Positions 1-64,000 of a stretch of DNA of 64,000 nucleotides are shown here, piece after piece. The stretch lies in NCBI RefSeq assembly GCF_055900595.2, contig NZ_CM148325.1. The stretch is one strand, 5' to 3'. Both the position numbers and the translations under genes were made by a program. The notes beneath the pieces were generated by a model. That model worked only from the letters and a program-made list of their open reading frames with translations. It did not search any database and was not told the DNA's origin. How positions within the stretch are numbered: position 1 is the stretch's first letter; every line of letters begins with the position of its first letter.

Positions 1-37
1 GGCAACCCACTAAGTTGTCCGTCTTTTTTTATTCATT

Positions 38-75
38 GCGAATTATTTAATCATATTTATTGCATATAAATTCAC
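38..75 (+). promoter_or_regulatory. putative ArgR operator (ARG-box-like) in artJ promoter
   Basis: AT-rich region upstream of artJ with TTGCATATAAATTCAC resembling the ARG box TGAAT-w4-ATTCA; artJ is a known ArgR target; alignment imperfect. Confidence 0.3.
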
Positions 76-145
76 TTAATGGCATTGTTATCTCATGCCG
101 CAGACACGGCCAAAAATCATAAGATTGACAGACGGGAGTTCCATC

Positions 146-877
146 ATGAAAAAGTTAGTTCTTGCCGCTTTACTTTCATCCTGTGCATTCGGCGCTTCTG
201 CCGCAGAGAAAATCAATTTCGGCGTATCAGCGACCTATCCTCCCTTTGAATCTATAGGTGCTAATAATGAGATTGTCGGCTTTGATATCGACCTGGCAAA
301 AGCGTTATGCAAACAGATGCAGGCAGAATGTACTTTTACCAATCACGCTTTCGACAGCCTCATCCCGTCACTGAAATTCAGAAAATATGACGCCGTTATC
401 TCCGGTATGGATATCACGCCGGAGCGTAGCAAGCAGGTATCATTTACCACGCCCTACTACGAAAACTCAGCTGTTGTGATTGCCAAAAAAGATACCTACA
501 AAACGTTTGCCGACCTGAAAGGCAAACGCATTGGGATGGAAAACGGTACAACGCACCAGAAATATATTCAGGATCAACACCCGGAAGTAAAAACTGTCTC
601 CTATGACAGTTATCAAAATGCCTTTATCGACCTGAAAAATGGTCGTATTGATGGGGTATTTGGTGACACAGCGGTGGTTAATGAATGGCTGAAAACCAAT
701 CCACAACTGGGCGTTGCAACAGAGAAAGTAACCGACCCGCAGTACTTCGGCACCGGTCTGGGCATCGCTGTACGTCCGGATAATAAAGCCCTGCTGGAAA
801 AACTGAATAACGCACTGGCAGCGATTAAAGCAGATGGTACGTATCAGAAAATCAATGACCAGTGGTTCCCGCAGTAA
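146..877 (+). CDS. artJ: arginine ABC transporter periplasmic binding protein ArtJ
   Basis: ATG at 146 inside ORF 95..877; 243 aa with N-terminal signal peptide MKKLVLAALLSSCAFGASA; recognised from memory. Confidence 0.93.
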   Translation: MKKLVLAALLSSCAFGASAAEKINFGVSATYPPFESIGANNEIVGFDIDLAKALCKQMQAECTFTNHAFDSLIPSLKFRKYDAVISGMDITPERSKQVSFTTPYYENSAVVIAKKDTYKTFADLKGKRIGMENGTTHQKYIQDQHPEVKTVSYDSYQNAFIDLKNGRIDGVFGDTAVVNEWLKTNPQLGVATEKVTDPQYFGTGLGIAVRPDNKALLEKLNNALAAIKADGTYQKINDQWFPQ

Positions 878-903
878 TCGGGACTGATGACAAAAGTAAG
901 ATT

Positions 904-1003
904 GCCTGATGCGCTACGCTTATCAGGCCTACATTTACCCTGCAATGCATTGATTTAGCACGATTTTGTAGGCCAGATAAGGCGCTCACGCCGCATCCGA
1001 CAT
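904..1003. repeat. REP (repetitive extragenic palindromic) element pair
   Basis: GCCTGATGCGCTACGCTTATCAGGCCTACA and inverted GTAGGCCAGATAAGGCGCTCACGCCGCATCCGACATG, typical E. coli REP units. Confidence 0.8.
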
Positions 1004-1031
1004 GAACAACGCGCACCTTATCAGCAATCTG

Positions 1032-1053
1032 AAGCCGCAGCCGCGGCTTTTTT
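1032..1053 (+). terminator. rho-independent terminator after artJ (overlaps rlmC stop)
   Basis: stem AAGCCGC/GCGGCTT followed by TTTTTT. Confidence 0.7.
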
Positions 1054-2179
1054 ATTGCTTCACCAACAGTGTCAGCACTTCATAGTGCGCGGTGTGCGGG
1101 AACATATCAAAAAGCTGTACCCGTTCAATACGATAACCTGACAGTTCGCGGATATCTTTGGCCATCGTTTGGGCGTTACAGCTGGAGTAGATGATAAAAC
1201 GCGGTGCCATCGTTGAAAGATAATCACACAGCGGTTTACCAATGCCGCGGCGCGGCGGGTTAACCAGCACCAGCTCCGGCACCTCCCCCTGAGCGGTGGC
1301 AAACTGAGTGGAGTCCAGCGCCTGAAATTGCAAACGCGTTAAGCCCAGTTCAGCAGCTGACTGCTTCGCACAGGCAATGGCCTCTGGCGCAATTTCGATC
1401 CCGGTTAACTGCATGTCAGGCGTCGCGCAGTGTAAACCAAAGCCCCCCACGCCACAGAACAGATCCCACATATGTTTAACCGGCAACTGTTGTACCCAGC
1501 CGCGCGCAGTAGCGTACAGCTGGCTGGCTACCGCCGGATTAGTCTGGAAGAAACTTTGCGGACGGATCCACAGCGGCACATCGTTAAAACGCTCCGCCAG
1601 CGCCTGTTGTTCGGTCAGGTAAATCTCCGTTTCCCCTTCCATAATCGCCATATGTATCGGCTGAATGTTGACGGTAATAACTTTCAGCTGCGGCAGTTGT
1701 TCCTGTAACCACGGCAGCGCCTTACGCAGTTGTGCCAGCTTGGTTTCGGAACGCAGTACAAAGCGCAGCATCATGCCACCATCGCTCTGGCTTTCAGTCA
1801 GCAGAATGTATTTCAGTTCGCCACGCTTACGCGCCACATTGTAGGGGGTTAGCCCCGCACGGGCGATAAACGGTTTTAGCGACGCAAAAACGGGCGCAAA
1901 TGAGGCAGGATAAAGCGGGCAATCGCAAAGGTCTTCTGGTGTGCCGTCGCGATGCAGCATACCGAGCAGTGGTTTTTCAACGCTACCACTCACCACCATT
2001 TTGGCTTTATTACGAAACCCTTGCTCCGGGCCTGACACCGGCGCGCACCATTCCTCAACCGAAAAGTCGGCGAGCAGATTTTTAAGATCGGCGGTTTTAG
2101 CGGAGAGTTGCTCTGGAATCAGCTGCGTTATCCACTGACAGGAACGACAGCGACCCGCGTCGTAAAGTGCGCACTGCAT
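1052..2179 (-). CDS. rlmC: 23S rRNA (uracil747-C5)-methyltransferase RlmC
   Basis: 375 aa ORF; N-terminal Cys cluster (CxxxxCxxC), SAM-dependent methyltransferase fold; length matches RlmC/RumB. Confidence 0.92.
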
Positions 2180-2219
2180 ACATTGACCTTCACATCATCA
2201 GGGGCGACGATTATACACA

Positions 2220-2708
2220 TTATTGCAACTGGAAGAACCGCCGACTGGTTGAGGGAACGAACAGTAGCAACAGGATGAGCATATCCGGCAACTTCTGCAG
2301 CATCAGGCTATGGAAGATTTCACGTTTTGATTCACCGGGAATGCTGAACAGCTCCGGATAACCATACCCCAGCGAAGCCGCCCACAAATAACTGGCGGCC
2401 GTGATTTGTGTCAACAGATACAGCCAGCGCGCCCAGCGACGCCCTTTCACCAGTGAAAACGCACACCAGATCTCAATGAAAACCAGCACCAGGCTGCTTA
2501 AAAAGACCAGTGTTAAACTCCAGGTTTGTACACTGCGATGAATGAACTCGCCAATACCGCGCACGCCCAGCGTATTGAAAATCATCAGCACGTCGAGGCC
2601 ACGGATCATAATAATGGCGAGCGCCGCCACCTGCACCAGCGCAGGCACATTCAGGCGAGCATGAGATGAAGATGTTTTCTTAAAAAATCCCAACGTTTCG
2701 TCTTCCAT
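2220..2708 (-). CDS. ybjO: inner membrane protein YbjO (DUF2593)
   Basis: 162 aa hydrophobic ORF in the expected position between rlmC and potI. Confidence 0.85.
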   Translation of the reverse strand: MEDETLGFFKKTSSSHARLNVPALVQVAALAIIMIRGLDVLMIFNTLGVRGIGEFIHRSVQTWSLTLVFLSSLVLVFIEIWCAFSLVKGRRWARWLYLLTQITAASYLWAASLGYGYPELFSIPGESKREIFHSLMLQKLPDMLILLLLFVPSTSRRFFQLQ

Positions 2709-2767
2709 GAAAACAATGCCGCGACATGCGCGGCATTATGTAGCCAGGTTGGCAAATTTTAGTGTCT

Positions 2768-3613
2768 TCAGCCACGTCTTGCACGCTGGATGTCGCGTAT
2801 CCGCTGTTTTTCTGCGCGCGCCATCAGATACCAGGCGATAAATCCGACAATTCCGACCGCGCCGAGGATCAATGTTGCCAGGGCGTTGATTTCCGGATTT
2901 ACCCCCATCCGCACGCTGGAGAAGACCAGCATCGGTAACGTGGTGGCTCCTGGCCCGGAAACAAAGCTGGCAATCACCAGATCGTCGAGCGACAGAGTAA
3001 AAGCCAGTAACCAGCCAGAAATGATCGCGGGCATGATCATCGGTAGCGTAATGACGAAAAACACTTTCAGTGGCGTCGCACCAAGATCCATCGCTGCTTC
3101 TTCTATCGAGCTATCCAGTTCCCGCAGACGCGACGAAATAACGACTGCCACATAAGCCGTACAGAAAGTGACATGCGCCAGCCAGATGGTGAGCATGCCT
3201 CGCTCCGCAGGCCAGCCGATGGCATGTGCAAGTGCGACGAATAACAACAACAGCGACAAGCCTGTGATGACATCTGGCATTACCAGCGGCGCGGTGATCA
3301 TAAAGGCAAAACCATTTGATCCGCGAAACCTGCCAAAACGCACCAGCACTACCGCCGCAATCGTCCCGAGGATCGCCGCTGCCGTTGCCGCACAGGCTGC
3401 AATTGTCAGGCTTAAACCAACCGCGCTCATCATCGCGTCATCACGCAGTAATTCGCCATACCAGCGCGTTGACCAACCCGCCCATACCGTCACCAACTTC
3501 GAGCTGTTGAATGAATAGATCACCAGCATCAGCATTGGCGCGTAGAGAAAGGTGAAGCCCAGCAGCAAAATCACAATCCGCCAGGGCGAACGAACCACCG
3601 GTAAATTATTCAT
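2768..3613 (-). CDS. potI: putrescine ABC transporter permease PotI
   Basis: 281 aa from ATG at 3613 (MNNLPVV...); ATG overlaps potH stop (ATGA); ABC permease signature. Confidence 0.92.
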   Translation of the reverse strand: MNNLPVVRSPWRIVILLLGFTFLYAPMLMLVIYSFNSSKLVTVWAGWSTRWYGELLRDDAMMSAVGLSLTIAACAATAAAILGTIAAVVLVRFGRFRGSNGFAFMITAPLVMPDVITGLSLLLLFVALAHAIGWPAERGMLTIWLAHVTFCTAYVAVVISSRLRELDSSIEEAAMDLGATPLKVFFVITLPMIMPAIISGWLLAFTLSLDDLVIASFVSGPGATTLPMLVFSSVRMGVNPEINALATLILGAVGIVGFIAWYLMARAEKQRIRDIQRARRG

Positions 3614-4563
3614 CCGTGTTCTCCCACGCTTTTTTGCTGATGCTTGTGGAACCACATTATCGGCACAATTAGCAGCAGCAACATGATGATCGCTACCGCC
3701 GAGGCCACCGGCCAGTCGCGGTTATTGAAAAACTCCTGCCACAGCACGCGCCCGATCATGATGCTGTCCGGGCCACCGAGCAGTTCAGGGATCACAAACT
3801 CGCCCACAGCCGGGATAAACACCAGCATCGATCCGGCAATAATCCCGCCTTTGGTCAGCGGCACGATCACAGTAAAGAACGTTTTCAGCGGTCGTGCACC
3901 GAGATCCAGTGCCGCTTCCACCAGCGAATAATCAATACGAATCAACGCGGTATAAATCGGCAGCACCATAAACGGTACATAGGCATAAACAATGCCGATA
4001 TAAACAGCCAGGTTTGTATGCAGAATGGTCAGCGGCTGGTCGATAACTCCCAGCCACAGCAGAAAGTTATTCAGCACGCCGTTATTTTTTAATATTCCCA
4101 TCCAGGCATAGACGCGGATCAGAAACGAGGTCCACGACGGCAGGATCACCAGCAGCAATAAGATATTGCGGGTCGAAGGCTTACTGTGCGCCACCGCCCA
4201 CGCCAGCGGATAGCCGATCAGTAAACAACAAATTGTCGAAATCGCCGCTACCTGTAACGACTGGAGATATGCATCGAAATAGAGCGGATCGTCAGTCAGT
4301 TGCAGGAAATTACCAAGATTGAGGGTGATGGAAAGTTGCCCGTCAGCCCACTCCATCAGTTCGGTATAAGGTGGAATAGCGCGCGCCATCTCCGCCAGAC
4401 TTATTTTAAAGACGATCAGAAATGGCAGCAGAAACAGTAAGATCAACCAGATATACGGCAACGCAATGACCAGTTTGCGCCCATGCTTCATTTGCAGCTG
4501 CGACAACCACAGCTTAAATCCGCCCGGCGGTTTCGACTGGGCAGCAGGTTCAAGTGTACTCAT
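3610..4563 (-). CDS. potH: putrescine ABC transporter permease PotH
   Basis: 317 aa ORF, multi-TM ABC permease, operon position. Confidence 0.93.
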   Translation of the reverse strand: MSTLEPAAQSKPPGGFKLWLSQLQMKHGRKLVIALPYIWLILLFLLPFLIVFKISLAEMARAIPPYTELMEWADGQLSITLNLGNFLQLTDDPLYFDAYLQSLQVAAISTICCLLIGYPLAWAVAHSKPSTRNILLLLVILPSWTSFLIRVYAWMGILKNNGVLNNFLLWLGVIDQPLTILHTNLAVYIGIVYAYVPFMVLPIYTALIRIDYSLVEAALDLGARPLKTFFTVIVPLTKGGIIAGSMLVFIPAVGEFVIPELLGGPDSIMIGRVLWQEFFNNRDWPVASAVAIIMLLLLIVPIMWFHKHQQKSVGEHG

Positions 4564-4572
4564 CTTTGCTCC

Positions 4573-5706
4573 TTAAACCGTCAACACCACACAGCTGTCC
4601 ACTTCCCAGCACAAACGCACTTCGTCGCCCCAGGTCGGTAACCCTTTGCGATAACGATGGGCGTTTTGTAGCTGGGCGCTAATCATTTGCCCGCTTTTTA
4701 GACGAACGTGATACACCGAAAGATCGCCGAGATAGGCAATGTGCATCACCTCCCCTACCGCGAAGTTACAACCATTGGCGGGCGGTGCTTCGCAAAGCAT
4801 GATTTTTTCCGGCCGCAGCGCCACATGCACCGGCACGTTATCGACCACCGAAGCATCTACATCAACTTTCAGTGGATGCACCAGCCCCGGCGAATAAAGC
4901 ACCAGACCATCTTCCTGACGCTCTTTGAGTACACCTTCAAAGACGTTTACCGAACCGATAAATTCAGCACTGTAGCGCGTGGTCGGATGCTCGTAGATCT
5001 CTTCCGGCTCGCCAATCTGGACAAATTTCCCACGATTCATAATGGCGATACGCCCCGCCATCGTCATCGCCTCTTCCTGATCGTGAGTAACCATCACGCA
5101 GGTCACACCGACACGTTCCAGAATATCCACCACTTCAAGCTGCATCCGGTCACGCAGTTTTTTATCCAGCGCGCCCATCGGCTCGTCGAGCAGTAATAGT
5201 TTCGGACGTTTGGCGAGGCTTCGGGCCAGCGCCACACGCTGTCGCTGACCGCCGGAAAGCTGATGCGGTTTGCGTTTGGCGAACTCCTGCATATGCACCA
5301 GCCCAAGCATCTCATTGACCCGGCTGGCAATTTCCGCTTTCGGCAATTTGTCCTGTTTCAGGCCAAAAGCGATGTTCTGTTCCACGGTCATATGCGGAAA
5401 CAGCGCGTAAGACTGAAACATCATATTGATAGGGCGCAGGTAAGGCGGTACCTGTGATAAATCGACGCCATCGAGCATAATCTGCCCGGCAGAAGGTTGT
5501 TCGAAACCTGCCAGCATACGCAGCAGCGTGGACTTGCCACAGCCGGATGCGCCCAGCAGCGCGAAGATTTCGCCTTTATAGATGGTCAGGCTGACATCAT
5601 CGACCGCATGCTGACCATCGTAAGATTTAGTCAGATTACGGATTTCTAATAGCGGCGTCAGCGCCTTACGGGTTTTCGCCTGGGGGCGAGGGATAGCGTC
5701 ATTCAC
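4573..5706 (-). CDS. potG: putrescine ABC transporter ATP-binding protein PotG
   Basis: GTG start at 5706 (plus-strand CAC at 5704..5706) gives 377 aa beginning (M)NDAIPRPQAK; Walker A GASGCGKST, LSGGQRQR signature. Confidence 0.9.
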   Translation of the reverse strand: MNDAIPRPQAKTRKALTPLLEIRNLTKSYDGQHAVDDVSLTIYKGEIFALLGASGCGKSTLLRMLAGFEQPSAGQIMLDGVDLSQVPPYLRPINMMFQSYALFPHMTVEQNIAFGLKQDKLPKAEIASRVNEMLGLVHMQEFAKRKPHQLSGGQRQRVALARSLAKRPKLLLLDEPMGALDKKLRDRMQLEVVDILERVGVTCVMVTHDQEEAMTMAGRIAIMNRGKFVQIGEPEEIYEHPTTRYSAEFIGSVNVFEGVLKERQEDGLVLYSPGLVHPLKVDVDASVVDNVPVHVALRPEKIMLCEAPPANGCNFAVGEVMHIAYLGDLSVYHVRLKSGQMISAQLQNAHRYRKGLPTWGDEVRLCWEVDSCVVLTV

Positions 5707-5800
5707 GGCTGCTCTCCGGCATTGAATGTGTGCAAGCGCACCCTGATGGTGCGAATTGCCGGCGGGTGTGGTGCGCCCGTCCGGCATCTACGGCTGCGGA

Positions 5801-6913
5801 TTATTTTCCGCTCTTCACTTTGGTCCACGCGCGGGTGCGCACACGGTCGATTTTCGGATCCTGCACTTTCAGAGTGAACAGCTTCGCACGGACATCCGCA
5901 GGCGGGTAAATACCGGGGTTATCACGCACTTCCGCGCTTACCAGCGGCGTAGCTTCTTTGTTCGCGTTGGCATAGAACACATGGTCAGAGATATGCGCTA
6001 CGACATCCGGACGCAGCAGGTAATTCAGGAACTGATAAGCTTCGTCTTTATTTTTGGCATCCGCAGGCATGGCAAATACATCAAAGAATGCCATCGCCCC
6101 TTCTTTCGGAATCGAGAACGAGACATTCACGCCATTCTTTGCTTCCTTCGCGCGGTTTGACGCCTGCCAGACATCGCCCGCCCAGCCAATAGCGACGCAG
6201 ATATCGCCGTTTGCCAGGTCGTTAATGTATTGAGATGAATGGAAATAACGAATGTTCGGGCGCAGCTTTAACAGCAGATCGGTTGCCGGTCCGGTGTAAT
6301 CATCTGCTTTAGTGCTGTTGGGATCTTTACCGAGATAATTCAGCACGGTAGCAAACACTTCTTCCGGTGCATCAAGGAAAGAGACGCCGCAGCTTTTCAG
6401 TTTTTCCAGATTTTCAGGTTTGAGGATCAAGTCCCAGCTATCGACGGGCGCGTTTTCACCCAGTACAGCTTTGACTTTATCGACGTTATAGCCAATCCCG
6501 GTCGTCGCCCACATATAGGGCATAGCAAATTTATTATCCGGGTCATGTTTAGCGACCAGCTTCAGCAGTTCCGGGTCGAGATTCTTCCACTCCGGCAATT
6601 TGTTTTTATCCAGTGGCTGGAAAACTCCCGCTGTCAGCTGGCGTTCAAGAAAGCTTGCTGACGGCACCACCAGGTCAAACCCGGTGCTCCCCGCCATTAA
6701 TTTTCCTTCCAGTACTTCGTTGGAATCGAAAACATCGTAAACGACTTAAATACCGGTTTCTTTTTCAAAATTGGCCACCGTATCCGGGGCGATATAATCA
6801 GACCAGTTATAGATGTGGAGTGTTTTTTGTTCAGCCGCGAGCGTGCCGACAGAGACGGCCATCAGAGCACCCGCAACCAGACCCGATAGCCATTTTTTAT
6901 TTAAGGCGGTCAT
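5801..6913 (-). pseudogene. potF: putrescine-binding periplasmic protein PotF, interrupted by in-frame TAA stop at codon 56
   Basis: ATG at 6913 ([11 protein letters not shown]... signal peptide) and stop at 5801 span the 370-codon length expected for PotF, but plus-strand TTA at 6746..6748 is an in-frame TAA (...FEKETGI*VVYDVF...); ORF track splits the gene into 6746..7063 and 5801..6697 in the same frame. Confidence 0.85.
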
Positions 6914-6972
6914 ATCTCTTTCCTTCTGAAAGTTCGTTAACAAACGAACAAAAGTTGTCACACTGAAAGATA

Positions 6973-6988
6973 TGCAATATTCGTGCAT
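6973..6988 (-). promoter_or_regulatory. putative sigma54-like -24/-12 element upstream of potF
   Basis: minus-strand ATGCACGAATATTGCA resembles TGGCAC-N5-TTGCA but has TG instead of GG at -24; low confidence. Confidence 0.2.
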
Positions 6989-7263
6989 ATTTTTTATCGG
7001 CTCGGTGTAAGAAAAGAGAACTCTCTCCCGGCCAGCACTGCTCGCTATATAAAAGCATCGCAAGAATAACTTTAGCCAGGGTTTGAGACTATAGCTCGAT
7101 TTAAAAAACGGTATTTAACAAATTTTTATGCGTATTTGCTCTATGTGATAAAGCCAAATCGGCACAAGAGAAGTGAAATAATCTTTAAGAAGAGGTTAAA
7201 AACAGCAGATAATTTTGCAGCACGCAGTCACTGCGGCAGCGACTGCGTACTCTAAAGGAGTTA

Positions 7264-7740
7264 TCAGTGGAGGAAATAGTTTTCGGTAACGTTGTTTTGC
7301 CCTTCATCGTCAGTCGGTAACAGCAGTTGATGGGCATTAGCTTCAAGAATGACCATCGAAATCTGCTCTTCGCTCTGACGCACGAACCATGCAAACTGCT
7401 CATAGGTTACGCCCTGCATAACGGATAAAGACTGGCAAACCACCAGCTTTGGCAGATTATCATCCTGCATATCAAGAAATGCTTTCACGGTCAGCGAACT
7501 GGCATTGATGGCTGATAAATCCGCCGCCAGCGGTAACACGGCTGAAGGTCGGACTTCCGCCATGGCAGAAAACAGGATCGTGTTATCGATCAGATCGATT
7601 TTGGCATCAAAGACACCGTCGAAATTCTGCATATGGGGCAGATGCAGAGCCTGACAGTTATCACATTCAAAAAAACTCATCCCCAGGTCATCGAGCCATT
7701 GACGCAACGTATCCAGACCAGGAACGACCAGCGATGTCAT
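7264..7740 (-). CDS. ybjN: YbjN family protein (putative sensory transduction regulator)
   Basis: 158 aa from ATG at 7740 (MTSLVVPGLD...). Confidence 0.9.
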   Translation of the reverse strand: MTSLVVPGLDTLRQWLDDLGMSFFECDNCQALHLPHMQNFDGVFDAKIDLIDNTILFSAMAEVRPSAVLPLAADLSAINASSLTVKAFLDMQDDNLPKLVVCQSLSVMQGVTYEQFAWFVRQSEEQISMVILEANAHQLLLPTDDEGQNNVTENYFLH

Positions 7741-7827
7741 AATTTTGTACAACCTCTTTCGATAAAAAGACCGGCACAGCTTACGCAAAAAGCGCAGGCA
7801 AAACCATGATCAGTAATGTGATTGCGA

Positions 7828-8730
7828 CTAACCACCCGTTTTCAGGCAATATTCGGTCGTAGCGTGGCGTTCGATCCAGCGGATCATTTTACCCGCGATG
7901 TCGATACCGGTGGTTTTTTCTATTCCTTCCAGCCCCGGCGACGCATTCACCTCCATCACCAATGGCCCGCGATTAGCACGCAGAATATCCACACCAGCAA
8001 CGTCCAGCGCCATCGTTCGCGCGGCTTTTATCGCGATTTCACGCTCCTGTGGTGTGATACTGGCGACGCTTGCCGCGCCTCCACGATGCAAATTGGAACG
8101 AAAATCGCCCTCTTTCGCCCGCCGTTCAATCGCAGCGACCACTTCATCGCCAACAACCAGACAGCGGATATCGCACCCTTGCGCCTCTTTGATATATTCC
8201 TGCACCAAAATATGCGCGTTCAGACCGCGGAAAGCGTCAATCACGCTTTCCGCCGCCTGACGCGTCTCCGCCAGCACGACACCAATTCCCTGCGTACCTT
8301 CAACCAGCTTAACCACCAGCGGCGCACCACCGACCATGTCGATTAAATCGCTGGTATCATCCGGCGAATGCGTAATGCCCGTGACAGGCAGGTCGATGCC
8401 CTGACGCGCCAACAGCTGCATGGAACGCAACTTGTCACGCGCCCGGGCAATGGCGACCGACTCATTGAGCGGATAGCTCCCCAGCATTTCAAACTGACGT
8501 AGCGCCGCCGTCCCATAAAAGGTAATGGCGGTGCCAATACGCGGGATCACAGCGTCAAAATGGGGTAACTTGCGGCCTTTGTAGTGAATAGAAGACGCCG
8601 CAGGATTTATGTTCATGTAGCAAGAAAGCGGATCAAGAATTTCAACCAGGTGACCACGCTGTATAGCGGCTTCACGCAGCCGCTTACACGAATAGAGCGT
8701 TCCATCCCGGGACAATATGGCAATTTTCAC
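7828..8730 (-). CDS. rimK: ribosomal protein S6 glutamate ligase RimK
   Basis: 300 aa, ATP-grasp fold; start codon GTG at 8730. Confidence 0.92.
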
Positions 8731-8790
8731 CCTGCACCTCTCTGTCAGACCTGGTCAAAAGCCCGCGTATCATACATCGGCGTGGCGGTT

Positions 8791-9513
8791 TTAGCGCGTA
8801 GCCCAACCCTGTTTGTGCAAATAATCCAGTATAAATGGGCGGCTTTCTTTAATGATTGTTCGGCGGATATGATCGCTCCAGGTATCCCGGCGATTATTGC
8901 TGCCACGGGTGAGGTAATATTCCGCCAGCTGCTCGTCATACTGCGCCAGTGCGTCTTTATCCAGCGGTTGATAGCTGTTTTCATGCACCAAAATGGAAGC
9001 CGGTAAACGCGGCTTAAGATCTGGATTATCCGCAGGCCAGCCAAGGCACAGCCCAAACAGCGGCAGAACATGCTGCGGTAATTTCAGCAGTTCCGTCACC
9101 GCTTCAATATTATTGCGCAGGCCGCCAATATATACCCCGCCCAATCCCAGCGATTCCGCTGCGGTTAACGCATTCTGCGCCATCATTGCCGTATCAACGA
9201 CACCGAGCAACAGTTGTTCCGCCAGGCCAAGTTGTGCATCCGGACAGATCTGTAAATGGCGGTTAAAGTCGGCACAGAACACCCAAAACTCCGCCGCTTT
9301 CGCTACGTGTTTTTGCCCGCCGGTCAGCGTCACCAGTTCATCACGTAACGCTTTGTCGGTAATGCGAATAATGCTACTGCACTGCAAAAAACTGGAACTG
9401 GACGTCGCACGGGCGCTGTTAATAATCGCCTCACGCTGCGCTTCGGAAATGGGTTCATCAGTGAAATGGCGAATGGAGCGATGGCCACAAATAAGTTCAA
9501 TGGTTGGCGTCAT
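8791..9513 (-). CDS. nfsA: NADPH-dependent oxygen-insensitive nitroreductase NfsA
   Basis: 240 aa, MTPTIELICGHRSIRHFTDEPI... recognised. Confidence 0.94.
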   Translation of the reverse strand: MTPTIELICGHRSIRHFTDEPISEAQREAIINSARATSSSSFLQCSSIIRITDKALRDELVTLTGGQKHVAKAAEFWVFCADFNRHLQICPDAQLGLAEQLLLGVVDTAMMAQNALTAAESLGLGGVYIGGLRNNIEAVTELLKLPQHVLPLFGLCLGWPADNPDLKPRLPASILVHENSYQPLDKDALAQYDEQLAEYYLTRGSNNRRDTWSDHIRRTIIKESRPFILDYLHKQGWATR

Positions 9514-9784
9514 TATCTTTTTCTCTTTCTGAACGTGAATATTGCGGTGGACGGTTCATCAACTGTGGTGCTATACGTTTTGCCACCTGAAGAGTAACCA
9601 CCACCGCAGCGGGAAGCATGAGCAAAACACCGAGAAAAATCATCAGAATCTGCCCCTCTGGCCAAGAAAATGGCTCAGGCAGCGACAGGACGTCGCTTAC
9701 CGACAGTAGCGCCACCGTCAGCAACATCATCCCGATAAATTCCAGTATCACCACGCTTTTAGGCAATTTACCGATCGCGCGCAT
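9497..9784 (-). CDS. ybjC: small membrane protein YbjC
   Basis: 95 aa hydrophobic ORF overlapping nfsA start; first gene of ybjC-nfsA-rimK-ybjN operon. Confidence 0.85.
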   Translation of the reverse strand: MRAIGKLPKSVVILEFIGMMLLTVALLSVSDVLSLPEPFSWPEGQILMIFLGVLLMLPAAVVVTLQVAKRIAPQLMNRPPQYSRSEREKDNDANH

Positions 9785-9943
9785 ACGCTTCCCTCAGCAA
9801 AGTAAGCCCTCAGTCTAAAACTTTTCACTGTATTGTGTTTAACAGTTATAGCTTTTAGCAATTAATGCAACAGGTTAAACCTACTTTCAGCGAATACATT
9901 TTGGCGTGATCATTACCGGCATAAACCGATGAGGAGAGAAACA

Positions 9944-10201
9944 ATGCAAACCGTTATTTTTGGTCGTCCGGGTTGCCCTTACTGTGTGCGTGCAAAAGAT
10001 CTGGCTGAGAAGTTGAGCAATGAACGCGATGATTTTCAGTATCAGTATGTAGATATTCGTGCGGAAGGGATCACTAAAGAAGATCTACAACAAAAGGCAG
10101 GTAAACCCGTAGAAACCGTGCCGCAGATTTTTGTCGATCAGCAACATATCGGCGGCTATACCGATTTTGCTGCATGGGTGAAAGAGAATCTGGACGCCTG
10201 A
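9944..10201 (+). CDS. grxA: glutaredoxin 1
   Basis: 85 aa from ATG at 9944; CPYC active site motif. Confidence 0.93.
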   Translation: MQTVIFGRPGCPYCVRAKDLAEKLSNERDDFQYQYVDIRAEGITKEDLQQKAGKPVETVPQIFVDQQHIGGYTDFAAWVKENLDA

Positions 10202-10210
10202 GCGTCTGAC

Positions 10211-10243
10211 AAGCCCTCGTGTTGAGGGCTTAATTAATTTTTT
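10211..10243. terminator. bidirectional hairpin terminator between grxA and ybjM
   Basis: stem AAGCCCTC/GAGGGCTT followed by T-run; lies between convergent stops. Confidence 0.7.
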
Positions 10244-10608
10244 CTGTGCTGTGATTTAAACAAACTGCTGATAAATAAGAAACACAGTGCCCCCAACGCA
10301 CACCAGAACACCGCACTTAATAACCATGCCAGCTCTTGCCAGAATGAGCGCGTTGGTGAAAAAAACAGCCGCATTATGAGCATCGAACAGGGTGCCGCCA
10401 GCATTGCGCCAAACAGAGGTTTCAGGACTTCTCTACGCTGTGAAAAGAAGCTGGCAACCGCTCCAGGAAGAATGAAAAACAGCAAACCAATTTCAGGATG
10501 CCCGGCAGCCCGAAAAGCGCCTTTCATGTGCGTCGCCAGAAAAAGGCACACCACAATGAAGAGGACAAAACAGCAGATTGCCCCCGCCCAACGTTGTTTA
10601 TGTTTCAC
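10234..10608 (-). CDS. ybjM: inner membrane protein YbjM
   Basis: 124 aa hydrophobic ORF in expected position. Confidence 0.85.
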   Translation of the reverse strand: MKHKQRWAGAICCFVLFIVVCLFLATHMKGAFRAAGHPEIGLLFFILPGAVASFFSQRREVLKPLFGAMLAAPCSMLIMRLFFSPTRSFWQELAWLLSAVFWCALGALCFLFISSLFKSQHRKN

Positions 10609-10877
10609 TCGTTCCTCCTGACACTGCGTCTATCGAACACATTTTTCGCCAGTGTGGCGTTCAGTAAGATAAAGCCGCTTCGCATTCCATGCTAATATAG
10701 GCCAACGCAATTCATATAGCCGTTGATACCTAATGTGATTACACTAGTAAAATATATTGTTACTTTACTATCGTTTAGGTGCGCTGAATGAATCTGCGCC
10801 CTGAATTCTGGTAAAAAACATTATCGTAAATTACCATTTCTTTCAACAGCTTACTAGTAAACAAGAAGTTAGCCTCC

Positions 10878-12563
10878 GTGAATATAAACGTCGCCGAATT
10901 GTTAAATGGGAATTACATTCTGTTATTATTTGTGGTCCTCGCGCTTGGGCTATGTCTCGGGAAATTACGACTTGGTTCGATCCAACTGGGTAATTCCATT
11001 GGCGTTTTAGTCGTATCGCTGTTATTAGGCCAACAACATTTCAGCATTAACACCGACGCGCTTAATCTTGGCTTTATGCTGTTTATTTTCTGCGTCGGGG
11101 TCGAAGCCGGACCGAACTTTTTTTCCATTTTTTTTCGCGATGGGAAAAATTACCTAATGTTAGCACTGGTGATGGTTGGCAGTGCGCTGGTGATCGCCTT
11201 AGGGTTAGGTAAGCTGTTTGGCTGGGATATTGGCCTGACGGCCGGTATGTTAGCAGGCTCTATGACGTCGACACCGGTTCTGGTCGGTGCTGGCGATACA
11301 CTGCGTCATTCCGGCATGGAAAGCAGGCAGCTCTCACTGGCACTGGATAATCTGAGCCTCGGATATGCCTTAACCTATTTAATCGGTCTGGTGAGTTTGA
11401 TTGTTGGTGCGCGTTACTTGCCGAAATTGCAGCATCAGGACTTACAGACCAGCGCCCAGCAAATCGCCCGCGAACGTGGCCTGGACACTGATGCCAACCG
11501 TAAAGTTTATTTACCGGTGATCCGCGCCTACCGCGTCGGCCCGGAGCTGGTGGCCTGGACCGACGGCAAAAATCTGCGTGAGCTGGGCATTTATCGACAA
11601 ACCGGCTGCTACATTGAACGTATTCGACGTAACGGGATTCTGGCAAATCCAGACGGTGATGCCGTGCTACAAATGGGCGATGAAATAGCGTTGGTAGGCT
11701 ACCCCGACGCCCACGCTCGACTCGATCCCAGTTTCCGTAATGGCAAAGAAGTTTTCGATCGTGACCTTCTCGACATGCGTATCGTTACCGAAGAAGTGGT
11801 CGTTAAAAACCATAACGCTGTAGGCAAACGTCTCGCACAACTGAAGTTGACCGATCACGGTTGCTTCCTTAACCGCGTTATTCGTAGCCAGATTGAGATG
11901 CCGATAGATGACAACGTCGTGCTTAACAAAGGTGACGTTTTACAAGTCAGCGGCGATGCCCGCCGCGTAAAAACCATCGCCGATCGCATCGGCTTTATCT
12001 CGATTCACAGCCAGGTCACTGACTTGCTGGCATTCTGCGCCTTCTTTGTTATTGGGCTGATGATCGGGATGATCACATTCCAGTTCAGCACATTCAGTTT
12101 CGGCATGGGGAACGCTGCCGGGTTGTTATTCGCCGGAATTATGCTGGGCTTTATGCGTGCTAACCACCCGACCTTCGGTTACATTCCGCAGGGTGCATTA
12201 AGCATGGTGAAAGAGTTCGGCTTGATGGTGTTTATGGCAGGCGTTGGTCTGAGCGCCGGTAGCGGTATTAATAACGGTCTGGGCGCGATTGGCGGTCAGA
12301 TGTTGATTGCCGGATTGATTGTCAGTCTGGTGCCAGTGGTTATCTGCTTCCTGTTCGGTGCTTATGTATTGCGAATGAACCGCGCACTGTTGTTCGGCGC
12401 AATGATGGGTGCGCGTACCTGTGCACCGGCAATGGAGATCATCAGCGATACAGCCCGCAGTAACATCCCGGCGCTGGGCTATGCGGGCACCTACGCAATC
12501 GCCAACGTTCTGCTAACGCTGGCTGGGACAATCATCGTCATGGTATGGCCAGGGTTAGGATAA
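10878..12563 (+). CDS. ybjL: putative transporter YbjL (AAE family, TrkA-C domains)
   Basis: 561 aa, GTG start at 10878, multi-TM with central soluble domains. Confidence 0.9.
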
Positions 12564-12605
12564 AACTGAAGTTGCCCTGAAAATGAAATTTTTTTGCACA
12601 ACCGC

Positions 12606-12634
12606 AGAACTTTTCCTCAGGGCATCAGTCTTAA
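12606..12634 (+). promoter_or_regulatory. sigmaE-type promoter of rybB
   Basis: GAACTT at 12607..12612, 16-nt spacer, TCTTA at 12629..12633, about 6 nt before the sRNA 5' end. Confidence 0.6.
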
Positions 12635-12639
12635 TTAGT

Positions 12640-12718
12640 GCCACTGCTTTTCTTTGATGTCCCCATTTTGTGGAGCCCATCAACCCCGCCATTTCGGTTC
12701 AAGGTTGGTGGGTTTTTT
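12640..12718 (+). ncRNA. rybB: RybB small RNA (sigmaE-dependent, Hfq-binding, OMP mRNA repressor)
   Basis: GCCACTGCTTTTCTTTGATGTCCCC... ending in hairpin CCCATCAACC/GGTTGGTGGG plus TTTTTT; matches remembered RybB sequence and its ybjL-rcdA intergenic location. Confidence 0.85.
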
Positions 12719-12737
12719 GTTATCTAAAATTTATCTA

Positions 12738-13274
12738 CTACCCGGCAACCCTCTCAACCATCCTCAAAATCTCCTCGCGCGATAGCGGCTTACGGTCGGT
12801 GACAAAATGCAGCGTCATCCCCTCAATAAACGCATCAAGCGCGCGGGCGGTTCCGGGTTCAAACCATTGTTCGAGCGTTTGCTGACTGCGCTGCATCCAG
12901 TTTTGCATTACCGTTTTTAATAGCGGTTTTCGGCTAGCCAGCGCGTAGAGCTGGTACATCAGCTCCATGTTATCCGGCGTTGCAACCTGTGAGCTGTAGA
13001 TCATATCGGTGATAGCCTGGCATGCGCCCGGAGCATCACTAACATCGCTAAAAAATGCCTGATATTGCCGGGACATGATCTCAGTAAAACTGCTGAACGC
13101 CTCCAGCAACAACTCATCAATTCCTGAAAAATAGTAGGTCATCGACCCCAACGGTACCCCGGCAAGGGTAGCAATTTTGCGGTGCGTAACGGCATGTATT
13201 CCGTAAAGTTTCACCGCCTCCAGCGTGGCCTGGATAATTTTTTCTCGCCGTTGCGGATCGTTAGCGCGACGCAT
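12738..13274 (-). CDS. rcdA: TetR-family transcriptional regulator RcdA (YbjK)
   Basis: 178 aa from ATG at 13274; N-terminal TetR HTH. Confidence 0.9.
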
Positions 13275-13357
13275 GTCATTTCCTCTCTCTGCAATTGTGT
13301 ACAAATGTACACAACCTTGCTAATGTTGTCTTCCCTCTTCTTATTTTGACGTGATCT

Positions 13358-14566
13358 ATGACCGTAAATTCTTCACGTAATGCATTGAAACGCCGAACCT
13401 GGGCGCTGTTTATGTTCTTCTTTTTGCCGGGCCTGTTAATGGCGTCCTGGGCAACTCGTACACCTGCTATCCGCGATATTCTTTCTGTTTCGATCGCTGA
13501 AATGGGCGGAGTCCTCTTTGGTCTGTCGATCGGTTCAATGAGCGGTATTCTCTGCTCGGCGTGGTTAGTGAAACGCTTTGGGACGCGGAATGTCATCCAG
13601 GTCACGATGTCCTGCGCATTGATCGGGATGATGATATTAAGTCTGGCACTCTGGCTGACATCGCCCCTGCTCTTTGCCGTTGGTCTCGGCGTCTTTGGGG
13701 CAAGTTTTGGTTCTGCGGAAGTGGCGATAAACGTTGAAGGTGCTGCCGTTGAGCGAGAAATGAATAAGACGGTTTTGCCGATGATGCACGGTTTTTATAG
13801 CCTGGGCACGCTGGCAGGCGCTGGTGTCGGGATGGCACTGACGGCCTTTGGCGTTCCGGCAACGGTGCACATTTTATTGGCGGCGCTGGTAGGCATCGCG
13901 CCTATTTATATCGCCATTCAGGCAATCCCTGACGGTACGGGCAAAAATGCTGCCGATGGCACCCAGCATGGTGAAAAAGGCGTACCTTTTTATCGGGATA
14001 TCCAGTTGCTGCTGATTGGTGTTGTGGTACTGGCGATGGCCTTTGCCGAAGGTTCTGCCAACGACTGGTTACCCTTATTAATGGTTGACGGTCACGGTTT
14101 TAGCCCTACTTCCGGCTCGCTGATTTATGCCGGTTTTACCCTGGGGATGACTGTTGGACGCTTTACCGGCGGTTGGTTCATCGACCGTTATAGTCGCGTT
14201 GCCGTGGTTCGGGCCAGTGCACTGATGGGAGCGTTGGGTATTGGGCTGATTATTTTTGTCGATAGCGCCTGGGTCGCTGGGGTGTCTGTTGTACTTTGGG
14301 GACTGGGGGCCTCGCTGGGCTTCCCGCTGACCATTTCTGCCGCCAGCGATACCGGCCCCGATGCACCGACCCGCGTCAGCGTAGTGGCGACGACCGGTTA
14401 TCTGGCTTTCCTCGTCGGGCCGCCGCTGCTGGGCTATCTCGGCGAACATTATGGATTACGTAGTGCAATGCTGGTTGTACTGGCGCTGGTTATTCTTGCG
14501 GCTATTGTCGCGAAAGCCGTCGCCAAACCCAATACCAAAACGCAGACGGCGATGGAGAATAGTTGA
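13358..14566 (+). CDS. ybjJ: MFS transporter YbjJ
   Basis: 402 aa, 12-TM-like hydrophobic profile. Confidence 0.9.
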
Positions 14567-15381
14567 TGAGCATTAAATTAATTGCGGTTGACATGGATGG
14601 TACTTTCTTAAGCGATCAAAAAACCTATAACCGTGAGCGGTTTATGGCTCAGTATCAGCAGATGAAAGCACAAGGCATTCGCTTTGTGGTCGCCAGCGGG
14701 AATCAATATTATCAGTTAATCTCTTTCTTCCCTGAAATTGCTAATGAAATTGCCTTTGTGGCTGAAAACGGCGGTTGGGTTGTAAGCGAAGGCAAAGATG
14801 TTTTTAATGGCGAGCTGTCGAAGGATGCGTTTGCTACTGTGGTGGAACATTTACTGACGCGCCCAGAAGTGGAAATTATTGCCTGCGGAAAAAATAGCGC
14901 CTATACCCTCAAAAAATATGACGATGCCATGAAAACGGTGGCGGAAATGTATTATCACCGTCTGGAATACGTCGATAACTTTGATAATTTAGAAGATATC
15001 TTCTTTAAGTTTGGCCTGAATCTTTCCGATGAACTGATTCCACAAGTGCAAAAAGCATTACATGAGACCATCGGCGATATTATGGTGCCGGTCCACACCG
15101 GCAACGGCAGCATCGATCTGATTATCCCCGGCGTACATAAAGCGAATGGCCTGCGCCAACTTCAGAAATTATGGGGAATAGACGACAGCGAAGTGGTGGT
15201 CTTCGGCGATGGTGGTAACGATATTGAGATGCTGCGTCAGGCAGGCTTTAGTTTTGCGATGGAAAATGCTGGCAGCGCGGTCGTCGCAGCGGCAAAATAC
15301 CGGGCAGGCTCCAATAATCATGAAGGTGTACTGGATGTGATCGATAAAGTTCTTAAACACGAAGCGCCTTTTGATCAATAA
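14566..15381 (+). CDS. ybjI: HAD-family (Cof-type) phosphatase YbjI
   Basis: 271 aa from ATG at 14566, overlapping ybjJ TGA by 1 nt; DMDGTF HAD motif I; paralog of YbiV. Confidence 0.88.
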   Translation: MSIKLIAVDMDGTFLSDQKTYNRERFMAQYQQMKAQGIRFVVASGNQYYQLISFFPEIANEIAFVAENGGWVVSEGKDVFNGELSKDAFATVVEHLLTRPEVEIIACGKNSAYTLKKYDDAMKTVAEMYYHRLEYVDNFDNLEDIFFKFGLNLSDELIPQVQKALHETIGDIMVPVHTGNGSIDLIIPGVHKANGLRQLQKLWGIDDSEVVVFGDGGNDIEMLRQAGFSFAMENAGSAVVAAAKYRAGSNNHEGVLDVIDKVLKHEAPFDQ

Positions 15382-15466
15382 AAACGGTAGCACGCCCGGC
15401 AACACAAAGCCTGAATGAAGGCTGCATAATTCGCAGAAATTAACCCGCTGCATTATTTCAGGCGAA

Positions 15467-15751
15467 ATGATTATGAGAAATTGTCTACTGTTGGGCGCGC
15501 TTTTAATGGGCTTTACTGGTGTGGCGATGGCGCAAAGTGTCACCGTCGATGTGCCGAGTGGATACAAAGTGGTTGTGGTCCCTGATTCAGTCAGCGTTCC
15601 ACAAGCAGTCAGCGTCGCGACTGTGCCGCAAACCGTCTATGTGGCTCCTGCGCCAGCTCCGGCTTACCGCCCGCATCCGTATGTTCGCCATCTTGCCAGC
15701 GTAGGTGAAGGGATGGTTATCGAACACCAGATTGATGACCATCACCATTAA
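15467..15751 (+). CDS. ybjH: uncharacterised secreted protein YbjH
   Basis: 94 aa with signal peptide, V/P-rich repeats and C-terminal HHH. Confidence 0.8.
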   Translation: MIMRNCLLLGALLMGFTGVAMAQSVTVDVPSGYKVVVVPDSVSVPQAVSVATVPQTVYVAPAPAPAYRPHPYVRHLASVGEGMVIEHQIDDHHH

Positions 15752-15755
15752 TTTG

Positions 15756-15793
15756 AAAATGCCTGATTGCTTTGCGCAACCAGGCATTTTTTT
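15756..15793. terminator. bidirectional terminator between ybjH and mdfA
   Basis: stem AATGCCTG/CAGGCATT followed by TTTTTTT. Confidence 0.75.
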
Positions 15794-17024
15794 ACCCTTC
15801 GTGCGAATTACCCATCTGTTTATCTTTTAAAAAGATAACCATCAGCAGCAGCCACAAAATCCCGTTGGCAAGGTTGAAGAGATTAAACAGGCCATTTCCC
15901 CCATTCAGCCAGGCATGTTTGCTGATTTCAATACCGACGGTAAAAATAAGCATTTGCAACATTCCCATCGCCGCAGAAACCGTACCTTTACTCATATCGC
16001 TGGCAAACAGGGTCAATCGCACCAGTCCCGCATTCGCCAGGCCAATACCGAAAGCATAAATACTTAACCCGGCGGTCATCCACAAATACGCGTGCGATGA
16101 GATAACCGTTGCCGCAGCAGCGACCAACAGGCCAATCATAATCGGCCAGCCGCCCATAATAATCAATGAACGTACGGTGCGGCGCGAGGTCAGACGCGCT
16201 AGCAGCAAGTTACCCGCAATTAATGCCCCGAAAATAGGCACTTGCAGCAAGCCATATTCATAACTGCTCAACTGCTCGCCGGTAATGATGATAATCGGCG
16301 ACTGGGCGATCCACGCCAGCAACGGCAGGCTAACGAATCCCAGCGCCAGTGCCCCTGCCACAAAGCGACCGTTCTTCAGCACCAGCTTATAGTCACGACC
16401 GAGTTCTTTCAGCGACAGTTTCTCGCCTATACGCGTGGCGGTTTCAGGCATGGCTCGTTGCAGACCGAAAAAGGAGATCGCTGCCAATGAGGCAAACAAG
16501 ACGAACATCCCTTCCCAGGGCAGCACATGGATCCACGCCGCGCCCACCAGCGGACCAAGTAGCGGAGCAATCAGCGCCACGTTCGCCATCAGCGCGGTGA
16601 TCTTGATACAAACCGCCTCTTCGAAGGACTCCTGAATTGCGGCGTAACCCACAGCGCCAATGAAACAGAGGCTTATGCCCTGCAAGAAGCGCAACAGCGT
16701 GAATTGTTCAATGTTTTGCGCCAGTAATATCGCCAGACAAGTGATGATAAACCACACTACCCCCGCCAGCATCACCGGACGGCGACCAATACGATCCGAC
16801 AGTGGTCCCAGCAGCCACTGTAAAAACATCCCGCCCGCCAGATACGCGGTCATCGAAGTAGGAACCCAATCAATGCCCGCCTGATACTGCTCCACCACGG
16901 CCAACATGCCGGGTTGAATCATATCGTTGCCGATATAGGTTGAAAATTCGTAAAGCACCAGACAGAGAGGGAAAAGTAACGCCTGACGTCCAAGCCTGGC
17001 ACCGGAAGCTAATCTATTTTGCAT
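15792..17024 (-). CDS. mdfA: multidrug efflux MFS transporter MdfA (Cmr)
   Basis: 410 aa from ATG at 17024 ([20 protein letters not shown]...). Confidence 0.93.
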
Positions 17025-17309
17025 GCAATTTCTTCGCCAATAATAATCGCGCAAAGTTTAATAAAAGCGCAGCTAACGAGAAAGCGAATTTTGTAGCTGA
17101 AACTTCGGTTAAGCACATTCTTACATTATTGCGAGTATAGCTACGCTTTCTTTAAGTTTTATTTAACCTATGCTCGTTACAATCAGCCACCGTAAACAGG
17201 GCCGCTTGAGGGAAATAAGACGATGCCGCTTTACCCAGTTTAACCTGCACTTTATTCTCAACGACTTGCCTGTATTGGCTCCCTTTTAATCACTTTGCGT
17301 CGGGAAGTT

Positions 17310-17906
17310 ATGCTGGAAAATTTGAATCTCTCTCTATTCTCTCTTATTAACGCGACGCCAGACTCTGCGCCGTGGATGATCTCGTTGGCGATTTTTATTG
17401 CTAAAGATTTGATTACCGTGGTGCCGCTGCTGGCCGCAGTACTTTGGTTGTGGGGGCTTACAGCACAACGGCAACTGGTGATAAAAATCGCAATCGCGCT
17501 AGTCGTCAGCCTGTTAGTGTCCTGGACGATGGGGCATCTTTTCCCACACGACCGACCCTTTGTCGAGAATATCGGCTATAACTTCCTGCATCATGCGGCG
17601 GATGACTCATTCCCGAGCGATCATGGTACGGTAATTTTCACCTTTGCACTGGCATTTTTATGCTGGCATCGCCTGTGGTCCGGTTCCCTTTTAATGGTAC
17701 TGGCTGTTGTCATTGCCTGGTCGCGCGTTTATCTTGGCGTGCACTGGCCGCTGGATATGCTCGGTGGATTGCTGGCAGGTATGATTGGCTGCCTTAGCGC
17801 TCAGATTATCTGGCAAGCGATAGGGCATAAACTCTATCAACGTCTGCAATCATGGTATCGCTTCTGTTTTGCATTACCGATCCGCAAAGGCTGGGTGCGT
17901 GACTGA
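17310..17906 (+). CDS. ybjG: undecaprenyl-diphosphate phosphatase YbjG (PAP2 family)
   Basis: 198 aa from ATG at 17310; PAP2 motifs (PSDHG, SRVYLGVHWPLD). Confidence 0.9.
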   Translation: MLENLNLSLFSLINATPDSAPWMISLAIFIAKDLITVVPLLAAVLWLWGLTAQRQLVIKIAIALVVSLLVSWTMGHLFPHDRPFVENIGYNFLHHAADDSFPSDHGTVIFTFALAFLCWHRLWSGSLLMVLAVVIAWSRVYLGVHWPLDMLGGLLAGMIGCLSAQIIWQAIGHKLYQRLQSWYRFCFALPIRKGWVRD

Positions 17907-17963
17907 TCTCTGCTAAAAAGTGTAGTATTGAGCGGCTCGCTTCAATAACTATTCAGAGGGATT

Positions 17964-18722
17964 ATGGAAACACGTCGCGAAGAGCGTATCGGGCAACTGC
18001 TGCAAGAATTAAAACGCAGCGATAAGTTACATCTTAAAGACGCCGCCGCCCTGCTTGGGGTTTCGGAGATGACGATTCGTCGCGATCTGAACAACCACAG
18101 CGCCCCCGTCGTTTTGCTTGGCGGCTATATTGTTCTGGAACCGCGCAGCGCCAGCCATTATCTGTTAAGCGATCAAAAATCCCGTCTGGTAGAGGAAAAA
18201 CGCCGGGCGGCAAAACTGGCTGCGACGCTGGTAGAACCCGATCAGACCCTCTTTTTTGACTGTGGCACCACCACACCGTGGATTATTGAAGCGATTGATA
18301 ATGAAATCCCTTTTACCGCCATTTGTTATTCGCTAAATACCTTTCTGGCACTGAAAGAGAAACCTCATTGCCGCGCGTTTCTTTGCGGTGGTGAATTTCA
18401 CGCCAGCAACGCCATTTTCAAACCCATCGATTTTCAGCAAACGCTGAATAATTTTTGCCCGGATATCGCTTTTTATTCCGCGGCGGGGGTGCATGTCAGT
18501 AAGGGCGCTACCTGTTTTAATCTTGAAGAGTTGCCGGTAAAACACTGGGCCATGTCGATGGCGCAAAAGCATGTGCTGGTTGTCGACCACAGTAAATTTG
18601 GCAAGGTGCGTCCGGCACGCATGGGTGACCTGAAACGCTTTGATATTGTAGTGAGCGATTGTTGCCCGGAAGATGAGTATGTGAAGTACGCGCAGACGCA
18701 GCGTATTAAGTTGATGTATTAA
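17964..18722 (+). CDS. deoR: deoxyribose operon repressor DeoR
   Basis: 252 aa, N-terminal HTH, DeoR family. Confidence 0.93.
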   Translation: METRREERIGQLLQELKRSDKLHLKDAAALLGVSEMTIRRDLNNHSAPVVLLGGYIVLEPRSASHYLLSDQKSRLVEEKRRAAKLAATLVEPDQTLFFDCGTTTPWIIEAIDNEIPFTAICYSLNTFLALKEKPHCRAFLCGGEFHASNAIFKPIDFQQTLNNFCPDIAFYSAAGVHVSKGATCFNLEELPVKHWAMSMAQKHVLVVDHSKFGKVRPARMGDLKRFDIVVSDCCPEDEYVKYAQTQRIKLMY

Positions 18723-18729
18723 CAACGAA

Positions 18730-18760
18730 TAACCGGATGACGTTTCGCGCCATCCGGTTA
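18730..18760. terminator. hairpin between convergent deoR and dacC
   Basis: 10-bp stem TAACCGGATG/CATCCGGTTA; no strong T-run. Confidence 0.5.
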
Positions 18761-18768
18761 TCAGAAGA

Positions 18769-19971
18769 TTAAGAGAACCAGCTGCCGAACCACTGATGGA
18801 ATTTCATCATCACGAAATCCCACATCCGACCAAAGAATCCACCCTCTTCCACATTTTCCATCACGATCAGCGGGCGCTGTTCAATGGATTTACCGTTAAG
18901 CTGGAAATCAATGGTGCCGACAACCTGACCTTTTTTCAGCGGTGCGGTAAGCTGCGGTTCCGTTAACGTATAACTCGCTTTCAGGTTTTTCAGCTGCCCA
19001 CGCGGTATGGTCACGGATCCCGCTTCGCCTGCCCCGAGATTCACTTCGCTCTTATCACCAAACCAGACGCGCTGAGTCACAAAGGTGGCATCAGGTTTAA
19101 TTGGCGTCACGGTTTCAAAGAAGCGGAAACCCCAGGTCAATAATTTCTCAGACTCATTAAAACGGATACGGTCAGTTTTCGCCCCCAGCACTACGGAGAT
19201 TAAACGCATATCGCCCTGGGTAGCAGAAGCAACCAGATTATATCCCGCGCCTGCCGTGGTTCCTGTCTTCATGCCATCAACATTCAGATTGCTGCTCCAC
19301 AGCAGACGGTTACGGTTAGGCTGACGAATTTTGTTGAAGGTGAACTCTTTCTCTTTATGAATGGCGTACTCTTCTGGCACATCGTGAATCAGTGCTTTAC
19401 CCAGCAATGCCATATCGCGTGCGGTACTGAACTGCCCCGGCGCATCCAGACCGTGCACCGTCTGGAAGGTCGTGTTGGTCAGCCCCAGTTTTTTGGCATA
19501 ACCATTCATCAAACCAATAAATGACTCCTGGCTCCCGGCAACGTAATCAGCCAGCGCAATACAGGCGTCATTACCGGACTGGATAATCACGCCTTTGTTC
19601 AAGTCTGCCACCGAAACCTGATCGCCTGGTTTGAGGAACATTACCGACGAACCACGCAGTGCCGGGTTTCCCGTCGCCCAGGCATCTTTACCGACCGTCA
19701 CCATATCGGTGAGTTTAATCTTATCGGCCTTAAGCGCCTGCCCAACCACATAGCTGGTCATGATTTTAGTCAGGCTCGCGGGGTCCAGTTTCTCATCCGC
19801 ATTGCCTTCTGCCAGCACTTTACCGCTGGCGTAATCCATTAAAATCCATGCACGCGCATCCACGCTCGGCGCTTCAACGGTTTGTTCCGCCGCGAATGCC
19901 GTTGGGGCAAAAAGGAATAAAAATGCAGAACCCGCTGCAAGACCACGAAGGAGAGAGGAGTATTGCGTCAT
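18769..19971 (-). CDS. dacC: D-alanyl-D-alanine carboxypeptidase DacC (PBP6)
   Basis: 400 aa from ATG at 19971; signal peptide, SxxK (ASLTK) and KTG motifs. Confidence 0.93.
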
Positions 19972-20217
19972 AAATGCCACCCGAGTATCCATTCAAAAAA
20001 AATACGTTATATCGCCGTATGATAAGTTCGGTGATTAATAACGCACACACAAACTTAAAGAAACCGTAAGTTGGTAAAGTTTTTAAAGTTTATGCAATAT
20101 CCTGCCGCTTCGCTGCTTCTGCCGTCATTTTTTTGCCAGCTGTTGCTTAAAAGTTAACTTTACTTCACCATCAAAGTCCTGTTCAGCCTGTGGCTGCCTG
20201 TCGGAAAAGGGGTAAGT

Positions 20218-20844
20218 ATGATTACGCTGTGGGGTCGGAATAATTCAACCAACGTAAAAAAAGTATTGCTGACGCTCGAAGAACTGGAACTACCTTATGA
20301 GCAAATTCTCGCGGGCCGTGAGTTTGGGGTAAACCACGATGCTGATTTTCTGGCGATGAACCCTAACGGGCTGGTGCCGTTGTTGCGTGACGACGAAAGT
20401 GATCTCATTCTTTGGGAATCAAACGCCATTGTCCGCTATCTGGCGGCACAGTATGGGCAAAACCTCCTGTGGATCGACTCACCGGCACGCCGTGCAGAAG
20501 CGGAAAAATGGATGGACTGGGCAAACCAGACGCTCAGTAATGCCCACCGCGGGATCCTGATGGGATTAGTCAGAACACCACCGGAAGAGCGCGATCAGGC
20601 CGCCATTGATGCCAGTTGCAAAGAGTGTGACGCCCTGTTTGCCCTGCTCGATGCGGAACTGGCAAAAGTAAAATGGTTCTCTGGCGACGAGTTTGGTGTG
20701 GGCGATATCGCCATCGCACCGTTCATCTACAATTTATTTAACGTTGGCCTGACCTGGACACCGCGTCCAAATCTGCAACGCTGGTATCAGCAACTCACTG
20801 AACGCCCCGCAGTGCGCAAAGTGGTGATGATCCCCGTTAGCTAA
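20218..20844 (+). CDS. gstB: glutathione S-transferase GstB (YliJ)
   Basis: 208 aa GST fold. Confidence 0.9.
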
Positions 20845-21956
20845 TTGCGTGGGCTAACTTTAAGTAATTCCCCACTGGACTCGTCGGTGAGAACGTATAA
20901 ATAACCGTCGGGTCCAGTACGAACATCACGAATTCGCTGCCCTCTGTCCGTTAAAATACGGCCATCTTCTGTCACTTTGTCGCCGTTGACGCTCATCACA
21001 ATGACATCTTTATCTTTCAGCGCGCCAATAAATAATTTTTGCTGCCACTGGGGGAATTTATCGCTGTTATAGAAGGCCATGCCGCTCACGGCGGGCGAAT
21101 CTTTCCAGTAAAAAATAGGTTGCTCGGTCCCGGCGACGATCTCCCCTTTCGCTTCCGGTATTTTAAAGCCTGAATAATTGATTCCCCAGGTTGCCAGCGG
21201 CCAGACGTAGTTTTTGCCTTTTTGCGGGATATTAATTTCATCACCACCGCGTGGGCCATGTTCATTCAGCCACAGTGCATTACTCCACGGATTCATCGCC
21301 ATTCCTTGCGGGTTACGAATACCATAAGACCAGATCTCGGCGCGTGCATCGGATCTCCTGGCAAAAGGATTATCATCCGGGATCTCGCCCTGGTCAGTAA
21401 GACGCACCAGTTTGCCCTGTAATTTATCCAGATCCTGCGCCGTCGGGCGCTGATTGTTTTCGCCCAGAGCAATAAAAAGATAACCTTTACCGTCGAATAC
21501 CAGCCGCCCACCAAAATGGTTGCCGGTAGACAGTTTTGGCATCTGGCGAAAAATGGTGCGGAAGTCGGTCACTTTTGAAAGATCATCACTTAAACGACCA
21601 TACCCCACGGCAGTTCCGGCTTTGCCATCATCGCCAACTTCGGAATAGCTTAACCAGATGCGGCGCGACTGGGCAAAATCAGGTGCTAAAGCCACATCCA
21701 TTAAGCCGCCCTGCCCGTGCGCCCAAACTTCCGGCACTCCGGAAAGCGGCGCAGATAATCCTTTTCCTGCTTGCCAGCGACGCAACTCACCGCCGCGCAG
21801 GGTGATTAACATGCCGTGATTATCGGGTAAAAAGGCCAGCGCCCAGGGGTGATCGAGTTTGTCTTGCAGTACTTCGACATTTACCGTTGCAGGAGCTGCC
21901 CAGAGAGCAGAAGAAAGACAGATAAGGGGCACAAGGAAAAAGGATTGTCTCTGCAT
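20841..21956 (-). CDS. yliI: PQQ-dependent aldose sugar dehydrogenase YliI
   Basis: 371 aa with signal peptide; stop codon shares CTAA tetranucleotide with gstB stop. Confidence 0.9.
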
Positions 21957-22036
21957 AACGCCTCCAGATTGACTCTGGCTTAAAGCGTAGTCAGTGAAGG
22001 CGATAACAAATTCATTTTTACAAAAACTTAAATATG

Positions 22037-22061
22037 AAGGGGGAGACGCTTTCTCCCCCTT
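22037..22061 (-). terminator. hairpin immediately downstream of bssR
   Basis: stem AAGGGGGAGA/TCTCCCCCTT adjacent to bssR stop. Confidence 0.5.
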
Positions 22062-22066
22062 TGTTT

Positions 22067-22450
22067 TCAGGCCTTCTCAAGCATGGCATGTTTCTGCAGG
22101 CTCTGGATACTCAGCGTTAAGCTCATCAGACAATTTTCAAGCTTATCGGCGTTGACGGTAATAACAGTCGGGCAATCATGGTGCCCACTCATCAAACATA
22201 CTGCGGCTGTCGCTAATGCTTCTTCAGCATGATGAAGAGCACTCCACTCTTCCTGATCCAGATGAAGATTCAACCGCAGCGATTTATCGTGCAGTTCGCG
22301 ATTCAGTTTAAAAAAGTTATCTCGTAGATGATTGCTTTCGCTGACGGACATGTATCCTTTTGCCTTCCTCAGTTGCACGTATGCAGCGAGGTCAACGCGT
22401 GCGTCGATCAACCGGTTCAGCAGATCGATTCGCTGTCTGTCAACGAACAT
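22067..22450 (-). CDS. bssR: biofilm regulator BssR (YliH)
   Basis: 127 aa from ATG at 22450 (MFVDRQRIDLLNRLID...). Confidence 0.88.
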   Translation of the reverse strand: MFVDRQRIDLLNRLIDARVDLAAYVQLRKAKGYMSVSESNHLRDNFFKLNRELHDKSLRLNLHLDQEEWSALHHAEEALATAAVCLMSGHHDCPTVITVNADKLENCLMSLTLSIQSLQKHAMLEKA

Positions 22451-22662
22451 ACTTCGATCCTCCTCTTTCCAGCCTTGTTGCAATTAAATAGTATGGCTAT
22501 TTATTGAGCAAAATGCTGTCCAGGATCAATTCTTCACGCCGAATTAACAAAATTTACATTTCCTTCGCCTCCGCCAGCGAATGAGATTGCGATACAAATT
22601 TTATCCAGAACTCTGTAGAATCCCTGCCCTGACCTTTCCTGTAACTGAATATTTTTTAAGCT

Positions 22663-35569: not shown

Positions 35570-36318
35570 TGGCGGAACTCAGCGATCAGGAGATGCTGCG
35601 CTACAACCGGCAAATCATTCTGCGCGGTTTTGATTTTGACGGTCAGGAGGCGCTAAAAGATTCTCGTGTGCTGATCGTCGGCCTCGGTGGACTCGGCTGT
35701 GCAGCTTCGCAGTATCTGGCAAGCGCCGGTGTCGGCAACCTGACACTGCTCGACTTCGACACGGTTTCGCTCTCGAATCTGCAACGCCAGACTCTGCACA
35801 GTGATGCCACGGTCGGGCAACCGAAGGTGGAATCCGCCCGTGACGCCCTGACGCGGATCAACCCACATATTGCGATTACACCCGTCAATGCACTGCTAGA
35901 TGACGCAGAACTTGCAGCATTGATTGCTGAACACGATCTGGTGCTCGACTGTACGGATAACGTTGCGGTACGCAATCAACTGAACGCAGGCTGTTTTGCC
36001 GCAAAGGTGCCGCTGGTTTCCGGGGCGGCAATTCGTATGGAAGGGCAAATCACGGTCTTCACTTATCAGGACGGCGAGCCTTGCTACCGCTGCCTTAGCC
36101 GTTTGTTTGGCGAAAATGCGTTAACCTGCGTAGAAGCAGGCGTGATGGCACCGTTGATCGGGGTGATTGGTTCGTTGCAGGCAATGGAGGCGATCAAACT
36201 GCTGGCAGGTTATGGCAAACCTGCCAGCGGCAAAATCATCATGTACGATGCGATGACTTGCCAGTTTCGCGAAATGAAACTGATGCGTAATCCGGGGTGC
36301 GAGGTGTGCGGGCAGTAA
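35569..36318 (+). CDS. moeB: molybdopterin-synthase adenylyltransferase MoeB
   Basis: 249 aa; ThiF/MoeB Rossmann GLGGLG motif and C-terminal CxxC pairs; start overlaps moeA stop. Confidence 0.94.
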   Translation: MAELSDQEMLRYNRQIILRGFDFDGQEALKDSRVLIVGLGGLGCAASQYLASAGVGNLTLLDFDTVSLSNLQRQTLHSDATVGQPKVESARDALTRINPHIAITPVNALLDDAELAALIAEHDLVLDCTDNVAVRNQLNAGCFAAKVPLVSGAAIRMEGQITVFTYQDGEPCYRCLSRLFGENALTCVEAGVMAPLIGVIGSLQAMEAIKLLAGYGKPASGKIIMYDAMTCQFREMKLMRNPGCEVCGQ

Positions 36319-36331
36319 TTGCCAGCCCCAG

Positions 36332-36411
36332 GCCTGATAAGTCGCGGCAAGCGTCGCATCAGGCATTTGCTCCAGACGCCAGATGCGGCGTGAACGCCTT
36401 ATCTGGCCTAC
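36332..36411. repeat. REP element cluster
   Basis: GCCTGATAAGTCGCGGCAAGCGTCGCATCAGGC and GCCAGATGCGGCGTGAACGCCTTATCTGGCCTAC. Confidence 0.8.
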
Positions 36412-36496
36412 GGTTCGGGCGCAGATTTCCAGGCGCGGCAAGCGTTGGTGCACTCCACCATGTCATCAGCAATTGATGAGGATGCAGAACGTCCGG

Positions 36497-37159
36497 TTAA
36501 ATCGACGTTCTGCCAAAAGCCCCCTGCCAGTCCTGCTCAAACTTCGCCACGGCGGCATCAACTGCCGGATAGCTAATCATCTGCTGCGCCACATCCAGTG
36601 GCAGCGTGATTGATTCACATCCTGCCAGTAAGCAATCCAGCGCCTGACGCGGGGTTTTAAAACTCGCGGCTAACACTTTCGCCTGCGGCGCATGCATTTT
36701 CAATAACTGGTGTAAATCGGTCACAGTTTGAATACCGCTACCGCCCTGAGCATCAATTCGGTTGACGTAAGGTGCAACGTACTCCGCACCTGCCAGCGCC
36801 GACAGCAGCCCTTGTGCCGCGCCATACACTGCCGTACCCAGCGTCGGAATACCTTCTGCTTTTAACATTTTAATAGCAGCCAGCCCCTCGGCAGTCACCG
36901 GAACTTTCACCACGATATCTGCAATAATAGAACGCAGTTGACGTGCATCATTCACCATCCCTTCGGCAGTGGTAGCCATTACCTGGGCAAACAGACGCCC
37001 CTGACCGCCCATCGCTTCGTGAAGCTCCGGAAGTACCACCTCCAGCGGTTTTTTACCCGCGGCGATAATACTTGGGTTAGTGGTCACACCCGCCAGCGGA
37101 AAAATACGTGACAGTGTCTTCACCGCAACAACGTCTGAAGTATCCAGATACAGTTCCAT
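36497..37159 (-). CDS. fsaA: fructose-6-phosphate aldolase 1
   Basis: 220 aa from ATG at 37159 ([14 protein letters not shown]...), transaldolase-like. Confidence 0.92.
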
Positions 37160-37289
37160 AACCATCCTCAAAATGTACTTTTTGTCTGAATGTAGACTAT
37201 CACGGGAAAACTCTCTGAACAGTTGACGCACATCAATCTAACTTTCATTCGAAAGTATTTTAATGTTTGAACGAAACAGAGAGGCAACT

Positions 37290-38189
37290 ATGATTTTCAA
37301 TATTCAGCGCTACTCGACCCATGACGGCCCCGGTATCCGCACGGTCGTTTTTCTTAAAGGCTGTTCACTGGGCTGCCGCTGGTGTCAGAACCCGGAAAGC
37401 CGCGCCCGCACGCAGGATCTGCTGTATGACGCACGTCTGTGCCTGGAAGGCTGCGAGCTGTGCGCTAAGGCCGCGCCGGAAGCGATTGAGCGCGCGCTGA
37501 ATGGTTTGCTTATTCATCGGGAAAAGTTAACCCCGGAGCATCTGACGGCGTTAACCGACTGCTGCCCGACACAGGCGTTAACCGTGTGTGGTGAAGTGAA
37601 AAGCGTTGAGGAGATCATGGCGACCGTTCTGCGCGACAAACCGTTTTACGATCGCAGCGGCGGCGGCTTAACGCTTTCCGGTGGTGAGCCGTTTATGCAG
37701 CCGGAAATGGCGATGGGGCTACTGCAAACCAGCCACGAAGCCGGTATTCATACTGCGGTAGAAACCTGTCTGCATGTGCCGTGGAAATACATCGCCCCTT
37801 CTCTGCCGTATATCGATCTGTTTCTTGCCGATTTAAAACACGTTGCCGACGTGCCGTTTAAACAGTGGACCGACGGTAACGCCGCCAGAGTGCTGGATAA
37901 CCTGAAAAAACTCGCAGCGGCGGGGAAAAAAATCATCATCCGCGTGCCGTTGATACAGGGCTTTAATGCCGATGAAACCTCTGTGAAAGCCATTACCGAT
38001 TTTGCCGCCGACGAGCTGCACGTCGGCGAAATTCATTTCCTGCCCTACCACACGTTGGGCATCAACAAATATCACTTACTTAATCTGCCCTATGACGCCC
38101 CGGAAAAACCGCTTGATGCGCCAGAACTGCTCGACTTTGCCCTGCAGTATGCCTGCCAGAAAGGGTTAACCGCGACCTTACGAGGATAA
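37290..38189 (+). CDS. ybiY: glycyl-radical enzyme activating protein YbiY (PflE)
   Basis: 299 aa from ATG at 37290; radical SAM CxxxCxxC (CSLGCRWC) plus extra Cys-rich ferredoxin-like insert. Confidence 0.9.
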
Positions 38190-38194
38190 CAACC

Positions 38195-40627
38195 ATGACC
38201 ACACTGAAACTGGACACGCTCAGCGACCGCATTAAAGCGCACAAAAATGCGCTGGTGAATATTGTGAAACCGCCGGTCTGTACCGAGCGCGCGCAGCACT
38301 ATACCGAGATGTATCAACAACATCTCGATAAGCCGATCCCGGTACGTCGCGCGCTGGCGCTGGCCCATCACCTGGCGAATCGCACCATCTGGATCAAACA
38401 CGATGAGTTGATCATCGGCAACCAGGCCAGCGAAGTTCGCGCCGCGCCGATCTTCCCGGAATATACCGTCTCCTGGATCGAAAAAGAGATTGATGATCTG
38501 GCGGATCGTCCGGGTGCAGGTTTTGCGGTGAGCGAAGAGAACAAACGCGTTCTGCATGAAGTGTGCCCTTGGTGGCGCGGTCAGACGGTACAGGATCGCT
38601 GCTATGGCATGTTTACCGATGAGCAAAAAGGCCTGCTGGCGACCGGTATCATTAAAGCGGAAGGTAATATGACCTCCGGCGATGCGCACCTGGCGGTCAA
38701 TTTCCCACTGTTGCTGGAAAAAGGGCTTGATGGTCTGCGCGAGAAAGTGGCGGAGCGCCGCATGCGTATTAACCTGACCGTGCTGGAAGATCTGCACGGC
38801 GAGCAGTTCCTGAAAGCGATTGATATCGTGTTGGTGGCGGTCAGTGAACATATTGAACGTTTCGCTGCCCTGGCGCGTGAAATGGCCGCTACCGAACCCC
38901 GCGAAAGCCGTCGCGATGAACTGCTGGCGATGGCCGAAAACTGCGACCTTATCGCCCACCAGCCGCCGCAGACTTTCTGGCAGGCGCTGCAACTGTGCTA
39001 CTTCATCCAGTTGATTTTGCAGATCGAATCCAACGGACACTCGGTATCGTTTGGTCGTATGGACCAGTATCTCTACCCGTACTATCGCCGTGATGTTGAA
39101 CTGAACCAGACACTGGATCGTGAACACGCCATCGAGATGCTGCATAGCTGCTGGTTAAAATTGCTGGAAGTGAACAAGATCCGCTCCGGCTCACACTCAA
39201 AAGCCTCTGCGGGAAGTCCGCTGTATCAGAACGTCACCATTGGCGGGCAAAATCTGGTTGATGGTCAACCAATGGACGCGGTGAATCCACTCTCTTACGC
39301 GATCCTCGAATCCTGCGGTCGCCTGCGTTCGACGCAGCCTAACCTCAGCGTGCGCTACCACGCGGGAATGAGTAACGATTTCCTCGATGCCTGTGTGCAG
39401 GTGATCCGCTGCGGCTTCGGGATGCCGGCGTTCAACAACGACGAAATTGTCATCCCGGAATTTATTAAACTCGGTATTGAACCGCAGGACGCTTACGACT
39501 ACGCAGCGATTGGTTGTATCGAAACCGCCGTCGGTGGCAAATGGGGCTATCGCTGCACCGGGATGAGCTTTATCAACTTCGCCCGCGTGATGCTGGCGGC
39601 GCTGGAAGGCGGTCGTGATGCCACCAGCGGCAAAGTGTTCCTGCCACAAGAAAAAGCGTTGTCAGCGGGTAACTTCAACAACTTCGATGAAGTGATGGAC
39701 GCGTGGGACACGCAAATCCGTTACTACACCCGTAAATCAATCGAAATCGAATATGTCGTCGACACCATGCTGGAAGAGAACGTGCACGATATTCTCTGCT
39801 CGGCGCTGGTGGATGACTGCATTGAGCGAGCGAAAAGTATCAAGCAAGGCGGCGCGAAATATGACTGGGTATCGGGCCTGCAGGTCGGCATTGCTAACCT
39901 CGGCAACAGCCTGGCGGCAGTGAAGAAACTGGTGTTTGAACAGGGCGCGATTGGTCAGCAACAACTGGCTGCCGCACTGGCGGATGACTTCGACGGCCTG
40001 ACGCACGAGCAGCTGCGTCAGCGGCTGATTAACGGCGCGCCGAAGTACGGCAACGACGATGATACTGTCGATACGCTGCTGGCTCGCGCTTATCAGACCT
40101 ATATCGACGAACTGAAGCAGTACCATAATCCGCGCTACGGTCGTGGTCCGATTGGCGGCAACTATTACGCAGGTACGTCGTCTATCTCCGCTAACGTACC
40201 GTTTGGCGCGCAGACTATGGCAACGCCGGACGGGCGTAAAGCCCACACCCCGCTGGCAGAAGGCGCAAGCCCGGCTTCCGGTACTGATCATCTTGGCCCT
40301 ACTGCGGTCATTGGCTCGGTGGGTAAACTGCCTACGGCAGCGATTCTCGGCGGCGTGTTGCTCAACCAGAAACTGAATCCGGCAACGCTGGAGAACGAAT
40401 CTGACAAGCAGAAACTGATGATCCTGCTACGTACCTTCTTTGAGGTGCATAAAGGCTGGCATATTCAGTACAACATCGTTTCCCGCGAAACGCTGCTGGA
40501 AGCGAAAAAACATCCGGATCAGTACCGCGATCTGGTGGTGCGCGTAGCGGGTTATTCCGCCTTCTTCACTGCGCTCTCTCCAGACGCACAGGACGATATC
40601 ATCGCCCGTACTGAACATATGCTGTAA
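38195..40627 (+). CDS. ybiW: glycyl radical enzyme YbiW (PflF, pyruvate formate-lyase-like)
   Basis: 810 aa; C-terminal glycyl radical motif RVAGYSA; immediately downstream of its activase. Confidence 0.92.
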
Positions 40628-40772
40628 TCTCCTTCGCCCGGCGGCGTCGTCGCCGGGCCAAATCATTCACATCATCAATTCCGCTCTCACTTTCATTCGA
40701 AATATAATTTGTGCTCTGCGTCACATTGTTATTACACTGTTACGGTTTCATTTTCGAGCCAGGAGCACACCT

Positions 40773-41588
40773 ATGAGCGTAAAAGTTATCGTCACAGACA
40801 TGGACGGTACTTTTCTTAACGACGCCAAAACGTACAACCAACCACGTTTTATGGCGCAGTATCAGGAACTTAAAAAGCGCGGCATTGAGTTCGTTGTCGC
40901 CAGCGGTAATCAGTATTACCAGCTTATTTCGTTCTTTCCTGAGCTAAAGGATGAGATCTCTTTTGTCGCGGAAAACGGCGCACTGGTTTACGAACATGGC
41001 AAGCAACTGTTCCACGGCGAACTGACCCGACATGAATCAAGAGTTGTCATTGGTGAACTGCTGAAAGACAAGCAGCTCAATTTTGTTGCCTGCGGTTTGC
41101 AAAGCGCGTATGTCAGTGAGAATGCGCCAGAAGCATTCGTCGCGCTAATGGCAAAACACTACCATCGTCTGAAACCTGTGAAAGATTACCAGGATATTGA
41201 TGATGTACTGTTCAAGTTTTCGCTCAACCTGCCTGACGAACAAATCCCGTTAGTGATCGACAAACTGCATATTACGCTCGATGGCATTATGAAGCCGGTT
41301 ACCAGTGGTTTTGGCTTTATCGACCTGATTATTCCTGGCCTGCATAAAGCGAATGGTATTTCGCGGTTACTGAAACGCTGGGATCTGTCACCGCAAAATG
41401 TGGTAGCGATTGGCGACAGCGGTAACGATGCGGAGATGCTGAAAATGGCGCGTTATTCCTTTGCGATGGGCAATGCTGCGGAAAACATTAAACAAATCTC
41501 CCGTTACGCTACCGATGATAATAATCATGAAGGCGCGCTGAATGTGATTCAGGCGGTGCTGGATAACACCGCTCCTTTCAATAAGTAA
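40773..41588 (+). CDS. ybiV: HAD-family sugar phosphatase YbiV (SupH)
   Basis: 271 aa; DMDGTF motif; clear paralog of YbjI. Confidence 0.92.
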
Positions 41589-41739
41589 CCTTTTCCCGGC
41601 CGGAGCAATCGTTCCGGCATCTCTCTTTTTTGCTCACTTTGTGCACTTACTCAAGATTTTCATCTTGCGTTAACTTATTTTTAACTTAAAGTATCAATCA
41701 TAACTATTTTTACTTTCGAACGAAAGTTGTGAGGTTGAT

Positions 41740-42999
41740 ATGACTTTTACCTATGAGACACTGCCAACAGATGCGAAAACGGCTATCCGTAAGATGAAAG
41801 CGGAGCTGCGACAACAGATCGGCGATTTACAACAGGTCTTCGATAAACTCTCTGCAAAAATCGAAGCACGTGTAGCAGAAATAGACGCCCTCAAAGGGCA
41901 AGGATTACCGGTTTGGCCGGAAGTCCCATATAGCGACGTTGCAGCAGGTACAGTGAGTGAAGCCACGCGCAATGAAATTAAACGTCGCGGCTGTGCAGTA
42001 ATTAAAGGCCATTTCCCCCGCGAACAGGCACTGGCATGGGATCGCGCAATGCTTGACTATCTTGATGCCAATCATTTTGATGATGTTTATAAAGGTCCCG
42101 GCGACAGCTTCTTTGGATCGCTGGAGGCATCTCGTCCTGAAATCTACCCTATTTACTGGTCGCAGGCACAAATGCAGGCGCGACAAAGTGACAATATGGC
42201 GGCGGTGCAATCTTTCCTTAACCGCCTGTGGAAGTCTGAAAGCAACGGCAGGCAGTGGTTTGATCCCGATATTAGCGTGATCTATCCGGACAGGATCCGC
42301 CGCCGCCCACCAGGCACGACGTCTAAAGGTCTGGGTGCACACACTGATTCTGGGGCGCTGGAACGTTGGTTATTACCCGCTTATCAGCGTGTTTTTGCCC
42401 ATGTTTTCAACGGTAATGTCGACGATTACGATCCGTGGGATGCTGCATACCGTACTGATGTTGAAGAGTACACGGTGGATAACACCACAAAATGTTCGGT
42501 GTTCCGCACTTTTCAAGGCTGGACGGCGCTTTCCGATATGTTACCAGGACAGGGATTATTGCATGTGGTGCCAATCCCGGAAGCGATGGCGTATGTTTTA
42601 TTGCGCCCACTGCTGGATGACGTACCGGACGATGAGTTGTGTGGGGTCGCTCCTGGCAAAGTTCTGCCCATTTCAGAGAAATGGCATCCACTACTGATTA
42701 AAGCACTCACTTCCATTCCAGCTATTACAGCGGGGGATTCCGTCTGGTGGCACTGCGACGTGATCCACTCCGTCGCACCGGTAAATAATCAACAAGGCTG
42801 GGGGAATGTGATGTATATCCCTGCCGCGCCGATGTGTGAGAAAAACCGGGCTTATGCGCATAACGTTAGGAAAGCACTGGAAAAAGGGGCATCACCGGGC
42901 GATTTCCCTCGAGAAGATTATGAAGCAAACTGGGATGGCCGATTTACGCTGGATGATCTGAACAATCACGGTAAGCGCGCGCTGGGCATGGATGTTTGA
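41740..42999 (+). CDS. ybiU: DUF1479 family protein YbiU
   Basis: 419 aa ORF in the expected position; exact start not verified. Confidence 0.85.
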   Translation: MTFTYETLPTDAKTAIRKMKAELRQQIGDLQQVFDKLSAKIEARVAEIDALKGQGLPVWPEVPYSDVAAGTVSEATRNEIKRRGCAVIKGHFPREQALAWDRAMLDYLDANHFDDVYKGPGDSFFGSLEASRPEIYPIYWSQAQMQARQSDNMAAVQSFLNRLWKSESNGRQWFDPDISVIYPDRIRRRPPGTTSKGLGAHTDSGALERWLLPAYQRVFAHVFNGNVDDYDPWDAAYRTDVEEYTVDNTTKCSVFRTFQGWTALSDMLPGQGLLHVVPIPEAMAYVLLRPLLDDVPDDELCGVAPGKVLPISEKWHPLLIKALTSIPAITAGDSVWWHCDVIHSVAPVNNQQGWGNVMYIPAAPMCEKNRAYAHNVRKALEKGASPGDFPREDYEANWDGRFTLDDLNNHGKRALGMDV

Positions 43000-43089
43000 G
43001 AGGTGATGGATTAGTAGAAGTGAATTGATGTGAGGTTAAGAAAGCAGGTTCGGTGTTGCTCAGATTGCTGACAAAGTGCGCTTTGTTCA

Positions 43090-43187
43090 TGCCGGATGCG
43101 GCGTGACTGTCTTATCCGACCTACAAAATCATGCAAATTCAATATATTGCGATACACTGTCAGGCCTGATAAGCGTAGCGCATCAGG
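43090..43187. repeat. REP element cluster
   Basis: GCCGGATGCGGCGTGACTGTCTTATCCGACCTAC and TCAGGCCTGATAAGCGTAGCGCATCAGGC. Confidence 0.8.
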
Positions 43188-43248
43188 CAATTTTGCATTT
43201 GTCATCAGTTTCAGTAGCCCTGACCCTATCAGGGCTACTGATAATAAC

Positions 43249-44841
43249 TTACTCGATCCCTTTACTACGCAGGTAATCTTCGTAATTACCGCTAAAGTCG
43301 ATCACGCGTTCCGGGGTGATTTCCAGAATTCGGGTCGCCAGGGAGCTTACAAACTCACGGTCGTGAGAAACAAAGATCAGCGTGCCCTGATACAGTTCCA
43401 GCGCCATGTTCAGCGACTCAATGGATTCCATATCAAGGTGGTTGGTCGGTTCGTCCATGATCAGAATGTTCGGCTTCTGCATCATTAACTTACCAAACAG
43501 CATCCGCCCTTTTTCTCCACCGGAAAGCACTTTCGCTGGCTTTTTGATGTCGTCCTGGCTGAACAGCAAACGACCGAGAATGCTGCGTACCGCCTGCTCG
43601 TCATCGCCTTCCTGCTTCCACTGACTCATCCATTCGAATACGGTCAGATCATTTTCGAACTCATATTCGTGGTCCTGAGCATAGTAACCAATGCGCGCGT
43701 TTTCAGACCATTTTACGGTGCCACTGTCCGGTTGCAGATCGCCCACCAACGTTTTCAGCAGCGTTGATTTACCGACGCCGTTGGTACCCAATACCGCCAG
43801 TTTTTCGCCCACTTCCAGCAGCAGGTTGAGATTTTTAAACAGGGGACCGTTATCAAACCCTTTGGTCAGACCTTCCACTTCCAGCGCGTTACGGAACAGT
43901 TTCTTATCCTGTTCAAAACGGATGAACGGGTTCTGACGGCTGGAGGCTTTCACCTCTTCAAGTTTGATTTTATCAATCTGGCGTGCGCGCGAAGTTGCCT
44001 GGCGAGATTTCGAGGCGTTGGCACTAAAGCGGCTAACGAAAGATTGCAACTCAGCAATCTGCGCTTTCTTCTTGGCGTTATCAGCCAGCAGACGTTCACG
44101 CGCCTGAGTCGCCGCCGTCATGTACTCATCGTAGTTGCCCGGATAAACGCGCAGTTCACCGTAATCCAGATCCGCCATGTGGGTACAAACCATGTTAAGG
44201 AAGTGACGGTCGTGCGAGATGATGATCATGGTGCTGTCACGCTCGTTCAGCACCTGTTCCAGCCAACGAATGGTGTCGATGTCGAGGTTGTTGGTCGGTT
44301 CGTCGAGCAGGAGAATGTCCGGATCAGCAAACAGCGCCTGCGCCAGCAGCACACGCAGCTTCCAGCCAGGAGCAACTTCACTCATCGGGCCGTAGTGCTG
44401 TTCCACTGGAATTCCCACGCCAAGCAACAGTTCACCGGCGCGAGCTTCCGCAGAGTAACCGTCCATTTCGCCGTATTTCACTTCCAGATCGGCCACTTTA
44501 TAGCCGTCTTCTTCACTCATTTCCGGCAAAGCATAGATACGGTCGCGCTCCTGCTTCACTTCCCACAACTCTTTATGCCCCATGATCACCGTATCCAGCA
44601 CGGTGAACTCTTCAAAGGCAAACTGATCCTGACGCAATTTACCAATGCGCTCGTTGGGATCGAGGGAAACGTTACCCAGCGTCGGCTCTAAGTCGCCGCC
44701 GAGGATCTTCATAAAGGTGGATTTACCACTACCGTTCGCGCCAATCAGGCCGTAACGGTTGCCGCCGCCAAATTTGACGGAAATGTTTTCAAACAACGGC
44801 TTACTGCCGAACTGCATGGTGACGTTACTGGAAACTAACAC
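43249..44841 (-). CDS. ybiT: ABC-F family ATPase YbiT
   Basis: 530 aa with two ABC cassettes ([18 protein letters not shown]). Confidence 0.93.
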
Positions 44842-45059
44842 AGGCGTATCCTGAAAAGAGATATGACAAACCGCGTATTATGCCATAAGTCTGAAAGAAG
44901 ATCCCGTCCCCCGCTTAAGGTCTACACTCTTCCCAAAGGCAAAAAATGTGATTTCGTACACATCTGATTTCACTGTGAGCTGGAATGAACTTATAATGCG
45001 CTTCCAATACTCTAATATTCTCAACCCAATGGCCTGCCAGGCACAAAATCTCGCTTAAC

Positions 45060-45980
45060 ATGAATATGAAATTGAAAACATTATTCGCAGCGGCCTTCGC
45101 TGTTGTCGGCTTTTGCAGTACCGCCTCTGCGGTAACTTATCCTCTGCCAACCGACGGGAGTCGCCTGGTTGGTCAGAATCAGGTGATCACCATTCCTGAA
45201 GGTAACACTCAGCCGCTGGAGTATTTTGCCGCCGAGTACCAAATGGGTCTTTCCAACATGATGGAAGCTAACCCGGGTGTGGATACCTTCCTGCCGAAAG
45301 GCGGTACTGTACTGAACATTCCGCAGCAGCTGATCCTGCCGGATACCGTTCATGAAGGCATTGTCATTAACAGCGCAGAGATGCGTCTCTATTACTATCC
45401 GAAAGGCAGCAACACCGTTATCGTGCTGCCCATCGGCATTGGTCAGTTAGGCAAAGACACGCCTATCAACTGGACCACCAAAGTTGAGCGTAAAAAAGCA
45501 GGCCCTACCTGGACGCCGACCGCCAAAATGCACGCAGAGTACCGCGCTGCGGGCGAACCGCTTCCGGCTGTCGTTCCGGCAGGTCCGGATAACCCGATGG
45601 GGCTGTATGCACTCTACATCGGTCGCCTGTACGCTATCCATGGCACCAACGCCAACTTCGGTATCGGCCTGCGTGTAAGTCATGGTTGTGTGCGTCTGCG
45701 TAACGAAGACATCAAATTCCTGTTCGAGAAAGTGCCGGTCGGTACTCGCGTACAGTTTATTGATGAGCCGGTAAAAGCGACCACCGAGCCAGACGGCAGC
45801 CGTTATATTGAAGTCCATAACCCGCTGTCTACCACCGAAGCCCAGTTTGAAGGTCAGGAAATTGTGCCAATTACCCTGACCAAGAGCGTGCAGACAGTAA
45901 CTGGTCAGCCTGATGTGGATCAGGTCGTGCTGGATGAAGCGATCAAAAATCGTTCCGGGATGCCGGTTCGTCTGAATTAA
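45060..45980 (+). CDS. ldtB: L,D-transpeptidase LdtB (YbiS)
   Basis: 306 aa; signal peptide; YkuD catalytic SHGCVRL. Confidence 0.93.
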
Positions 45981-45998
45981 TCTTCAAAACTTAAATTA

Positions 45999-46027
45999 AA
46001 AGGCGGACTCATAATCCGCCTTTTTTA
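45999..46027. terminator. bidirectional rho-independent terminator between ldtB and ybiR
   Basis: stem AGGCGGA/TCCGCCT flanked by A-run and T-run. Confidence 0.75.
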
Positions 46028-46038
46028 TTTGCCAGCAC

Positions 46039-47157
46039 CTAGCTGGCCGGGAACATAACTAACAAAACGTATCCCACCAGCGCCGCCCACAACAGCATCG
46101 GTATCGAATAAAGATGAAAACGCCACCAGATACGGCGATCGTTCGCCATCCGTAATGCAATCAAATTTGCCAGCGATCCGGGTAATAAACCAAAGCCACC
46201 GACGTTTACCGCCCATGCCAGTAATAAAGACGGTGGCACATAATTGAGGAGCAAAATCGTGCTCGGCACATTACTGATCACCTGCGATAAACCAATTGCC
46301 GTTAACCATAATCCGGGTTCGGATAAATGGCTCACATTGCTCAACACGCCCTGCAAAGCTGGCAGTTGGGTCAGCAAATGGACGTCGATAAACATCGCCA
46401 TAAATACCAGCAGCAGCGTCCAGTCCACGCTGATCACCACGCGACGAGCCAGCAGCGCAAAGCCCGCCGCTACAATCACCAGTCCCCACAGCTCTTGTTT
46501 TAACTCCAGCGCCGTCAGAAAGACGATATACAGCCCCAGACAACTCCACACCAGCCGCGGTTTCCACTCAGGTGTTTGCGCCCCCGTATGATATTGCAGC
46601 GCCTTTCCAGGGAAACAACACCAGCACAGTAGCAGGAGTGTCAGCATCATTGCGCCAGCCAGCGGTGCCATTTGGGCAATAAACCCGGCAAACGAAAGAC
46701 CAGAACGACCCCAGATAAGAATATTTTGCGGGTTGCCAATCGGCGTCAGTAGCGAACCCGCATTGACTGCTAGCGCCTCAAAAATAATCAGTCGATTAAC
46801 CGGGATCTCACACAGTCTTTTTAGTGTGATTGTCAGCGGAACAACAATAAACAGCGCGACATCGTTGGTCAGAAATGTTGAAAGCAACGCCGCCGCCAGC
46901 ACCATAAACATTGCCAGCCGACGCTCAGTAGCAAAGCGGCGCACCATTTTGCGCCCCAGCACATCAAAATAACCGCTTAACTCCACACCTTTGGTCAGCA
47001 GCATCAGGCCACTGAGGGTGATGATAGTGTGCCAGTCGATAGCAGCAAGCCAGGATTTCGGTGCAAAGGGAACGAAAAAACTTAATCCGATGCCAACAAG
47101 AATTAATAACTGAAAAAAACGATCGCCTTGCAGCGTGCGTAAAAAAGGCAGGCTCAT
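46039..47157 (-). CDS. ybiR: inner membrane transporter YbiR (ArsB/NhaD superfamily)
   Basis: 372 aa polytopic membrane protein; start overlaps mntR stop. Confidence 0.9.
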
Positions 47158-47621
47158 TTGGCACCGTGTTTCTGGGTAAACAAACGAAAGGCATCCAGCG
47201 TCTCTTCACTGACATGGTGCTCCATGCCTTCCGCGTCGCGACGAGCGATTTCCGGGCTGACGCCCAACACCAACAAGAAATTTTCGACTATCTGATGTCG
47301 CTCGCGGCTTTCCTGCGCCAGTTTCTCTCCTTCTGCCGTTAAAAACACGCCACGCCAGGGGATCATTTCAATCAGCCCCATGGTTGCCAGTCGTTTGAGC
47401 ATTTTAGCCACCGTCGGTTGCGAAACGCCCAGACGAGCAGCCATGTCCACCTGACGAGCTTCCCCCACTTCCCTGATCAAGTCAGAAATCAGCTCAACGT
47501 AATCATCAATAAGCTCGCGCCGGTGTGCCTCTCTGACCTGGCGGAACCCTTCAACGTGCTCTTCCACATTCACTAACTGCGTCACTTTTTTTGCTGTTGG
47601 CGTACCTGCGCGACGACTCAT
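47154..47621 (-). CDS. mntR: manganese-responsive transcriptional regulator MntR
   Basis: 155 aa DtxR-family regulator. Confidence 0.93.
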
Positions 47622-47730
47622 TGTGCTTCCTCATTATGGTGACGCATACATAGCGTTCTCATTTCGTGTGCACATTGTAAACCAGAGTTGCGAAGGTACA
47701 AAAAATTAACGTTTTAGCAATAGCTATATA

Positions 47731-47746
47731 ATATAGCCTGTGCTAT
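47731..47746. promoter_or_regulatory. putative MntR operator upstream of mntS
   Basis: palindrome TATAGC-CTGT-GCTATA resembling the ATAGC-N4-GCTAT core of MntR boxes, about 60 bp upstream of the mntS ATG. Confidence 0.45.
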
Positions 47747-47806
47747 ATCTGTATGTAATGCAATCATCTCTCAAGGATCGACGGGATTAGCAAGTCAGGA
47801 GGTCTT

Positions 47807-47935
47807 ATGAATGAGTTCAAGAGGTGTATGCGCGTGTTTAGTCATTCTCCCTTTAAAGTACGGTTAATGCTGCTCTCTATGTTGTGCGATATGGTCAACA
47901 ACAAACCGCAGCAAGATAAACCTTCCGATAAATAG
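47807..47935 (+). CDS. mntS: small protein MntS (manganese homeostasis, formerly rybA locus)
   Basis: 42-aa ORF MNEFKRCMRVFSHSPFKVRLMLLSMLCDMVNNKPQQDKPSDK with AGGAGG RBS; below the ORF-track length cutoff, found by eye. Confidence 0.85.
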   Translation: MNEFKRCMRVFSHSPFKVRLMLLSMLCDMVNNKPQQDKPSDK

Positions 47936-48206
47936 CGGCGTCGCGGTACGCCGCTTCACTCCTGCTTTTATGCAGGAACAACGCGTTTTGCTCTGAAAAA
48001 CCCCACTTTTTGTCGGATTTGCAATCCCCTTCGCAAAAGATTTGTTCGTCAGTAGTTGACCTGAACGGCTGCTCGCTCTATCTTCTTGCAGCCCTGCGTA
48101 TATTGCGGCTCGCGGATGCGGACCCCTTTCCCCTCTTCACGCACTCTTGCAGGTATTGACCCTTGACGCCAGGGTAAGCACATGGCGTTTGTTACGATAG
48201 TGGCAT

Positions 48207-49790
48207 ATGAATTTAACCCTCAAAGAATCGCTTGTTACCCGTAGCCGGGTATTTAGCCCGTGGACTGCGTTCTACTTTTTACAGTCGCTATTAATTAACC
48301 TCGGCTTAGGTTACCCCTTCAGTTTGCTATACACCGCCGCATTTACGGCTATTTTGCTTTTGCTATGGCGAACATTGCCTCGCGTGCAAAAAGTTCTGCT
48401 CGGCGTCAGTTCACTGGTCGCCGCTTGTTATTTCCCTTTTGCACAGGCCTACGGCGCGCCTAACTTCAATACCTTGCTGGCATTGCATTCCACCAATATG
48501 GAAGAGTCGACCGAAATCCTGACGATTTTTCCGTGGTACAGCTACCTGGTCGGCTTATTTATTTTTGCGCTCGGCGTAATAGCAATCAGGCGGAAAAAAG
48601 AGAGCGAAAAAGCGCGCTGGAATACCTTCGACAGTCTGTGTCTGGTATTCAGTGTGGCGACATTTTTTGTTGCTCCCGTGCAAAATCTGGCCTGGGGCGG
48701 CGTATTTAAACTGAAAGATACTGGCTATCCGGTATTTCGTTTTGCTAAGGATGTCATCGTCAATAATAACGAGGTGATTGAAGAGCAAGAACGGATGGCA
48801 AAACTTTCCGGAATGAAAGATACCTGGACGGTCACTGCCGTTAAGCCGAAGTATCAGACCTATGTGGTGGTGATCGGTGAAAGTGCGCGTCGCGATGCCC
48901 TCGGTGCCTTTGGCGGTCACTGGGATAATACCCCGTTTGCCAGCAGCGTTAACGGTTTGCTTTTTGCTGACTACATTGCTGCCAGTGGCTCCACACAGAA
49001 ATCGCTTGGCTTAACACTCAATCGCGTAGTCGATGGCAAACCACAGTTTCAGGATAACTTTGTCACCCTGGCAAATCGCGCGGGCTTTCAGACCTGGTGG
49101 TTTTCCAATCAGGGCCAAATCGGCGAATACGATACCGCCATCGCCAGCATCGCCAAACGGGCAGATGAAGTGTATTTCCTGAAAGACGGTAATTTTGAAG
49201 CAGATAAAAACACGAAAGACGAAGCGTTACTGGATATGACCGCGCAGGTGCTGGCGCAAGAACACTCGCAACCGCAACTGATTGTTTTACATCTGATGGG
49301 CTCACATCCACAGGCCTGCGACCGGACACAAGGCAAATACGCAACCTTTGTGCAATCGAAAGAAACGTCATGCTATCTCTATACCATGACACAAACGGAC
49401 GATTTGTTGCGTAAGCTGTACGACCAGTTACGCAATAGCGGCAGCAGCTTCTCGCTGGTTTACTTTGCGGACCACGGTCTGGCCTTTAAAGAACGCGGCA
49501 AAGACGTGCAATACCTTGCCCATGATGATAAGTATCAGCAAAATTTCCAGGTGCCTTTTATGGTCATTTCGAGCGACGATAAAGCGCATCGGGTGATTAA
49601 AGCCCGCCGTTCAGCCAATGACTTTTTAGGCTTTTTCTCGCAGTGGACGGGAATTAAAGCGAAGGAAATTAACATCAAATACCCGTTTATATCTGAGAAG
49701 AAAGCCGGGCCGATATACATCACCAACTTCCAGTTACAGAAGGTAGATTACAACCATCTCGGAACCGATATTTTCGACCCGAAACCTTAA
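48207..49790 (+). CDS. opgE: phosphoethanolamine transferase OpgE (YbiP)
   Basis: 527 aa; N-terminal TM helices plus sulfatase-like domain. Confidence 0.92.
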   Translation: MNLTLKESLVTRSRVFSPWTAFYFLQSLLINLGLGYPFSLLYTAAFTAILLLLWRTLPRVQKVLLGVSSLVAACYFPFAQAYGAPNFNTLLALHSTNMEESTEILTIFPWYSYLVGLFIFALGVIAIRRKKESEKARWNTFDSLCLVFSVATFFVAPVQNLAWGGVFKLKDTGYPVFRFAKDVIVNNNEVIEEQERMAKLSGMKDTWTVTAVKPKYQTYVVVIGESARRDALGAFGGHWDNTPFASSVNGLLFADYIAASGSTQKSLGLTLNRVVDGKPQFQDNFVTLANRAGFQTWWFSNQGQIGEYDTAIASIAKRADEVYFLKDGNFEADKNTKDEALLDMTAQVLAQEHSQPQLIVLHLMGSHPQACDRTQGKYATFVQSKETSCYLYTMTQTDDLLRKLYDQLRNSGSSFSLVYFADHGLAFKERGKDVQYLAHDDKYQQNFQVPFMVISSDDKAHRVIKARRSANDFLGFFSQWTGIKAKEINIKYPFISEKKAGPIYITNFQLQKVDYNHLGTDIFDPKP

Positions 49791-49795
49791 AAACA

Positions 49796-49824
49796 AAAAT
49801 CCGCCCCGTGAGGCGGATTTTTTA
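49796..49824. terminator. bidirectional rho-independent terminator between opgE and ompX
   Basis: stem AATCCGCC/GGCGGATT flanked by A-run and T-run. Confidence 0.8.
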
Positions 49825-49838
49825 TATCACCGAAGTGA

Positions 49839-50354
49839 TTAGAAGCGGTAACCAACACCGGCAATCCAGGTGCCTACGTCAACGCTACGAATACGGCTCT
49901 GCTCGTAAGAGAAGTCCAGAGCAACGTTTTCCATCGGGTTAAACTGCAGACCTGCACCGTAGGAGAAACCGTAGTCGCTGGTGTCGTGTTTGTAGGTCGG
50001 GTATTCAGTGGTCTGGAATTTACCATAACCCACACCCACTACACCATAGATGCTTGCCCAGTCGTTAATGCGGTAAGCCGGACCAGCAGTGATGCCGTAG
50101 TACTGGTTTTTGTTGTAGTCACCAGAGCTTGCAGTACGGCTTTTCTCGGTGTAAGTGAAAGAACCGATCACACCCAGCGGGCTGTTGTCTTCTTCATAGC
50201 GGTATTTCAGGTTGAAACCGCCCATTTTGTTCATTTGGCCCTGAGCGTCGCTCTGTGCGTAACCGCCAGTTACGGTAGAAGTCGCAGCTACGGAAGTACC
50301 TGCGGTGAAAGCCAGAACTGCGGCCAGTGCTGAAAGACATGCAATTTTTTTCAT
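49839..50354 (-). CDS. ompX: outer membrane protein X
   Basis: 171 aa from ATG at 50354; signal peptide, 8-strand beta-barrel pattern ending in F. Confidence 0.95.
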   Translation of the reverse strand: MKKIACLSALAAVLAFTAGTSVAATSTVTGGYAQSDAQGQMNKMGGFNLKYRYEEDNSPLGVIGSFTYTEKSRTASSGDYNKNQYYGITAGPAYRINDWASIYGVVGVGYGKFQTTEYPTYKHDTSDYGFSYGAGLQFNPMENVALDFSYEQSRIRSVDVGTWIAGVGYRF

Positions 50355-50706
50355 AACCACCTCAAATGTGATTCAAATAAGTCCTAAGTTTTAAATATAT
50401 CAAAAATTAATGGGAAACTCTTCGCGATTTGTGATGTCTAACGGGCCATTTCATGTAACAGAACGTTTCCATAAACCGCTATCCATCTAAAATTAAATCA
50501 CTTTTTCAGAGAACTGCATAAGTATTACGCATGTTTTCCCTGTCATTCATCCAGATTATTCCTAATCACCAGACTAATGATTCCATCAATCCTGGCGCAT
50601 TTTAGTCAAAACGGGGGAAAATTTTTTCAACAAATGCTCAACCAGCATTGGGTATATCCAGTACACTCCACGCTTTACTTAGGTTTAGATATTTGTGGGA
50701 GAAAGG

Positions 50707-51594
50707 ATGCCTGGTTCATTACGTAAAATGCTGGTCTGGTTACCAATAGTCATATTGCTCGTTGCCATGGCGTCTATTCAGGGTGGAGCCTCGTTAGCTA
50801 AGTCACTTTTTCCTCTGGTGGGCGCACCGGGTGTCACTGCGCTGCGTCTGGCATTAGGAACGCTGATCCTCATCGCGTTCTTTAAGCCATGGCGACTGCG
50901 CTTTGCCAAAGAGCAGCGGTTACCGCTGTTGTTTTACGGCGTTTCGCTGGGTGGGATGAATTATCTTTTTTATCTTTCTATTCAGACAGTACCGCTGGGT
51001 ATTGCGGTGGCGCTGGAGTTCACCGGACCACTGGCGGTGGCGCTGTTCTCTTCTCGTCGCCCGGTAGATTTCATCTGGGTTGTGCTGGCGGTTCTTGGTC
51101 TGTGGTTCCTGCTACCGCTGGGGCAAGACGTTTCCCATGTCGATTTAACCGGCTGTGCGCTGGCACTGGGAGCAGGGGCTTGTTGGGCTATTTACATTTT
51201 AAGTGGGCAACGCGCAGGAGCGGAACATGGCCCTGCGACGGTGGCAATTGGTTCGTTGATTGCAGCGTTAATTTTCGTGCCAATTGGAGCGCTTCAGGCT
51301 GGTGAAGCACTCTGGCACTGGTCGGTTATTCCATTGGGTCTGGCGGTCGCTATTCTCTCGACCGCTCTGCCTTATTCGCTGGAAATGATTGCCCTCACCC
51401 GTTTGCCAACGCGGACATTTGGTACGCTGATGAGCATGGAACCGGCGCTGGCTGCCGTTTCCGGGATGATTTTCCTCGGAGAAACATTGACACCCATACA
51501 GCTGCTGGCGCTCGGCGCTATCATCGCCGCTTCAATGGGTTCTACGCTGACAGTACGCAAAGAGAGCAAAATAAAAGAATTAGACATTAATTAA
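50707..51594 (+). CDS. rhtA: threonine/homoserine exporter RhtA (YbiF)
   Basis: 295 aa from ATG at 50707 (MPGSLRKMLVWL...), DMT/EamA family. Confidence 0.92.
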   Translation: MPGSLRKMLVWLPIVILLVAMASIQGGASLAKSLFPLVGAPGVTALRLALGTLILIAFFKPWRLRFAKEQRLPLLFYGVSLGGMNYLFYLSIQTVPLGIAVALEFTGPLAVALFSSRRPVDFIWVVLAVLGLWFLLPLGQDVSHVDLTGCALALGAGACWAIYILSGQRAGAEHGPATVAIGSLIAALIFVPIGALQAGEALWHWSVIPLGLAVAILSTALPYSLEMIALTRLPTRTFGTLMSMEPALAAVSGMIFLGETLTPIQLLALGAIIAASMGSTLTVRKESKIKELDIN

Positions 51595-51602
51595 ATTTAC
51601 AT

Positions 51603-51632
51603 TTCTGCATGGTTATGCATAACCATGCAGAA
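51603..51632. repeat. perfect 30-bp inverted repeat (likely rhtA terminator hairpin or protein site)
   Basis: TTCTGCATGGTTATG/CATAACCATGCAGAA, perfectly self-complementary, 9 bp after rhtA stop. Confidence 0.6.
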
Positions 51633-51748
51633 TTTCTCGCTACTTTTCCTCCACACCGTCTTTATATATCGAATTATGCAAAAGCATATTTATTCCGAAA
51701 ATTCCTGGCGAGCCAATAAATAAGAATTGTTCTTATCAATATATCTAA

Positions 51749-52396
<648 letters not shown>

Positions 52397-52436
52397 ATCC
52401 ATCGCTGATGGTGGAGAACTTTAGTACCCGATAAAA

Positions 52437-52467
52437 GCGGCTTCCTGACAGGAGGCCGTTTTGTTTT
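52437..52467 (+). terminator. rho-independent terminator of dps
   Basis: stem GCGGCTTCCTG/CAGGAGGCCG followed by TTTTGTTTT. Confidence 0.75.
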
Positions 52468-52626
52468 GCAGCCCACCTCAACGCACTTATTTAGTGCATC
52501 CATCTGCTATCTCCAGCTGATTAAGTAAATTTTTTGTATCCACATCATCACACAATCGTTACATAAAGATTGTTTTTTCATCAGGTTTTACGCTAAATAA
52601 TCACTGTGTTGAGTGCACAATTTTAG

Positions 52627-52657
52627 CGCACCAGTTTGGTGCCCCAGAATGGTGCAT
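52627..52657. promoter_or_regulatory. tandem NtrC binding sites of the glnH promoter
   Basis: GCACCAGTTTGGTGC and CCCCAGAATGGTGCA match TGCACCA-N3-TGGTGCA. Confidence 0.7.
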
Positions 52658-52729
52658 CTTCAGGGTATTGCCCTATAAATCGTGCATTACGTTTTTGCCG
52701 CATCTCGATAAATCAATGAGTTGCAAAAC

Positions 52730-52745
52730 TGGCACGATTTTTTCA
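52730..52745 (+). promoter_or_regulatory. sigma54 promoter glnHp2 (-24/-12)
   Basis: TGGCACGATTTTTTCA, about 55 bp upstream of glnH ATG, downstream of the NtrC sites. Confidence 0.7.
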
Positions 52746-52784
52746 TATATGTGAATGTCACGCAGGGGATCGTCCCGTGGATAG

Positions 52785-53546
<762 letters not shown>

Positions 53547-53560
53547 TAATGCTACGCCTG

Positions 53561-53630
53561 TAAAGCGCACTGGCAGTTCCCTCTCCCCTCTGGGGAGAGG
53601 ATTAGGGTGAGGGGCGCAAACCCGCTCCGG
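53561..53630. repeat. GC-rich intergenic repeat (BoxC-like) between glnH and glnP
   Basis: CCCTCTCCCCTCTGGGGAGAGG...AGGGTGAGGGGCGCAAACCCGCTCCGGGGCC, self-complementary; resembles E. coli BoxC from memory. Confidence 0.5.
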
Positions 53631-53684
53631 GGCCATTAATTACCCTGAATTTGATTATTTACACCACGGTAACAGGAACAACAT

Positions 53685-54344
53685 ATGCAGTTTGACTGGA
53701 GTGCCATCTGGCCTGCCATTCCGCTTCTGATTGAAGGTGCCAAAATGACCCTGTGGATTTCGGTCCTCGGTCTAGCTGGCGGCCTGGTGATCGGATTGCT
53801 GGCAGGTTTTGCACGCACCTTCGGTGGTTGGATATCCAACCACGTCGCGCTGGTCTTTATTGAAGTGATCCGCGGCACACCTATCGTCGTCCAGGTGATG
53901 TTTATCTACTTCGCCCTGCCGATGGCGTTTAACGACTTACGCATCGACCCATTTACTGCGGCGGTGGTCACCATCATGATCAACTCCGGCGCATACATTG
54001 CGGAAATCACGCGTGGTGCGGTGCTGTCTATCCACAAAGGTTTCCGTGAAGCAGGACTGGCTCTCGGCCTTTCACGTTGGGAAACCATTCGCTACGTCAT
54101 TTTACCGCTGGCACTGCGCCGTATGCTGCCGCCGCTGGGTAACCAGTGGATCATCAGCATTAAAGATACCTCGCTGTTTATTGTTATCGGCGTGGCGGAA
54201 CTGACCCGTCAGGGGCAAGAAATTATTGCCGGTAACTTCCGCGCCCTTGAGATCTGGAGCGCCGTGGCGGTGTTCTATCTGATTATTACCCTGGTGCTGA
54301 GCTTTATTCTGCGTCGTCTGGAAAGAAGGATGAAAATCCTGTGA
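53685..54344 (+). CDS. glnP: glutamine ABC transporter permease GlnP
   Basis: 219 aa permease. Confidence 0.94.
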
Positions 54345-55063
54345 TTGAATTTAAAAACGTCTCCAAGCATTTTGGTCCAACCCAGGTGCTGCACAATATC
54401 GATTTGAACATTGCCCAGGGCGAAGTCGTGGTGATTATCGGGCCGTCCGGTTCCGGTAAATCGACCCTGCTGCGCTGCATCAACAAACTGGAAGAAATCA
54501 CCTCCGGCGATCTGATTGTCGATGGCCTGAAGGTTAACGATCCGAAAGTTGACGAGCGCCTGATTCGCCAGGAAGCGGGTATGGTGTTCCAGCAGTTTTA
54601 CCTCTTCCCGCATCTGACGGCGCTGGAAAACGTGATGTTTGGTCCACTACGCGTGCGTGGCGCGAACAAAGAAGAGGCGGAAAAACTGGCGCGTGAGCTG
54701 CTGGCGAAAGTCGGTCTGGCAGAACGTGCACATCACTACCCTTCCGAACTTTCTGGTGGTCAACAGCAGCGTGTGGCGATCGCCCGCGCGCTGGCGGTGA
54801 AGCCGAAAATGATGCTGTTTGATGAACCGACTTCCGCTCTTGACCCGGAACTGCGCCATGAAGTGCTGAAGGTTATGCAGGATCTGGCTGAAGAAGGGAT
54901 GACGATGGTGATCGTGACACACGAAATCGGTTTTGCCGAGAAAGTCGCTTCGCGCCTGATCTTTATCGACAAAGGCCGGATTGCGGAAGATGGCGATCCG
55001 CAGGTGTTGATCAAGAACCCACCGAGCCAGCGCTTGCAGGAATTTTTGCAGCACGTCTCTTAA
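54341..55063 (+). CDS. glnQ: glutamine ABC transporter ATP-binding protein GlnQ
   Basis: 240 aa; Walker [18 protein letters not shown]; start overlaps glnP stop. Confidence 0.95.
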
Positions 55064-55070
55064 CTTCTCA

Positions 55071-55096
55071 GCCTCCCTTTCTTCCGAAAGGGAGGC
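55071..55096 (+). terminator. hairpin downstream of glnQ
   Basis: stem CCTCCCTTT/AAAGGGAGG; no clear T-run. Confidence 0.4.
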
Positions 55097-55179
55097 ACAC
55101 CAGATTCCTCTCATTTAAAATCGCCCCTCCCCCAGCATCTATACTTATCTTTTTGCTCTGTTTTCTCACTGGAGGAGTC

Positions 55180-57405
55180 ATGCGGTGGATCCTGTTCATC
55201 CTCTTCTGCCTGCTGGGCGCACCTGCCCACGCGGTATCCATACCCGGCGTTACAACCACAACGACAACGGACTCAACGACTGAACCGGCCCCGGAACCGG
55301 ATATCGAACAAAAAAAAGCGGCCTATGGCGCACTGGCGGATGTGCTGGATAATGACACCTCGCGTAAAGAGTTGATCGACCAGTTGCGCACCGTCGCCGC
55401 GACGCCCCCTGCGGAACCCGTACCGAAGATCGTGCCGCCGACGCTGGTTGAAGAGCAAACCGTGCTGCAAAAAGTCACCGAAGTCAGCCGCCATTATGGT
55501 GAAGCCCTTTCCGCCCGCTTCGGACAACTTTATCGCAATATCACCGGCTCCCCGCATAAGCCGTTTAATCCACAAACCTTCAGCAATGCGCTGACCCATT
55601 TTTCAATGTTAGCGGTATTAGTGTTTGGTTTTTACTGGCTGATTCGCCTGTGCGCGCTGCCGCTGTATCGCAAAATGGGCCAGTGGGCACGGCAAAAAAA
55701 TCGTGAGCGCAGTAACTGGTTGCAGCTTCCGGCGATGATTATCGGGGCGTTTATTATCGACCTGCTGTTACTGGCACTGACATTATTTGTCGGTCAGGTT
55801 TTAAGCGACAACCTGAATGCGGGCAGTCGCACCATCGCTTTCCAACAAAGTTTGTTTCTCAACGCCTTTGCCCTGATTGAATTTTTCAAAGCCGTACTAC
55901 GCCTGATTTTTTGCCCCAACGTGGCGGAGCTGCGCCCGTTTACGATTCAGGACGAAAGCGCCCGTTACTGGAGTCGTCGCCTGAGCTGGTTAAGCAGCCT
56001 GATTGGGTATGGTCTGATTGTGGCTGTGCCGATTATCTCTAATCAGGTGAATGTGCAAATCGGTGCGCTAGCGAACGTCATCATTATGCTGTGCATGACC
56101 GTCTGGGCGCTGTACCTGATCTTTCGTAATAAAAAAGAGATTACGCAGCATTTGCTCAACTTCGCGGAACACTCGCTGGCCTTTTTCAGCCTGTTTATTC
56201 GCGCTTTTGCGCTGGTGTGGCACTGGTTGGCAAGCGCCTATTTTATCGTGCTGTTTTTCTTTTCGTTGTTCGATCCGGGCAACAGCCTGAAATTTATGAT
56301 GGGTGCAACGGTACGCAGCCTGGCGATTATTGGTATCGCCGCGTTTGTTTCCGGTATGTTTTCCCGCTGGCTGGCGAAAACCATCACTCTCTCGCCACAT
56401 ACTCAGCGTAACTATCCGGAGCTGCAAAAACGGTTGAACGGCTGGCTTTCGGCGGCGCTGAAAACGGCGCGTATTCTGACAGTCTGCGTGGCGGTAATGT
56501 TGCTGTTGAGCGCATGGGGATTGTTCGATTTCTGGAACTGGCTGCAAAACGGCGCGGGGCAGAGAACCGTAGATATCCTGATCCGTATCGCACTCATTCT
56601 TTTCTTCTCGGCGGTTGGCTGGACGGTGCTCGCCAGTTTGATCGAAAACCGGCTGGCTTCGGATATTCATGGCCGCCCGCTACCCAGCGCCCGTACGCGT
56701 ACCCTGCTGACGCTGTTCCGTAACGCGCTGGCGGTGATTATCAGTACCATCACCATCATGATTGTGTTGTCGGAAATCGGCGTTAATATCGCGCCATTGC
56801 TGGCAGGTGCCGGGGCATTAGGTCTGGCTATCTCGTTTGGTTCGCAAACGCTGGTGAAAGATATTATCACCGGGGTATTTATTCAGTTTGAAAACGGCAT
56901 GAACACTGGAGATTTGGTGACTATCGGGCCGTTGACCGGCACTGTGGAACGGATGTCGATTCGCTCCGTGGGCGTACGCCAGGATACCGGGGCGTATCAC
57001 ATCATTCCGTGGTCTTCGATTACCACCTTTGCTAACTTTGTCCGCGGCATTGGTTCGGTAGTGGCAAATTATGATGTTGATCGCCATGAAGATGCTGATA
57101 AAGCCAATCAGGCACTGAAAGATGCGGTAGCGGAATTAATGGAAAACGAAGAAATTCGCGGGTTGATTATCGGTGAACCGAACTTTGCCGGGATTGTCGG
57201 CTTAAGCAATACCGCATTTACACTGCGTGTTTCGTTCACCACGCTGCCACTCAAACAATGGACGGTCCGCTTTGCCCTCGACAGCCAGGTGAAAAAACAT
57301 TTCGACCTGGCGGGCGTTCGCGCGCCAGTGCAGACTTATCAGGTGCTGCCTGCTCCGGGCGCGACCCCGGCTGAACCGTTGCCGCCGGGGGAACCAACGC
57401 TTTAA
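55180..57405 (+). CDS. ybiO: mechanosensitive channel YbiO (MscS family)
   Basis: 741 aa from ATG at 55180 ([18 protein letters not shown] signal peptide); multiple TM helices and C-terminal MscS domain. Confidence 0.9.
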
Positions 57406-58328
57406 CGCTGGCGATTGACAAAACGGCGGCGCTGCTCGTCGTTCATAAAGGTCCAGGCAATAAAGCGGCTCTGCTTTTGCCCCTGGGCCATCTCTTTTTT
57501 GACCACTTTCACCGCGCCCACGTCCGTCAGAGCACGATACAACGGCGGTAAGTTTTCGCCACGAGATACCAGCGAGGTAAACCACATCACCTGCTTCGCG
57601 AAGCCTTTGCTCTCTTCAATCATCTTTTTGATAAAAGCCACTTCACCGCCTTCACACCACAACTCCTGTTGCTGACCACCAAAGTTCAATGCATCGTCTT
57701 TGTTCAGCCCCAGATTACGCCGTTTACGCTCACTACCCGCCCGTGCCGCAGCGGCGGAATCGTGGAATGGCGGGTTACACAAGGTCGCGTCGTATTGCTC
57801 GTTTTTGTGGATAATACCGTTAAAAATCGCCCCGCTCTCTTTTTGCCGACGCAGACGAATGGCGCGATTAAGCCCCGGATTAGCGCTGATGATCGCCTGC
57901 GCGCTGCTTAACGCCTGGCTGCTGGTTTCACTACCGGTAAAACGCCAGCCGTATTCATGTACGCCAATCAGCGGATAAATACAGTTCGCACCAACGCCGA
58001 TATCCAGAATGCTGGCATTAGCTGGAATTGTTCCGCTTGCTTCTGCCAGTAAATCGGCAAGGTGATGAATATAATCCGCCCGGCCCGGTACTGGCGGGCA
58101 GAGAAAACCGTCGGGGATATCCCAGTTCGCTACGGCGTAAAAATGGGCCAGCAACGCCTTATTGAGCGCCTTCACCGCCAGCGGATTGGCAAAGTCTACG
58201 CTTTGCTCCCCGGCGGGTGTAAGCGTGAGGAATTGCCTGAGTTCAGGATTCACCTGACAAAGCGTGGCGAGATCGTAGCGGCTGTGATGACGGTTGCGCG
58301 GATGCAACCCCGGTTTCTGGGCGGACAT
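57402..58328 (-). CDS. rlmF: 23S rRNA (adenine1618-N6)-methyltransferase RlmF (YbiN)
   Basis: 308 aa from ATG at 58328; NPPF motif; stop shares TTAA with ybiO stop. Confidence 0.9.
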
Positions 58329-58602
58329 AGCATTCTCCTTTAAGCAGCGGCGTAAGATACCCGCATAACGCGACAGGGTAAATATCTGGCTGCGTTTATC
58401 ATTCTCCAAACCTTAACATGACTATGGTTTATGGCTATTCACCATAAAAATCAGCATCATTCATGTCATTGATTTGTCTTATTTTGTAAAAATATATCGT
58501 TCAAAAAATAAGCACATCTCTGTCAATTTTTTGCGTCATTTGCATCGCGCAGGCGACCTACACTTATCAGGCACTACCCGTTGTATTTATGAGGATGTCA
58601 TT

Positions 58603-58863
58603 ATGAAAAAGTGCCTCACACTACTGATTGCCACCGTCCTGAGCGGGCTCTCTCTCACGGCTTATGCCGCGCAACCAATGAGTAACCTGGACAGCGGTCA
58701 GCTACGGCCCGCCGGTACCGTTTCGGCAACTGGCGCATCAAACCTAAGCGATCTGGAGGATAAACTGGCAGAAAAAGCGCGCGAACAAGGCGCGAAAGGT
58801 TATGTCATTAATTCCGCAGGCGGAAATGACCAGATGTTCGGTACTGCAACCATCTACAAATAA
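58603..58863 (+). CDS. mcbA: DUF1471 (YhcN family) secreted protein McbA (YbiM)
   Basis: 86 aa from ATG at 58603 with signal peptide; adjacent to rlmF as expected. Confidence 0.85.
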   Translation: MKKCLTLLIATVLSGLSLTAYAAQPMSNLDSGQLRPAGTVSATGASNLSDLEDKLAEKAREQGAKGYVINSAGGNDQMFGTATIYK

Positions 58864-58997
58864 CCCCACCAACGTAACTGCATTCGCCTCTGGATGCAGT
58901 TTTCGCCTGTTTTGTAATCAAAAAACATCAAATATGAACTTAATGTAAATAAATGTATTTCTTTTTCGCGCAATGGGTGATAGAAAATCGCGCTAAG

Positions 58998-59025
58998 TGA
59001 TAATGCTTATCAAAATTATTATCAC
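58998..59025. promoter_or_regulatory. Fur box in fiu promoter
   Basis: GTGATAATGCTTATCAAAATTATTATCAC resembles GATAATGATAATCATTATC; about 100 bp upstream of fiu ATG. Confidence 0.7.
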
Positions 59026-59127
59026 TTGCACGAACACTATCACGGGATTAACAGTGGCATCGCATCCGCAGAGAGGCTTTCTCGTGACAGTGAAAATTTC
59101 AACATATAAGAAAAAGTCACCTGCAAA

Positions 59128-61410
59128 ATGGAAAACAATCGCAATTTCCCTGCCAGACAATTTCATTCGCTCACGTTCTTTGCCGGTCTTTGTATTGGCA
59201 TCACGCCTGTGGCACAGGCACTCGCCGCCGAAGGGCAAGCTAACGCGGATGACACGCTGGTTGTCGAAGCATCAACGCCTTCGCTTTACGCGCCACAACA
59301 ATCTGCCGATCCGAAATTCTCGCGTCCGGTAGCAGATACTACCCGCACGATGACGGTGATTTCTGAACAAGTGATTAAAGATCAGGGTGCAACCAACCTT
59401 ACCGATGCGCTCAAAAACGTCCCCGGCGTGGGTGCATTTTTTGCTGGTGAGAACGGTAACTCCACCACTGGCGACGCCATTTATATGCGCGGTGCCGATA
59501 CTTCTAACAGTATTTATATTGATGGGATTCGCGATATCGGCAGCGTCTCGCGCGACACTTTCAATACAGAGCAGGTCGAAGTAATTAAAGGGCCGTCCGG
59601 CACCGACTACGGGCGCAGCGCGCCGACGGGCTCGATCAATATGATCAGCAAGCAGCCGCGCAATGATTCAGGCATTGACGCTTCCGCCAGTATTGGCAGC
59701 GCCTGGTTCCGCCGCGGCACGCTGGACGTCAATCAGGTCATTGGTGATACCACCGCGGTGCGCCTGAATGTGATGGGTGAAAAAACGCACGATGCCGGAC
59801 GCGACAAAGTTAAAAATGAGCGTTACGGCATCGCCCCTTCTGTCGCTTTTGGCCTTGGCACAGCGAATCGTTTGTATCTTAATTATCTGCATGTCACCCA
59901 GCACAACACGCCAGACGGCGGCATTCCGACCATCGGTTTGCCGGGCTATTCTGCCCCATCGGCGGGAACGGCGGCCCTGAATCATTCCGGAAAAGTTGAT
60001 ACGCATAACTTTTACGGCACGGATTCCGATTACGACGATTCGACCACCGACACCGCTACCATGCGTTTTGAGCACGACATCAACGATAACACCACCATTC
60101 GCAACACTACCCGTTGGTCGCGCGTGAAGCAGGATTACCTGATGACGGCGATTATGGGCGGGGCGTCGAATATTACCCAGCCCACCAGCGATGTGAATAG
60201 CTGGACCTGGTCACGCACGGCGAATACCAAGGATGTGAGTAATAAAATTCTCACCAACCAGACCAACCTGACCTCGACGTTCTATACCGGTTCTATCGGT
60301 CATGATGTCAGTACTGGCGTGGAATTTACCCGTGAAACGCAGACTAACTATGGCGTTAATCCGGTGACGTTACCTGCGGTGAATATTTATCATCCTGACA
60401 GCAGCATTCATCCTGGCGGCCTGACGCGTAACGGCGCAAACGCCAATGGTCAGACGGATACCTTCGCAATTTATGCCTTCGATACGCTGCAAATCACCCG
60501 TGATTTTGAGCTGAACGGCGGGATCCGTCTGGATAATTATCATACTGAATATGACAGTGCCACCGCCTGCGGCGGCAGTGGCCGAGGTGCCGTTACCTGC
60601 CCAGCTGGCGTGGCGAAAGGTTCTCCGGTCACCACTGTTGACACCGCCAAGTCTGGCAATCTGGTGAACTGGAAAGCCGGGGCGCTGTATCACCTGACGG
60701 AAAACGGCAATGTCTATATTAACTATGCCGTTTCCCAGCAGCCTCCGGGCGGCAACAACTTCGCCCTTGCGCAGTCTGGCAGCGGTAACAGTGCCAACCG
60801 CACCGATTTTAAACCGCAAAAAGCCAACACCAGCGAGATTGGCACCAAATGGCAGGTTCTGGATAAACGCCTGTTGCTCACCGCCGCGCTGTTCCGTACT
60901 GATATCGAAAATGAAGTTGAGCAAAATGATGACGGAACTTACTCGCAATACGGTAAGAAACGCGTCGAAGGCTATGAGATATCCGTGGCCGGGAATATCA
61001 CTCCCGCGTGGCAGGTGATTGGCGGCTATACCCAGCAAAAAGCAACCATCAAAAACGGCAAAGATGTTGCCCAGGATGGTTCCTCATCGCTGCCGTATAC
61101 CCCGGAGCACGCCTTTACCTTATGGAGCCAGTATCAGGCAACCGATGATATCTCTGTTGGCGCGGGCGCTCGCTATATCGGCAGTATGCATAAAGGTTCA
61201 GACGGCGCGGTGGGAACGCCAGCATTTACCGAGGGTTATTGGGTCGCCGATGCCAAACTGGGGTATCGGGTTAATCGCAATCTCGACCTCCAGCTAAACG
61301 TCTACAACCTGTTTGATACCGATTACGTCGCCTCAATCAACAAGAGCGGCTACCGTTATCACCCGGGCGAGCCAAGAACCTTCCTGCTTACCGCCAATAT
61401 GCATTTCTGA
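59128..61410 (+). CDS. fiu: TonB-dependent catecholate siderophore receptor Fiu
   Basis: 760 aa; signal peptide, TonB box DTLVVEA, C-terminal F. Confidence 0.95.
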   Translation: MENNRNFPARQFHSLTFFAGLCIGITPVAQALAAEGQANADDTLVVEASTPSLYAPQQSADPKFSRPVADTTRTMTVISEQVIKDQGATNLTDALKNVPGVGAFFAGENGNSTTGDAIYMRGADTSNSIYIDGIRDIGSVSRDTFNTEQVEVIKGPSGTDYGRSAPTGSINMISKQPRNDSGIDASASIGSAWFRRGTLDVNQVIGDTTAVRLNVMGEKTHDAGRDKVKNERYGIAPSVAFGLGTANRLYLNYLHVTQHNTPDGGIPTIGLPGYSAPSAGTAALNHSGKVDTHNFYGTDSDYDDSTTDTATMRFEHDINDNTTIRNTTRWSRVKQDYLMTAIMGGASNITQPTSDVNSWTWSRTANTKDVSNKILTNQTNLTSTFYTGSIGHDVSTGVEFTRETQTNYGVNPVTLPAVNIYHPDSSIHPGGLTRNGANANGQTDTFAIYAFDTLQITRDFELNGGIRLDNYHTEYDSATACGGSGRGAVTCPAGVAKGSPVTTVDTAKSGNLVNWKAGALYHLTENGNVYINYAVSQQPPGGNNFALAQSGSGNSANRTDFKPQKANTSEIGTKWQVLDKRLLLTAALFRTDIENEVEQNDDGTYSQYGKKRVEGYEISVAGNITPAWQVIGGYTQQKATIKNGKDVAQDGSSSLPYTPEHAFTLWSQYQATDDISVGAGARYIGSMHKGSDGAVGTPAFTEGYWVADAKLGYRVNRNLDLQLNVYNLFDTDYVASINKSGYRYHPGEPRTFLLTANMHF

Positions 61411-61460
61411 TTCAGATGTGGGGCGCAGGGCTCACTAATGTTGATGGCGAGAACAGGACT

Positions 61461-61560
61461 GCCTGATGCGCTGCGCTTATCAGGCCTACAAGGTTGTGCA
61501 ATGCATTGAATTCACATCATTTGGTAGGCCGGATAAGGCGTTCACGCCGCATCCGGCATG
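61461..61560. repeat. REP element cluster
   Basis: GCCTGATGCGCTGCGCTTATCAGGCCTACA and GGTAGGCCGGATAAGGCGTTCACGCCGCATCCGGCATG. Confidence 0.8.
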
Positions 61561-61622
61561 AACAAAGCACCTGCTGTTAAAAATCGGTGTAGGGTAAAAG
61601 CCCCACTTTTTGGAGAACTTGT

Positions 61623-62300
61623 ATGATGTACCACATTCCCTGCGTGTTATCGCCACAGGACGTCGCGCGGTTTCGTGAACAACTGGAACAAGCCGAATGG
61701 GTTGATGGACGCGTCACCACCGGCGCACAAGGTGCGCAAGTTAAGAATAATCAACAGGTAGACACCCACAGCGCGTTATACGCCGCCCTGCAAAATGAGG
61801 TGCTGAACGCGGTTAACCAACATGCATTGTTCTTTGCCGCTGCCTTGCCGCGTACCCTTTCCACGCCGCTGTTTAATCGTTATCAGAACAATGAAACTTA
61901 CGGTTTTCATGTGGATGGCGCAGTACGCAGTCACCCACAAAACGGCTGGATGCGCACTGACCTTTCTGCCACGCTGTTTTTAAGCGATCCACAAAGCTAC
62001 GACGGCGGCGAACTGGTCGTTAATGACACCTTCGGGCAACATCGGGTAAAACTTCCGGCAGGCGATCTGGTGTTGTATCCCTCCAGCAGCCTGCATTGCG
62101 TGACGCCCGTAACCCGCGGCGTACGAGTGGCATCATTTATGTGGATCCAGTCGATGATCCGCGATGATAAAAAGCGCGCCATGCTGTTCGATCTGGACAA
62201 CAATATTCAGTCGCTGAAAAGCCGCTATGGTGAAAGTGAAGAGATCCTGTCGCTGCTCAATCTTTATCATAATCTGCTGCGGGAATGGTCGGAGATCTGA
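61623..62300 (+). CDS. ybiX: PKHD-type Fe(II)/2-oxoglutarate-dependent hydroxylase YbiX
   Basis: 225 aa; HxD...H motif (HVDGAV ... SLHCV). Confidence 0.9.
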
Positions 62301-62373
62301 CGCTTGAACTGCCCGAGTTCGTCCCTATATTAGCTACACTTAACTGTACAAGCATTGATATGGGGAGGACGAT

Positions 62374-62640
62374 ATGGCATCCGGTTGGGCTAACGATGAC
62401 GCCGTCAACGAACAGATCAACAGTACAATTGAAGATGCGATTGCTCGTGCCCGGGGTGAAATTCCGCGTGGCGAGAGCCTGTATGAATGTGAAGAGTGCG
62501 GCGCCCCCATCCCGCAGGCCCGTCGGGAAGCCATTCCTGGCGTGCGCTTATGCATTCACTGCCAACAGGAGAAAGATTTACAAAAACCAGCTTATACAGG
62601 ATATAATCGCAGAGGTTCGAAAGACAGCCAGTTACGTTAA
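62374..62640 (+). CDS. ybiI: DksA/TraR-family C4 zinc-finger protein YbiI
   Basis: 88 aa; CxxC-N17-CxxC (CEECGAPIP...CIHC). Confidence 0.9.
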   Translation: MASGWANDDAVNEQINSTIEDAIARARGEIPRGESLYECEECGAPIPQARREAIPGVRLCIHCQQEKDLQKPAYTGYNRRGSKDSQLR

Positions 62641-62904
62641 CTGCAACTGGCGGGATGTATAGTGAGTATAATTTGTATTTTGCGTGGCATTCCGTGCCTT
62701 TAACGCTGCCGTGACTGCCACGCTGCATAAAACAAGTCCATAAGTACAACAAATAAATGGTTTATCAGTATGTTAGATATCAATCAATTTATTTGAATAA
62801 GGCGGTCAATTCTCTTCGATTTTATCTCTCGTAAAAAAACGTGATACTCATCACATCGACGAAACAACGTCACTTAAACAAAAATCACCTGCGAGAGATT
62901 AATT

Positions 62905-63165
62905 ATGAAAACTATCAATGCTGTTGTTGCTGCTATGGCTCTTTCAACTCTGTCATTTGGCGTGTTTGCCGCGGAACCGGTAACGGCATCCCAGGCACAG
63001 AACATGAATAAAATCGGCGTGGTTTCTGCCGATGGCGCATCCACCCTCGATGCCCTGGAAGCGAAACTGGCTGAGAAAGCTGCGGCTGCTGGTGCCAGCG
63101 GATACAGCATCACTTCTGCCACCAACAACAATAAATTAAGCGGAACTGCGGTTATCTATAAGTAA
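62905..63165 (+). CDS. ybiJ: DUF1471 (YhcN family) secreted protein YbiJ
   Basis: 86 aa with signal peptide; paralog of McbA. Confidence 0.88.
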   Translation: MKTINAVVAAMALSTLSFGVFAAEPVTASQAQNMNKIGVVSADGASTLDALEAKLAEKAAAAGASGYSITSATNNNKLSGTAVIYK

Positions 63166-63167
63166 TT

Positions 63168-63205
63168 CGTAGGCCGGATAAGGCGTTCACGCTACGTCCA
63201 GCACA
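63168..63205. repeat. REP-like element
   Basis: GTAGGCCGGATAAGGCGTTCACGCTACGTCCAGCAC. Confidence 0.6.
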
Positions 63206-63276
63206 AGTATTTCCCTGTCTGTTTGCCGACAGACGCATATGCTCTAACCCTCATTGATCCTATGTTACCCTTATTT

Positions 63277-63306
63277 GCCCGTCCGTCACTGGACGGGCTT
63301 TTTTTT
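63277..63306. terminator. bidirectional rho-independent terminator between ybiJ and ybiC
   Basis: stem GCCCGTCC/GGACGGGC followed by TTTTTTTT; overlaps ybiC stop. Confidence 0.8.
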
Positions 63307-64000
63307 AGCTGGCTAACTGCTGACAGAAAGCCTGCAACACCTCTTCCGGCATACCAATCTGCCGTGCCGCATCACAAATGGCCTGCCAGCTTCCCGCATC
63401 CAATGGAATCCCCTGCTCCTGCCGTTCGCGACGCGTGTTAACTTCCCACTCGCCCGGTAGCAAAATCGGCTTATCGTCATCATGCGGCGAGGCTTTCACC
63501 CACTCGGCAAAGGCTTCGGTCTGCGCGCTACAATCCGGCGCGCCGAACAGTTCCGGGTTGATGATGATAGTGGTCATGCAGTTAAGAATGGCATCGGGAC
63601 TGGTTTGTAACGTTTCCTGATGCGTCGTTTTACCGCCGGAAAGCGCCCCACCAAGAATTTCACACATCGCTGCAAGGGCGTAGCCTTTATGTTCGGCAAA
63701 GGTCAACAGCGAACCCAACGGCGACTCCTGCATTACCGCCGGATTGGTCGTCGGCATGCCGTTAACGTCAATCAGGCAACCTGGCGGCACGGGGACGCCT
63801 TTATGCCAGGCGACGCGAGTTTTCCCAAATGCGATGGCGCTGGTGGCGTAATCGAGCAACAGCGGGAAATTATCTTTACGTGGGAAAACCACACAGAACG
63901 GGTTGGTGCCAAAGCGGCTGTCGCGGCCGTGGAACGGCGCGACCATTGGAATACCCACCACGCTAACAAAGTGGATAGAGACAAACCCCGCCGCTGCACA
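63305..64000 (-). CDS. ybiC: hydroxycarboxylate dehydrogenase YbiC (Ldh2/Mdh family), 3' portion; 5' end beyond window
   Basis: reading frame open from window end to stop at 63305; C-terminal ...QAFCQQLAS; only about 231 codons of an expected roughly 361 are in the window. Confidence 0.85.
   Translation of the reverse strand, partial: CAAAGFVSIHFVSVVGIPMVAPFHGRDSRFGTNPFCVVFPRKDNFPLLLDYATSAIAFGKTRVAWHKGVPVPPGCLIDVNGMPTTNPAVMQESPLGSLLTFAEHKGYALAAMCEILGGALSGGKTTHQETLQTSPDAILNCMTTIIINPELFGAPDCSAQTEAFAEWVKASPHDDDKPILLPGEWEVNTRRERQEQGIPLDAGSWQAICDAARQIGMPEEVLQAFCQQLAS

Follow-up and report, generated by a model that had tools for sequence, protein, structure and literature searches.

A frame for the putrescine-binding protein PotF, broken by a stop codon, may reflect either an inherited loss of function or an error in a single assembly, and such a frame lies at 5801-6913 of the window (the whole 64,000-nucleotide stretch analysed, from contig NZ_CM148325.1 of RefSeq assembly GCF_055900595.2). 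Here we consider whether the stop is real, in which lineage and how recently it arose, and what its consequences would be for the remainder of the potFGHI operon, for putrescine uptake and for the strains that carry it.

Identity and interruption of the potF reading frame

By minus-strand translation, the potF frame runs from an ATG at 6913-6911 to its normal TAA at 5803-5801 and comprises 370 sense-codon positions. Translation of 6913-5801 reveals a single internal stop, a TAA at codon 56 (plus-strand TTA at 6746-6748), in the peptide context ...FEKETGI*VVYDVFDSNE..., with the frame itself ending in ...TKVKSGK*. The features of the locus, all on the minus strand, are as follows.

5801..6913, minus: potF frame, 370 codons plus the normal stop (translation; NF007962; 1A99 match)
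6746..6748, minus: premature TAA, codon 56 (AAA in K-12, EC42405 and three aligned clade-I relatives; TAA in the window and in three further loci, L007, L010 and L011)
6749..6913, minus: 55-codon N-terminal ORF encoding signal peptide residues 1-26 and 29 mature residues (translation; 1A99 chain start)
6704..6708, minus: AAGGA, putative Shine-Dalgarno (SD) core 6 nt upstream of the Met73 ATG (anti-SD duplex -5.7 kcal/mol; function inferred)
5801..6697, minus: residual in-frame ORF, 298 codons from Met73 (ORF list; called by gene callers in public assemblies)
4573..5706, minus: potG (ATPase), intact; 100% identical to PotG of E400634, no stops; NCBIfam PotG equivalog, 849 bits (cut-off 613)
3610..4563, minus: potH (permease), intact; NCBIfam PotH equivalog, 670 bits (cut-off 489)
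2768..3613, minus: potI (permease), intact; no stops; NCBIfam PotI equivalog, 600 bits (cut-off 476)

With Lys56 restored, the product matches the NCBIfam PotF equivalog NF007962 across its full length (profile positions 1-370 of 370) at 830 bits, above the cut-off of 636, and aligns with PDB 1A99 over residues 27-370 with 3 substitutions (E = 2.5e-234, ~99% identity). The gene also stands first in a potFGHI operon possessing its own ATPase and two permeases, within a gene order (ybjN-potF-potG-potH-potI-ybjO) identical to that of K-12; PotH differs from its E400634 counterpart at one residue (I80T), for which the window has the outgroup allele. Owing to the codon-56 TAA, however, the frame no longer runs uninterrupted to yield a signal peptide and a mature protein of ~344 residues. 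Given that the solved mature PotF chain (1A99) starts at precursor residue 27, the TAA leaves only the signal peptide and 29 mature residues. Judged from its sequence, the potF locus is a pseudogene and contributes no functional member of the PotF family.

Comparison with K-12 PotF (b0854; PDB 1A99) places this lesion in an otherwise well-preserved gene. Both frames are of equal length at 370 codons, the upstream region is conserved, and besides the stop the proteins differ only by S104N, A320E and E331D; at codon 56, in contrast, the window has TAA where K-12 has AAA, such that the mature protein cannot be made. The potF nucleotide sequences have diverged by ~6% (66/1,113; 94.1% identity), as expected for cryptic clade I relative to E. 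coli sensu stricto. Identity to mainstream E. coli is lower in the 1.5 kb that includes potF than in the 25 kb surrounding it (90-95% versus ~96.5%), and despite this higher divergence the PotF protein differs from that of K-12 at 3 residues only.

Alignment of the upstream region across lineages showed that the promoter-proximal 200 bp of potF are conserved, including a TGCACG-N4-TTGCAT motif. This motif, TGCACGAATATTGCA at 6973-6987 (minus strand), lies ~60 nt upstream of the potF ATG; its TGCACG and TTGCAT parts are conserved in K-12 and all aligned lineages, with a spacer that differs. It is a putative sigma-54-like element, similar to the -24/-12 pattern TGGCAC-N5-TTGCA except for a different base in place of the first G.

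Lineage of the window and derived state of the stop

A 1,500-bp segment spanning potF, compared by megablast with the 5,426 complete genomes of E. coli in RefSeq, matched only 8 genomes at 99% identity or more, as against 4,018 records at 90-95%. All eight of these closest genomes belong to E. coli cryptic clade I; the six typed as ST485 are GEMS isolates assigned to phylogroup 'Cryptic I' (one 'Cryptic') and OND:H45 (PMC13064198). Next in proximity come EC42405 and 2013C-4282, both of which a study of cryptic clade I marks as completely sequenced strains (PMC10100065). Together, the typing of the relatives and the proximity of EC42405 and 2013C-4282 place the window in a lineage of clade I that is a close relative of ST485.

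Only 2/1,500 bases, namely 6748 (the stop) and 5876 (synonymous), set the window apart from each of three relatives (Z0117EC0005, E200086 and AST85), and the potF coding sequence of E400634 likewise differs at two bases only. Unlike the window, the potF genes of ST485 cryptic-clade-I genomes (WP_000126061.1; E400634, E200086, AST85, Z0117EC0005 and others) keep AAA and are annotated as functional, and codons 55-57 read ATT AAA GTC (Ile-Lys-Val) in K-12 MG1655, EC42405 and Z0117EC0005, the closest complete genome. With AAA present in K-12, in the outgroup EC42405 and in the closest relatives, the TAA represents a derived A-to-T transversion on the coding strand, the derived base being the plus-strand A at 6748 (T on the coding strand). 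The stop is thus derived with respect to sister lineages and outgroups alike (AAA in Z0117EC0005, E200086, AST85, E400634, EC42405 and K-12).

The original prediction, made from the DNA letters and their translated frames, had placed a TAA at codon 56 of potF, had given K-12 a lysine at this position, and had proposed a single-base change from AAA to TAA. Its coordinates and peptide context agree exactly with the minus-strand translation, the lysine with the AAA codon in the MG1655 alignment, and the one-base change with the alignment to relatives, EC42405 and K-12.

Evidence for a real allele

An allele-specific 55-mer, which places the mutant base in every 28-mer megablast seed, returned 0 matches in the 5,426 complete RefSeq E. 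coli genomes and, given its absence from finished reference genomes, the TAA allele at first looked unique. This absence, together with the single base separating the window from the closest complete genomes, speaks for a sequencing or assembly error that conceals a true AAA codon and an intact potF. Against this, exact look-up in NCBI, ENA and Logan located the 298-residue product on 130 public contigs, a haplotype-specific count, and the 55-residue product on 174, a count which mixes at least two alleles, the TAA and an independent +T frameshift (L012, see below). The longest contig carrying a split-ORF product is a 5,491,225-bp chromosome. A collection index holds the 298- and 55-residue products in 171 and 247 blocks, respectively, and 55-residue 'PotF, partial' records are held by NCBI.

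At the level of DNA, where our reading covers two assemblies, the loci L007 and L010 (GCA_965259665.1) and L011 (GCA_965258375.1) share this TAA, with haplotypes that match the window at 99.88% identity or higher, and the same allele is thereby found in several independently sequenced isolates; the site also lacks a long homopolymer. Low coverage or quality at this base, which the original prediction had named as grounds for withdrawing it, is answered against error by the occurrence of the same allele in many independent public assemblies. We consider an error so improbable as to be negligible: it is largely refuted by these comparisons and excluded for practical purposes, and the potF stop is fixed in a well-sampled clade-I sublineage. 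The TAA allele is, as far as these assemblies indicate, inherited and common to more than 100 public assemblies of one cryptic-clade-I lineage.

Age of the loss and other changes in the window

Leaving the stop aside, 62 synonymous and 3 non-synonymous differences separate potF from its K-12 counterpart (pN/pS 0.015). This low ratio, together with an absence of secondary damage, shows that the loss is recent, and that until a short time ago strong purifying selection had acted on the gene. In one carrier, L011, an extra missense change (T138I, equivalent to window position 6501) has arisen in the dead part of potF, an observation weakly consistent with a lifted constraint on the gene.

The same features bear on whether the stop might be suppressed or read through, by an ochre-suppressor tRNA or in a context-dependent manner, such that useful full-length PotF is still made. 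The 314 codons downstream of the stop are undamaged in the window, and tRNA-Lys-derived ochre suppressors are known in laboratory E. coli; an undamaged downstream frame is, however, equally expected of a recent mutation, L011 already has its missense change in the dead part, and among the stop codons of E. coli, UAA gives the most efficient termination. A tRNA scan of the window for an ochre suppressor found no tRNA gene, a result which counts against suppression and has no bearing on the genome beyond the window. Suppression is accordingly a highly improbable explanation.

In the first 46 kb, 15 SNPs and one indel separate the window from E400634. Polarisation with EC42405 and K-12 assigned seven changes as derived on the window side:

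38: intergenic
4687: potG, synonymous
6748: potF K56*
7192: intergenic, private to the window
21205: yliI G251V, missense, in the aldose sugar dehydrogenase YliI
27059: pdeI Q221*
38055: ybiY, synonymous

These changes include a further nonsense mutation, in pdeI (yliE, encoding a CHASE9/EAL c-di-GMP phosphodiesterase; 25371-27719, minus strand). Codon 221 of pdeI, CAA in E400634 and EC42405, is TAA in the window (plus-strand 27057-27059), and the exact 220-residue N-terminal product of PdeI was located on 217 public contigs, indicating that this stop is also lineage-fixed. In tblastn searches of the window with the 60 chromosomal CDSs annotated in E400634, the 58 other than potF and pdeI were intact; the two IS200 transposase genes of E400634 have no counterpart in the window. 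The original prediction, which had all genes besides potF undamaged, was thus mistaken with respect to pdeI, and the window, on these alignments, holds two nonsense pseudogenes, potF and pdeI.

A number of other differences were observed. At 7192 the window has a plus-strand G, as opposed to an A in all other compared genomes, and the change is absent from L007, L010 and L011; read on the pot strand it is a T-to-C change, which lies just past a terminator-like region of ybjN and ~280 nt upstream of the start codon of potF, and has no evident role. A cluster of 5 SNPs in 4325-7192 was considered as a sign of decay or recombination and rejected, since only three of them (the potG synonymous change, the stop and 7192) are derived in the window lineage when polarised with EC42405. 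L011 also carries a 3-bp insertion in nfsA, equivalent to window position 8819.

Further along the window, the region 46000-63577 differs from E400634 at 112 positions in ~17.6 kb (0.5-1.05%), compared with 0.03% in the preceding 46 kb, and looks like a recombination tract separating the window lineage from ST485. E400634 additionally possesses IS200/IS605 tnpA insertions (~711 bp each) at positions equivalent to ~45996 (ldtB-ybiR spacer) and ~49800 (opgE-ompX spacer), neither of which is found in the window.

Expression of potGHI downstream of the stop

A premature stop at the head of an operon could also affect the genes behind it, and the original prediction suggested that nonsense polarity might reduce the expression of potGHI. 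Under a predominantly polar effect, Rho would terminate transcription within ~1 kb of untranslated potF RNA and silence the whole potFGHI operon. Consistent with such an effect are the 1,039 nt between the premature stop and the potG start, and stretches of the mRNA with C in excess of G at about 6425-6186. Furthermore, when 5500-7400 was scanned for promoter and terminator consensus sequences, hits were no more numerous than in shuffled controls; on the pot strand, no convincing site lay in the interval from potF to potG, nor was there a convincing internal sigma-70 promoter upstream of potG.

Conversely, an in-frame ATG (Met73, 6697), the first in-frame start past the stop, lies only 48 nt beyond it. 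This codon is preceded by GGAAGGAAAATTA and the native potF start by AGAAGGAAAGAGAT; the two share an identical GAAGGAAA SD core with a predicted anti-SD pairing energy of -5.7 kcal/mol each. Re-initiation at Met73 would keep ribosomes on the message and leave little untranslated RNA for Rho. The SD of Met73 is, however, mostly base-paired in the predicted local fold (mean P(unpaired) of 0.13, versus 0.56 at the native site), which counts against re-initiation. On balance, these models suggest that potGHI expression could be subject to Rho-dependent polarity or be rescued by re-initiation at Met73, and we regard silencing of the whole operon as a genuine possibility, albeit one to which we assign somewhat less than an even chance.

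Re-initiation at Met73 would yield a signal-less, cytoplasmic fragment of 298 residues that is predicted to be non-functional for transport. Also absent from this fragment is the N-terminal stretch with Trp37-Tyr40, residues reported in the paper describing the 1A99 structure to be in contact with putrescine. With PotF absent either way, the expected transport phenotype is the same whichever of the two effects prevails.

Consequences for putrescine uptake

We consider it very probable that the window carries a real, inherited ochre pseudogene, in which an A-to-T change converted Lys56 from AAA to TAA in a sublineage of cryptic clade I close to ST485. Translation would release a peptide of 55 residues, comprising the signal peptide and 29 mature residues, that is unable to fold into the two-lobed binding protein, in line with the original prediction that the product ends after 55 residues and the periplasmic protein is lost. 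Lacking periplasmic PotF, the PotGHI membrane complex would be left without its substrate-delivery partner. From what is known of binding-protein-dependent ABC importers and of PotF itself (Pistocchi et al. 1993; the 1A99 structure), the absence of PotF is expected to abolish high-affinity putrescine uptake through PotFGHI. Conditional uptake of spermidine through PotFGHI, reported under biofilm-forming conditions (PMC8674398), would likewise be lost.

Such a loss may be tolerated owing to other putrescine importers (PuuP, PlaP, PotE and YdcSTUV) and to the cell's own putrescine synthesis. E. coli has several putrescine importers, and deletion of potFGHI in a producer strain left extracellular putrescine unchanged (PMC8674398), while a W3110 potF deletion mutant is viable and loses ~40% of its pili-dependent surface motility (PMC11968103). 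Together, importer redundancy and the viability of the deletion mutant suggest a mild, condition-dependent phenotype. Fixation most likely would have occurred by drift or by hitch-hiking in a clonal expansion, alongside the pdeI nonsense mutation 20 kb away.

Recurrent loss of potF and possible selection

The 55-residue product and other truncated PotF N-termini of the same protein cluster also led to potF loss alleles in other E. coli backgrounds. In locus L012 (2001-3114; GCA_053182365.1, 96% identical), an extra T at the same ATTAAAG site shifts the frame at codon 55/56 (+T) and results in the same 55-residue peptide. A further allele, Q92* (CAG to TAG), occurs on two different haplotypes, represented by L014/L015 and by L016 (each 1501-1776; SRR14673595, ERR3328577 and SRR11949189), and L72* was found in L020 (1501-1716; SRR21628781). 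As in the window, each of these alleles (+T, Q92* and L72*) truncates the protein early and leaves potGHI behind; in contrast to the window, they represent different mutations on haplotypes 94-96% identical to it, and are therefore independent events. PotF N-termini of 66 residues (P0018) and most of those of 71 residues (P0021) were rejected as loss alleles, reflecting contig ends, and were left uncounted. Inactivation of potF is, by this comparison of alleles, recurrent in E. coli, which without a per-gene base rate does not amount to proof of selection.

These independent inactivations (L012, L014/L015, L016 and L020) nonetheless raise the prospect that loss of potF, perhaps together with pdeI, was advantageous and aided expansion of the lineage through effects on polyamine uptake, biofilm or surface motility. 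The 46 kb contain five derived coding changes, of which two are nonsense mutations, both fixed in more than 100 assemblies; this proportion lies above the usual neutral mutation spectrum, counts against drift and could point to selection. Furthermore, PotF, like PlaP, has an effect on pili-dependent surface motility (PMC11968103). However, given the very large number of public E. coli assemblies, any non-essential gene is expected to show a handful of independent nonsense alleles, and five coding changes give too small a sample for statistics. Literature searches found no link between potF loss and fitness, and the intact potGHI genes are equally compatible with a recent neutral loss. We consider selected loss unlikely, and fixation by drift or hitch-hiking remains the explanation that we prefer.

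More elaborate, and in our estimation still less probable to the point of being rather remote, is a scenario in which selection has repeatedly favoured the loss of potF in E. coli, with the paired potF and pdeI nonsense mutations being adaptive steps during expansion of the sublineage in human hosts and PotGHI being kept by re-initiation at Met73, possibly for another use. If true, the paired loss would alter both polyamine uptake and c-di-GMP signalling, and hence biofilm or surface behaviour.

Implications for cryptic clade I

Taken alone, the K56* allele represents an ordinary recent pseudogene of a well-understood transporter with redundant back-ups, and implies no new mechanism. No paper on this allele, or on pseudogenised or nonsense-mutated potF in E. 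coli, emerged from the literature searches, and the allele was already present, unremarked, in public assemblies. Strains carrying it are predicted to have lost the high-affinity PotFGHI route for putrescine and, conditionally, for spermidine, and the allele offers a handy single-base marker for one cryptic-clade-I sublineage. Clade I includes emerging ETEC and STEC pathogens (PMC10100065); given these pathogens and the role of PotF in the surface motility of K-12, the allele could merit a place in a lineage-wide survey of gene loss.

Follow-up and report, generated by a model that had tools for sequence, protein, structure and literature searches.

A probable weak sigma-54 promoter upstream of a disrupted potF gene

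A stretch of 64,000 nucleotides (NCBI RefSeq assembly GCF_055900595.2, contig NZ_CM148325.1; hereafter the window) carries, upstream of potF, what is probably the sigma-54 promoter or sigma-54 binding site of the potFGHI operon, a weak site of closed-complex formation that is activated by NtrC under nitrogen limitation. The feature is already known, being an EcoCyc prediction, the ChIP-seq site OS08 and part of the NtrC regulon, and its presence in the window adds little beyond annotation: the window carries the documented sigma-54- and NtrC-linked control region of a putrescine importer. The case illustrates that a real but very degenerate -24/-12 element can be spotted from sequence without tools. 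The added value is comparative and consists of modest leads: a conserved TG at -25/-24, a downstream NtrC-type site that is gained and lost with the element, and a covarying leader hairpin.

In the mechanism we propose, sigma-54 RNA polymerase would bind ATGCAC (-24) and TTGCA (-12) at 6973-6989 and form a closed complex facing potF. Upon nitrogen limitation, phosphorylated NtrC would open this complex through DNA looping over 1.2 kb, from its only recognisable, conserved site for the operon (5737-5753, in the potF-potG spacer). The transcript would begin close to position 6962, with a leader of about 49 nt. The activity of the element in the window strain, its start site and the looping over 1.2 kb are what we infer.

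The element and its K-12 orthologue

Positions 6973-6988 read tgcaatattcgtgcat on the plus strand and hence ATGCACGAATATTGCA on the minus strand. The 17-mer TATGCACGAATATTGCA (6973-6989, minus strand) is assigned as a sigma-54 -24/-12 promoter element by orthology, by its score in a position-specific matrix (PSSM 10.96 bits) and by conservation. Its -24 region is ATGCAC, against a consensus of TGGCAC, and its -12 region is TTGCA (6973-6977), so that the GC doublet at -13/-12 within TTGCW is present, whereas the GG doublet at -25/-24 is replaced by TG. The window and all element-bearing orthologues keep the spacing of TGGCAC-N5-TTGCA exactly. The element is intergenic and lies within the 350-bp ybjN-potF spacer (ybjN stop at 7264; potF ATG at 6913-6911), 60-75 nt 5' of potF and oriented to it, in a gene order, nfsA-rimK-ybjN-potF-potG, that is the order of E. 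coli K-12 in reverse orientation. A preliminary description of this DNA had proposed a sigma-54-like element on the minus strand upstream of the disrupted potF, and the sequence reads as it claimed. The rule of Bonocora et al., which places the start 19 nt past the motif centre, predicts transcription from 6962 (minus strand; MG1655 893,735), 49 nt before the potF ATG; the same rule gives 49 bp for K-12. The potF Shine-Dalgarno sequence, AAGGA (6921-6925, minus strand), was read from the sequence and is invariant in the alignment of orthologues.

The K-12 orthologue is TATGCACGTTTATTGCA, and across the spacer the alignment of the window with K-12 and a close relative is gap-free. The two sites share the locus, the strand relative to potF and the predicted 49-nt distance from transcription start to ATG, and are identical at 15 of 17 bases. 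All informative positions are shared, and the N5 spacer is GAATA in the window and GTTTA in K-12 (TT to AA). GAATA is a minor allele: the identical 56-mer occurs in 16 of about 4,800 matching E. coli records, the majority of the records depart from it by exactly the two K-12 bases, and the sampled E. coli variants otherwise differ only in the length of an upstream run of A, with the core unchanged.

Published sigma-54 sites provide a scale for these alleles. The log-odds matrix was built from 134 sigma-54 ChIP-seq sites, the potF site having been omitted from the 135 that were published (Bonocora et al., 2015). This matrix gives 10.96 bits to the window element, 8.91 bits to the K-12 allele and 14.4 bits to the median true site. 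The window allele thus stands about 2 bits above the K-12 allele and gives no hint that the element is decaying, although potF itself, unlike its K-12 counterpart, is a pseudogene. The potF site ranks between 129 and 134 among the 135 published sites, which agrees with the earlier judgement that the match is weak. The missing first G of the -24 GG had also been noticed: T is found there, and is kept in all 29 distinct orthologous sequences. That this G is absent in only five of the 135 published sites counts against a sigma-54 promoter, and marks the G as a usual feature but not an absolute one.

The binding of sigma-54 at the K-12 orthologue has been reported. TATGCACGTTTATTGCA is the ChIP-seq site OS08 (peak 892944, fold-above-threshold or FAT 2, PSSM 6.83); its motif lies on the potF strand with a predicted start 49 bp from potF, and it carries the flag 'P', which marks promoters that EcoCyc had predicted before (Bonocora et al., 2015; PMC4591121). 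These data bear out the sigma-54 identity suggested in the preliminary description, which had also proposed a comparison with curated sigma-54 promoters; by that comparison the element is the orthologue of a published site, though one near the bottom of the scores. The low in vivo occupancy in K-12 (FAT 2) weighs against a promoter, and Bonocora et al. choose 'binding site' over 'promoter' on purpose (PMC4591121). In vitro, the genome's highest gSELEX peak of the RpoN holoenzyme is assigned to the ybjN-potF spacer, with a peak coordinate of 892632, about 300 bp upstream of the motif (Shimada et al., 2021).

Expression data point the same way as binding. On nitrogen depletion, RT-qPCR finds a 6.0-fold increase of potG mRNA and a 3.2-fold increase of potI mRNA, an activation that according to the authors needs both RpoN and NtrC (Shimada et al., 2021). 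Their source for NtrC control of the operon is Zimmer et al. (2000). The expectation that potFGHI would be nitrogen-regulated if the element is functional is supported by this induction in K-12. The targets of the RT-qPCR were potG and potI, not potF, and the authors speak of the 'potG promoter' (Shimada et al., 2021); this coverage, like the 300-bp offset of the gSELEX peak, counts against our reading.

An NtrC-type site within the operon

The ybjN-potF spacer (350 bp) contains no site resembling TGCACC-N5-GGTGCA at up to three mismatches, which speaks against the proposed promoter in that the activator must then work from 1.2 kb downstream. There, in the potF-potG spacer, lies a candidate enhancer, the NtrC-type palindrome CGCACC-ATCAG-GGTGCG (CGCACCATCAGGGTGCG, 5737-5753). 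It has two outer mismatches to TGCACC-N5-GGTGCA, lies about 30 nt before the GTG of potG and is about 1.24 kb downstream of the promoter element, an atypical position. It coincides with an in vitro gSELEX peak of NtrC (95%) at 894130, in the potF-potG spacer (Shimada et al., 2021). NtrC ChIP-seq has no peak between glnHPQ and rutA, hence none in vivo at potF (Brown et al., 2014), which also argues against NtrC activation here.

More than 20 species keep the palindrome while its N5 varies freely; Escherichia, Citrobacter, Leclercia, Lelliottia and Silvania have it as CGCACC-N5-GGTGCG, and the Cedecea version matches TGCACC-N5-GGTGCA perfectly. With up to two mismatches it follows potF in 25 of the 32 species that bear the promoter element, with three mismatches at the same place in three more, and in none of about 33 species that lack the element, in a table that includes one row produced by a slicing artefact. 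Salmonella is without both; since the species counts are phylogenetically non-independent, this joint absence amounts to one informative event within the family. Reitzer and Magasanik (1986), a paper that Shimada et al. (2021) cite, reportedly relocated NtrC sites and found action from distant and from downstream positions. On the most economical reading, looping would let NtrC that is bound in the potF-potG spacer act on the potF promoter.

A second sigma-54 promoter, serving potG, was considered and rejected: the matrix scan finds no sigma-54 motif of at least 6 bits between the palindrome and potG. The sole motif on the potG strand near the palindrome scores 7.3 bits and lies about 530 bp upstream, inside potF.

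These observations bear on the alternative that best survives, according to which the sigma-54 holoenzyme binds in a poised or occluding state without meaningful transcription of potF, sigma-70 or sigma-38 promoters under Lrp, ArgR and ArcA dominate, and a separate nitrogen-induced start near the NtrC site serves potGHI. Low ChIP occupancy and the guarded term 'binding site' suit such an arrangement, as does the description of repressive RpoN sites by Shimada et al. (2021), who treat potG as the NtrC/RpoN target. EcoCyc annotates Lrp, ArcA and ArgR sites at the potF promoter, so that other forms of the polymerase probably also transcribe potF; Lrp is published as present on the potF promoter in all conditions tested, with potF among the targets that Lrp and sigma-54 share, and potF expression is seen in ordinary media. 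Against a separate potGHI start, only about 30 nt lie between the palindrome and potG, and the matrix finds nothing of 6 bits or more there, the nearest candidate being the one inside potF. A simple sigma-70 consensus scan of 6850-7300 also finds nothing on the potF strand, a crude scan that leaves room for an atypical sigma-70 or sigma-38 promoter. The co-occurrence of element and palindrome, and the loss of both in Salmonella, also count against this alternative, which we consider unlikely. As for ArgR, an ARG-box scan of the K-12 spacer gives one match with three mismatches about 205-220 nt upstream of potF; this is at chance level (52 of 200 shuffles), and the match does not overlap the sigma-54 element.

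Conservation of the core

To assess conservation, one genome per species was scanned with a degenerate pattern for potF codons 33-45; the scan gave 88 loci, whose upstream DNA was inspected. TATGCAY-N5-TTGCAT, with its non-consensus T at -25, is conserved upstream of potF in at least ten genera of the Enterobacteriaceae. The element-bearing species include members of Escherichia (albertii, whittamii and E1V33), Citrobacter (many species), Leclercia, Lelliottia, Silvania, Pluralibacter, Pseudocitrobacter, Kluyvera, Entomohabitans, Cedecea and, with a single representative, Enterobacter, and TATGCAY-G/A-NNNN-Y-TGCA is what the matrix scores highest in the 250 nt before their potF ATG. Most of these genera have the predicted start 48-51 nt before the ATG; the distance is 85 nt in Cedecea and 59 nt in Lelliottia and RIT714, whose leaders contain a 10-nt duplication. 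Across 29 distinct Enterobacteriaceae sequences ATGCA and TGCAT never change, and TGCA is invariant across genera, whereas the spacer is free to vary, with base counts such as A13/T14, T24/A4 and C15/T8/A6. An invariant core with a free spacer is what one expects of a constrained -24/-12 element.

The element was not found upstream of potF in Yersinia, Serratia, Rouxiella, Lonsdalea, Hafnia or Pseudomonas in the 88-species comparison, and Salmonella arizonae and diarizonae have a degenerate version with AGGCA as its -12 region. This distribution agrees with table S5 of Bonocora et al. (PMC4591121), in which the PSSM scores are about 6.7-8.1 for Citrobacter, Enterobacter, Klebsiella, Cedecea, Raoultella and Cronobacter, 2.6 for Salmonella and about 0-4 for more distant species. 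potF goes unmentioned in the paper on the Salmonella sigma-54 regulon (Samuels, 2013), and the Bonocora supplement includes ChIP-qPCR primers for potF of S. enterica (PMC4591121).

Other motifs were met in the same upstream regions. Pseudocitrobacter and Kluyvera have an extra canonical sigma-54 motif, TTGGCGAGGTTYTTGCA (15.6-16.6 bits), about 80 nt beyond the TATGCA element and about 130 nt upstream of potF, as measured from its predicted start to the ATG; the two Pseudocitrobacter species are without the NtrC-type palindrome after potF. Yersinia and Serratia, which are without the sigma-54 element, have in common a palindrome, TTGYATC-N5-7-GATRCAA, about 40-60 nt upstream of potF, where another regulator presumably binds.

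The invariance of the core extends beyond the sigma-54 consensus. A(-26), T(-25) and T(-10), which the sigma-54 consensus does not require, are invariant in the 29 sequences and complete a perfect dyad, ATGCA-N7-TGCAT, to which Pluralibacter gergoviae adds one extra compensated pair. The site could thus be primarily the dyad operator of some transcription factor, with its -24/-12 likeness secondary. The spacing of the half-sites equals that of the NsrR consensus, and a literature search found no paper tying potF to NsrR in E. coli regulation. TGCA is self-complementary, however, so that the dyad follows mostly automatically from the direct repeat TGCA...TGCA. The A-rich bases upstream fit the extended sigma-54 consensus. 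The motif is also strongly directional, with about 10.9 bits forward and 1.0 bit in the opposite orientation, and the binding that has been measured at the K-12 orthologue is that of sigma-54. An operator as the primary function is therefore very unlikely.

The bare consensus match is not above chance: at up to two mismatches the window yields 22 matches to TGGCAC-N5-TTGCA, where shuffles yield 28.4 +/- 5.8. By the matrix the element is 20th of about 128,000 window positions, and about 0.05 hits this good are expected, by our arithmetic, per 350-nt spacer on one strand. The matrix puts two published sites at the top of the window, glnHp2 (52729-52745) and OS07 (17024-17040, minus strand), and with the potF site as the anchor of the mapping OS07 falls exactly on its published motif centre; that both land on published sites validates the coordinate map. 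Three further hits of 14.2-15.1 bits, at 35264-35280 (plus), 59140-59156 (minus) and 38143-38159 (minus), are absent from the high-stringency list of Bonocora et al. at the matching K-12 positions and are probably intragenic. The potF element stands out from chance by its orthology and conservation rather than by the quality of the match. A chance resemblance without function would accord with the consensus count and with the 19 window positions that score higher, but is hardly credible for a core that is kept at a fixed position across genera while its neighbours vary, and whose orthologue is a published binding site.

The leader, the potF pseudogene and related sigma-54 sites

The predicted 5' UTR of potF contains a stem-loop, GTTCGTT-TGTT-AACGAAC (6932-6949, minus strand), a few bases upstream of the Shine-Dalgarno sequence and present in the minimum-free-energy fold of the leader. 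Its four outer pairs are kept in all 29 distinct Enterobacteriaceae sequences with compensatory changes, the variants including GCGCG/CGCGC, GTCCG/CGGAC and GCCCG/CGGGC. One pair is UA in 12, CG in 10, GC in four and UG in three sequences, and another is UA in 24 and CG in four. The stem-loop has a covariation score of 0.275; shuffles score 0.103, none of 500 reaches 0.275, and slid controls collapse. The stem-loop is without an Rfam family, a search of 6700-7300 having returned sub-threshold noise only. It could be an RNA element, with a role that may lie, for example, in translational or polyamine-responsive control, or it could overlap the ArcA site annotated in EcoCyc. From these alignments one may also conceive, as a rather doubtful extension of the sigma-54 promoter reading, that T(-25) is selected and that the operon combines a deliberately weak sigma-54 promoter, an intra-operon NtrC enhancer 1.2 kb downstream and a regulatory leader stem-loop (6932-6949).

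In the window, potF (5801-6913, minus strand) is a pseudogene with TAA at codon 56 (6746-6748). The change is K56* (AAA to TAA), the 370-codon frame being otherwise undamaged. The 66-mer around the stop has no identical copy in 5,426 complete E. coli genomes, a collection without Shigella genomes, and its best match there has one mismatch. The complete E. coli genomes closest to the window (99.7% identity over 601 nt) are all without the stop, and the nearest relatives with the same promoter allele have potF intact. The genes downstream are intact on the minus strand: potG (4573-5706, GTG start) by the list of open reading frames, the sequence and the K-12 annotation, and potH (3610-4563, 317 aa) and the open reading frame that contains potI (2768-3655) by the list of open reading frames.

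Since PotF is truncated at residue 55, the ABC transporter is left without its binding protein, and the promoter would at best express potGHI without it. A polar effect of the stop on potGHI is possible. The promoter is intact here yet probably a functional relic that serves no purpose, and because potF is a pseudogene the system as a whole is probably decaying in the window strain.

Two known sites help to place the potF element. The first, glnHp2 (52729-52745, plus strand), is a canonical NtrC/sigma-54 promoter of an ABC transporter and like potF has a -24/-12 element. It differs in having the full GG doublet (CTGGCACGATTTTTTCA) where potF has TG at -25/-24, and in having a cluster of NtrC-like sites at 52482-52656, about 75-250 bp upstream, whereas the sole NtrC-type site of potF is 1.2 kb downstream. 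glnHp2 is also bound by NtrC in vivo, as found by ChIP-seq (Brown et al., 2014).

The second is the ygfT site OS32 (TATGCCCGTTTATTGCA). OS32 differs from the potF site in belonging to a purine/urate catabolism cluster, in its left arm ATGCC, which makes the dyad imperfect, and in being poorly conserved in other genera (Bonocora et al., 2015, table S5; PMC4591121). It too has low occupancy (FAT 3) and lies about 36-49 nt from a start codon. OS32 and the potF site are the only published E. coli sites with T at -25, and they match at 19 of 20 positions when the K-12 potF site is compared (ATATGCnCGTTTATTGCAT), a likeness too close for chance.

Follow-up and report, generated by a model that had tools for sequence, protein, structure and literature searches.

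The interval between ybjL and rcdA raises two questions: does it encode an intact copy of the σE-dependent small RNA RybB and, if it does, is the G-U wobble drawn in its terminator stem a departure from the E. coli K-12 allele that matters? A sequence-only reading of the window, by which we mean the whole stretch of 64,000 nucleotides that was analysed (from contig NZ_CM148325.1), had recognised the sRNA and its promoter by eye and had left the comparison with K-12 open. Based on sequence comparison and folding, positions 12640-12718 of the plus strand are almost certainly E. coli rybB, preceded by a predicted σE promoter and carrying a substitution, A69G, that is common in the species and predicted to be structurally near-neutral.

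Identity and setting of the rybB locus

Rfam yielded a single RybB match in the 64-kb window, to RF00110 at window positions 12643-12721 and on the plus strand only, covering model positions 1-79 of 79 with a score of 104.1 bits (E 2.3e-21) relative to a curated gathering score of 40 bits. The MG1655 ncRNA gene rybB (b4417; NC_000913.3 887979-888057, flanked by rcdA and ybjL) aligns at 12640-12718 with one mismatch, so that 78 of the 79 RNA positions are identical and both ends coincide. The identity and the plus-strand orientation assigned by the sequence-only reading were thereby borne out, the family match being confined to that strand, and the feature is a 79-nt small regulatory RNA at 12640-12718 (+).

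The neighbours named by that reading are also correct. Upstream and co-directional lies ybjL (10878-12563, +), encoding an aspartate:alanine antiporter; downstream and convergent lies rcdA (ybjK; 12738-13274, −), encoding a TetR-family regulator, and beyond it ybjJ (13358-14566, +). These assignments combine open reading frames with RefSeq annotation, in which ybjL and rcdA flank the identical locus of NZ_CP098223.1; by the annotations of MG1655 and NZ_CP098223.1, the RNA occupies the orthologous ybjL-rcdA position of the RybB family. Of 5,426 complete E. coli genomes, 5,422 contain the 221 bp surrounding rybB, flanked by annotated ybjL and rcdA genes, and 5,418 contain the rybB sequence itself. 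The copy described here is intact and stands at its normal locus; it is an already known, ordinary feature, whose function in the present strain would follow by homology.

Across all 221 nt, the region matches E. coli Z0117EC0005 (NZ_CP098223.1) at 100% identity; from artJ to ybiI the window is collinear with this genome, with 99.96% identity in the first 46 kb and 98.9-99.5% beyond. The drop in identity past 46 kb suggests a recombination boundary. NZ_CP098223.1 contains two IS200/IS605 tnpA insertions at approximately 46000 and 49800 (flanking opgE-mntS-mntR-ybiR, the latter between ompX and opgE), and the window has neither of them.

Several side observations concern annotation. Among the matches listed, rybB was unannotated in all of the non-K-12 E. 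coli genomes from RefSeq/PGAP, while the curated MG1655 record does carry it. Matches of rybB to records labelled as plasmids were mostly of megabase size, and represent mislabelled chromosomes or chromosome fragments; a few such records of 36-74 kb hold a ybjL-rybB fragment. Two further Rfam matches in the window, naRNA4 at 36331-36408 (−; 74.3 bits, Rfam gathering level) between fsa and moeB and ES036 at 925-967 (−; 38.8 bits, barely over the Rfam threshold) between rlmC and artJ, probably represent intergenic elements of a REP or terminator-like type.

A conserved, predicted σE promoter

The promoter had been described as GAACTT-N16-TCTTA, and these elements were found at 12607-12612 and 12629-12633 with a spacer of 16 nt, the RNA start at 12640 falling 6 nt past the −10 element. 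A search of both strands found this exact pattern a single time in the 64 kb, compared with 0.01 occurrences expected from shuffled sequences. The published σE motifs are GGAACTTTT for the −35 element and GTCAAA for the −10 element (PMC1804206). The −35 element here, GAACTT (12607-12612, +; in extended form AGAACTTTT, 12606-12614), is conserved in orthologues and has one mismatch to the published sequence, and the −10 element is more fully given as GTCTTA (12628-12633, +), which is likewise conserved in orthologues. The arrangement as a whole, aGAACTTTT and GTCttA at a spacing of approximately 16 nt and correctly placed before +1, is that of a σE promoter.

Conservation was assessed in 112 distinct Enterobacterales upstream sequences anchored at +1, among the matches listed. 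In this set, positions −33 to −27 (GAACTTT) and the residues G−12, T−11, C−10 and A−7 were invariant or nearly so, and the −35 and −10 cores kept a fixed distance from +1 with a spacer of variable sequence. The assignment of the promoter to the σE type is supported both by the match to the published motifs and by these nearly invariant cores. An A/T-rich block, AATTTTTTT (−53 to −45; 12587-12595, +), was conserved in the same sequences at 0.66-1.39 bits per position, and is likely an UP-like element, a role suggested by its A/T conservation. The rybB promoter is reported to be conserved and strictly σE-dependent (PMC1804206), σE dependence being described for E. coli and Salmonella rybB (PMC1804206, PMC12249550), and it is one of the strongest σE promoters (PMC12249550); by extension from this literature, the present rybB would depend on σE as well.

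Within the spacer, position −23 (12617, +) is T in the window and G in MG1655. Exact matches to the promoter haplotype with −23T came from just 11 of 5,307 E. coli records, which makes it rare in the species. Position −23 is the least conserved of the promoter (0.09 bits), with T in 35 and G in 14 of the 112 sequences, among the matches listed, and T is also present in E. albertii, E. whittamii and Kluyvera genomosp. 3. Given the lack of conservation at this spacer position, −23T is probably neutral; because the allele is rare in E. coli, it may have a small effect on promoter strength. An NsrR operator overlapping this SNP was considered and rejected, since no robust binding of NsrR to the rybB promoter is found (PMC12249550).

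Seed and terminator stem

The transcript begins with GCCACUGCUUUUCUUUG, and window positions 12640-12656 are identical to K-12. This segment includes the seed CACTGCTTTT (12642-12651, +), which represents the CRCUGCUUUU motif described for σE-dependent sRNAs (PMC6694218) and lies at the 5′ end of the RNA. Orthologues were collected by an exact pattern spanning RybB nt 3-27, one genome per species, which returned at least 120 loci from Escherichia, Salmonella, Klebsiella, Enterobacter, Kluyvera, Serratia, Yersinia, Xenorhabdus, Providencia, Sodalis and others. Nucleotides 1-27 were invariant in the 54 distinct orthologue RNAs among the matches listed, although invariance across nt 3-27 is built in by the search pattern and only nt 1-2 are independent of it.

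The terminator stem had been drawn from the arms CCCATCAACC and GGTTGGTGGG with one wobble, and this proved accurate: the arms lie at 12676-12685 and 12703-12712, followed by T6 at 12713-12718, and the wobble joins U12680 to G12708. In the minimum free energy (MFE) structure, and by covariation, the 5′ arm extends over RybB nt 35-46 (12674-12685, +) and the 3′ arm over nt 64-75, running into the T6 tract (12703-12718, +), which gives a terminator with a 12-bp stem and U6. The hairpin was missed by a simple terminator scan, whose loop limit of 8 is below the 17 nt of this loop.

The structure is supported by the 54 distinct RNAs among the matches listed, in which the terminator helix was 97.1% paired and 6 of its 12 pairs underwent compensatory double changes. 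The covariation score was 0.377 as opposed to 0.192 for shuffles, none of 500 of which reached 0.377, and sliding the register of the stem caused pairing to collapse. At the pair that forms the wobble here (nt 41 and 69), these matches contained A-U in 23 cases, U-A in 22, U·G in 2 (the window and a Serratia group) and G·U in 1; wobbles also occurred at several stem positions in other genera. A function of the terminator loop was considered and rejected: such functions are reported for ArrS, RseX and SdsR, the loop of RybB is not implicated, and A69G lies in the stem.

The A69G allele

Whether the wobble differs from K-12, which the sequence-only reading had left open, is settled by the alignment. 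MG1655 has A at the equivalent of 12708 (+) and the window has G, so that U41-A69 becomes U41·G69; the K-12 stem is perfect (CCCAUCAACC/GGUUGAUGGG, with MG1655 reading GGTTGATGGG). This is one of five differences between the window and MG1655 within 12540-12760. The others are at 12555, a synonymous GGG/GGA change in ybjL; at 12617, the spacer SNP; and at 12731 and 12745, both downstream of rybB and the latter inside the 3′ end of rcdA. When alleles were counted with 86-nt queries, a length at which a single mismatch takes a match under the 99% identity band, G69 was present in approximately 684 of 5,420 complete E. coli records (~12.6%) and the K-12 allele in approximately 4,417, the carriers of G69 including O157:H7, O145:H28 and O103:H2 genomes. 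Folding returned the same MFE structure for both alleles at −24.6 kcal/mol for G and −25.2 kcal/mol for A, a cost of 0.6 kcal/mol, with a probability of the 41/69 pair of 0.998 for G69 and 0.999 for A69. From energy, conservation and population frequency, we infer that A69G is a minority polymorphism, albeit a common one, and close to neutral for the structure. The idea that U·G is an intermediate on the way to C-G was rejected, as C41-G69 occurs in no E. coli record.

That A69G is instead consequential, weakening the terminator or the Hfq-binding module and so altering how much RybB accumulates, or permitting read-through that is antisense to rcdA, with a retuned envelope-stress response in G69 lineages as the result, seems to us very unlikely. 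The change does sit in the hairpin that serves as both terminator and Hfq scaffold (PMC6694218), none of the 116 other species-level sequences sampled among the matches listed has G69 in a CCCATCAACC-type stem, and a compensated C-G pair is absent from E. coli genomes. However, the penalty is small relative to a total of about −21 kcal/mol and leaves structure and pairing probability essentially intact, the allele is carried by ~12.6% of complete E. coli genomes, from unrelated pathotypes, and natural wobbles are found at a number of stem positions in other genera, among them U·G at this very pair in Serratia.

A related proposal concerns an 8-bp inverted repeat, TGCCCTGA/TCAGGGCA, in which 12573-12580 is complementary to 12617-12624 and which encloses the UP-like block together with the −35 box. 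The T at −23 lengthens this repeat by one pair relative to K-12, from 7 to 8, and the −70 to −9 segment, folded as RNA, has an energy of −19.8 kcal/mol (z −3.8), compared with −18.8 kcal/mol in K-12. Because no separate ybjL terminator was detected by the simple terminator scan with its loop limit of 8, the repeat may be a ybjL 3′-end hairpin. Similar but non-homologous repeats are present in Serratia, Kluyvera and Pseudescherichia, and complementarity between spacer and upstream sequence was weakly enriched over 43 divergent clusters (mean z −0.68, p ~0.004, with 7 of 43 at p ≤ 0.05). This weak enrichment led us to reject a family-wide promoter-bracketing hairpin in favour of a lineage-specific one. 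There is only a slim chance that the repeat forms a functional hairpin in ybjL read-through RNA, as a 3′ end or an insulator, and that −23T and A69G together could subtly retune RybB output in this lineage.

The rybB 3′ end as a prophage attachment site

The A69G polymorphism lies at the edge of a known phage target. In many genomes the 221-bp query is split just past the T-run, and rybB is the integration site of Fels-2-like phages (Felsduovirus), listed as hotspot #29 in 109 E. coli genomes (PMC10121019); Kpn38RybB likewise marks rybB as an integration site (PMC4048246). Strain M00057 provides an example, with a P2-family prophage that extends from ogr to integrase inserted between rybB and rcdA and with GTGGGTTTTTTGTTGCCT at both junctions. 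In lysogens such as NZ_CP061339.1, a prophage of ~34 kb is found at this position and brings its own replacement for the rybB 3′ end. The sequence repeated at both lysogen junctions corresponds in the window to 12708-12734, comprising the last 11 nt of rybB and 16 nt downstream, which is an unoccupied attB core for Fels-2-like (P2-family) prophages. The deposited phages closest to the reconstructed attP are Klebsiella P2-like phages.

Since the phage-side junction reads AGATAA-GTGGGTTTTTTGTTGCCT and the first base of the core is the G of nt 69, and since the SNPs at 12708, 12731 and 12745 cluster near the core, G69 might be the scar of a Fels-2-like prophage that integrated and was excised, leaving behind a G from the edge of the rybB-mimicking core of its attP. 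The rybB of the sampled lysogens, however, carries A in 6 cases and G in 2, which indicates that nt 69 lies beyond the exchanged segment and is contributed by the host arm; in addition, the window sequence past the T-run is of the K-12 type (GTTATCTAAAA) and not of the phage type (GTTGCCTGAAA). With both alleles found among the sampled lysogens, this origin of G69 was rejected as very improbable. Paired 90-nt junction queries returned 598 and 1,088 full-length matches, numbers that are not comparable because the 28-nt seed of megablast interacts with the mismatch; in these queries, no record joined A69 to that exact phage flank.

The 19 nt that separate rybB from the stop codon of rcdA (12719-12745) are unusually polymorphic in E. 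coli, with ATCTAAAAT, ATCTAAAAC, GCCTGAAAT and GCCTATAAT variants, and correspond to the 3′ half of the att core used by the prophages. Their polymorphism may stem from past recombination with phage att sequences.

Strand-specific constraint on the stem

The pattern of wobbles also bears on the strand of the product. The G·U pair of the window, read on the minus strand, becomes a C·A mismatch, at a cost of 4.7 kcal/mol as compared with 0.6 kcal/mol on the plus strand. That wobbles are tolerated, both in the window and in other genera, is expected if the plus-strand RNA is the selected molecule, and the pattern in the stem fits selection on that RNA. The locus does contain short open reading frames on both strands (12555-12692, −, 45 aa; 12654-12785, +, 43 aa) and a weak σ70-like site on the minus strand (12757-12728, 9 of 12 matches), from which one might propose an antisense transcript or a small protein as the product. 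We consider this extremely improbable: that site is at the level of chance (1 found, 0.5 expected), the Rfam match is confined to the plus strand, both the conserved promoter and the U-tract lie on that same strand, and the G·U pairs of this and other genera would become C·A mismatches in a minus-strand RNA. A sequencing or assembly error at 12708, for which the single-base difference from the reference strain could be taken as a sign, can be dismissed with near certainty, as approximately 684 independent complete records contain the same 86-nt allele and NZ_CP098223.1 matches the entire 221-nt region.

Predicted role and relationship to known systems

What the sequence establishes for this locus is the identity of the gene, its strand and its boundaries, along with the conservation of its promoter, the intactness of its seed and a terminator structure supported by covariation. 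By analogy with work in E. coli and Salmonella, misfolded outer-membrane proteins would release σE, and RNA polymerase containing σE would initiate at 12640 from the GAACTT-N16-GTCTTA promoter, with transcription ending at the hairpin and U-tract at 12718. The 79-nt RNA would then be expected to bind Hfq via its 3′ hairpin and U tail and to pair through its extreme 5′ seed, CACUGCUUUU, with the ompC, ompW and ompA mRNAs; faster decay of these outer-membrane protein mRNAs would ease envelope stress. RybB also feeds back on σE activity (PMC1804206, PMC6694218). Hfq binding and target repression are predicted here from the same literature (PMC1804206, PMC6694218), both the seed and the 3′ module being intact.

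Relative to MG1655, the window shares the locus, the 79-nt length, both ends, the −35 and −10 elements, the seed and all RNA positions but one, and differs by A69G, −23T and the flanking SNPs at 12555, 12731 and 12745. RybB of Salmonella enterica subsp. arizonae and diarizonae is identical to the K-12 RNA, so that the window differs from it at nt 69 only. Salmonella enterica rybB has the same σE promoter architecture and conserved arrangement of flanking genes (PMC1804206), but its −10 element is GTCATA instead of GTCTTA, and its spacer and upstream sequence also differ. MicA and MicL of E. coli and MicV and VrrA of Vibrio resemble RybB in their σE promoters, Hfq dependence and repression of mRNAs for outer-membrane proteins or lipoproteins, and MicV and VrrA have the CRCUGCUUUU seed in common with it (PMC6694218). 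These sRNAs nevertheless represent other genes, loci and overall sequences, and the element in the window matches the RybB model only. As an attB, rybB follows the tRNA/tmRNA type, in which the 3′ end of an RNA gene forms the core and the gene stays intact after integration by virtue of a phage-borne 3′ end (PMC10121019; PMC4048246), although the target is an Hfq-dependent sRNA and the site in the window is empty.

Because RybB is among the best-characterised enterobacterial sRNAs, the significance of the present copy is modest. Recognition of rybB from raw sequence has some annotation value, given its omission from the RefSeq/PGAP annotation of the non-K-12 genomes listed, and the wobble in its terminator stem proves to be a genuine difference from K-12, common in E. 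coli, and not an error. The contrast between G·U on one strand and C·A on the other provides a clean, small example of a strand-specific structural constraint.

Follow-up and report, generated by a model that had tools for sequence, protein, structure and literature searches.

The window, a stretch of 64,000 nucleotides, carries two genes, ybjI and ybiV, that very probably encode Mg-dependent phosphatases of the Cof type (HAD-IIB), both from one distinct subfamily and diverged from each other long ago. Both are core Escherichia coli genes that were annotated and biochemically characterised long ago, and earlier publications already treat them as paralogues within the Cof-like HAD family; nothing about the pair is novel, and little is at stake in its description. 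The sole added value is a caution concerning the N-terminal signature shared by the two proteins, which is a subfamily hallmark common to Firmicutes and by itself is no proof of intrachromosomal duplication.

Identity of ybjI and ybiV

A sequence-only reading had described the pair as two intact Cof-type HAD phosphatase paralogues lying 26 kb apart, and both genes are indeed found at its coordinates, on the plus strand (Table 1). The distance from start to start is 26,207 bp. RefSeq places the ybjI start at the ATG at 14566, while the list of open reading frames reaches further, to a TTG at 14563. YbjI shares 98.9% amino acid identity and equal length with K-12 YbjI (b0844), from which it differs by three changes, T168A, P175S and H252R (95.8% nucleotide identity); it is the same gene, embedded in the shared rcdA-ybjJ-ybjI-ybjH-mdfA neighbourhood. 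Similarly, YbiV is the same gene as K-12 YbiV/SupH (b0822; PDB 1RLM, 1RLO, 1RLT and 2HF2), with equal length, 97.1% amino acid identity and a shared fsa-ybiY-ybiW-ybiV-ybiU neighbourhood. Its eight amino acid changes are accompanied by 93.0% nucleotide identity, below the roughly 97% to K-12 that is typical of the window, whose source is a divergent lineage of E. coli. The gene names ybjI and ybiV are right: identical DNA bears them in RefSeq, and both K-12 orthology and synteny concur. Among 5426 complete genomes, ybjI is present in 5422 and ybiV in 5425. A third Cof-like gene is not found in the 64-kb window.

Table 1. Features of the ybjI and ybiV loci, with positions counted from the first letter of the window
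Feature	Position	Strand	Description and basis
ybjJ	13358..14566	+	MFS transporter gene just 5' of ybjI
ybjI	14566..15381	+	Cof-type HAD-IIB phosphatase, 271 aa; ORF and 100% identical RefSeq DNA annotated ybjI
fsa	36497..37159	-	Fructose-6-phosphate aldolase, in the conserved ybiV neighbourhood; annotation and synteny
ybiY	37290..38189	+	Glycyl-radical enzyme activase, upstream of ybiW-ybiV; annotation and synteny
ybiW	38195..40627	+	Glycyl radical enzyme, encoded 145 bp 5' of ybiV
ybiV (supH)	40773..41588	+	Cof-type HAD-IIB sugar phosphatase, 271 aa; ORF and 100% identical RefSeq DNA annotated ybiV
Terminator-like GC-rich hairpin with T-rich tail	41599..41618	+	11 bp past the ybiV stop; consensus scan
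ybiU (DUF1479)	41740..42999	+	Downstream neighbour of ybiV; rare divergent allele

Family assignment and catalytic motifs

Profile searches place both proteins in the Cof-type family over the full length of the models. TIGR00099, with a curated cut-off of 137 bits, scores 193.9 bits for YbjI and 218.9 bits for YbiV across profile positions 1-256 of 256, and PF08282 scores 187 and 181 bits, respectively, across positions 1-255 of 255. The HAD motifs, defined as DxDx(T/V) for motif I, S/T for motif II, K for motif III and (G)DxxxD or GDxxND for motif IV, occupy identical positions in the two proteins: D9-M-D11-G-T13, S44, K192 and G214-D215-x-x-N218-D219. The catalytic core of each protein, comprising the nucleophile Asp9 in DxDGT, Ser44, Lys192 and GDxxND, is intact, and the four motifs are invariant across all 82 subfamily sequences. 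Approximately 145 residues separate S44 from K192, in keeping with a C2B cap domain inserted between motifs II and III.

In a PDB search, YbiV matches its own structures (1RLM/2HF2) with E = 2e-177. The best solved relative of YbjI is YbiV (297 bits), with residues 1-270 aligned to 1RLM at E = 7e-88, whereas YidA reaches only 55 bits. Within the genome, YbjI and YbiV are each other's closest relative, sharing 52% identity against 21-23% to the compared paralogues Cof, YbhA and YidA, and neighbour-joining (NJ) analysis splits the subfamily from these three in 200/200 bootstraps. Cof, YbhA and YidA display the same PF08282/TIGR00099 architecture and the same HAD motifs but differ in their reported substrates. 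HMP-PP, PLP and sugar phosphates are the reported substrates of the other E. coli Cof-type paralogues. YigL and YedP are further E. coli members of the HAD-IIB Cof type, the identity comparison covering Cof, YbhA and YidA. Beyond E. coli, Bacillus subtilis YcsE and YwtE are HAD-IIB ArPP/FMN phosphatases whose reported reaction is the same as that of YbjI (PMC8475336). The 'YcsE-related' model NF045966 is the second-best NCBIfam match for YbjI and YbiV, but its scores of 98 and 106 bits lie far under the cut-off of 220, so neither protein belongs to that equivalog.

Pairwise comparison of YbjI and YbiV

The pairwise protein alignment that the sequence-only reading had proposed as a check is gapless from end to end, with 141/271 identities (52%), 68% positives and E = 9e-104. 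The identity is unevenly distributed, amounting to 73% over residues 1-60, 39% over residues 61-135, 53% over residues 136-190 and 48% over residues 191-271. Residues ~81-180, between motifs II and III, are taken from HAD-IIB architecture to be roughly the cap domain, with approximate boundaries; they share 38% identity, compared with 52% over residues 181-271. The N-terminal strings quoted in the earlier reading are all present, yet its description of near-identical N-terminal halves is overstated, as identity falls from 73% over residues 1-60 to 39% over residues 61-135.

At the nucleotide level, synonymous sites are saturated (pS 0.77, with pN 0.33) and third-position identity is 39% overall, with no gene-conversion tract, which supports the view of the pair as ancient. 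The longest exact match between the genes is 14 nt, and blastn pairs 14590-14773 with 40797-40980 as its best segment, at 72% identity. In tblastx and blastn comparisons covering ±6 kb round each gene, the matching sequence stops precisely where the two ORFs do, and neither flank homology nor a duplicated neighbour gene is found. A segmental duplication is ruled out by these searches, the homology being confined to the two ORFs. The GC content of ybjI and ybiV is 45-47% and their GC3 47-52%, against 51% GC for the window, values that hold no usable signal on so old an event.

Two readings of this similarity can be set aside. The first, which the sequence-only reading had itself named as its refutation, is a motif-level resemblance common to all HAD enzymes; motifs I-IV are indeed among the conserved columns, but the full-length alignment, set against 21-23% identity to Cof, YbhA and YidA, rules this out. 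Recent duplication or ongoing gene conversion, acting chiefly on the N-terminal part, could seem to follow from the 73% identity of the first 60 residues and from the 72% blastn segment. It is nevertheless extremely improbable: apart from the saturated synonymous sites and the short longest match, third-position identity at identical residues is 0.54 in the N-terminus and 0.46-0.67 elsewhere, so that the N-terminus holds no excess, and the two genes keep their positions throughout the family. The conservation of the N-terminal signature in Firmicutes points to purifying selection rather than gene conversion, and together with the saturated synonymous sites it rules out this reading.

Firmicute homologues and the origin of the pair

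The signature of YbjI and YbiV also occurs in homologues of Bacillus, Listeria, Trichococcus, Enterococcus and Breznakia. Firmicute members such as Streptococcus mutans SMU.1108c (PDB 3L7Y) and the proteins of Bacillus glycinifermentans, Listeria newyorkensis, Trichococcus and Enterococcus share the signature together with all catalytic motifs, at 45-52% identity to YbjI and YbiV and 171-178 bits to 3L7Y, although they belong to a different phylum and their gene neighbourhoods are unlike those of ybjI and ybiV. The signature therefore marks the subfamily and not a lineage-specific duplication, and the step from N-terminal pattern to intrachromosomal duplication fails. Such a duplication is itself plausible, given the linkage of the two genes.

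The rcdA-ybjJ-ybjI-mdfA and fsa-ybiY-ybiW-ybiV-ybiU neighbourhoods are conserved across Enterobacteriaceae, and synteny around each of the two genes is kept in, among others, Escherichia, Salmonella, Citrobacter, Enterobacter, Klebsiella/Raoultella, Kluyvera and Pluralibacter. In 12 genomes a single contig carries both ybjI and ybiV, in the same orientation and 20-64 kb from each other. Because linkage and shared orientation hold throughout Enterobacteriaceae, local duplication is the most likely origin, and it is on this linkage that a duplication is judged probable, with room for doubt. The event would have been a single-gene local duplication before the Enterobacteriaceae radiation, followed by divergence in specificity.

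The main competing account, that the genes are xenologues, is a good deal less likely. It holds that an ancestor of Enterobacteriaceae already possessing one of the genes acquired the other horizontally, a Firmicute-like donor being one example, and that the newcomer landed, or was later moved, within ~26 kb. The sequence comparisons lend it some weight, since YbjI is as close to its Firmicute homologues (50% mean identity) as to YbiV (49%), with YbiV at 45% to Firmicutes. This comparison draws on Firmicutes picked by the pattern KLIAVDMD, a choice that biases the sample towards YbjI-like sequences, within a subfamily sample of 80 sequences kept from at least 514 candidates of a genome scan. 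In an NJ tree of 85 sequences, YbjI and YbiV are exclusive sisters in only 0-3/200 bootstraps, and group four-point (quartet) results shift with the partition used (all, core or cap columns) and with two distance corrections. The deep branching order of that tree is, however, without support and its outgroups are saturated at 21-23% identity; the tree lacks resolution rather than contradicts duplication. Acquisition also accords with the absence of duplicated flanks and with the unrelated neighbourhoods in which homologues outside Enterobacteriaceae sit, as seen in Yersiniaceae, Erwiniaceae, Mangrovibacter and Shimwellia. One source attributes most bacterial protein family expansion to transfer (PMC3463476). 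Against acquisition stands the arrangement of the genes: these closest Cof paralogues are co-oriented and 20-64 kb apart in every Enterobacteriaceae genome with both on one contig, and by our estimate the chance of an independent insertion within ~26-64 kb of a 5-Mb chromosome is roughly 1-3%. The similar GC content of the genes gives no signal. Should transfer and subsequent fixation as a core gene be true, these textbook E. coli HAD 'paralogues' would be xenologues.

Gene neighbourhoods and proposed functions

The TGA stop of ybjJ and the ATG of ybjI overlap by one base (TGATG; sequence GAATAGTTGATGAGC), and this overlap indicates that ybjJ-ybjI is likely a translationally coupled operon, in which YbjI would be co-translated with the MFS protein YbjJ. 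The adjacency of the two genes is kept in 32/32 YbjI-clade loci. On the ybiV side, ybiW adjoins ybiV in 25 of the 27 YbiV-clade loci. In two Superficieibacter genomes ybiV is retained and ybiY, ybiW and fsa are all missing, showing that any functional tie of YbiV to these genes is not obligatory.

Kuznetsova 2006, Haase 2013 and Roberts 2005 are the primary papers on the phosphatase activities of the K-12 enzymes YbjI and YbiV. YbjI dephosphorylates ArPP and FMN (PMC7017516; PMC8475336), and YbiV has been employed as a sugar phosphatase (PMC10576766; PMC12801476). Targets bound and regulated by YciT include ybiV, ybiY and fsaA (PMC8464067), and YbiW is reported to be the enzyme that cleaves 1,5-anhydroglucitol-6-phosphate in 1,5-anhydroglucitol catabolism, according to a summary of the work of Ma et al. 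(PMC12441222). Read with HAD-IIB architecture, this literature suggests that the diverged caps may give YbjI and YbiV different substrate preferences. Specifically, action on ArPP and FMN, an activity known from the K-12 enzyme, would assign YbjI a role in riboflavin biosynthesis and flavin turnover, while YbiV would act on sugar phosphates and may be tied both to the YciT regulon and to fsaA-ybiY-ybiW, the anaerobic cluster for 1,5-anhydroglucitol.

A promoter scan returns no sigma-70-like site upstream of ybiV, a result that is uninformative, and the consensus scan that places the terminator-like hairpin yields 2 sites where 1.4 are expected. Downstream of the hairpin, the ybiU allele of the window occurs in 16 of 5426 genomes and encodes a protein with 81% identity to K-12 YbiU. 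The ybiV-ybiU segment may carry an old, maintained polymorphism.

YbjI and YbiV are intact Cof-type phosphatases

The window carries ybjI and ybiV as complete ORFs exactly where the sequence-only reading had placed them, and these are the same genes as K-12 b0844 and b0822, with protein identities of 98.9% and 97.1%, respectively. A longest-ORF listing offers TTG at 14563 as an alternative ybjI start. Both proteins match PF08282 over their full length and exceed the curated TIGR00099 (Cof-type HAD-IIB) cut-off of 137 bits, YbjI at 194 bits and YbiV at 219 bits. All four HAD motifs (D9-x-D11-G-T13, S44, K192 and G214-D215-x-x-N218-D219) are retained in each protein, and both genes are therefore intact, as proposed; the motifs are invariant across 82/82 subfamily members collected. 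YbiV/SupH itself has been solved (1RLM, 1RLO, 1RLT and 2HF2; E 2e-177), and these structures are also the best solved relatives of YbjI (297 bits, versus only 55 bits for YidA).

Megablast recovers ybjI in 5,422/5,426 and ybiV in 5,425/5,426 complete E. coli genomes, including 100% identical copies of each in some strains, annotated accordingly (for example, "ybiV: sugar-phosphatase YbiV"). Five ybjI and five ybiV matches in the E. coli set fall on plasmid-labelled records, and a few genomes hold 2–3 copies; these cases may stem from plasmid-borne large chromosomal segments or from problems of assembly or labelling. Paralogy among E. coli Cof-like phosphatases is already on record (PMC3040653), and the pair is itself known, with nothing new about it here.

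Coordinates of features in the window and in compared loci
Feature	Position	Strand	Details
REP/BIME-type repeat	884-1032	+	contains GCCTGATGCGCTACGCTTATCAGGCCTAC; Rfam ES036 match at 925-967
RybB sRNA	12643-12721	+	Rfam RF00110, 104 bits; in the ybjL–rcdA interval, the same place as in K-12
ybjI	14566-15381	+	271 aa; RefSeq start ATG 14566
REP/BIME-type repeat	36331-36408	-	contains GCCTGATGCGCTACGCTTATCAGGCCTAC; between moeB and fsa; Rfam naRNA4 match, 74 bits
ybiV	40773-41588	+	271 aa
ybiU (DUF1479)	41740-42999	+	rare, deeply divergent allele
REP/BIME-type repeat	43060-43209	-	contains GCCTGATGCGCTACGCTTATCAGGCCTAC
IS200/IS605 tnpA insertion	NZ_CM128605.1 (L001) 36103-36561 = window ~45994		between ldtB and ybiR; absent from the window
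MFS gene, Yersinia nurmii (L065)	~2956-4000		directly upstream of 'YersB' homologue
MFS gene, Rouxiella aceris (L072)	~2940-4000		directly upstream of 'YersB' homologue

Sequence divergence and substrate preference

YbjI and YbiV align without gaps from end to end, with 141/271 identities (52%), 68% positives and E 9e-104 (BLASTP), a full-length similarity that rules out likeness at the motif level only. Identity is 73% over residues 1–60, 39% over 61–135, 53% over 136–190 and 48% over 191–271, with the cap region (about 81–180) at 38% and residues 181–271 at 52%. The earlier description of near-identical N-terminal halves thus holds for roughly the first 70 residues and fails beyond them. A tblastn search with YbjI across the whole window found no third YbjI-like gene.

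At the nucleotide level the genes share 57% identity, falling to 39% at third positions; pS is saturated at 0.77 (pN 0.33) and no exact in-register match exceeds 14 nt, bearing out an ancient split. Gene conversion is rejected as the source of the N-terminal likeness because third-position identity at identical residues shows no N-terminal excess (0.54, versus 0.46–0.67 elsewhere), and the conservation, as read from these codons, is attributable to purifying selection on the protein.

In HAD-IIB enzymes, a Rossmann-like core performs Mg-dependent phosphoryl transfer via the motif-I aspartate, and substrate choice is the task of a cap that sits as an insertion between motifs II and III. A most conserved N-terminal core combined with a diverged cap fits two enzymes that would share the same chemistry and have different substrate preferences. 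The literature is consistent with such differing preferences: YbjI acts with YigB in removing phosphate from ArPP and FMN, single deletion mutants showing no riboflavin auxotrophy (PMC7017516, PMC8475336); an engineered strain made less riboflavin when ybjI was overexpressed (PMC11731478); and YbiV is in use as a broad sugar phosphatase, acting for example on psicose-6-P and mannose-6-P (PMC10576766, PMC12801476).

Gene neighbourhoods and origin of the pair

The stop codon of ybjJ, which encodes an MFS transporter, overlaps the ybjI start (TGATG), and this adjacency is conserved in 32/32 YbjI-clade loci, which together suggest that the two genes would be co-translated. The MFS genes upstream of two Yersiniaceae 'YersB' homologues of YbjI/YbiV are 25–27% identical to ybjJ; they echo the ybjJ–ybjI pair, so that the MFS–phosphatase pairing may be older than Enterobacteriaceae. 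The ybiV gene lies 145 bp downstream of ybiY-ybiW, adjoins fsa and is followed by a terminator-like hairpin 3' of its stop codon; two Superficieibacter genomes carry it but have no ybiY, ybiW or fsa. Among the genes bound and regulated by YciT are ybiV, ybiY and fsaA (PMC8464067). Ma et al., as summarised in PMC12441222, reported YbiW to be the glycyl-radical enzyme through which 1,5-anhydroglucitol is broken down anaerobically, and we infer that YbiV might act as a phosphatase on intermediates of this pathway.

The homologue sample comprises 80 loci kept out of at least 514 candidates when 100,044 species genomes were scanned, seeded with FMAQYQ[QE] and K[LV]I[AV][VT]DMD and hence biased toward YbjI-like sequences. 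Across Enterobacteriaceae, including Escherichia, Salmonella, Citrobacter, Enterobacter, Lelliottia, Klebsiella/Raoultella, Kluyvera, Pluralibacter, Pseudocitrobacter, Superficieibacter and Kosakonia, ybjI occupies the neighbourhood rcdA-ybjJ-ybjI-mdfA-ybjG-deoR and ybiV the neighbourhood fsa-ybiY-ybiW-ybiV-ybiU, and the two are co-oriented and 20–64 kb apart in the 12 genomes having both on one contig. These separate neighbourhoods and their conserved linkage place the two-gene state before the radiation of the family. In K-12 (NC_000913.3), ybhA (797.6 kb), ybiV (859.2 kb) and ybjI (885.3 kb) put three Cof-type HAD-IIB genes within about 90 kb; ybhA is only about 21–23% identical to the other two.

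The N-terminal pattern from which an intrachromosomal duplication had been deduced does not carry that conclusion, being present also in Bacillus, Listeria, Trichococcus, Enterococcus, Breznakia and Neobacillus homologues. Mean identity between the YbjI and YbiV clades (49%) resembles that of YbjI (50%) and YbiV (45%) to Firmicute homologues. In NJ bootstraps, the subfamily separates from Cof, YbhA and YidA in 200/200, the YbiV clade is recovered in 200/200 and the YbjI clade in 184/200, and YbjI and YbiV are exclusive sisters in only 0–3/200; group-level four-point tests change outcome with column partition and distance correction. Homology ends exactly at the ORF borders, and comparison of the flanks of the two loci found no duplicated neighbouring gene.

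We nevertheless somewhat favour a local duplication that predates the radiation of Enterobacteriaceae. A xenologous origin of the pair appears less likely: it accords with transfer being in general the main route by which bacterial families expand (PMC3463476), but independent insertion would leave the two closest Cof paralogues of the genome in conserved linkage with a chance that we estimate at roughly 1–3%.

The window among E. coli genomes

Over 10001–46289 the window and NZ_CM128605.1 run collinear at about 99.96% identity, save the IS200/IS605 insertion in the latter; the window is likewise collinear with the K-12 grxA–ybiR region, to which overall identity is about 96–97% (syntenic 42 kb) with local dips. 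The ybjI, ybiV and ybiU loci are 100% identical in a small genome set (Mali strains, a dog isolate and others); such matches in few genomes, with the K-12 identity, assign the window to a divergent E. coli lineage.

The deepest dip against K-12 falls at ybiU (41.7–43.7 kb; 88% identity or no match), where protein identity is only 81%. By megablast, the allele is present at DNA identities of at least 99% in 16/5,426 and of 80–90% in 231/5,426 complete E. coli genomes, and is undetected in the remainder. The adjoining ybiV shows 93% nucleotide identity to K-12, versus ~97% for the rest of the window, and the ybiU/ybiV divergence may represent an old polymorphism, either recombined or maintained. 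The E. albertii locus (L041) lacks ybiU at this position.

Among the REP/BIME-type repeats, the first and last are about 85% identical in inverted orientation, and the moeB–fsa copy constitutes a ~100-bp insertion relative to K-12.

Follow-up and report, generated by a model that had tools for sequence, protein, structure and literature searches.

The question raised by this locus is which reaction is catalyzed by the glycyl radical enzyme YbiW, once it has been activated by YbiY, the product of the gene preceding it. We analysed the gene pair within a window of 64,000 nucleotides, the whole stretch of DNA under study, and found that the segment is an intact copy of the ybiY-ybiW gene pair of E. 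coli, with both genes on the plus strand. The genes and the structural element around it, with the sources of their assignment, are as follows.

36497-37159, minus strand: fsaA, fructose-6-phosphate aldolase 1, 220 aa (Pfam TAL_FSA, 1.5e-49; NCBIfam NF009296, 452.7 bits; RefSeq and K-12 annotation)
37290-38189, plus strand: ybiY, glycyl-radical-enzyme activating enzyme, 299 aa (open reading frame list, Pfam, NCBIfam)
38195-40627, plus strand: ybiW, glycyl radical enzyme, 810 aa (open reading frame list, Pfam, NCBIfam; function from the literature)
40636-40658, plus strand: GC-rich hairpin with a 10-bp stem, directly 3' of the ybiW stop (fold energy -21.2 kcal/mol, z = -4.6)
40773-41588, plus strand: ybiV, HAD-IIB (Cof-type) sugar phosphatase, 271 aa (RefSeq, Pfam, NCBIfam)
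41740-42999, plus strand: ybiU, DUF1479/Gig2-like protein, 419 aa (RefSeq, Pfam)

The genes fsaA and ybiY are divergent and separated by 130 bp. The longest frame of ybiY is an ORF of 308 aa (37263-38189, plus strand), and the annotated start at 37290 (MIFNIQ...) gives the protein of 299 aa; this start agrees with RefSeq and K-12, and a Shine-Dalgarno sequence, GAGAGG, ends 6 nt 5' of it. The stop of ybiY and the start of ybiW are 5 nt apart, and the Shine-Dalgarno sequence of ybiW (GAGGA) lies within the 3' end of ybiY. No canonical intrinsic terminator was found after ybiW in the terminator scan, the hairpin at 40636-40658 having no U tract.

The pair is the same as YbiW and YbiY of K-12 (b0823/b0824), from which it diverges only at the lineage level, and the gene order moeAB, fsaA, ybiY, ybiW, ybiV, ybiU, ybiT is that of K-12. 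YbiW is identical to its K-12 counterpart at 803 of 810 residues (nucleotide identity of the gene, 95.6%), and the seven substitutions, at N22, K184, M190, P235, R474, I653 and E769, leave G786, C441, E443 and H165 untouched. There were six differences in YbiY (293/299 identical) and five in FsaA (dN/dS 0.033), and the intergenic region between fsaA and ybiY was identical at 128 of its 130 positions. A search of the PDB matched YbiW to the solved structures 8id7 and 8yjn ('Probable dehydratase YbiW') with 1848 bits. Among 5426 complete E. coli genomes, 5425 carried the pair. The dN/dS against K-12 was 0.022 for ybiW and 0.064 for ybiY. The pair is under strong purifying selection, and because of this near-universal presence and the low dN/dS it is not a chance feature.

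The identification of the two genes in a preliminary description, as a radical SAM activase and an 810-aa glycyl radical enzyme, was borne out by the reading frames and the domain searches. YbiY carries the Pfam domain Radical_SAM and scored 364 bits with TIGR02494, the model for glycyl-radical enzyme activases, against a cut-off of 174. In YbiW, the PFL-like domain (PF02901) covered residues 11-671 (3.5e-208) and was accompanied by Gly_radical (1.5e-32). The C-terminal motif RVAGYSA, also named in that description, occupies residues 783-789 with G786 as the radical glycine; it aligns with RVSGYAV of PflB and RVAGYSA of PflD, and so it is present on alignment too. Judged from these domains and this motif, YbiW is a member of the glycyl radical enzyme superfamily.

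Several labels in databases and in the literature would make YbiW a pyruvate or 2-ketobutyrate formate-lyase, and YbiY an activase like PflA. The K-12 annotation reads 'putative pyruvate formate lyase', 'formate C-acetyltransferase' is attached to PDB 6xs4 and to several homologues, and a paper of 2020 grouped YbiW with PflB, TdcE and PflD as four 'formate acetyltransferases' in an assay of formate release. PflB/PflA and YbiW/YbiY do belong to one superfamily, with PFL-like and Gly_radical domains and a radical-SAM activase in both. However, where PflB has two neighbouring cysteines (ACCVS), YbiW has GCIE, and PflB has no equivalents of the Glu and His residues of YbiW. With the equivalog model of pyruvate formate-lyase, TIGR01255, YbiW scored 161.5 bits, the cut-off being 994.2. 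Its match to PflB in the PDB was confined to the C-terminal part and scored 152 bits, compared to 550 bits over the full length for glycerol dehydratase. There was no focA-like formate channel gene adjacent to ybiYW, and in the paper of 2020 TdcE was the most active enzyme, whereas the text gave no activity value for YbiW. The reaction of PflB is a C-C cleavage with CoA, unlike that of YbiW. A formate-lyase function of YbiW is thus extremely improbable.

The eliminase/dehydratase class of glycyl radical enzymes comprises glycerol dehydratase, propanediol dehydratase, CutC, HypD and IslA, and its mark is a single catalytic Cys with a Glu at +2 (C-x-E); His164 of glycerol dehydratase is the proton donor to the leaving group. 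In YbiW the Cys loop is GCIE (C441, E443), in which C441 aligns with Cys433 of glycerol dehydratase, and H165 aligns with His164; this histidine is shared by the YbiW clade and PflD, and PflB lacks it. By these residues the active site of YbiW is of the eliminase type (C441-x-E443, H165), without the Cys-Cys pair of pyruvate formate-lyase. In NCBIfam, YbiW reached the subfamily model TIGR01774 only and no equivalog model.

The B12-independent glycerol dehydratase of Clostridium butyricum (DhaB1/DhaB2; 1r8w and 1r9d) is the closest solved structure besides YbiW and its near-identical orthologue 6xs4, with 550 bits. It shares with YbiW the radical Gly, Cys-x-Glu, His164 (H165 in YbiW), Tyr339 (Y344) and the motif IESNGHS, and by analogy with what is established for the family the two enzymes would perform the same type of chemistry, in which a hydroxyalkyl radical is formed and a beta C-O elimination follows. 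To some extent these likenesses, as well as the name 'Probable dehydratase YbiW', favour a dehydratase of small diols such as glycerol or 1,2-propanediol. However, Asp447 of glycerol dehydratase is not kept and corresponds to G456 of YbiW, within a gapped segment of 12 residues peculiar to the YbiW clade, where it is retained in members with as little as 46% identity. The genomic context also differs: we found no genes for aldehyde or alcohol dehydrogenases or for microcompartments nearby, and the neighbours that recur encode an aldolase, a sugar phosphatase and a DeoR-type regulator. In YbiW the leaving group would be an ether oxygen in the ring of a sugar phosphate, compared to the hydroxyl of a C3 diol in glycerol dehydratase, and the substrate given for YbiW in the summary in PMC12441222 is a sugar phosphate. 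We regard a small-diol dehydratase as very unlikely.

The function of YbiW and YbiY is already known, having been published in 2024. YbiW cleaves 1,5-anhydroglucitol-6-phosphate to 1-deoxyfructose-6-phosphate (Ma et al., J Am Chem Soc 2024, 146:26187-26197, pmid 39283600, as summarised in a review of 2025, PMC12441222), and the work is also cited by two further papers. The preliminary description had held that the substrate was not firmly established and had named a published biochemical assignment as what would overturn this; with the assignment of 2024, as summarised there, the statement is out of date. Its suggestion that the neighbouring fsaA hints at a sugar-related anaerobic role was right, since the substrate is a sugar phosphate and FsaA is the next enzyme of the pathway. 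Beyond PMC12441222, our literature search on the 1,5-anhydroglucitol pathway yielded nothing further of relevance. What the present analysis establishes is the identity of the genes, their catalytic motifs, their conservation and their genomic context; the substrate and product are taken from the literature, the claim on the substrate resting on the summary in the review and the names of the PDB entries. The sequence tests, on the active site and on the adjacency of fsa, agree with the assignment. We therefore read the segment as a ybiY-ybiW operon in which YbiW is a 1,5-anhydroglucitol-6-phosphate C-O lyase activated by YbiY, with a probability of about 0.9.

The nearest functional parallel is PflD with its activase PflC (PDB 8yjo for PflD). 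PflD is reported, in the same review summary, to cleave 1,5-anhydromannitol-6-phosphate, the C2 epimer (PMC12441222), and it belongs to the same enzyme class and gives the same product as YbiW; the Cys-x-Glu motif and the His loop are common to the two enzymes, and both are encoded beside an FSA-type aldolase. However, the identity is only 37% between YbiW and PflD and 36% between YbiY and PflC. The specificity segments also differ, with TSGDAH in YbiW against DKGQGH in PflD and the 12-residue segment of YbiW against GR-TYGLHDIAMF. In K-12, pflD adjoins fsaB, gldA and PTS genes of its own.

The steps of the reaction, as inferred by analogy with the B12-independent glycerol dehydratase, would be as follows. 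The [4Fe-4S] cluster of YbiY, bound by C25, C29 and C32, together with S-adenosylmethionine, would abstract a hydrogen from Gly786 of YbiW, which would become a stable, oxygen-sensitive glycyl radical. The radical would then move to Cys441, and the resulting thiyl radical would attack 1,5-anhydroglucitol-6-phosphate by taking a hydrogen from its C2. With the help of Glu443 and His165 the C1-O5 ether bond would be eliminated and the ring opened, and the return of the hydrogen would give 1-deoxyfructose-6-phosphate. FsaA reportedly splits this product into glyceraldehyde-3-phosphate and hydroxyacetone, and the steps of FsaA and GldA lead to 1,2-propanediol.

In YbiY, the radical-SAM motif CX3CX2C is located at C25/C29/C32, and it is followed by the extra Cys-rich insert that had been described before and that we confirmed (C51, C55, C58, C91, C92 and C100). 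PflA has no such insert, and the PFLA model matched YbiY from residue 101 onwards only. Among the YbiY proteins of E. coli, Yersinia and Mixta, only C51-x3-C55-x2-C58 and C91-C92-P were conserved, and C100 was not. Two complete CX2CX2CX3C motifs, as for two auxiliary clusters, were not found in YbiY, whereas two other aligned activases carried eight Cys residues. The insert of YbiY thus appears to be partially ferredoxin-like, and one auxiliary cluster is the likelier reading of its cysteines.

The surroundings of the pair were compared among relatives. An fsa gene adjoins ybiYW in five of the six enterobacterial genera checked (E. coli, Yersinia, Mixta, Brenneria and Erwinia). A DeoR-type regulator with 59-65% identity to YciT adjoins the cluster in Yersinia and Mixta, and a regulator of the DeoR family is also found beside it in Brenneria and Erwinia. 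A homologue with 54% identity adjoins a ROK sugar kinase. Another, with 44% identity, was located amid genes like those of acetoin/2-oxoacid-dehydrogenase complexes and was not taken as having the same function.

The region between fsaA and ybiY, and those before ybiV and ybiU, contained the following candidate control elements.

37223-37236, no strand assigned: FNR-like box TTGACGCACATCAA, agreeing with TTGAT-N4-ATCAA at 9 of 10 positions, with its midpoint at 37229.5
37241-37256, no strand assigned: palindrome of 16 bp, ACTTTCATTCGAAAGT, flanked by the FNR-like box and the -10 hexamer, a probable operator of YciT (DeoR family)
37259-37264, plus strand: putative -10 hexamer of the ybiY promoter, TTTAAT, placed by geometry, with a predicted transcription start near 37271
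40689-40704, no strand assigned: second copy of the palindrome, ACTTTCATTCGAAATA, upstream of ybiV, overlapping a perfect TATAAT (40703-40708); the same arrangement occurs in Kosakonia
41712-41727, no strand assigned: third copy, ACTTTCGAACGAAAGT, whose 7-bp arms match perfectly and whose end lies 12 nt upstream of the start codon of ybiU

The centre of the FNR-like box would lie at -41.5 of the putative ybiY promoter and, on the opposite strand, at -40.5 of a putative fsaA promoter, for which the predicted transcription start is near 37189. Its placement is unchanged in Yersinia, Mixta, Brenneria (with a perfect consensus) and Erwinia, a weaker form of the box occurs in Kosakonia, and the -10 position reads TTTAAT, TCAAAT or TTAAAT in five other genera. 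Our promoter model is based on this FNR geometry and on the conservation; a generic sigma-70 scan at the ybiY promoter gave nothing useful (2 sites, with 6.3 expected). From the -41.5 box we infer that FNR may activate ybiY. The ybiY promoter was active anaerobically in a reporter study. Our literature search for ybiY together with FNR found nothing, and a Reg-Seq preprint made no mention of FNR.

The palindrome at 37241-37256 is kept in six enterobacterial genera, and the ybiU orthologues of Mixta, Erwinia and Kosakonia have a site equivalent to 41712-41727 in front of them. The pattern CTTTC-N4-GAAAG was located upstream of ybiY, ybiU and ybiO, and a copy of it with one mismatch upstream of ybiV; there were 8 matches with 2.3 expected. 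In published work, ChIP-exo peaks of YciT were located at ybiY/fsaA, ybiV and ybiO, and YciT was recovered on the ybiY promoter in a DNA pull-down. The conserved 16-bp palindrome is probably the YciT operator, and ybiV, which shares the motif, probably belongs to the same regulon as ybiYW. A scan of the pflD/fsaB cluster of K-12 found no such palindrome. A CRP-like site at 40710-40725 was not above chance (3 matches, with 1.7 expected) and was rejected.

The wider regulon bears on whether 1,5-anhydroglucitol-6-phosphate is the main substrate of YbiW, or a secondary one for a ring-opening lyase whose main substrate would be another anhydro- or deoxy-sugar phosphate related to it. In favour of the latter, the regulon holds two more enzymes without an assigned role, YbiV and YbiU, and the cluster is located beside alpha-amylase-family genes in Mixta and beside a GH31 glycosidase and a sugar transporter in Kosakonia. 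However, E. coli and many gut bacteria grow on 1,5-anhydroglucitol through the YbiW pathway, and the C2 epimer is served by a dedicated paralogue, PflD (both as summarised in PMC12441222). This division of labour speaks for tuned specificity. A different main substrate is therefore improbable, and we retain 1,5-anhydroglucitol-6-phosphate.

The ybiU gene of the window is a rare, divergent allele, whose protein is 81% identical to that of K-12, and in about 20% of E. coli genomes no match to ybiU was obtained. The gene accompanies the cluster in two distinct arrangements, and the palindromic operator motif is common to the ybiU genes of E. coli, Kosakonia, Mixta and Erwinia. The protein has an invariant motif, H201-T-D203 ... 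H338/H343, and may have an oxygenase-type fold. A permissive Pfam scan of YbiU returned no oxygenase family, a literature search for GIG2 together with dioxygenase found nothing, and no recorded function for YbiU was found in the literature searched or the PDB. An AlphaFold model from an alignment of three sequences had a pLDDT of 36, and no structural conclusion was drawn from it. To our knowledge, the published three-enzyme scheme gives no place to ybiV or ybiU.

One may speculate that ybiYW is the anaerobic arm of a larger YciT regulon (fsaA, ybiYW, ybiV and ybiU) with an FNR-driven anaerobic promoter, in which YbiU would act on 1,5-anhydro-sugar phosphates with oxygen and the phosphatase YbiV would be a safety valve. 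A possible reaction of YbiU would be the hydroxylation of C1, converting 1,5-anhydroglucitol-6-phosphate to glucose-6-phosphate. This scheme is suggested by the motif of YbiU, the common operator, the association with the cluster and the aerobic enzyme for 1,5-anhydroglucitol that is noted as missing in the summary in the 2025 review (PMC12441222). It is weakened because the oxygenase-type fold of YbiU is putative and about a fifth of the E. coli genomes are without a ybiU match, and we consider it unlikely.

The names given to ybiYW in RefSeq and NCBIfam are generic, and a preprint (version dated May 2026) lists the genes with 'no functional annotation'. The practical value of the present analysis is therefore an update of the annotation, since these sources still treat the pair as uncharacterised. 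The assignment of 2024 closed a long-standing gap concerning two orphan glycyl radical enzymes of E. coli and the FSA aldolases. 1,5-Anhydroglucitol is a common polyol of the diet and the blood, and ybiYW is the key step in its fermentation by E. coli and other gut bacteria.

The ybiY and ybiW genes occupy exactly the positions given in the preliminary description, 37290-40627. In the ORF list of the window, two frames run in the same direction on the plus strand (37263-38189 and 38195-40627); the annotated ybiY start at 37290 agrees with RefSeq and K-12, and a Shine-Dalgarno sequence, GAGAGG, ends 6 nt 5' of it. The genes of this region are:

36497-37159, minus strand: fsaA, 130 bp from ybiY on the opposite strand
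37290-38189, plus strand: ybiY, 299 aa; Pfam Radical_SAM; NCBIfam TIGR02494 (glycyl-radical enzyme activating protein), 364 bits (cut-off 174)
38195-40627, plus strand: ybiW, 810 aa; Pfam PFL-like (3.5e-208) and Gly_radical (1.5e-32)
40773-41588, plus strand: ybiV, Cof-type HAD sugar phosphatase (Pfam, NCBIfam)
41740-42999, plus strand: ybiU, DUF1479/Gig2-like

With RVAGYSA found at residues 783-789, YbiW is the glycyl radical enzyme it was said to be, and YbiY is likewise a radical SAM activase with a Cys-rich insert: C25, C29 and C32 form the CX3CX2C motif and the insert comes next (C51, C55, C58, C91, C92 and C100). In an alignment of E. coli, Yersinia and Mixta proteins, only C51-x3-C55-x2-C58 and C91-C92-P were kept in the insert (residues 45-105), unlike two other activases of the same alignment, which had two full four-Cys motifs. 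The insert of PflC, the K-12 paralogue of YbiY, is shorter still. This partial set of cysteines would make the YbiY insert a partial ferredoxin-like domain and suggests that one auxiliary Fe-S cluster is likelier than two. Directly 3' of the ybiW stop lies a GC-rich hairpin without a U tract (40636-40658; -21 kcal/mol, z = -4.6), perhaps a partial terminator or an mRNA stabiliser.

The pair and its substrate are already known, and the earlier statement that the substrate was not firmly established is outdated: a publication assigning the substrate, which the preliminary description had named as a refutation, does exist. According to section 5.1 of a 2025 review (PMC12441222), the anaerobic pathways of 1,5-anhydroglucitol and 1,5-anhydromannitol were identified by Ma et al. 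2024 (J Am Chem Soc 146:26187; pmid 39283600), a work cited in two further papers as well. As that section describes it, PTS phosphorylation comes first, 1,5-anhydroglucitol-6-phosphate is then cleaved by YbiW, and 1,5-anhydromannitol-6-phosphate is the substrate of PflD, the K-12 paralogue of YbiW; the two enzymes have a common product, 1-deoxyfructose-6-phosphate, formed in a glycyl-radical-dependent manner, and E. coli and many gut bacteria grow on 1,5-anhydroglucitol by the YbiW route. In the PDB, YbiW of the window matched 'Probable dehydratase YbiW' (8id7 and 8yjn, 1848 bits) and an orthologue (6xs4, 1772 bits), and 'Probable dehydratase PflD' is also present (8yjo). The crystallised YbiW of 8id7 and 8yjn has SAANAR against the native SEENKR (residues 114-117 of YbiW in the window), probably as engineered surface mutations and not as natural variation. 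Ma and colleagues are said to have found that 1-deoxyfructose-6-phosphate is split by FsaA or FsaB into glyceraldehyde-3-phosphate and hydroxyacetone, the latter reportedly being reduced by GldA to 1,2-propanediol.

The active site residues place YbiW in the C-O eliminase class, because its Cys loop, GCIE, has a single catalytic Cys with Glu at +2, its H165 aligned with His164 of the B12-independent glycerol dehydratase, and the IESNGHS and Tyr344 positions are common to these two enzymes, whereas pyruvate formate-lyase (PflB) has ACCVS and no equivalent His. Placing YbiW in the formate-lyase class was rejected, as the PFL equivalog model failed (161.5 bits against 994) and the Cys-loop pattern is unlike that of PflB. 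Asp447 of glycerol dehydratase is not kept in YbiW. The segment TSGDAH and a second one of 12 residues are shared by relatives of YbiW as little as 46% identical to it, and PflD has other sequence at both. These clade-specific segments fit a distinct, larger substrate.

The adjacency of fsaA had been taken as a hint of a sugar-related role, and this part of the earlier interpretation stood together with the gene identities: the published substrate is a sugar phosphate, and fsa lies next to ybiYW in divergent orientation in E. coli, Yersinia, Mixta, Brenneria and Erwinia. It is not adjacent to ybiYW in Kosakonia. The K-12 paralogue cluster has the order gldA-fsaB-ptsA / frwCB-pflD-pflC-frwD, with identities of 37% for YbiW/PflD, 36% for YbiY/PflC and 70% for FsaA/FsaB, and a 54%-identical YbiW homologue adjoins a ROK sugar kinase, a DeoR regulator and a HAD phosphatase. 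Active site, specificity segments and gene context all fit a sugar-phosphate substrate whose product is a substrate of FSA. In Y. enterocolitica, a passage of a 2009 paper places ybiYW between sgrR and sgrS, which connects ybiYW with the response to sugar-phosphate stress.

The fsaA-ybiY intergenic region (37160-37289) is identical to K-12 at 128 of 130 positions, against only 93-96% in the flanking genes, a sign of dense regulatory constraint. The elements considered are:

37196-37201, minus strand: conserved -10-like hexamer, candidate for fsaA
37223-37236: FNR-like box TTGACGCACATCAA, directly upstream of the palindrome and 4 bp from it
37241-37256: 16-bp palindrome ACTTTCATTCGAAAGT, before ybiY/fsaA
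37259-37264, plus strand: candidate ybiY -10 hexamer TTTAAT
40689-40704: near-identical palindrome upstream of ybiV, overlapping a perfect TATAAT
41712-41727: near-identical palindrome upstream of ybiU
55077-55090: related CTTTCTTCCGAAAG, just upstream of a 750-aa ORF (55153-57405), taken as putative ybiO by position relative to K-12

The palindrome core, CTTTC-N4-GAAAG, occurs eight times in the window (2.3 expected). ChIP-exo peaks of the DeoR-family regulator YciT have been published at ybiY/fsaA, ybiV and ybiO, and the palindrome loci match them at ybiY/fsaA, ybiV and the putative ybiO. In a Reg-Seq preprint (reporter and pull-down), the ybiY promoter was anaerobically active and bound by YciT as a repressor. 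The palindrome at this promoter is kept in all six enterobacterial genera, and in those that have orthologues of ybiU or ybiV it stands before these genes as well. A DeoR-family gene lies within the cluster in Yersinia, Mixta, Brenneria and Erwinia, its product being 65% (Yersinia) and 59% (Mixta) identical to YciT. A variant palindrome, CTTTCGATCGAAA, upstream of the YciT-like gene of Yersinia similis (10686-10700 of the comparison locus L004) suggests that this gene may be autoregulated.

The FNR-like box is centred at -41.5 of the putative ybiY promoter to which the TTTAAT hexamer belongs and at -40.5 for fsaA; the other genera have this arrangement of box, spacing and hexamer too, and the box of Brenneria is perfect (TTGATATAAATCAA). 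FNR may be a natural candidate for an activator footprint reported without a named protein in the Reg-Seq preprint, because the footprint precedes the preprint's YciT site by about 15 bp, an aerobic lysate was used and FNR is nowhere mentioned. Our literature search found no paper linking ybiY with FNR. A CRP-like site, TGTGCTCTGCGTCACA (40710-40725, 9/10 matches), closely follows the ybiV -10 hexamer on its downstream side, such matches being not above chance in the window.

The ybiU gene shares the palindrome, a probable operator, with ybiY and travels with the cluster in two arrangements, after ybiV (E. coli, Kosakonia) or between the DeoR gene and fsa (Mixta, Erwinia). Structural-genomics structures of YbiU exist, and no function was recorded in PDB entry names or in papers from the literature search. 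Its invariant residues are H201-T-D203 and H338/H343; speculatively, YbiU could be an oxygen-dependent counterpart of YbiW. Our structure model of it was unusable (pLDDT 36). The window allele is 81% identical to K-12 in protein and about 68-77% in DNA; only 16 E. coli genomes carried a match of 99% identity or more, 4086 had one of 60-80%, and about 1100 gave none. The ybiU gene is unusually polymorphic and the window allele is rare and divergent, in contrast to ybiYW, which is nearly universal in E. coli.

The ybiYW segment was matched in 5425 of 5426 complete E. coli genomes, with 95-99% identity in most. Compared with K-12, ybiW has 95.6% nucleotide identity and seven amino-acid differences (dN/dS 0.022), and ybiY has 96.3% and six (dN/dS 0.064). 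Neither gene is disrupted, purifying selection on both is strong, and the seven YbiW substitutions leave G786, C441, E443 and H165 untouched. Identity to K-12 is about 95-97% throughout 32000-47000, and only eight complete genomes were at least 99% identical over ybiYW (99.9%; e.g. strain Z0117EC0005, from a dog in South Korea); the window therefore represents an uncommon lineage of E. coli.

By analogy with glycerol dehydratase, and from established knowledge of that enzyme, we propose that the G786 radical would be made on YbiW by YbiY and that a C441 thiyl radical would then take H from C2 of the substrate. The resulting ketyl-type radical would lose the adjacent C1-O5 ether bond, with E443 as base and H165 as acid, and the C1 radical would regain H from C441 to give the 2-keto, 1-methyl product, 1-deoxyfructose-6-phosphate. 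Both C2 epimers yield this same product, which would explain the existence of two paralogous enzymes, YbiW and PflD.

Follow-up and report, generated by a model that had tools for sequence, protein, structure and literature searches.

A small open reading frame that is transcribed away from mntR in a 64,000-nucleotide stretch of DNA (the window) corresponds to mntS of Escherichia coli, lies on the RybA transcript and is preceded by an MntR operator, and we are very nearly certain that this locus is the manganese-dependent switch that has been proposed. We base this on the identity of the ORF, on its conservation as a coding sequence, on the match and conservation of the MntR boxes and on the position of these boxes relative to the annotated 5' end of the transcript, all of which were observed here. 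A sequence-only reading of the window had earlier pointed to the same small ORF, and to a palindrome upstream of it as a candidate MntR operator. For genome annotation, this is a case in which a gene of fewer than 50 codons and its operator were correctly recognised from raw sequence. Biologically it adds nothing new: the mntS gene, its repression by MntR and the inhibition of MntP by its product have all been published, and the gene is already named in RefSeq. The modest value of the present analysis lies in the map of two boxes relative to the -10 element and the transcription start, in the figures for conservation across genera, and in the observations of a prophage at the operator core and of conserved elements 5' of opgE.

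Identity and distribution of the mntS locus

The mntS coding sequence occupies 47807..47935 on the plus strand (42 aa, ATG to TAG; MNEFKRCMRVFSHSPFKVRLMLLSMLCDMVNNKPQQDKPSDK) and is preceded by the Shine-Dalgarno sequence AGGAGG at 47797..47802, 4 nt 5' of the ATG; both are at the positions that the sequence-only reading had given for the 42-aa ORF and its ribosome-binding site. The neighbouring mntR gene (47154..47621, 155 aa; K-12 b0817, annotated in RefSeq) encodes a Mn(II)-sensing regulator of the DtxR family and lies on the minus strand, and the two genes are thus divergent, as had been described. Alignment to the annotated mntS of K-12 MG1655, which had been suggested as a check, shows the ORF to be identical to b4705 in both nucleotide and amino-acid sequence (852869..852997 in the K-12 annotation, with the ATG at 852997). 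Over the region as a whole the window is 99% identical to K-12 MG1655; the mntS coding sequence and the entire promoter/operator block are identical, the alignment has no gaps at the 5' end of rybA, and the few single-base differences fall in the spacer, in the 5' UTR (47773) and in the 3' region past the hairpin described below. The K-12 locus (YP_009029995.1; named "manganase accumulation protein MntS" by NF033226) has the same operator, the same 5' UTR length and the same neighbours, ybiR-mntR<>mntS-opgE.

Against the NCBIfam equivalog model NF033226 (small_MntS; cutoff 36) the ORF reaches 96 bits, with residues 1-39 aligned to profile positions 1-40 of 41, and the mntR product scores 269 bits against the equivalog NF008273 (cutoff 153) and also matches the Pfam domains Fe_dep_repress and Fe_dep_repr_C. 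Because of the K-12 annotation and the scores against these two models, we call the locus the known mntS/rybA, and by its sequence the window is part of an E. coli chromosome. A local copy of Pfam-A gave no match for the 42-aa MntS protein, and precomputed assignments to PF26599 (MntS) are present on MntS homologues; the two results probably stem from different releases of Pfam.

To describe the distribution of the locus we used a 611-bp query (47600..48210), which finds matches with 95-100% identity in 5421 of the 5426 complete E. coli genomes. Among the matches listed, mntS, mntR and opgE are annotated in every one except that in a genome in which a prophage splits the region, where the match stops short of mntR. 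Five of the 5426 genomes show no match to the mntS region, and two of the matches among the complete assemblies are to records typed as plasmids. The remark that such a gene is easy to miss in automated annotation is therefore outdated, since mntS is annotated on every RefSeq/PGAP match listed and NCBIfam has an equivalog model of its own for MntS.

At the protein level, 136 homologues of MntS were retrieved from a set of 5.8 billion proteins. Those that carry a name are nearly all called MntS and come from Escherichia, Shigella, Salmonella, Citrobacter, Klebsiella, Kosakonia, Kluyvera, Enterobacter, Trabulsiella and Silvania, and the homologues among the matches listed (120 of 136) are all short (38-72 aa). 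For comparative work we aligned the window with seven loci, one each from Salmonella, Citrobacter, Klebsiella, Kosakonia, Kluyvera, Enterobacter and Trabulsiella, and the gene order ybiR-mntR<>mntS-opgE is present in the window and in all seven. A Shine-Dalgarno sequence is retained in each of the eight genera, with GGAGG (GGAG in Klebsiella) located 4-8 nt 5' of the ATG.

Two predicted MntR boxes upstream of mntS

We predict two adjacent MntR boxes between mntR and mntS. The proximal box B (TAATATAGCCTGTGCTATATCT, 47729..47750) has a perfect core, ATAGC-CTGT-GCTAT, at 47733..47746, and the distal box A (CGTTTTAGCAATAGCTATATAA, 47710..47731) has the core TTAGC-AATA-GCTAT at 47714..47727 (TTAGCAATAGCTAT), with one mismatch. 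The palindrome of the sequence-only reading, which had been placed about 60 bp upstream of the gene, is TATAGCCTGTGCTATA at 47732..47747; it lies inside box B, 59 nt 5' of the mntS ATG by our measurement, and can be extended to an 18-bp inverted repeat (ATATAGCCTGTGCTATAT, 47731..47748). Its interpretation as an MntR-type box holds up, but the adjacent box A (47714..47727) had been overlooked.

As references we used the MntR boxes upstream of mntH and mntP, with their letters read from K-12 promoter DNA and not from a curated database. The box upstream of K-12 mntH (AAACATAGCAAAGGCTATGTTT) and the two boxes upstream of K-12 mntP (TTAGCCAAAGCTAT and ATAGCTTAGGCTAT) all contain the core ATAGC-N4-GCTAT, which is also that of the palindrome, so that the proposed comparison with the mntH box comes out in favour of a palindrome that matches MntR sites. 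The variant half-site TTAGC of box A recurs in mntP box 1. In the 64-kb window the exact motif ATAGC-N4-GCTAT occurs only twice (47733..47746 and 51830..51843), and with at most one mismatch it occurs six times against an expectation of 1.7.

A symmetrised weight matrix of 22 bp, built from only three training sites (K-12 mntH and the two of mntP) with the mntS sites excluded, ranks box B first in the window (47729..47750, 23.2 bits), a site upstream of dps second (51826..51847, 14.7 bits) and box A third (47710..47731, 9.8 bits). When the window was shuffled 200 times, the best score of each shuffle had a mean of 12.0 (sd 2.3) and a maximum of 18.6. Box B scores higher than the best of all 200 shuffles, and the palindrome thus exceeds chance expectation. 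Box A falls below the mean of the shuffled maxima and taken alone is not significant. Since the three best matches in the 64 kb are located at promoters of known MntR targets, the matrix is validated and box A gains in credibility.

The alignment of the eight genera shows 13 of the 14 columns of the box B core to be invariant, together with 12 of the 14 columns of the box A core and 11 of the 12 columns of a block immediately 5' of the boxes (47698..47709). By comparison, 60% of the columns are invariant in mntS codons 1-33, 30% in the remainder of the mntR-mntS spacer and 26% in the rest of the 5' UTR. With box cores that are 86-93% invariant, no other element of the locus is as conserved as the operator, the coding sequence included.

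Position of the boxes relative to the promoter

The K-12 annotation places rybA (b4416) at 852725..853064 on the minus strand, with its 5' end 67 nt before the mntS ATG, and because the alignment has no gaps here, the transcription start of mntS/rybA maps to a G at 47740 on the plus strand, in the middle of the box B spacer. We placed the promoter elements from this annotated 5' end and not from a scan for consensus promoters and terminators, which called no plus-strand promoter for mntS and no hairpin after the stop codon. The probable -10 hexamer is TATAAT at 47727..47732, which ends 7 nt 5' of the start, shares bases with the right half-site of box A and adjoins the left half-site of box B, so that it sits between the two boxes; TAATAT at 47729..47734 could serve instead. 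A conserved block 5' of the boxes (ACAAAAAATTAACG, 47698..47711, plus strand) holds the best -35-like hexamer, the candidate TTAACG at 47706..47711, which has four of six consensus matches and is separated from TATAAT by a 15-nt spacer. This poor -35 element and its short spacer account for the failure of the consensus scan to call the promoter.

The centres of the two boxes are 19 bp apart, and two MntR dimers bound to them would span from about -30 to +10. With the K-12 annotation of the rybA 5' end as the basis, this layout fits a repressor that acts by promoter occlusion. It also refines the earlier placement of the operator upstream of the gene, which is right insofar as the palindrome lies 59 nt before the ATG, but which passes over the fact that the boxes overlap the -10 element and the transcription start. 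Box A and this overlap with -10 and +1 are very likely already described in the primary literature; our full-text search for the literal operator sequences gave no match.

The arrangement leads to the question of whether box A belongs to the operator. If box B alone were the MntR operator, box A would be kept as promoter sequence or as part of a phage attachment site. Its score of 9.8 bits, which is within the range of shuffled sequence, speaks for this reading; its overlap with the TATAAT -10 element, itself conserved for its own reasons, and the inclusion of its right half in a 15-bp core used by a P2-family prophage point the same way. We consider this unlikely, because TTAGC-N-ATAGCTA is invariant in eight genera although promoter spacers normally vary, because the same TTAGC half-site is found in mntP box 1, and because box A is among the three best matrix matches of the 64 kb, which are those at the promoters of published MntR targets. 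We therefore retain both boxes as the predicted operator.

The RybA transcript and its coding content

Mapped through the K-12 alignment, the 340-nt form of RybA (b4416) extends from 47740 to 48079 on the plus strand and contains mntS. The sequence-only reading was correct in describing the ORF as a small gene, but it had omitted the place of this gene inside the RybA transcript (to ~48079). RybA exists as seven species of 205 to ~400 nt, which have the same 5' end and each carry the ORF (Martin et al. 2015, PMC4361602). A G+C-rich hairpin, AGCGGCGU-CGCGGU-ACGCCGCU, at 47934..47955 on the plus strand overlaps the mntS stop codon and sits in a 46-nt fold of -18.4 kcal/mol (z = -3.5). Its stem is invariant in the eight genera, and in most of the other genera a T-rich tail comes after it (UUCAUUUUU in three of these), in contrast to UUCACUCC in E. 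coli. The hairpin likely marks the 3' end of the shortest RybA/mntS mRNA, as a terminator-like structure with a poor U-tract in E. coli, and this poor tail may lie behind the read-through forms that reach up to 48079.

The K-12 annotation keeps a noncoding RNA feature, rybA, over this region, and one may ask whether RybA itself is the functional product, acting on aromatic amino-acid genes during peroxide stress, with the ORF incidental or the RNA dual in function. Repression of aroF and aroL by RybA in a manner dependent on TyrR has been reported (Gerstle et al. 2012, cited by PMC4361602 and PMC11878033), the authors of PMC4361602 state that their data leave an sRNA role possible, and the invariant hairpin after the stop codon is accompanied by some conserved blocks in the 3' part of RybA. 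Against this stands the pattern of substitution in mntS. In the 33 codons that align without gaps, to which the codon analysis was limited, the variable columns at codon positions 1, 2 and 3 number 11, 6 and 23, about fourfold more at the third position than at the second, and when the frame is shifted the peak of variation moves to position 2 or 1, as a real reading frame predicts. The median Nei-Gojobori dN/dS is 0.11 and the mean pN/pS is 0.20, and each orthologue has a single terminal stop in-frame and 2-5 stops in the other two frames. Judging from the substitution pattern by codon position and from dN/dS, the mntS ORF is under purifying selection as a protein. With its 42 aa the protein fits the MntS length of about 41-43 aa, and it shares the conserved first two-thirds that mark the family. 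E3, C7, H13, C27 and D28, which to go by plasmid names were mutagenesis targets in Martin et al. (2015, PMC4361602), are all present in the protein encoded in the window; E3, C7, H13 and C27 are invariant in the eight genera, and position 28 is D, E or G. Conservation in relatives, on which the earlier identification of the ORF had been made to depend, is thus found in the homologues, in the synteny and in the coding signature across genera.

The RNA outside the ORF gives a different picture, in that the UTR and spacer sequences are poorly conserved (26-30% invariant). RNAalifold applied to the short transcript of the eight genera detects almost no covariation (a term of -1.42) and supports only the terminal hairpin and a small hairpin in the 5' UTR (47767..47785, plus strand; alignment columns 28-46), which is weak in E. 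coli and in which two of five pairs are kept through two-sided changes in some genera. A search of Rfam with 47500..48300 at E <= 1 returned no family for RybA. In addition, the phenotypes of MntS overproduction have been assigned to the protein and not to an sRNA, and do not depend on Hfq (Martin et al. 2015, PMC4361602). The evidence in the alignment thus favours an mRNA over a separate sRNA. We hold a primarily noncoding function to be very improbable, and RybA RNA as the exclusive explanation is essentially excluded by the selection on coding sequence, the poor conservation of the UTRs and the protein phenotypes; RybA may have an sRNA function in addition to that of the mRNA.

Manganese-dependent control and function of MntS

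For repression by MntR with manganese and for the inhibition of MntP we rely on the literature on K-12 MntS, which applies directly because the protein sequence is identical. MntR:Mn acts as a repressor of mntS transcription (PMC4361602; PMC8632737). Mn(II) represses a PmntS-eGFP reporter in the wild type but not in an mntR mutant, and complementation restores repression (PMC9806134), so that the Mn-dependent repression suggested in the sequence-only reading agrees with a published reporter fusion that responds to Mn in an mntR-dependent manner. The MntS protein binds and inhibits the Mn exporter MntP (Wright et al., bioRxiv 10.1101/2023.06.02.543501); its function is also described in PMC4361602, and according to this literature overexpression leads to Mn sensitivity. 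The suggestion that the palindrome is a chance inverted repeat and that mntS is under another factor, such as Fur or OxyR, may note that short palindromes are frequent in this AT-rich region and that a SELEX peak of sigma-S holoenzyme is reported in the rybA<>mntR spacer (PMC5493296), but its probability is negligible given a matrix score above all 200 shuffles, a core with 13 of 14 positions invariant across genera and a reporter whose repression by Mn needs mntR (PMC9806134), and published regulon data also contradict it.

With MntR as the regulator, the sequence of events would be as follows. At high intracellular Mn(II), Mn-loaded dimers of MntR, produced from the divergent neighbour gene, would bind the adjacent boxes A and B. 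Box A (47714..47727) would cover the promoter spacer and the start of TATAAT, and box B (47733..47746), centred on the transcription start at 47740, would be occupied at the same time, and the bound MntR would then block RNA polymerase and turn mntS off. That box A is occupied, and that the mechanism is steric occlusion, is suggested by the layout of the boxes. Under Mn scarcity the promoter fires, and the 67-nt leader with its strong Shine-Dalgarno sequence allows translation of the 42-aa MntS, which binds the MntP exporter, inhibits the efflux of Mn and raises the cytoplasmic level of the metal.

Comparison with other MntR-associated loci

The MntR boxes of mntH, mntP and dps have the same ATAGC-N4-GCTAT core and A/T-rich flanks as the mntS box, and those of mntH and dps, like that of mntS, overlap the core promoter, consistent with repression. 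The mntS operator differs from that of mntH in having two boxes that bracket the -10 element, 19 bp apart from centre to centre, and the outer flanks also differ (TAAT/ATCT in mntS and AAAC/GTTT in mntH). At mntP, in contrast to mntS, the boxes are located far upstream and MntR acts as an activator (reviewed in PMC8632737). In Bacillus subtilis the promoters of mneP and mneS each have several adjacent MntR boxes, which resembles the arrangement at mntS (PMC8632737; PMC11275975), but these sites serve cooperative activation of exporters rather than repression, and the sequence of the box differs from that at mntS.

MntS has been proposed to descend from an MntR-linked SitA signal peptide (bioRxiv 10.1101/2023.06.02.543501; Mol Microbiol 2024). 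The signal peptides of MntR-associated SitA proteins are, as stated in that paper, homologous to MntS and can substitute for it, and the linkage to mntR would have been inherited (bioRxiv 10.1101/2023.06.02.543501). In contrast to the SitA loci, mntS in the window stands alone, with opgE downstream and without sitABCD.

The divergent mntR gene

The stop codon of mntR and the start codon of ybiR overlap by 4 bp in an ATGA-type arrangement (47154..47157), which is the same in the seven other genera; this overlap indicates a putative mntR-ybiR operon with translational coupling. The minus strand also holds a candidate promoter for mntR at 47674..47701, consisting of TTGTAC (47701..47696), a 16-nt spacer and TACAAT (47679..47674). 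In the eight genera TACAAT is invariant, TTGTAC has one variable position and the spacer varies. If this promoter is real, boxes A and B would lie at about -53 and -72 of mntR, and Mn-MntR could modulate the mntR-ybiR operon, to which its own gene belongs, at the same time as it represses mntS. That the tandem boxes serve both divergent promoters, and that replacement of box A in a lysogen might alter the control by Mn, is a doubtful proposition at present.

A prophage at the operator core

In E. coli AHB29 (NZ_OZ547246.1) a 31.8-kb prophage of the P2 family is inserted between mntR and mntS (7616..39495). The common core of its junctions corresponds to window positions 47723..47737, GCTATATAATATAGC (GCTATAT-A-ATATAGC). 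This is the operator's inner inverted repeat, made up of the right half of box A, of TATAAT and of box B's left half. In such lysogens mntS retains its -10 element and box B, and on the mntS side phage DNA takes the place of box A and of the -35 region. The junction between the integrase gene and mntS is found in 23 of the 5426 genomes, and these are exactly the 23 with partial coverage in the 611-bp search; the window itself carries no P2-family prophage. A literature search on prophage integration at mntS/rybA returned nothing relevant, and comparison of the integrase region with a phage collection gave weak matches only (82% over 11% of the query).

Other observations in the window

NZ_CP098223.1, which matches the 611-bp query at 100%, has IS200/IS605 tnpA genes at 293..751 and 4802..5260, flanking ybiR-mntR-mntS-opgE. 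A mobile context, as these flanking elements would suggest, was rejected for the window, where ldtB and ompX directly abut the block and no IS element is found at either position.

Between mntS and opgE there is a promoter-like site, TTGACC-N17-TATCTT (48056..48084), which is kept in the eight genera. The region upstream of opgE (48041..48206) contains GCAGCCCTG, a possible hairpin CCCTTGACGCCAGGG and the invariant CACATGGCG, all conserved in the eight genera, and these elements are absent from the K-12 annotation. The region offers no covariation from which to judge structure, and its single-sequence fold is not significant (z = -1.1). A mini-uORF that starts with the ATG at 48182 is 4-5 codons long in six genera; in E. 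coli it has 20 codons and overlaps the opgE start out of frame. Like the promoter-like site, it is missing from the K-12 annotation.

The second exact motif in the window belongs to a perfect ATAGC-N4-GCTAT box, ACACATAGCCGGTGCTATACTT, at 51826..51847 (core 51830..51843), which precedes the dps ATG (51893) by about 50 bp and shares bases with a -10-like hexamer, TATACT. Since dps has been published as an MntR target (Yamamoto et al. 2011, as cited in PMC5553809), this box is probably the known MntR site of that gene.

Follow-up and report, generated by a model that had tools for sequence, protein, structure and literature searches.

Rho-dependent transcripts in Escherichia coli display steady-state 3′ ends just past stable stem-loops that lack a U-tract, with an excess of C over G and rut sites directly downstream, and PNPase and RNase II trim such transcripts back to the stem-loop (Dar & Sorek 2018, PMC6061677). 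Two other kinds of element are closely related in form: canonical intrinsic terminators, such as that of dps, in which the hairpin is followed by a U-tract of 7–8 nt, and the REP/BIME palindromes, extragenic mRNA 3′ stabilizers that can block 3′-5′ exonucleases. Upstream of the dps promoter, a "30 bp inverted repeat" has furthermore been treated as a DNA structural feature for Dps (Melekhov 2015; Antipov 2017, PLoS One 12:e0182800), and a structural or Dps-contacting role that tunes the topology and activity of this promoter was proposed in the later of the two studies (PMC5553809).

The element analyzed here lies between rhtA and dps in a stretch of 64,000 nt (contig NZ_CM148325.1 of RefSeq assembly GCF_055900595.2; hereafter the window), which belongs to E. 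coli, as 5421 of 5426 complete genomes of this species contain a match, at 95–100% identity, to a 501-bp segment around the site. The genes in the window include ompX (− strand), rhtA, dps, and glnH (all + strand), and the RefSeq annotation of the two genes flanking the element agrees with the names rhtA and dps that they had been given from the sequence alone. The features needed for the following are:

50707–51594, + strand: rhtA coding sequence, 295 a.a., threonine/homoserine exporter, with the stop codon TAA at 51592–51594
51603–51632, + strand: 30-bp palindrome, the proposed rhtA mRNA 3′ stem-loop (sequence, fold, conserved hairpin, covariation, sense-strand G·U bias)
51633–51710, + strand: pyrimidine-rich tract of 78 nt with more C (20) than G (9), a candidate rut-like region
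51841–51846, + strand: TATACT, read from the sequence as the dps promoter −10 hexamer, given for context and outside the hairpin
51893–52396, + strand: dps coding sequence, the co-directional downstream gene (RefSeq annotation)
~52434–52469: dps terminator hairpin, a GC-rich stem followed by TTTTGTTTTG

The rhtA element resembles the class described by Dar and Sorek (2018, NAR 46:6797), and the hypothesis of Peters et al., in that a stable stem-loop without a U-rich tract stands right after the coding sequence, with no conspicuous A-run before the hairpin (judged by eye), an excess of C over G in the adjoining downstream tract, and a folding energy in the range of intrinsic terminators. It differs from that class in its unusually long stem, which in Escherichia continues into a loop-free DNA palindrome. 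With canonical intrinsic terminators, the dps terminator among them, it shares a sense-strand hairpin of similar stability just past the stop codon and, in E. coli, three U directly after the stem, but its tail is unconserved and holds no U-tract of 7–8 nt, its stem is AT-rich, and no consensus terminator is called. With the REP/BIME elements it has in common an extragenic, palindromic form and a place downstream of a gene, where it may block 3′-5′ exonucleases; unlike them, it is single-copy, locus-specific, and without the REP consensus. Finally, it is the very repeat discussed in the Dps literature. The palindrome sits about 221–250 bp upstream of the dps start site, as placed from the TATACT hexamer, and given that this span (approximately −250 to −221) falls within the region 216–281 bp upstream of the dps promoter described by Antipov 2017, we identify it with the 30-bp repeat of that work. 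Unlike in the treatment given there and by Melekhov 2015, however, the comparative evidence set out below points to selection on the rhtA-sense RNA.

The original prediction of a perfect, self-complementary 30-bp palindrome starting 9 bp past the rhtA stop was borne out in every detail. Positions 51603–51632 (TTCTGCATGGTTATGCATAACCATGCAGAA) form two arms of 15 nt that are 100% complementary with zero spacer, and the first of them begins at +9 from the TAA codon, with 8 nt between. Zero-spacer palindromes with arms of this length are expected by chance ~6 × 10⁻⁵ times per 64-kb window and ~0.004 times per 4.6-Mb genome, and none of 100 shuffles of the sequence matched it; the palindrome is far beyond chance. 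Folded as RNA, either strand gives a stem of 13 bp and a loop of 4 nt (UGCA) at −18.7 kcal/mol (z = −6.5 for the rhtA-sense strand), with a stem G+C content of only ~40%. A permissive Rfam scan of 50300–52900 found no relevant family at the palindrome, the only match there being a chance one to a microRNA (E = 0.94). In the same scan of the region, the dps terminator hairpin (52434–52469) gave a sub-threshold match to ctRNA_p42d (26.9 bits against a gathering score of 50), which is probably a generic resemblance among terminators.

Several smaller symmetric sequences were noted in the window. Arms of 8 nt or more occur in just one further palindrome, which spans 20 bp within glnP: GTGGTTGGATATCCAACCAC at 53824–53843, also perfect and without spacer, has arms of 10 nt (~0.05 expected per window by shuffling) and lies in the open reading frame 53685–54344, which we took as glnP. 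At 51674–51687, TTATGCAAAAGCAT partly repeats the palindrome core TTATGCATAACCAT at 86% identity, short two-copy matches of this kind often being due to chance, and also forms a small inverted repeat of its own (ATGC-AAAA-GCAT). At 51720–51736, ~117–133 bp before the inferred dps start site, stands ATAAGAA-TTG-TTCTTAT, a perfect inverted repeat of 7-3-7 layout that presumably resembles an RcsB-type box.

Within E. coli, the element is nearly universal and occurs once. The 30-mer is present in 5420 of the 5426 complete genomes, with 5407 records matching at 99% identity or better, and the median of two places per genome corresponds to the two strands of one palindromic locus. The rhtA-dps spacer of the window is identical to that of K-12 MG1655 across the palindrome, whose K-12 position we computed as ~849172–849201. 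A search of the window at up to 3 mismatches revealed no second copy, and the 30-mer was found in no phages and in no true plasmids, the six apparent plasmid matches being chromosome-like records of 0.7–4.9 Mb. Repeat elements are common between the genes of E. coli, and a G-rich, repeat-like element does lie downstream of glnH in this same window, so that a member or remnant of a dispersed family (REP/BIME-like or a miniature transposon), or else a functionless chance palindrome, had to be considered. Membership of a dispersed repeat family, which the original prediction had named as grounds for dropping it, is contradicted by the single locus per genome and by the lack of further copies in the window, phages, and true plasmids; chance is contradicted by the expectation of 6 × 10⁻⁵ per window, and both are contradicted by the retention of the structure at the orthologous position across the Enterobacteriaceae. 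Copy number, chance expectation, and cross-species conservation together essentially refute either origin. The G-rich element downstream of glnH is itself palindromic (53575–53620, CCCTCTCCCCTCTGGGGAGAGGATTAGGGTGAGGGG), and Term-seq places a strong 3′ end (847200, minus strand) in its K-12 equivalent.

For comparison across the Enterobacteriaceae, a scan with Dps using one genome per species yielded 80 loci, to which K-12 and the best-matching E. coli were added for a total of 82; rhtA lies directly upstream of dps in 79 of them. We folded the 90 nt past each rhtA stop codon and extracted the main hairpin, with a cut-off of at least 8 bp. Such a hairpin is present in 71 of the 79 rhtA-dps loci and starts at a median of 9 nt past the rhtA stop. 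An additional search with RhtA for loci lacking the dps neighbor returned close Enterobacteriaceae relatives only. Enterobacterial-type dps genes also appeared under two unrelated genera, Marinobacter sp. BW6 (a 703-bp contig, L007) and Streptomyces polyasparticus (a 573-bp contig, L077); both occur on very small contigs of low coverage, share 92–97% identity with E. coli Dps, and are probably assembly contamination.

From genus to genus, compensatory changes have altered the sequence of the stem. Among the loci compared, the loop-free perfect palindrome is confined to Escherichia, in which E. albertii (~1209–1240 of its locus) carries a double substitution (C>T and G>A, giving TTTTGCA/TGCAAAA) that results in a perfect 32-bp palindrome, and another E. 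coli lineage (L004, ~1208–1241) carries one flanking substitution that results in a perfect 34-bp palindrome. Outside Escherichia, the center consists of 3–13 unpaired nucleotides with unrelated loop sequences. The version found in Citrobacter sedlakii (TTCTGCATGGTT-TGCATAACCATGCAGAA) is one nucleotide shorter and forms a 12-bp stem with a 5-nt loop, its center (GGTT-TGCATAACC) showing a single-nucleotide difference from Escherichia. In Salmonella, other Citrobacter, Enterobacter, and Lelliottia, the outer stem TTCTGCATG/CATGCAGAA is kept around unrelated loops of 4–9 nt; Kosakonia and Phytobacter use TTCAGCATG/CATGCTGAA, Raoultella uses TGCACG/CGTGCA, and the stems that Buttiauxella, Cedecea, and Klebsiella carry at this position are unrelated. 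One inserted nucleotide separates the loop-free perfection seen in Escherichia from the version of C. sedlakii, and any function of this perfection as such is hypothetical.

Covariation was assessed on a plain MAFFT alignment of the 46 alignable species, which was not fitted to the structure and onto which the E. coli structure was imposed. Standard pairs occupy 85.7% of the cells, compared to 30–43% when the 3′ partners are slid by 1–3 columns, changes on both sides were seen in 15 of the 16 pairs, and none of 500 column shuffles reached the observed values of pairing or covariation. The species share ancestry, and these counts therefore overstate the number of independent events; nonetheless, stem families that are visibly different show the pattern again. 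Compensatory substitutions and tolerance of G·U on the transcribed strand thus coincide here, as in a conserved structured RNA. The stem core (TTCTGCATG...CATGCAGAA) is better conserved than its flanks across several genera, which may leave room for some sequence-specific recognition or a binding partner, stems also being slow to evolve.

Eight species yielded no called hairpin, of which seven are truly without a strong one, as L075 still folds the 9-bp outer stem. In Pseudocitrobacter (L015 and L017), the rhtA-dps spacer is shortened to 115 nt and the rhtA 3′ hairpin is absent. The spacer is likewise shortened and the hairpin absent in Trabulsiella (L047, L061, and L070), where the dps promoter sequence GGTGCTATACTTA stands ~70–85 nt past the rhtA stop. 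Klebsiella indica has no hairpin, and K. grimontii only one of 7 bp. Given these seven species, Pseudocitrobacter and Trabulsiella included, the hairpin is dispensable in some lineages, and the loci of the two latter genera are natural deletions of the element.

Whether the conserved symmetry serves RNA or DNA can be read from the mismatches it tolerates. A duplex DNA structure or a symmetric protein site is expected to treat G·T and A·C alike, while for an RNA with a single direction of transcription G·U is tolerable on that strand only. In the 63 unique hairpins, the sense fold contains 54 G·U pairs and the antisense fold 9, and the G·U count favors the sense strand in 36 hairpins and the antisense strand in 3. 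Correspondingly, the rhtA-sense RNA is the more stable of the two in 48 species and the less stable in 11, with 12 ties. Measured from its center, the hairpin is 23.5 ± 2.5 nt away from the rhtA stop and 268 ± 24 nt away from the dps start codon. Given the strand bias and a position fixed to the rhtA stop, the element belongs to the rhtA transcript and not to the control region of dps, and the pattern points to selection acting on the structure of the transcribed rhtA-sense RNA.

These data bear on the reading of the palindrome as a DNA-level element, either an operator bound by some dimeric regulator or else a structural site or cruciform through which Dps or other nucleoid proteins tune the dps promoter. 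In Escherichia, the perfect, spacerless symmetry with an AT-rich center favors cruciform extrusion and symmetric binding, and the perfection is kept in the 32-bp version of E. albertii and the 34-bp version of the other E. coli lineage. In addition, the 30-bp inverted repeat lies in the middle of the Dps contact region reported by Antipov 2017, and activity of the dps promoter was lower in a dps-null strain (PMC5553809). The comparative data argue against such a role as a conserved function: the center is 3–13 nt of unpaired sequence outside Escherichia, the half-sites differ, G·T is tolerated where A·C is not (54 versus 9), an asymmetry predicted neither by duplex structure nor by symmetric protein recognition, and the position tracks the rhtA stop rather than dps. 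The in vitro footprints also leave the palindrome itself uncovered. Melekhov 2015 described only "several protected bands", ~113 and ~175 bp from the primer dps_F1 (PLoS One 10:e0126504), which, with the primer mapped to 51464, we computed to fall at ~51577 and ~51639, on both sides of the palindrome and not over it, and a fragment lacking the palindrome (F2-R2) bound Dps better. The sole reported contacts are non-specific, in vitro contacts with Dps that flank the repeat (Antipov 2017; Melekhov 2015).

The literature yielded little else at the DNA level. An exact-sequence search with the 24-nt core returned no papers, and we found no report of a regulator, SELEX, or ChIP-exo signal at the palindrome. 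The palindrome is not known to fit the consensus sites of GntR-type regulators, NarL/NarP (7-2-7), MqsA, MntR, Fur, and others. As for the dimeric-protein site that the original prediction had drawn from the loop-free perfection, a center varying from 0 to 13 unpaired nucleotides, half-sites replaced in several genera, and spacing that is not conserved speak against it, the loop-free center being found only in Escherichia. The evidence for a specific role at the DNA level is thin, and we consider such a role improbable. Less probable still is a compound history, in which the ancestral rhtA hairpin gained one nucleotide in Escherichia and the resulting 30–34 bp palindrome took on a second role as a cruciform extruded under negative supercoiling or as a Dps contact, coupling the state of the nucleoid to the activity of the dps promoter ~240 bp downstream, in line with the speculation of Antipov et al.; were it true, one sequence would serve both as the RNA 3′ end signal of rhtA and as a topological regulator for dps.

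The sequence downstream of the hairpin was then compared with the two modes of termination. In E. coli, the stem is followed by TTTCTCGCTACTTTT, with three U directly after the stem and U at 5 of the first 9 positions, and this tail (UUUCUCGCUA) holds no U-tract of 7–8 nt. The weakness of the U-tract noted in the original prediction was confirmed by a provisional T-score of 2.99 and by a simple consensus terminator scan, which made no call at the palindrome. In the tails of the 71 species, U averages 3.1 per 10 nt, a background level with no enrichment, and even within Escherichia the tails vary (TTTCTCGC, ATTCCGTT, and TATTACAC) while the stem stays. The 78 nt 3′ of the hairpin have a C/G ratio of 2.2, at the 98th percentile of 78-nt windows in the stretch analyzed. 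Over the 50 nt past the hairpin, C averages 24.5% and G 11.1%, with C exceeding G in 66 species versus 4, so that the downstream C-over-G excess of the Dar and Sorek class is present. Since a weaker C-over-G skew also holds over the rest of the spacer (57 species versus 3), the rut-like signal is not specific to this tract.

Published 3′ ends were searched at the corresponding K-12 positions. Adams 2021, with curated Term-seq ends from three conditions, lists none at 849160–849179, and none on the minus strand from 848852 to the next listed end (850273, plus strand), and the list of Rho-termination regions from the same work has no entry in the rhtA-dps spacer. Among the ends in the same set are a strong one at the dps terminator (848340) and two that fall inside dps. 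This absence is a weak negative, as the lists are thresholded and rhtA may be too poorly expressed. The TERMITe supplements hold no rhtA 3′ end or Rho entry, and a literature search for rhtA together with bicyclomycin or ProQ/Hfq found nothing on the palindrome site.

What is observed at this locus is thus a conserved, covarying, sense-strand-selected hairpin that is anchored to the rhtA stop, has no conserved U-tract, and is followed by a tract richer in C than in G. Given that this arrangement matches the class of Dar and Sorek, we favor a stem-loop that defines the 3′ end and blocks exonucleases, and consider it reasonably likely that the palindrome acts as an RNA hairpin defining or protecting the 3′ end of the rhtA mRNA, with Rho-dependent termination in the spacer. 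Once transcribed, the palindrome would be the final structured element in the rhtA mRNA and would fold, 9 nt past the stop codon, into a stable stem-loop that defines and protects the mature 3′ end, the stem-loop of the class being in place and the hairpin the presumptive end of the transcript. RNA polymerase would run on into the C-rich, G-poor untranslated tract, where Rho would probably load and terminate transcription before or within the upstream region of dps, after which PNPase and RNase II, acting 3′ to 5′, would trim the transcript back to the hairpin. The short UUUCUC tail in E. coli may add some intrinsic termination, and either mode of termination would keep rhtA transcription out of the regulated dps promoter. 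The involvement of Rho, the trimming by exonucleases, and the insulation of dps are inferences.

The main rival to a Rho-dependent, trimmed 3′ end is a weak but true Rho-independent terminator, in which the hairpin and its UUUCUC tail would release RNA polymerase without Rho. The stable hairpin (−18.7 kcal/mol) directly after the stop codon would suit such a terminator, as would the three U right after the stem and the 5 U among the first 9 tail nucleotides in E. coli, and structures of this kind are seen by Dar and Sorek as possible transition states between both modes of termination (PMC6061677). We nevertheless judge it unlikely, as the simple terminator scan gives no call, the provisional T-score is 2.99, the dps terminator tail (TTTTGTTTTGC) is visibly more U-rich, the stem is only ~40% G+C, the U-tract varies even among Escherichia species in which the hairpin is kept, and the thresholded list of Adams 2021 reports no Term-seq 3′ end. 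The suggestion that a hairpin terminates rhtA and insulates dps thus divides into two parts: as to structure, a hairpin immediately 3′ of rhtA is upheld by its presence in 71 of 79 loci, the compensatory changes, and the sense-strand G·U wobbles, whereas its action as a terminator is doubtful, considering the weak U-tract, the lack of conservation of that tract within Escherichia, and one Term-seq list without a 3′ end at the site.

Taken as a conserved 3′ stem-loop of the rhtA mRNA, the palindrome is a real feature that appears, on comparative grounds, to be an ordinary one of a well-described kind, and its sequence has already been remarked on in the Dps literature. A perfect, loop-free palindrome can evidently be the lineage-specific state of an ordinary 3′ stem-loop, and the comparison of related genera, together with strand-specific G·U counts, can separate an RNA from a DNA reading without experiment. 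Caution is accordingly warranted with the 30-bp repeat cited as a structural DNA target of Dps, which bears the evolutionary signature of an RNA hairpin. The finding has little significance beyond annotation: rhtA gains a defined 3′ boundary element, one that suggests how its transcription may stay out of the tightly regulated dps promoter.

Follow-up and report, generated by a model that had tools for sequence, protein, structure and literature searches.

REP/BIME elements are said to be mRNA stabilisers (Newbury et al. 1987 and Stern et al. 1984, as cited by Dar and Sorek 2018), and stabilisers of this kind lie between binding-protein and membrane-component genes in malE-malF and hisJ-hisQ. 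Stable stem-loops of E. coli that lack a U-tract have been described to block PNPase and RNase II, with steady-state RNA 3′ ends located immediately downstream of them (Dar and Sorek 2018, PMC6061677). A further family of dispersed palindromes in E. coli, known since the 1990s, was first named BoxC, then PIT ("potential intrastrand triplex"; Hoyne/Maher 2000) and then TMECO (Holder et al. 2015, PMC4666352). Its members are always intergenic, are quoted in the literature as 56 bp long and as numbering 23 to 32 copies in K-12, and consist of a pyrimidine block CCCTC(T/G)CCC(C), a purine block GGGGAGAGGG and a G-rich block GGGTGAGGG(G), separated by short loops of which the second reads TTA or CCG. 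According to the triplex model, pairing takes place between the pyrimidine and purine blocks, and the G-rich block on the 3′ side occupies the groove as a third strand (PMC4666352). In vitro, CD and NMR showed triplexes of great stability for TMECO oligonucleotides (Tm 70-82 °C), and these oligonucleotides stop a polymerase during primer extension; in vivo DMS footprinting left the triplex undetected, and purine-motif triplexes do not form in RNA (PMC4666352). PIT elements have neither terminator nor promoter activity in the summary of Holder et al., and neither these authors nor the Maher laboratory found a general regulatory role for the family (PMC4666352). Rearrangement is more frequent at TMECO loci, and deletion or alteration of the listed BoxC loci is common, with 1 to 24 copies among strains (Holder et al., PMC4666352).

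The window studied here, the whole stretch of 64,000 nt that was analysed, is E. coli DNA and carries dps, glnH, a 138-nt spacer, glnP, glnQ and ybiO on the + strand, in agreement with the MG1655 annotation. The upstream cistron glnH (52800-53546) encodes the periplasmic glutamine-binding protein, and is separated by the spacer (53547-53684) from the downstream cistron glnP (53685-54344), which is followed by glnQ (54341-55063); these limits were taken from the open reading frames, and the genes from the K-12 annotation. A first-pass annotation, made from the letters alone, had placed a GC-rich self-complementary repeat resembling BoxC at 53561-53630, within the glnHPQ operon. The sequence is as it described, the coordinates bracket the element well, and open reading frames and K-12 annotation agree on the position in the operon.

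By the limits of the family profile, the full BoxC element covers 53562-53621 on the + strand, and it contains a three-block core of 36 nt at 53579-53614 (CCCTCTCCCC-TCT-GGGGAGAGG-A-TTA-GGGTGAGGGG), which resembles TMECO type A when compared with Table 1 of Holder et al. The pyrimidine block CCTCTCCCC (53580-53588) and the purine block GGGGAGAGG (53592-53600) were recognised by the repeat finder as a perfect 9-bp inverted repeat with a 3-nt loop, forming the 5′ and 3′ arms of a hairpin, and the G-rich block GGGTGAGGGG, the third strand in the family model, lies 3′ of this repeat at 53605-53614, all on the + strand. RNA folding, one of the checks proposed by the first-pass annotation, bore out a stable hairpin of about -18.3 to -18.6 kcal/mol for either strand, and the Watson-Crick prediction for the DNA hairpin was about -9.7 kcal/mol. 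A lone 9-bp palindrome is only weakly unlikely, as simple arithmetic gives ~0.24 expected per 64 kb, while the composite motif occurred once in the window and in none of 100 dinucleotide shuffles. Motif and profile searches both returned this element as the only BoxC copy in the 64-kb window.

Judged by its sequence, the glnH-glnP palindrome is a slightly degenerate BoxC copy (PIT/TMECO), an identity which follows from the profile match, the dispersed copies and the match to the published TMECO/BoxC sequences, and which bears out the resemblance noted in the first-pass annotation. A profile HMM was built from 15 other K-12 BoxC copies, taken from the MG1655 list of Holder et al. 2015 and excluding the glnH-glnP copy, and matched 53562-53621 on the + strand with 45.4 bits (nhmmer, E=2e-13), showing that the similarity reaches beyond the core to the ~56 bp element of the family. 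An 80-nt query matched 66,754 places, distributed over 5425 of the 5426 complete E. coli genomes with a median of 12 and at most 26 in any one genome, and the element is therefore a dispersed repeat; a search for further copies was among the checks proposed by the first-pass annotation. All three blocks of the family pattern are present, and when the core is tested against the TMECO pattern as CCCTCTCCCC-TCT-GGGGAGAGGA-TTA-GGGTGAGGGG, there is one deviation and 9/10 pairs and triads remain. The first-pass annotation had named BoxC correctly, and had not recognised AGGGTGAGGGG as the third strand of an intrastrand-triplex motif.

The family consensus extends ~19 nt upstream of the core as AAAGCGCACnnnCAGTC, where the glnH-glnP copy reads AAAGCGCACTGGCAGTT, and flank comparison showed the 5′ flank AAAGCGCACnnnCAGT to be common to this copy and the family. 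The 3′ flank did not match the family consensus of the 15 K-12 copies. With single-flank BLAST across the E. coli genomes, the 5′ flank is single-copy and the 3′ flank (53613-53656) is found at a median of 2 places per genome. The family likeness of the flanks is visible only by profile and alignment. The copy is absent from both the 23-copy MG1655 TMECO table and the flanking-gene table of Holder et al. (PMC4666352), as expected for a degenerate member that is missed by the strict pattern of the published list; in MG1655 the copy has the loop TAT. A scan of the region against Rfam gave best overlapping matches of 15-18 bits with E above 1 (Antizyme_FSE and whalefall-1), which is chance level. 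In Table 1 of Holder et al., the MG1655 copies 8, 10 and 12 have a loop-closing T-A pair (CCCT...AGGG) together with a third block ending in T (..GGGT), the three-way co-variation from C-G*G to T-A*T that triplex formation would demand; each of these copies is the type B partner in a palindromic pair, and the co-variation may go back to one inherited event.

A possible second small hairpin, GGGGCG/CGCTCC at 53611-53629 on the + strand, overlaps the end of the BoxC core, and is weakly indicated by the fold and by the spacer of a divergent lineage (L005, labelled E. coli E69), where its counterpart GGGGCA/TGCTCC shows one compensatory G-C to A-T change. Among 5431 matching E. coli records, 5316 show at least 99% identity over the 3′ flank with this hairpin. 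Its interpretation as a relic of an ancestral terminator-like CAGGGGCG...CGCCCCTG hairpin was rejected on phylogeny, as the nearer Escherichia have a REP-like spacer without such a hairpin.

The hairpin coincides with an RNA 3′ end in vivo. Term-seq of MG1655 by Adams et al. 2021 (PMC7815308) reported an abundant 3′ end at 847,200(-), classed as "orphan", with 30,332 reads in LB at OD 0.4 and 130,459 reads in LB at OD 2.0 (Supplementary file 1), and this position is entered three times in a file of three condition sheets. The sequence column of that file gives the end nucleotide together with the 50 nt before it and the 10 nt after it, a layout which we checked by coordinates (847,190 is the last G of the core, and the entry for the dps terminator is consistent). 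The column layout and the coordinates place the end at the final A of GGGGAGAGG-AUUA, 4 nt beyond the stem and equivalent to position 53604 on the + strand of the window, and the third block at 53605-53614 is downstream of the mapped end and outside the stable RNA. Two more BoxC copies with a perfect stem have Term-seq ends 3-4 nt past the hairpin, at 3,781,065(+) and 3,959,467(-), the former being located behind lldD in the opposite orientation. Weaker hairpins were considered as the reason why BoxC copies with a G.A mismatch ("mm") lack Term-seq ends, an idea that was dropped since the predicted RNA energies are similar; the mismatched copies reach these energies via alternative pairing with the third block.

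Two other Term-seq ends of Adams et al. 2021 lie in the neighbourhood. One, at MG1655 848,057(-) (window position 52747; 47,250 reads in LB at OD 2.0), directly follows TGGCACGATTTTTTCAT (52730-52747), a sequence 53 nt upstream of the glnH ATG which resembles a sigma-54 (-24/-12) promoter for that gene; the end may reflect a roadblock or RNA processing there. The other, a strong end at 848,340(-), coincides with the dps terminator hairpin (52434-52469), an ordinary intrinsic terminator that gave an Rfam match to ctRNA_p42d of 26.9 bits, below the gathering score of 50.

The simplest reading of the end at 847,200(-) is that the BoxC hairpin would serve as an exonuclease stop for glnH transcripts. 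On transcription of glnHPQ, the first and second blocks are predicted to fold into a 9-bp G/C hairpin of ~-18 kcal/mol, located 34 nt past the glnH stop codon. Where transcripts are cleaved or end beyond this point, as might happen in the AU-rich stretch before glnP or once GlnZ has guided the decay of glnPQ, they would then be trimmed from 3′ to 5′ until exonucleases stall at the BoxC hairpin. What remains would be a stable mRNA of glnH alone with its 3′ end 4 nt beyond the stem, and such a message would favour more binding protein than permease and ATPase. The hairpin thus probably caps and protects the glnH message, and on balance we favour the view that the BoxC RNA hairpin sets and shields the 3′ end of a transcript carrying glnH alone, in the manner of a REP element, favouring GlnH over GlnPQ. 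The first-pass annotation had suggested that a stable hairpin could protect glnH mRNA; the Term-seq end 4 nt past the hairpin, and a strong hairpin in every orthologous spacer (see below), lend it partial support, and on this reading the hairpin would cause the end, acting as an exonuclease barrier with an effect on GlnH relative to GlnPQ.

The glnP locus was gathered from 80 Enterobacteriaceae species, of which 76 gave readable glnH-glnP spacers (77 with that of the window). A hairpin of -12.6 kcal/mol or stronger was present in 77/77 spacers, with a mean of -20.4 versus -9.2 kcal/mol for shuffles, and these hairpins are non-homologous, being terminator-like, REP-like or BoxC. Among the 77 spacers, BoxC occupies the site only in E. 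coli and in the divergent L005, whose glnPQ is ~95% identical and whose BoxC copy is nearer to the family consensus (GGGTTA, CAGTC); the E. coli copy has drifted from it (GGG to GGA, and CAGTC to CAGTT). REP-like hairpins (GCCCGG...CCGGGC) take the place of BoxC in E. albertii, E. whittamii and L002, and REP-like hairpins are also found in the spacers of Citrobacter, Salmonella, Enterobacter and Klebsiella, some with T-runs. In E. albertii, E. whittamii, Citrobacter and Enterobacter the form is GCCCGG...CCGGGC(CTAC); the E. coli spacer lacks the REP consensus (GCC(G/T)GATG...CTAC type), and its likeness to REP is one of function only. A short CAGGGGCG-loop-CGCCCCTG hairpin with a T-run behind it, the shape of an intrinsic terminator, is found in Kosakonia, Buttiauxella, Cedecea, Atlantibacter and others. 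With glnPQ only ~94.5% identical to the window and the REP-like hairpin in place of BoxC, L002 (NZ_JAATUR010000020.1, labelled E. coli SCPM-O-B-8794) probably represents a cryptic Escherichia lineage.

Alignment of the Escherichia spacers showed that a REP-like segment of ~53 nt in the sister lineages is replaced in the E. coli lineage by a specific segment of ~97 nt (53554-53650, + strand) which holds the BoxC element, with no obvious target duplication. The glnPQ identities are compatible with a single acquisition of BoxC in the common ancestor of E. coli and L005. Outside the repeat, the 3′ third of the spacer (53661-53684, + strand) is a conserved block in the 77-species column comparison, with CACGGT in 72/77 and ACAGGA in 73/77 spacers, and contains the glnP Shine-Dalgarno sequence AGGA (53674-53677). 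The glnH-glnP site accepts several repeat families. The spacer of Serratia sp. H1w (L079) is 232 nt long with an ERIC-like insert containing AAGTGACTGGGGTGAGTCAGCG, and that of Intestinirhabdus alba (L029) is 466 nt long with a large structured insert. Within E. coli, strain B2.3 (L094 2790-3030, NZ_CM185023.1) has its glnH side replaced by foreign DNA ending in the IS21-family element ISEc10, with the junction inside the BoxC 5′ arm, and the remainder reads ...CCCCGCCGGGGAGAGGATTAGGGTGAAGGG.

This variety also bears on the rival view that BoxC is a neutral or selfish element which drift or hitch-hiking fixed in a permissive untranslated spacer, its RNA 3′ end being incidental and of no meaningful effect, a view that we regard as unlikely but worth serious attention. 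Given the REP-like, ERIC-like and larger inserts in other species, the spacer may simply be a permissive landing site; BoxC is absent here from the sister lineages E. albertii, E. whittamii and L002, the family is dispersed without functional pattern (Holder et al., PMC4666352), and the E. coli copy has drifted from a consensus that L005 keeps. Against neutrality, 5400/5426 E. coli genomes keep the 438-nt glnH-spacer-glnP segment collinear with ≥95% identity, making the copy near-universal, whereas loss or change is frequent at other BoxC loci. Furthermore, the two complete E. coli alleles have unchanged stem arms and differ in the loop (TCT vs TAT), and the IS-truncated B2.3 allele has an unchanged 3′ arm with the loop GCC. 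Every orthologue keeps a strong hairpin, and the old hairpin was replaced and not simply lost.

The sharp and abundant 3′ end could alternatively mark a true attenuator. RNA polymerase would then stop at the hairpin or directly behind it, through weak intrinsic or Rho/NusG-dependent termination, and glnPQ transcription would be lowered directly. An equivalent hairpin followed by a T-run in many genera (for example CAGGGGCGGCTTTCGCCCCTG then CTATTTTTGA) would fit this explanation, and Term-seq does not separate termination from processing. In E. coli, however, there is no U/T-tract after the hairpin, where the sequence reads AUUAGGGUGA / ATTAGGGTGA, and the terminator scan gave no + strand site at the element. 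No Rho termination region (BCM-sensitive) is listed in the spacer, at 8471xx or 8472xx (PMC7815308), and the PIT elements are without terminator activity (PMC4666352), all of which makes attenuation improbable. A canonical intrinsic terminator is likewise unsupported, as the hairpin is present without a U/T-rich tract and the scan was negative, and so is an internal glnP promoter, as the sigma-70 scan of the region found no promoter.

We give very little credence to action at the DNA level by an intrastrand purine-motif triplex (H-DNA-like) on the non-template strand, which would impede polymerases or promote rearrangement: although the three blocks are present with the G-rich strand as the non-template strand of glnHPQ, and although the stability and polymerase stop of TMECO oligonucleotides in vitro and the increased rearrangement at TMECO loci (Holder et al., PMC4666352) would suit it, the DMS footprint in vivo was negative, no effect on RNA polymerase, promoters or terminators was reported (PMC4666352), this locus is exceptionally stable (5400/5426 genomes), a terminal triad is lost through the GGA change, the RNA ends before the third block, purine-motif triplexes do not form in RNA, and the BoxC copy in opposite orientation also has an end just past its hairpin, which points to the palindrome and not to the triplex.

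Protection of glnH mRNA by the BoxC hairpin can be set beside what is described for the small RNA GlnZ, which represses glnP through an experimentally verified pairing site just upstream of the glnP Shine-Dalgarno sequence, as stated in Walling 2022 and Miyakoshi 2022. A pulse of GlnZ in Salmonella lowered glnP and glnQ more than 4-fold, and the passages on this pulse do not name glnH among the downregulated genes (Walling 2022/Miyakoshi 2022). These data agree with an independent survival of the upstream cistron, which a hairpin 3′ of glnH would protect. A broader proposal, to which we lend slightly less than even confidence, is that BoxC, previously seen as without function or as a motif of DNA-triplex instability, acts like REP in vivo as a protective, 3′-end-defining hairpin, and that selection keeps a stem-loop with a required function after glnH while its sequence is swapped between non-homologous kinds (from terminator-like to REP to BoxC), which in E. 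coli, together with GlnZ-dependent decay of glnPQ, would uncouple the binding protein from the permease.

BoxC is an element of known kind, and since the family was described in the 1990s, the discovery value of its recognition at this locus is small. Nothing specific was found in the literature on a glnHPQ intercistronic hairpin, and the coincidence of BoxC hairpins with strong in vivo 3′ ends, as well as the replacement of hairpins at glnH-glnP, appear to be unstated in the literature examined. The result ties a repeat without an assigned function to an already measured phenotype, the strong 3′ end inside glnHPQ, and concerns a copy whose fixation in practically all E. coli sets it apart from the "unstable" BoxC loci described earlier. 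The replacement of one unrelated hairpin element by another at a single place across Enterobacteriaceae offers a clean natural system in which to examine a possible co-option of extragenic repeats as mRNA stabilisers, which would then set the stoichiometry of ABC-transporter subunits.

Compared with the BoxC/PIT/TMECO family, the glnH-glnP element has the same three blocks, loop lengths, TTA second loop (type A) and 5′ flank, and is likewise intergenic, multi-copy and about 56-60 nt long. It differs from TMECO type A by a single base, with GGA-TTA for GGG-TTA, and therefore one terminal pair and triad are lost; in addition its 3′ flank is off the family consensus. The triplex of the family was demonstrated with consensus oligonucleotides, from which this variant departs by that base. 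Unlike most listed BoxC copies it sits within an operon, a position occupied among them only by TMECO 19 (pstA-pstB), and unlike the listed copies it is far more stable among strains. An intrinsic terminator or attenuator also has a GC-rich stem-loop after a coding sequence, from which the E. coli element differs in being without a T-run. With the protective stem-loops of Dar and Sorek it shares a GC-rich hairpin without a U-tract and a 3′ end a few nt downstream; those stem-loops belong to Rho-dependent or processed transcripts, whereas this end lies inside an operon with no Rho-dependent region called nearby. From the REP/BIME stabilisers it differs by the lack of sequence similarity and by its extra G-rich third block. 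As a repeated extragenic palindrome after a periplasmic-binding-protein gene, forming a U-less hairpin with a 3′ end just downstream, it nevertheless resembles them in arrangement, and by this analogy BoxC would have a stabilising role at glnH.
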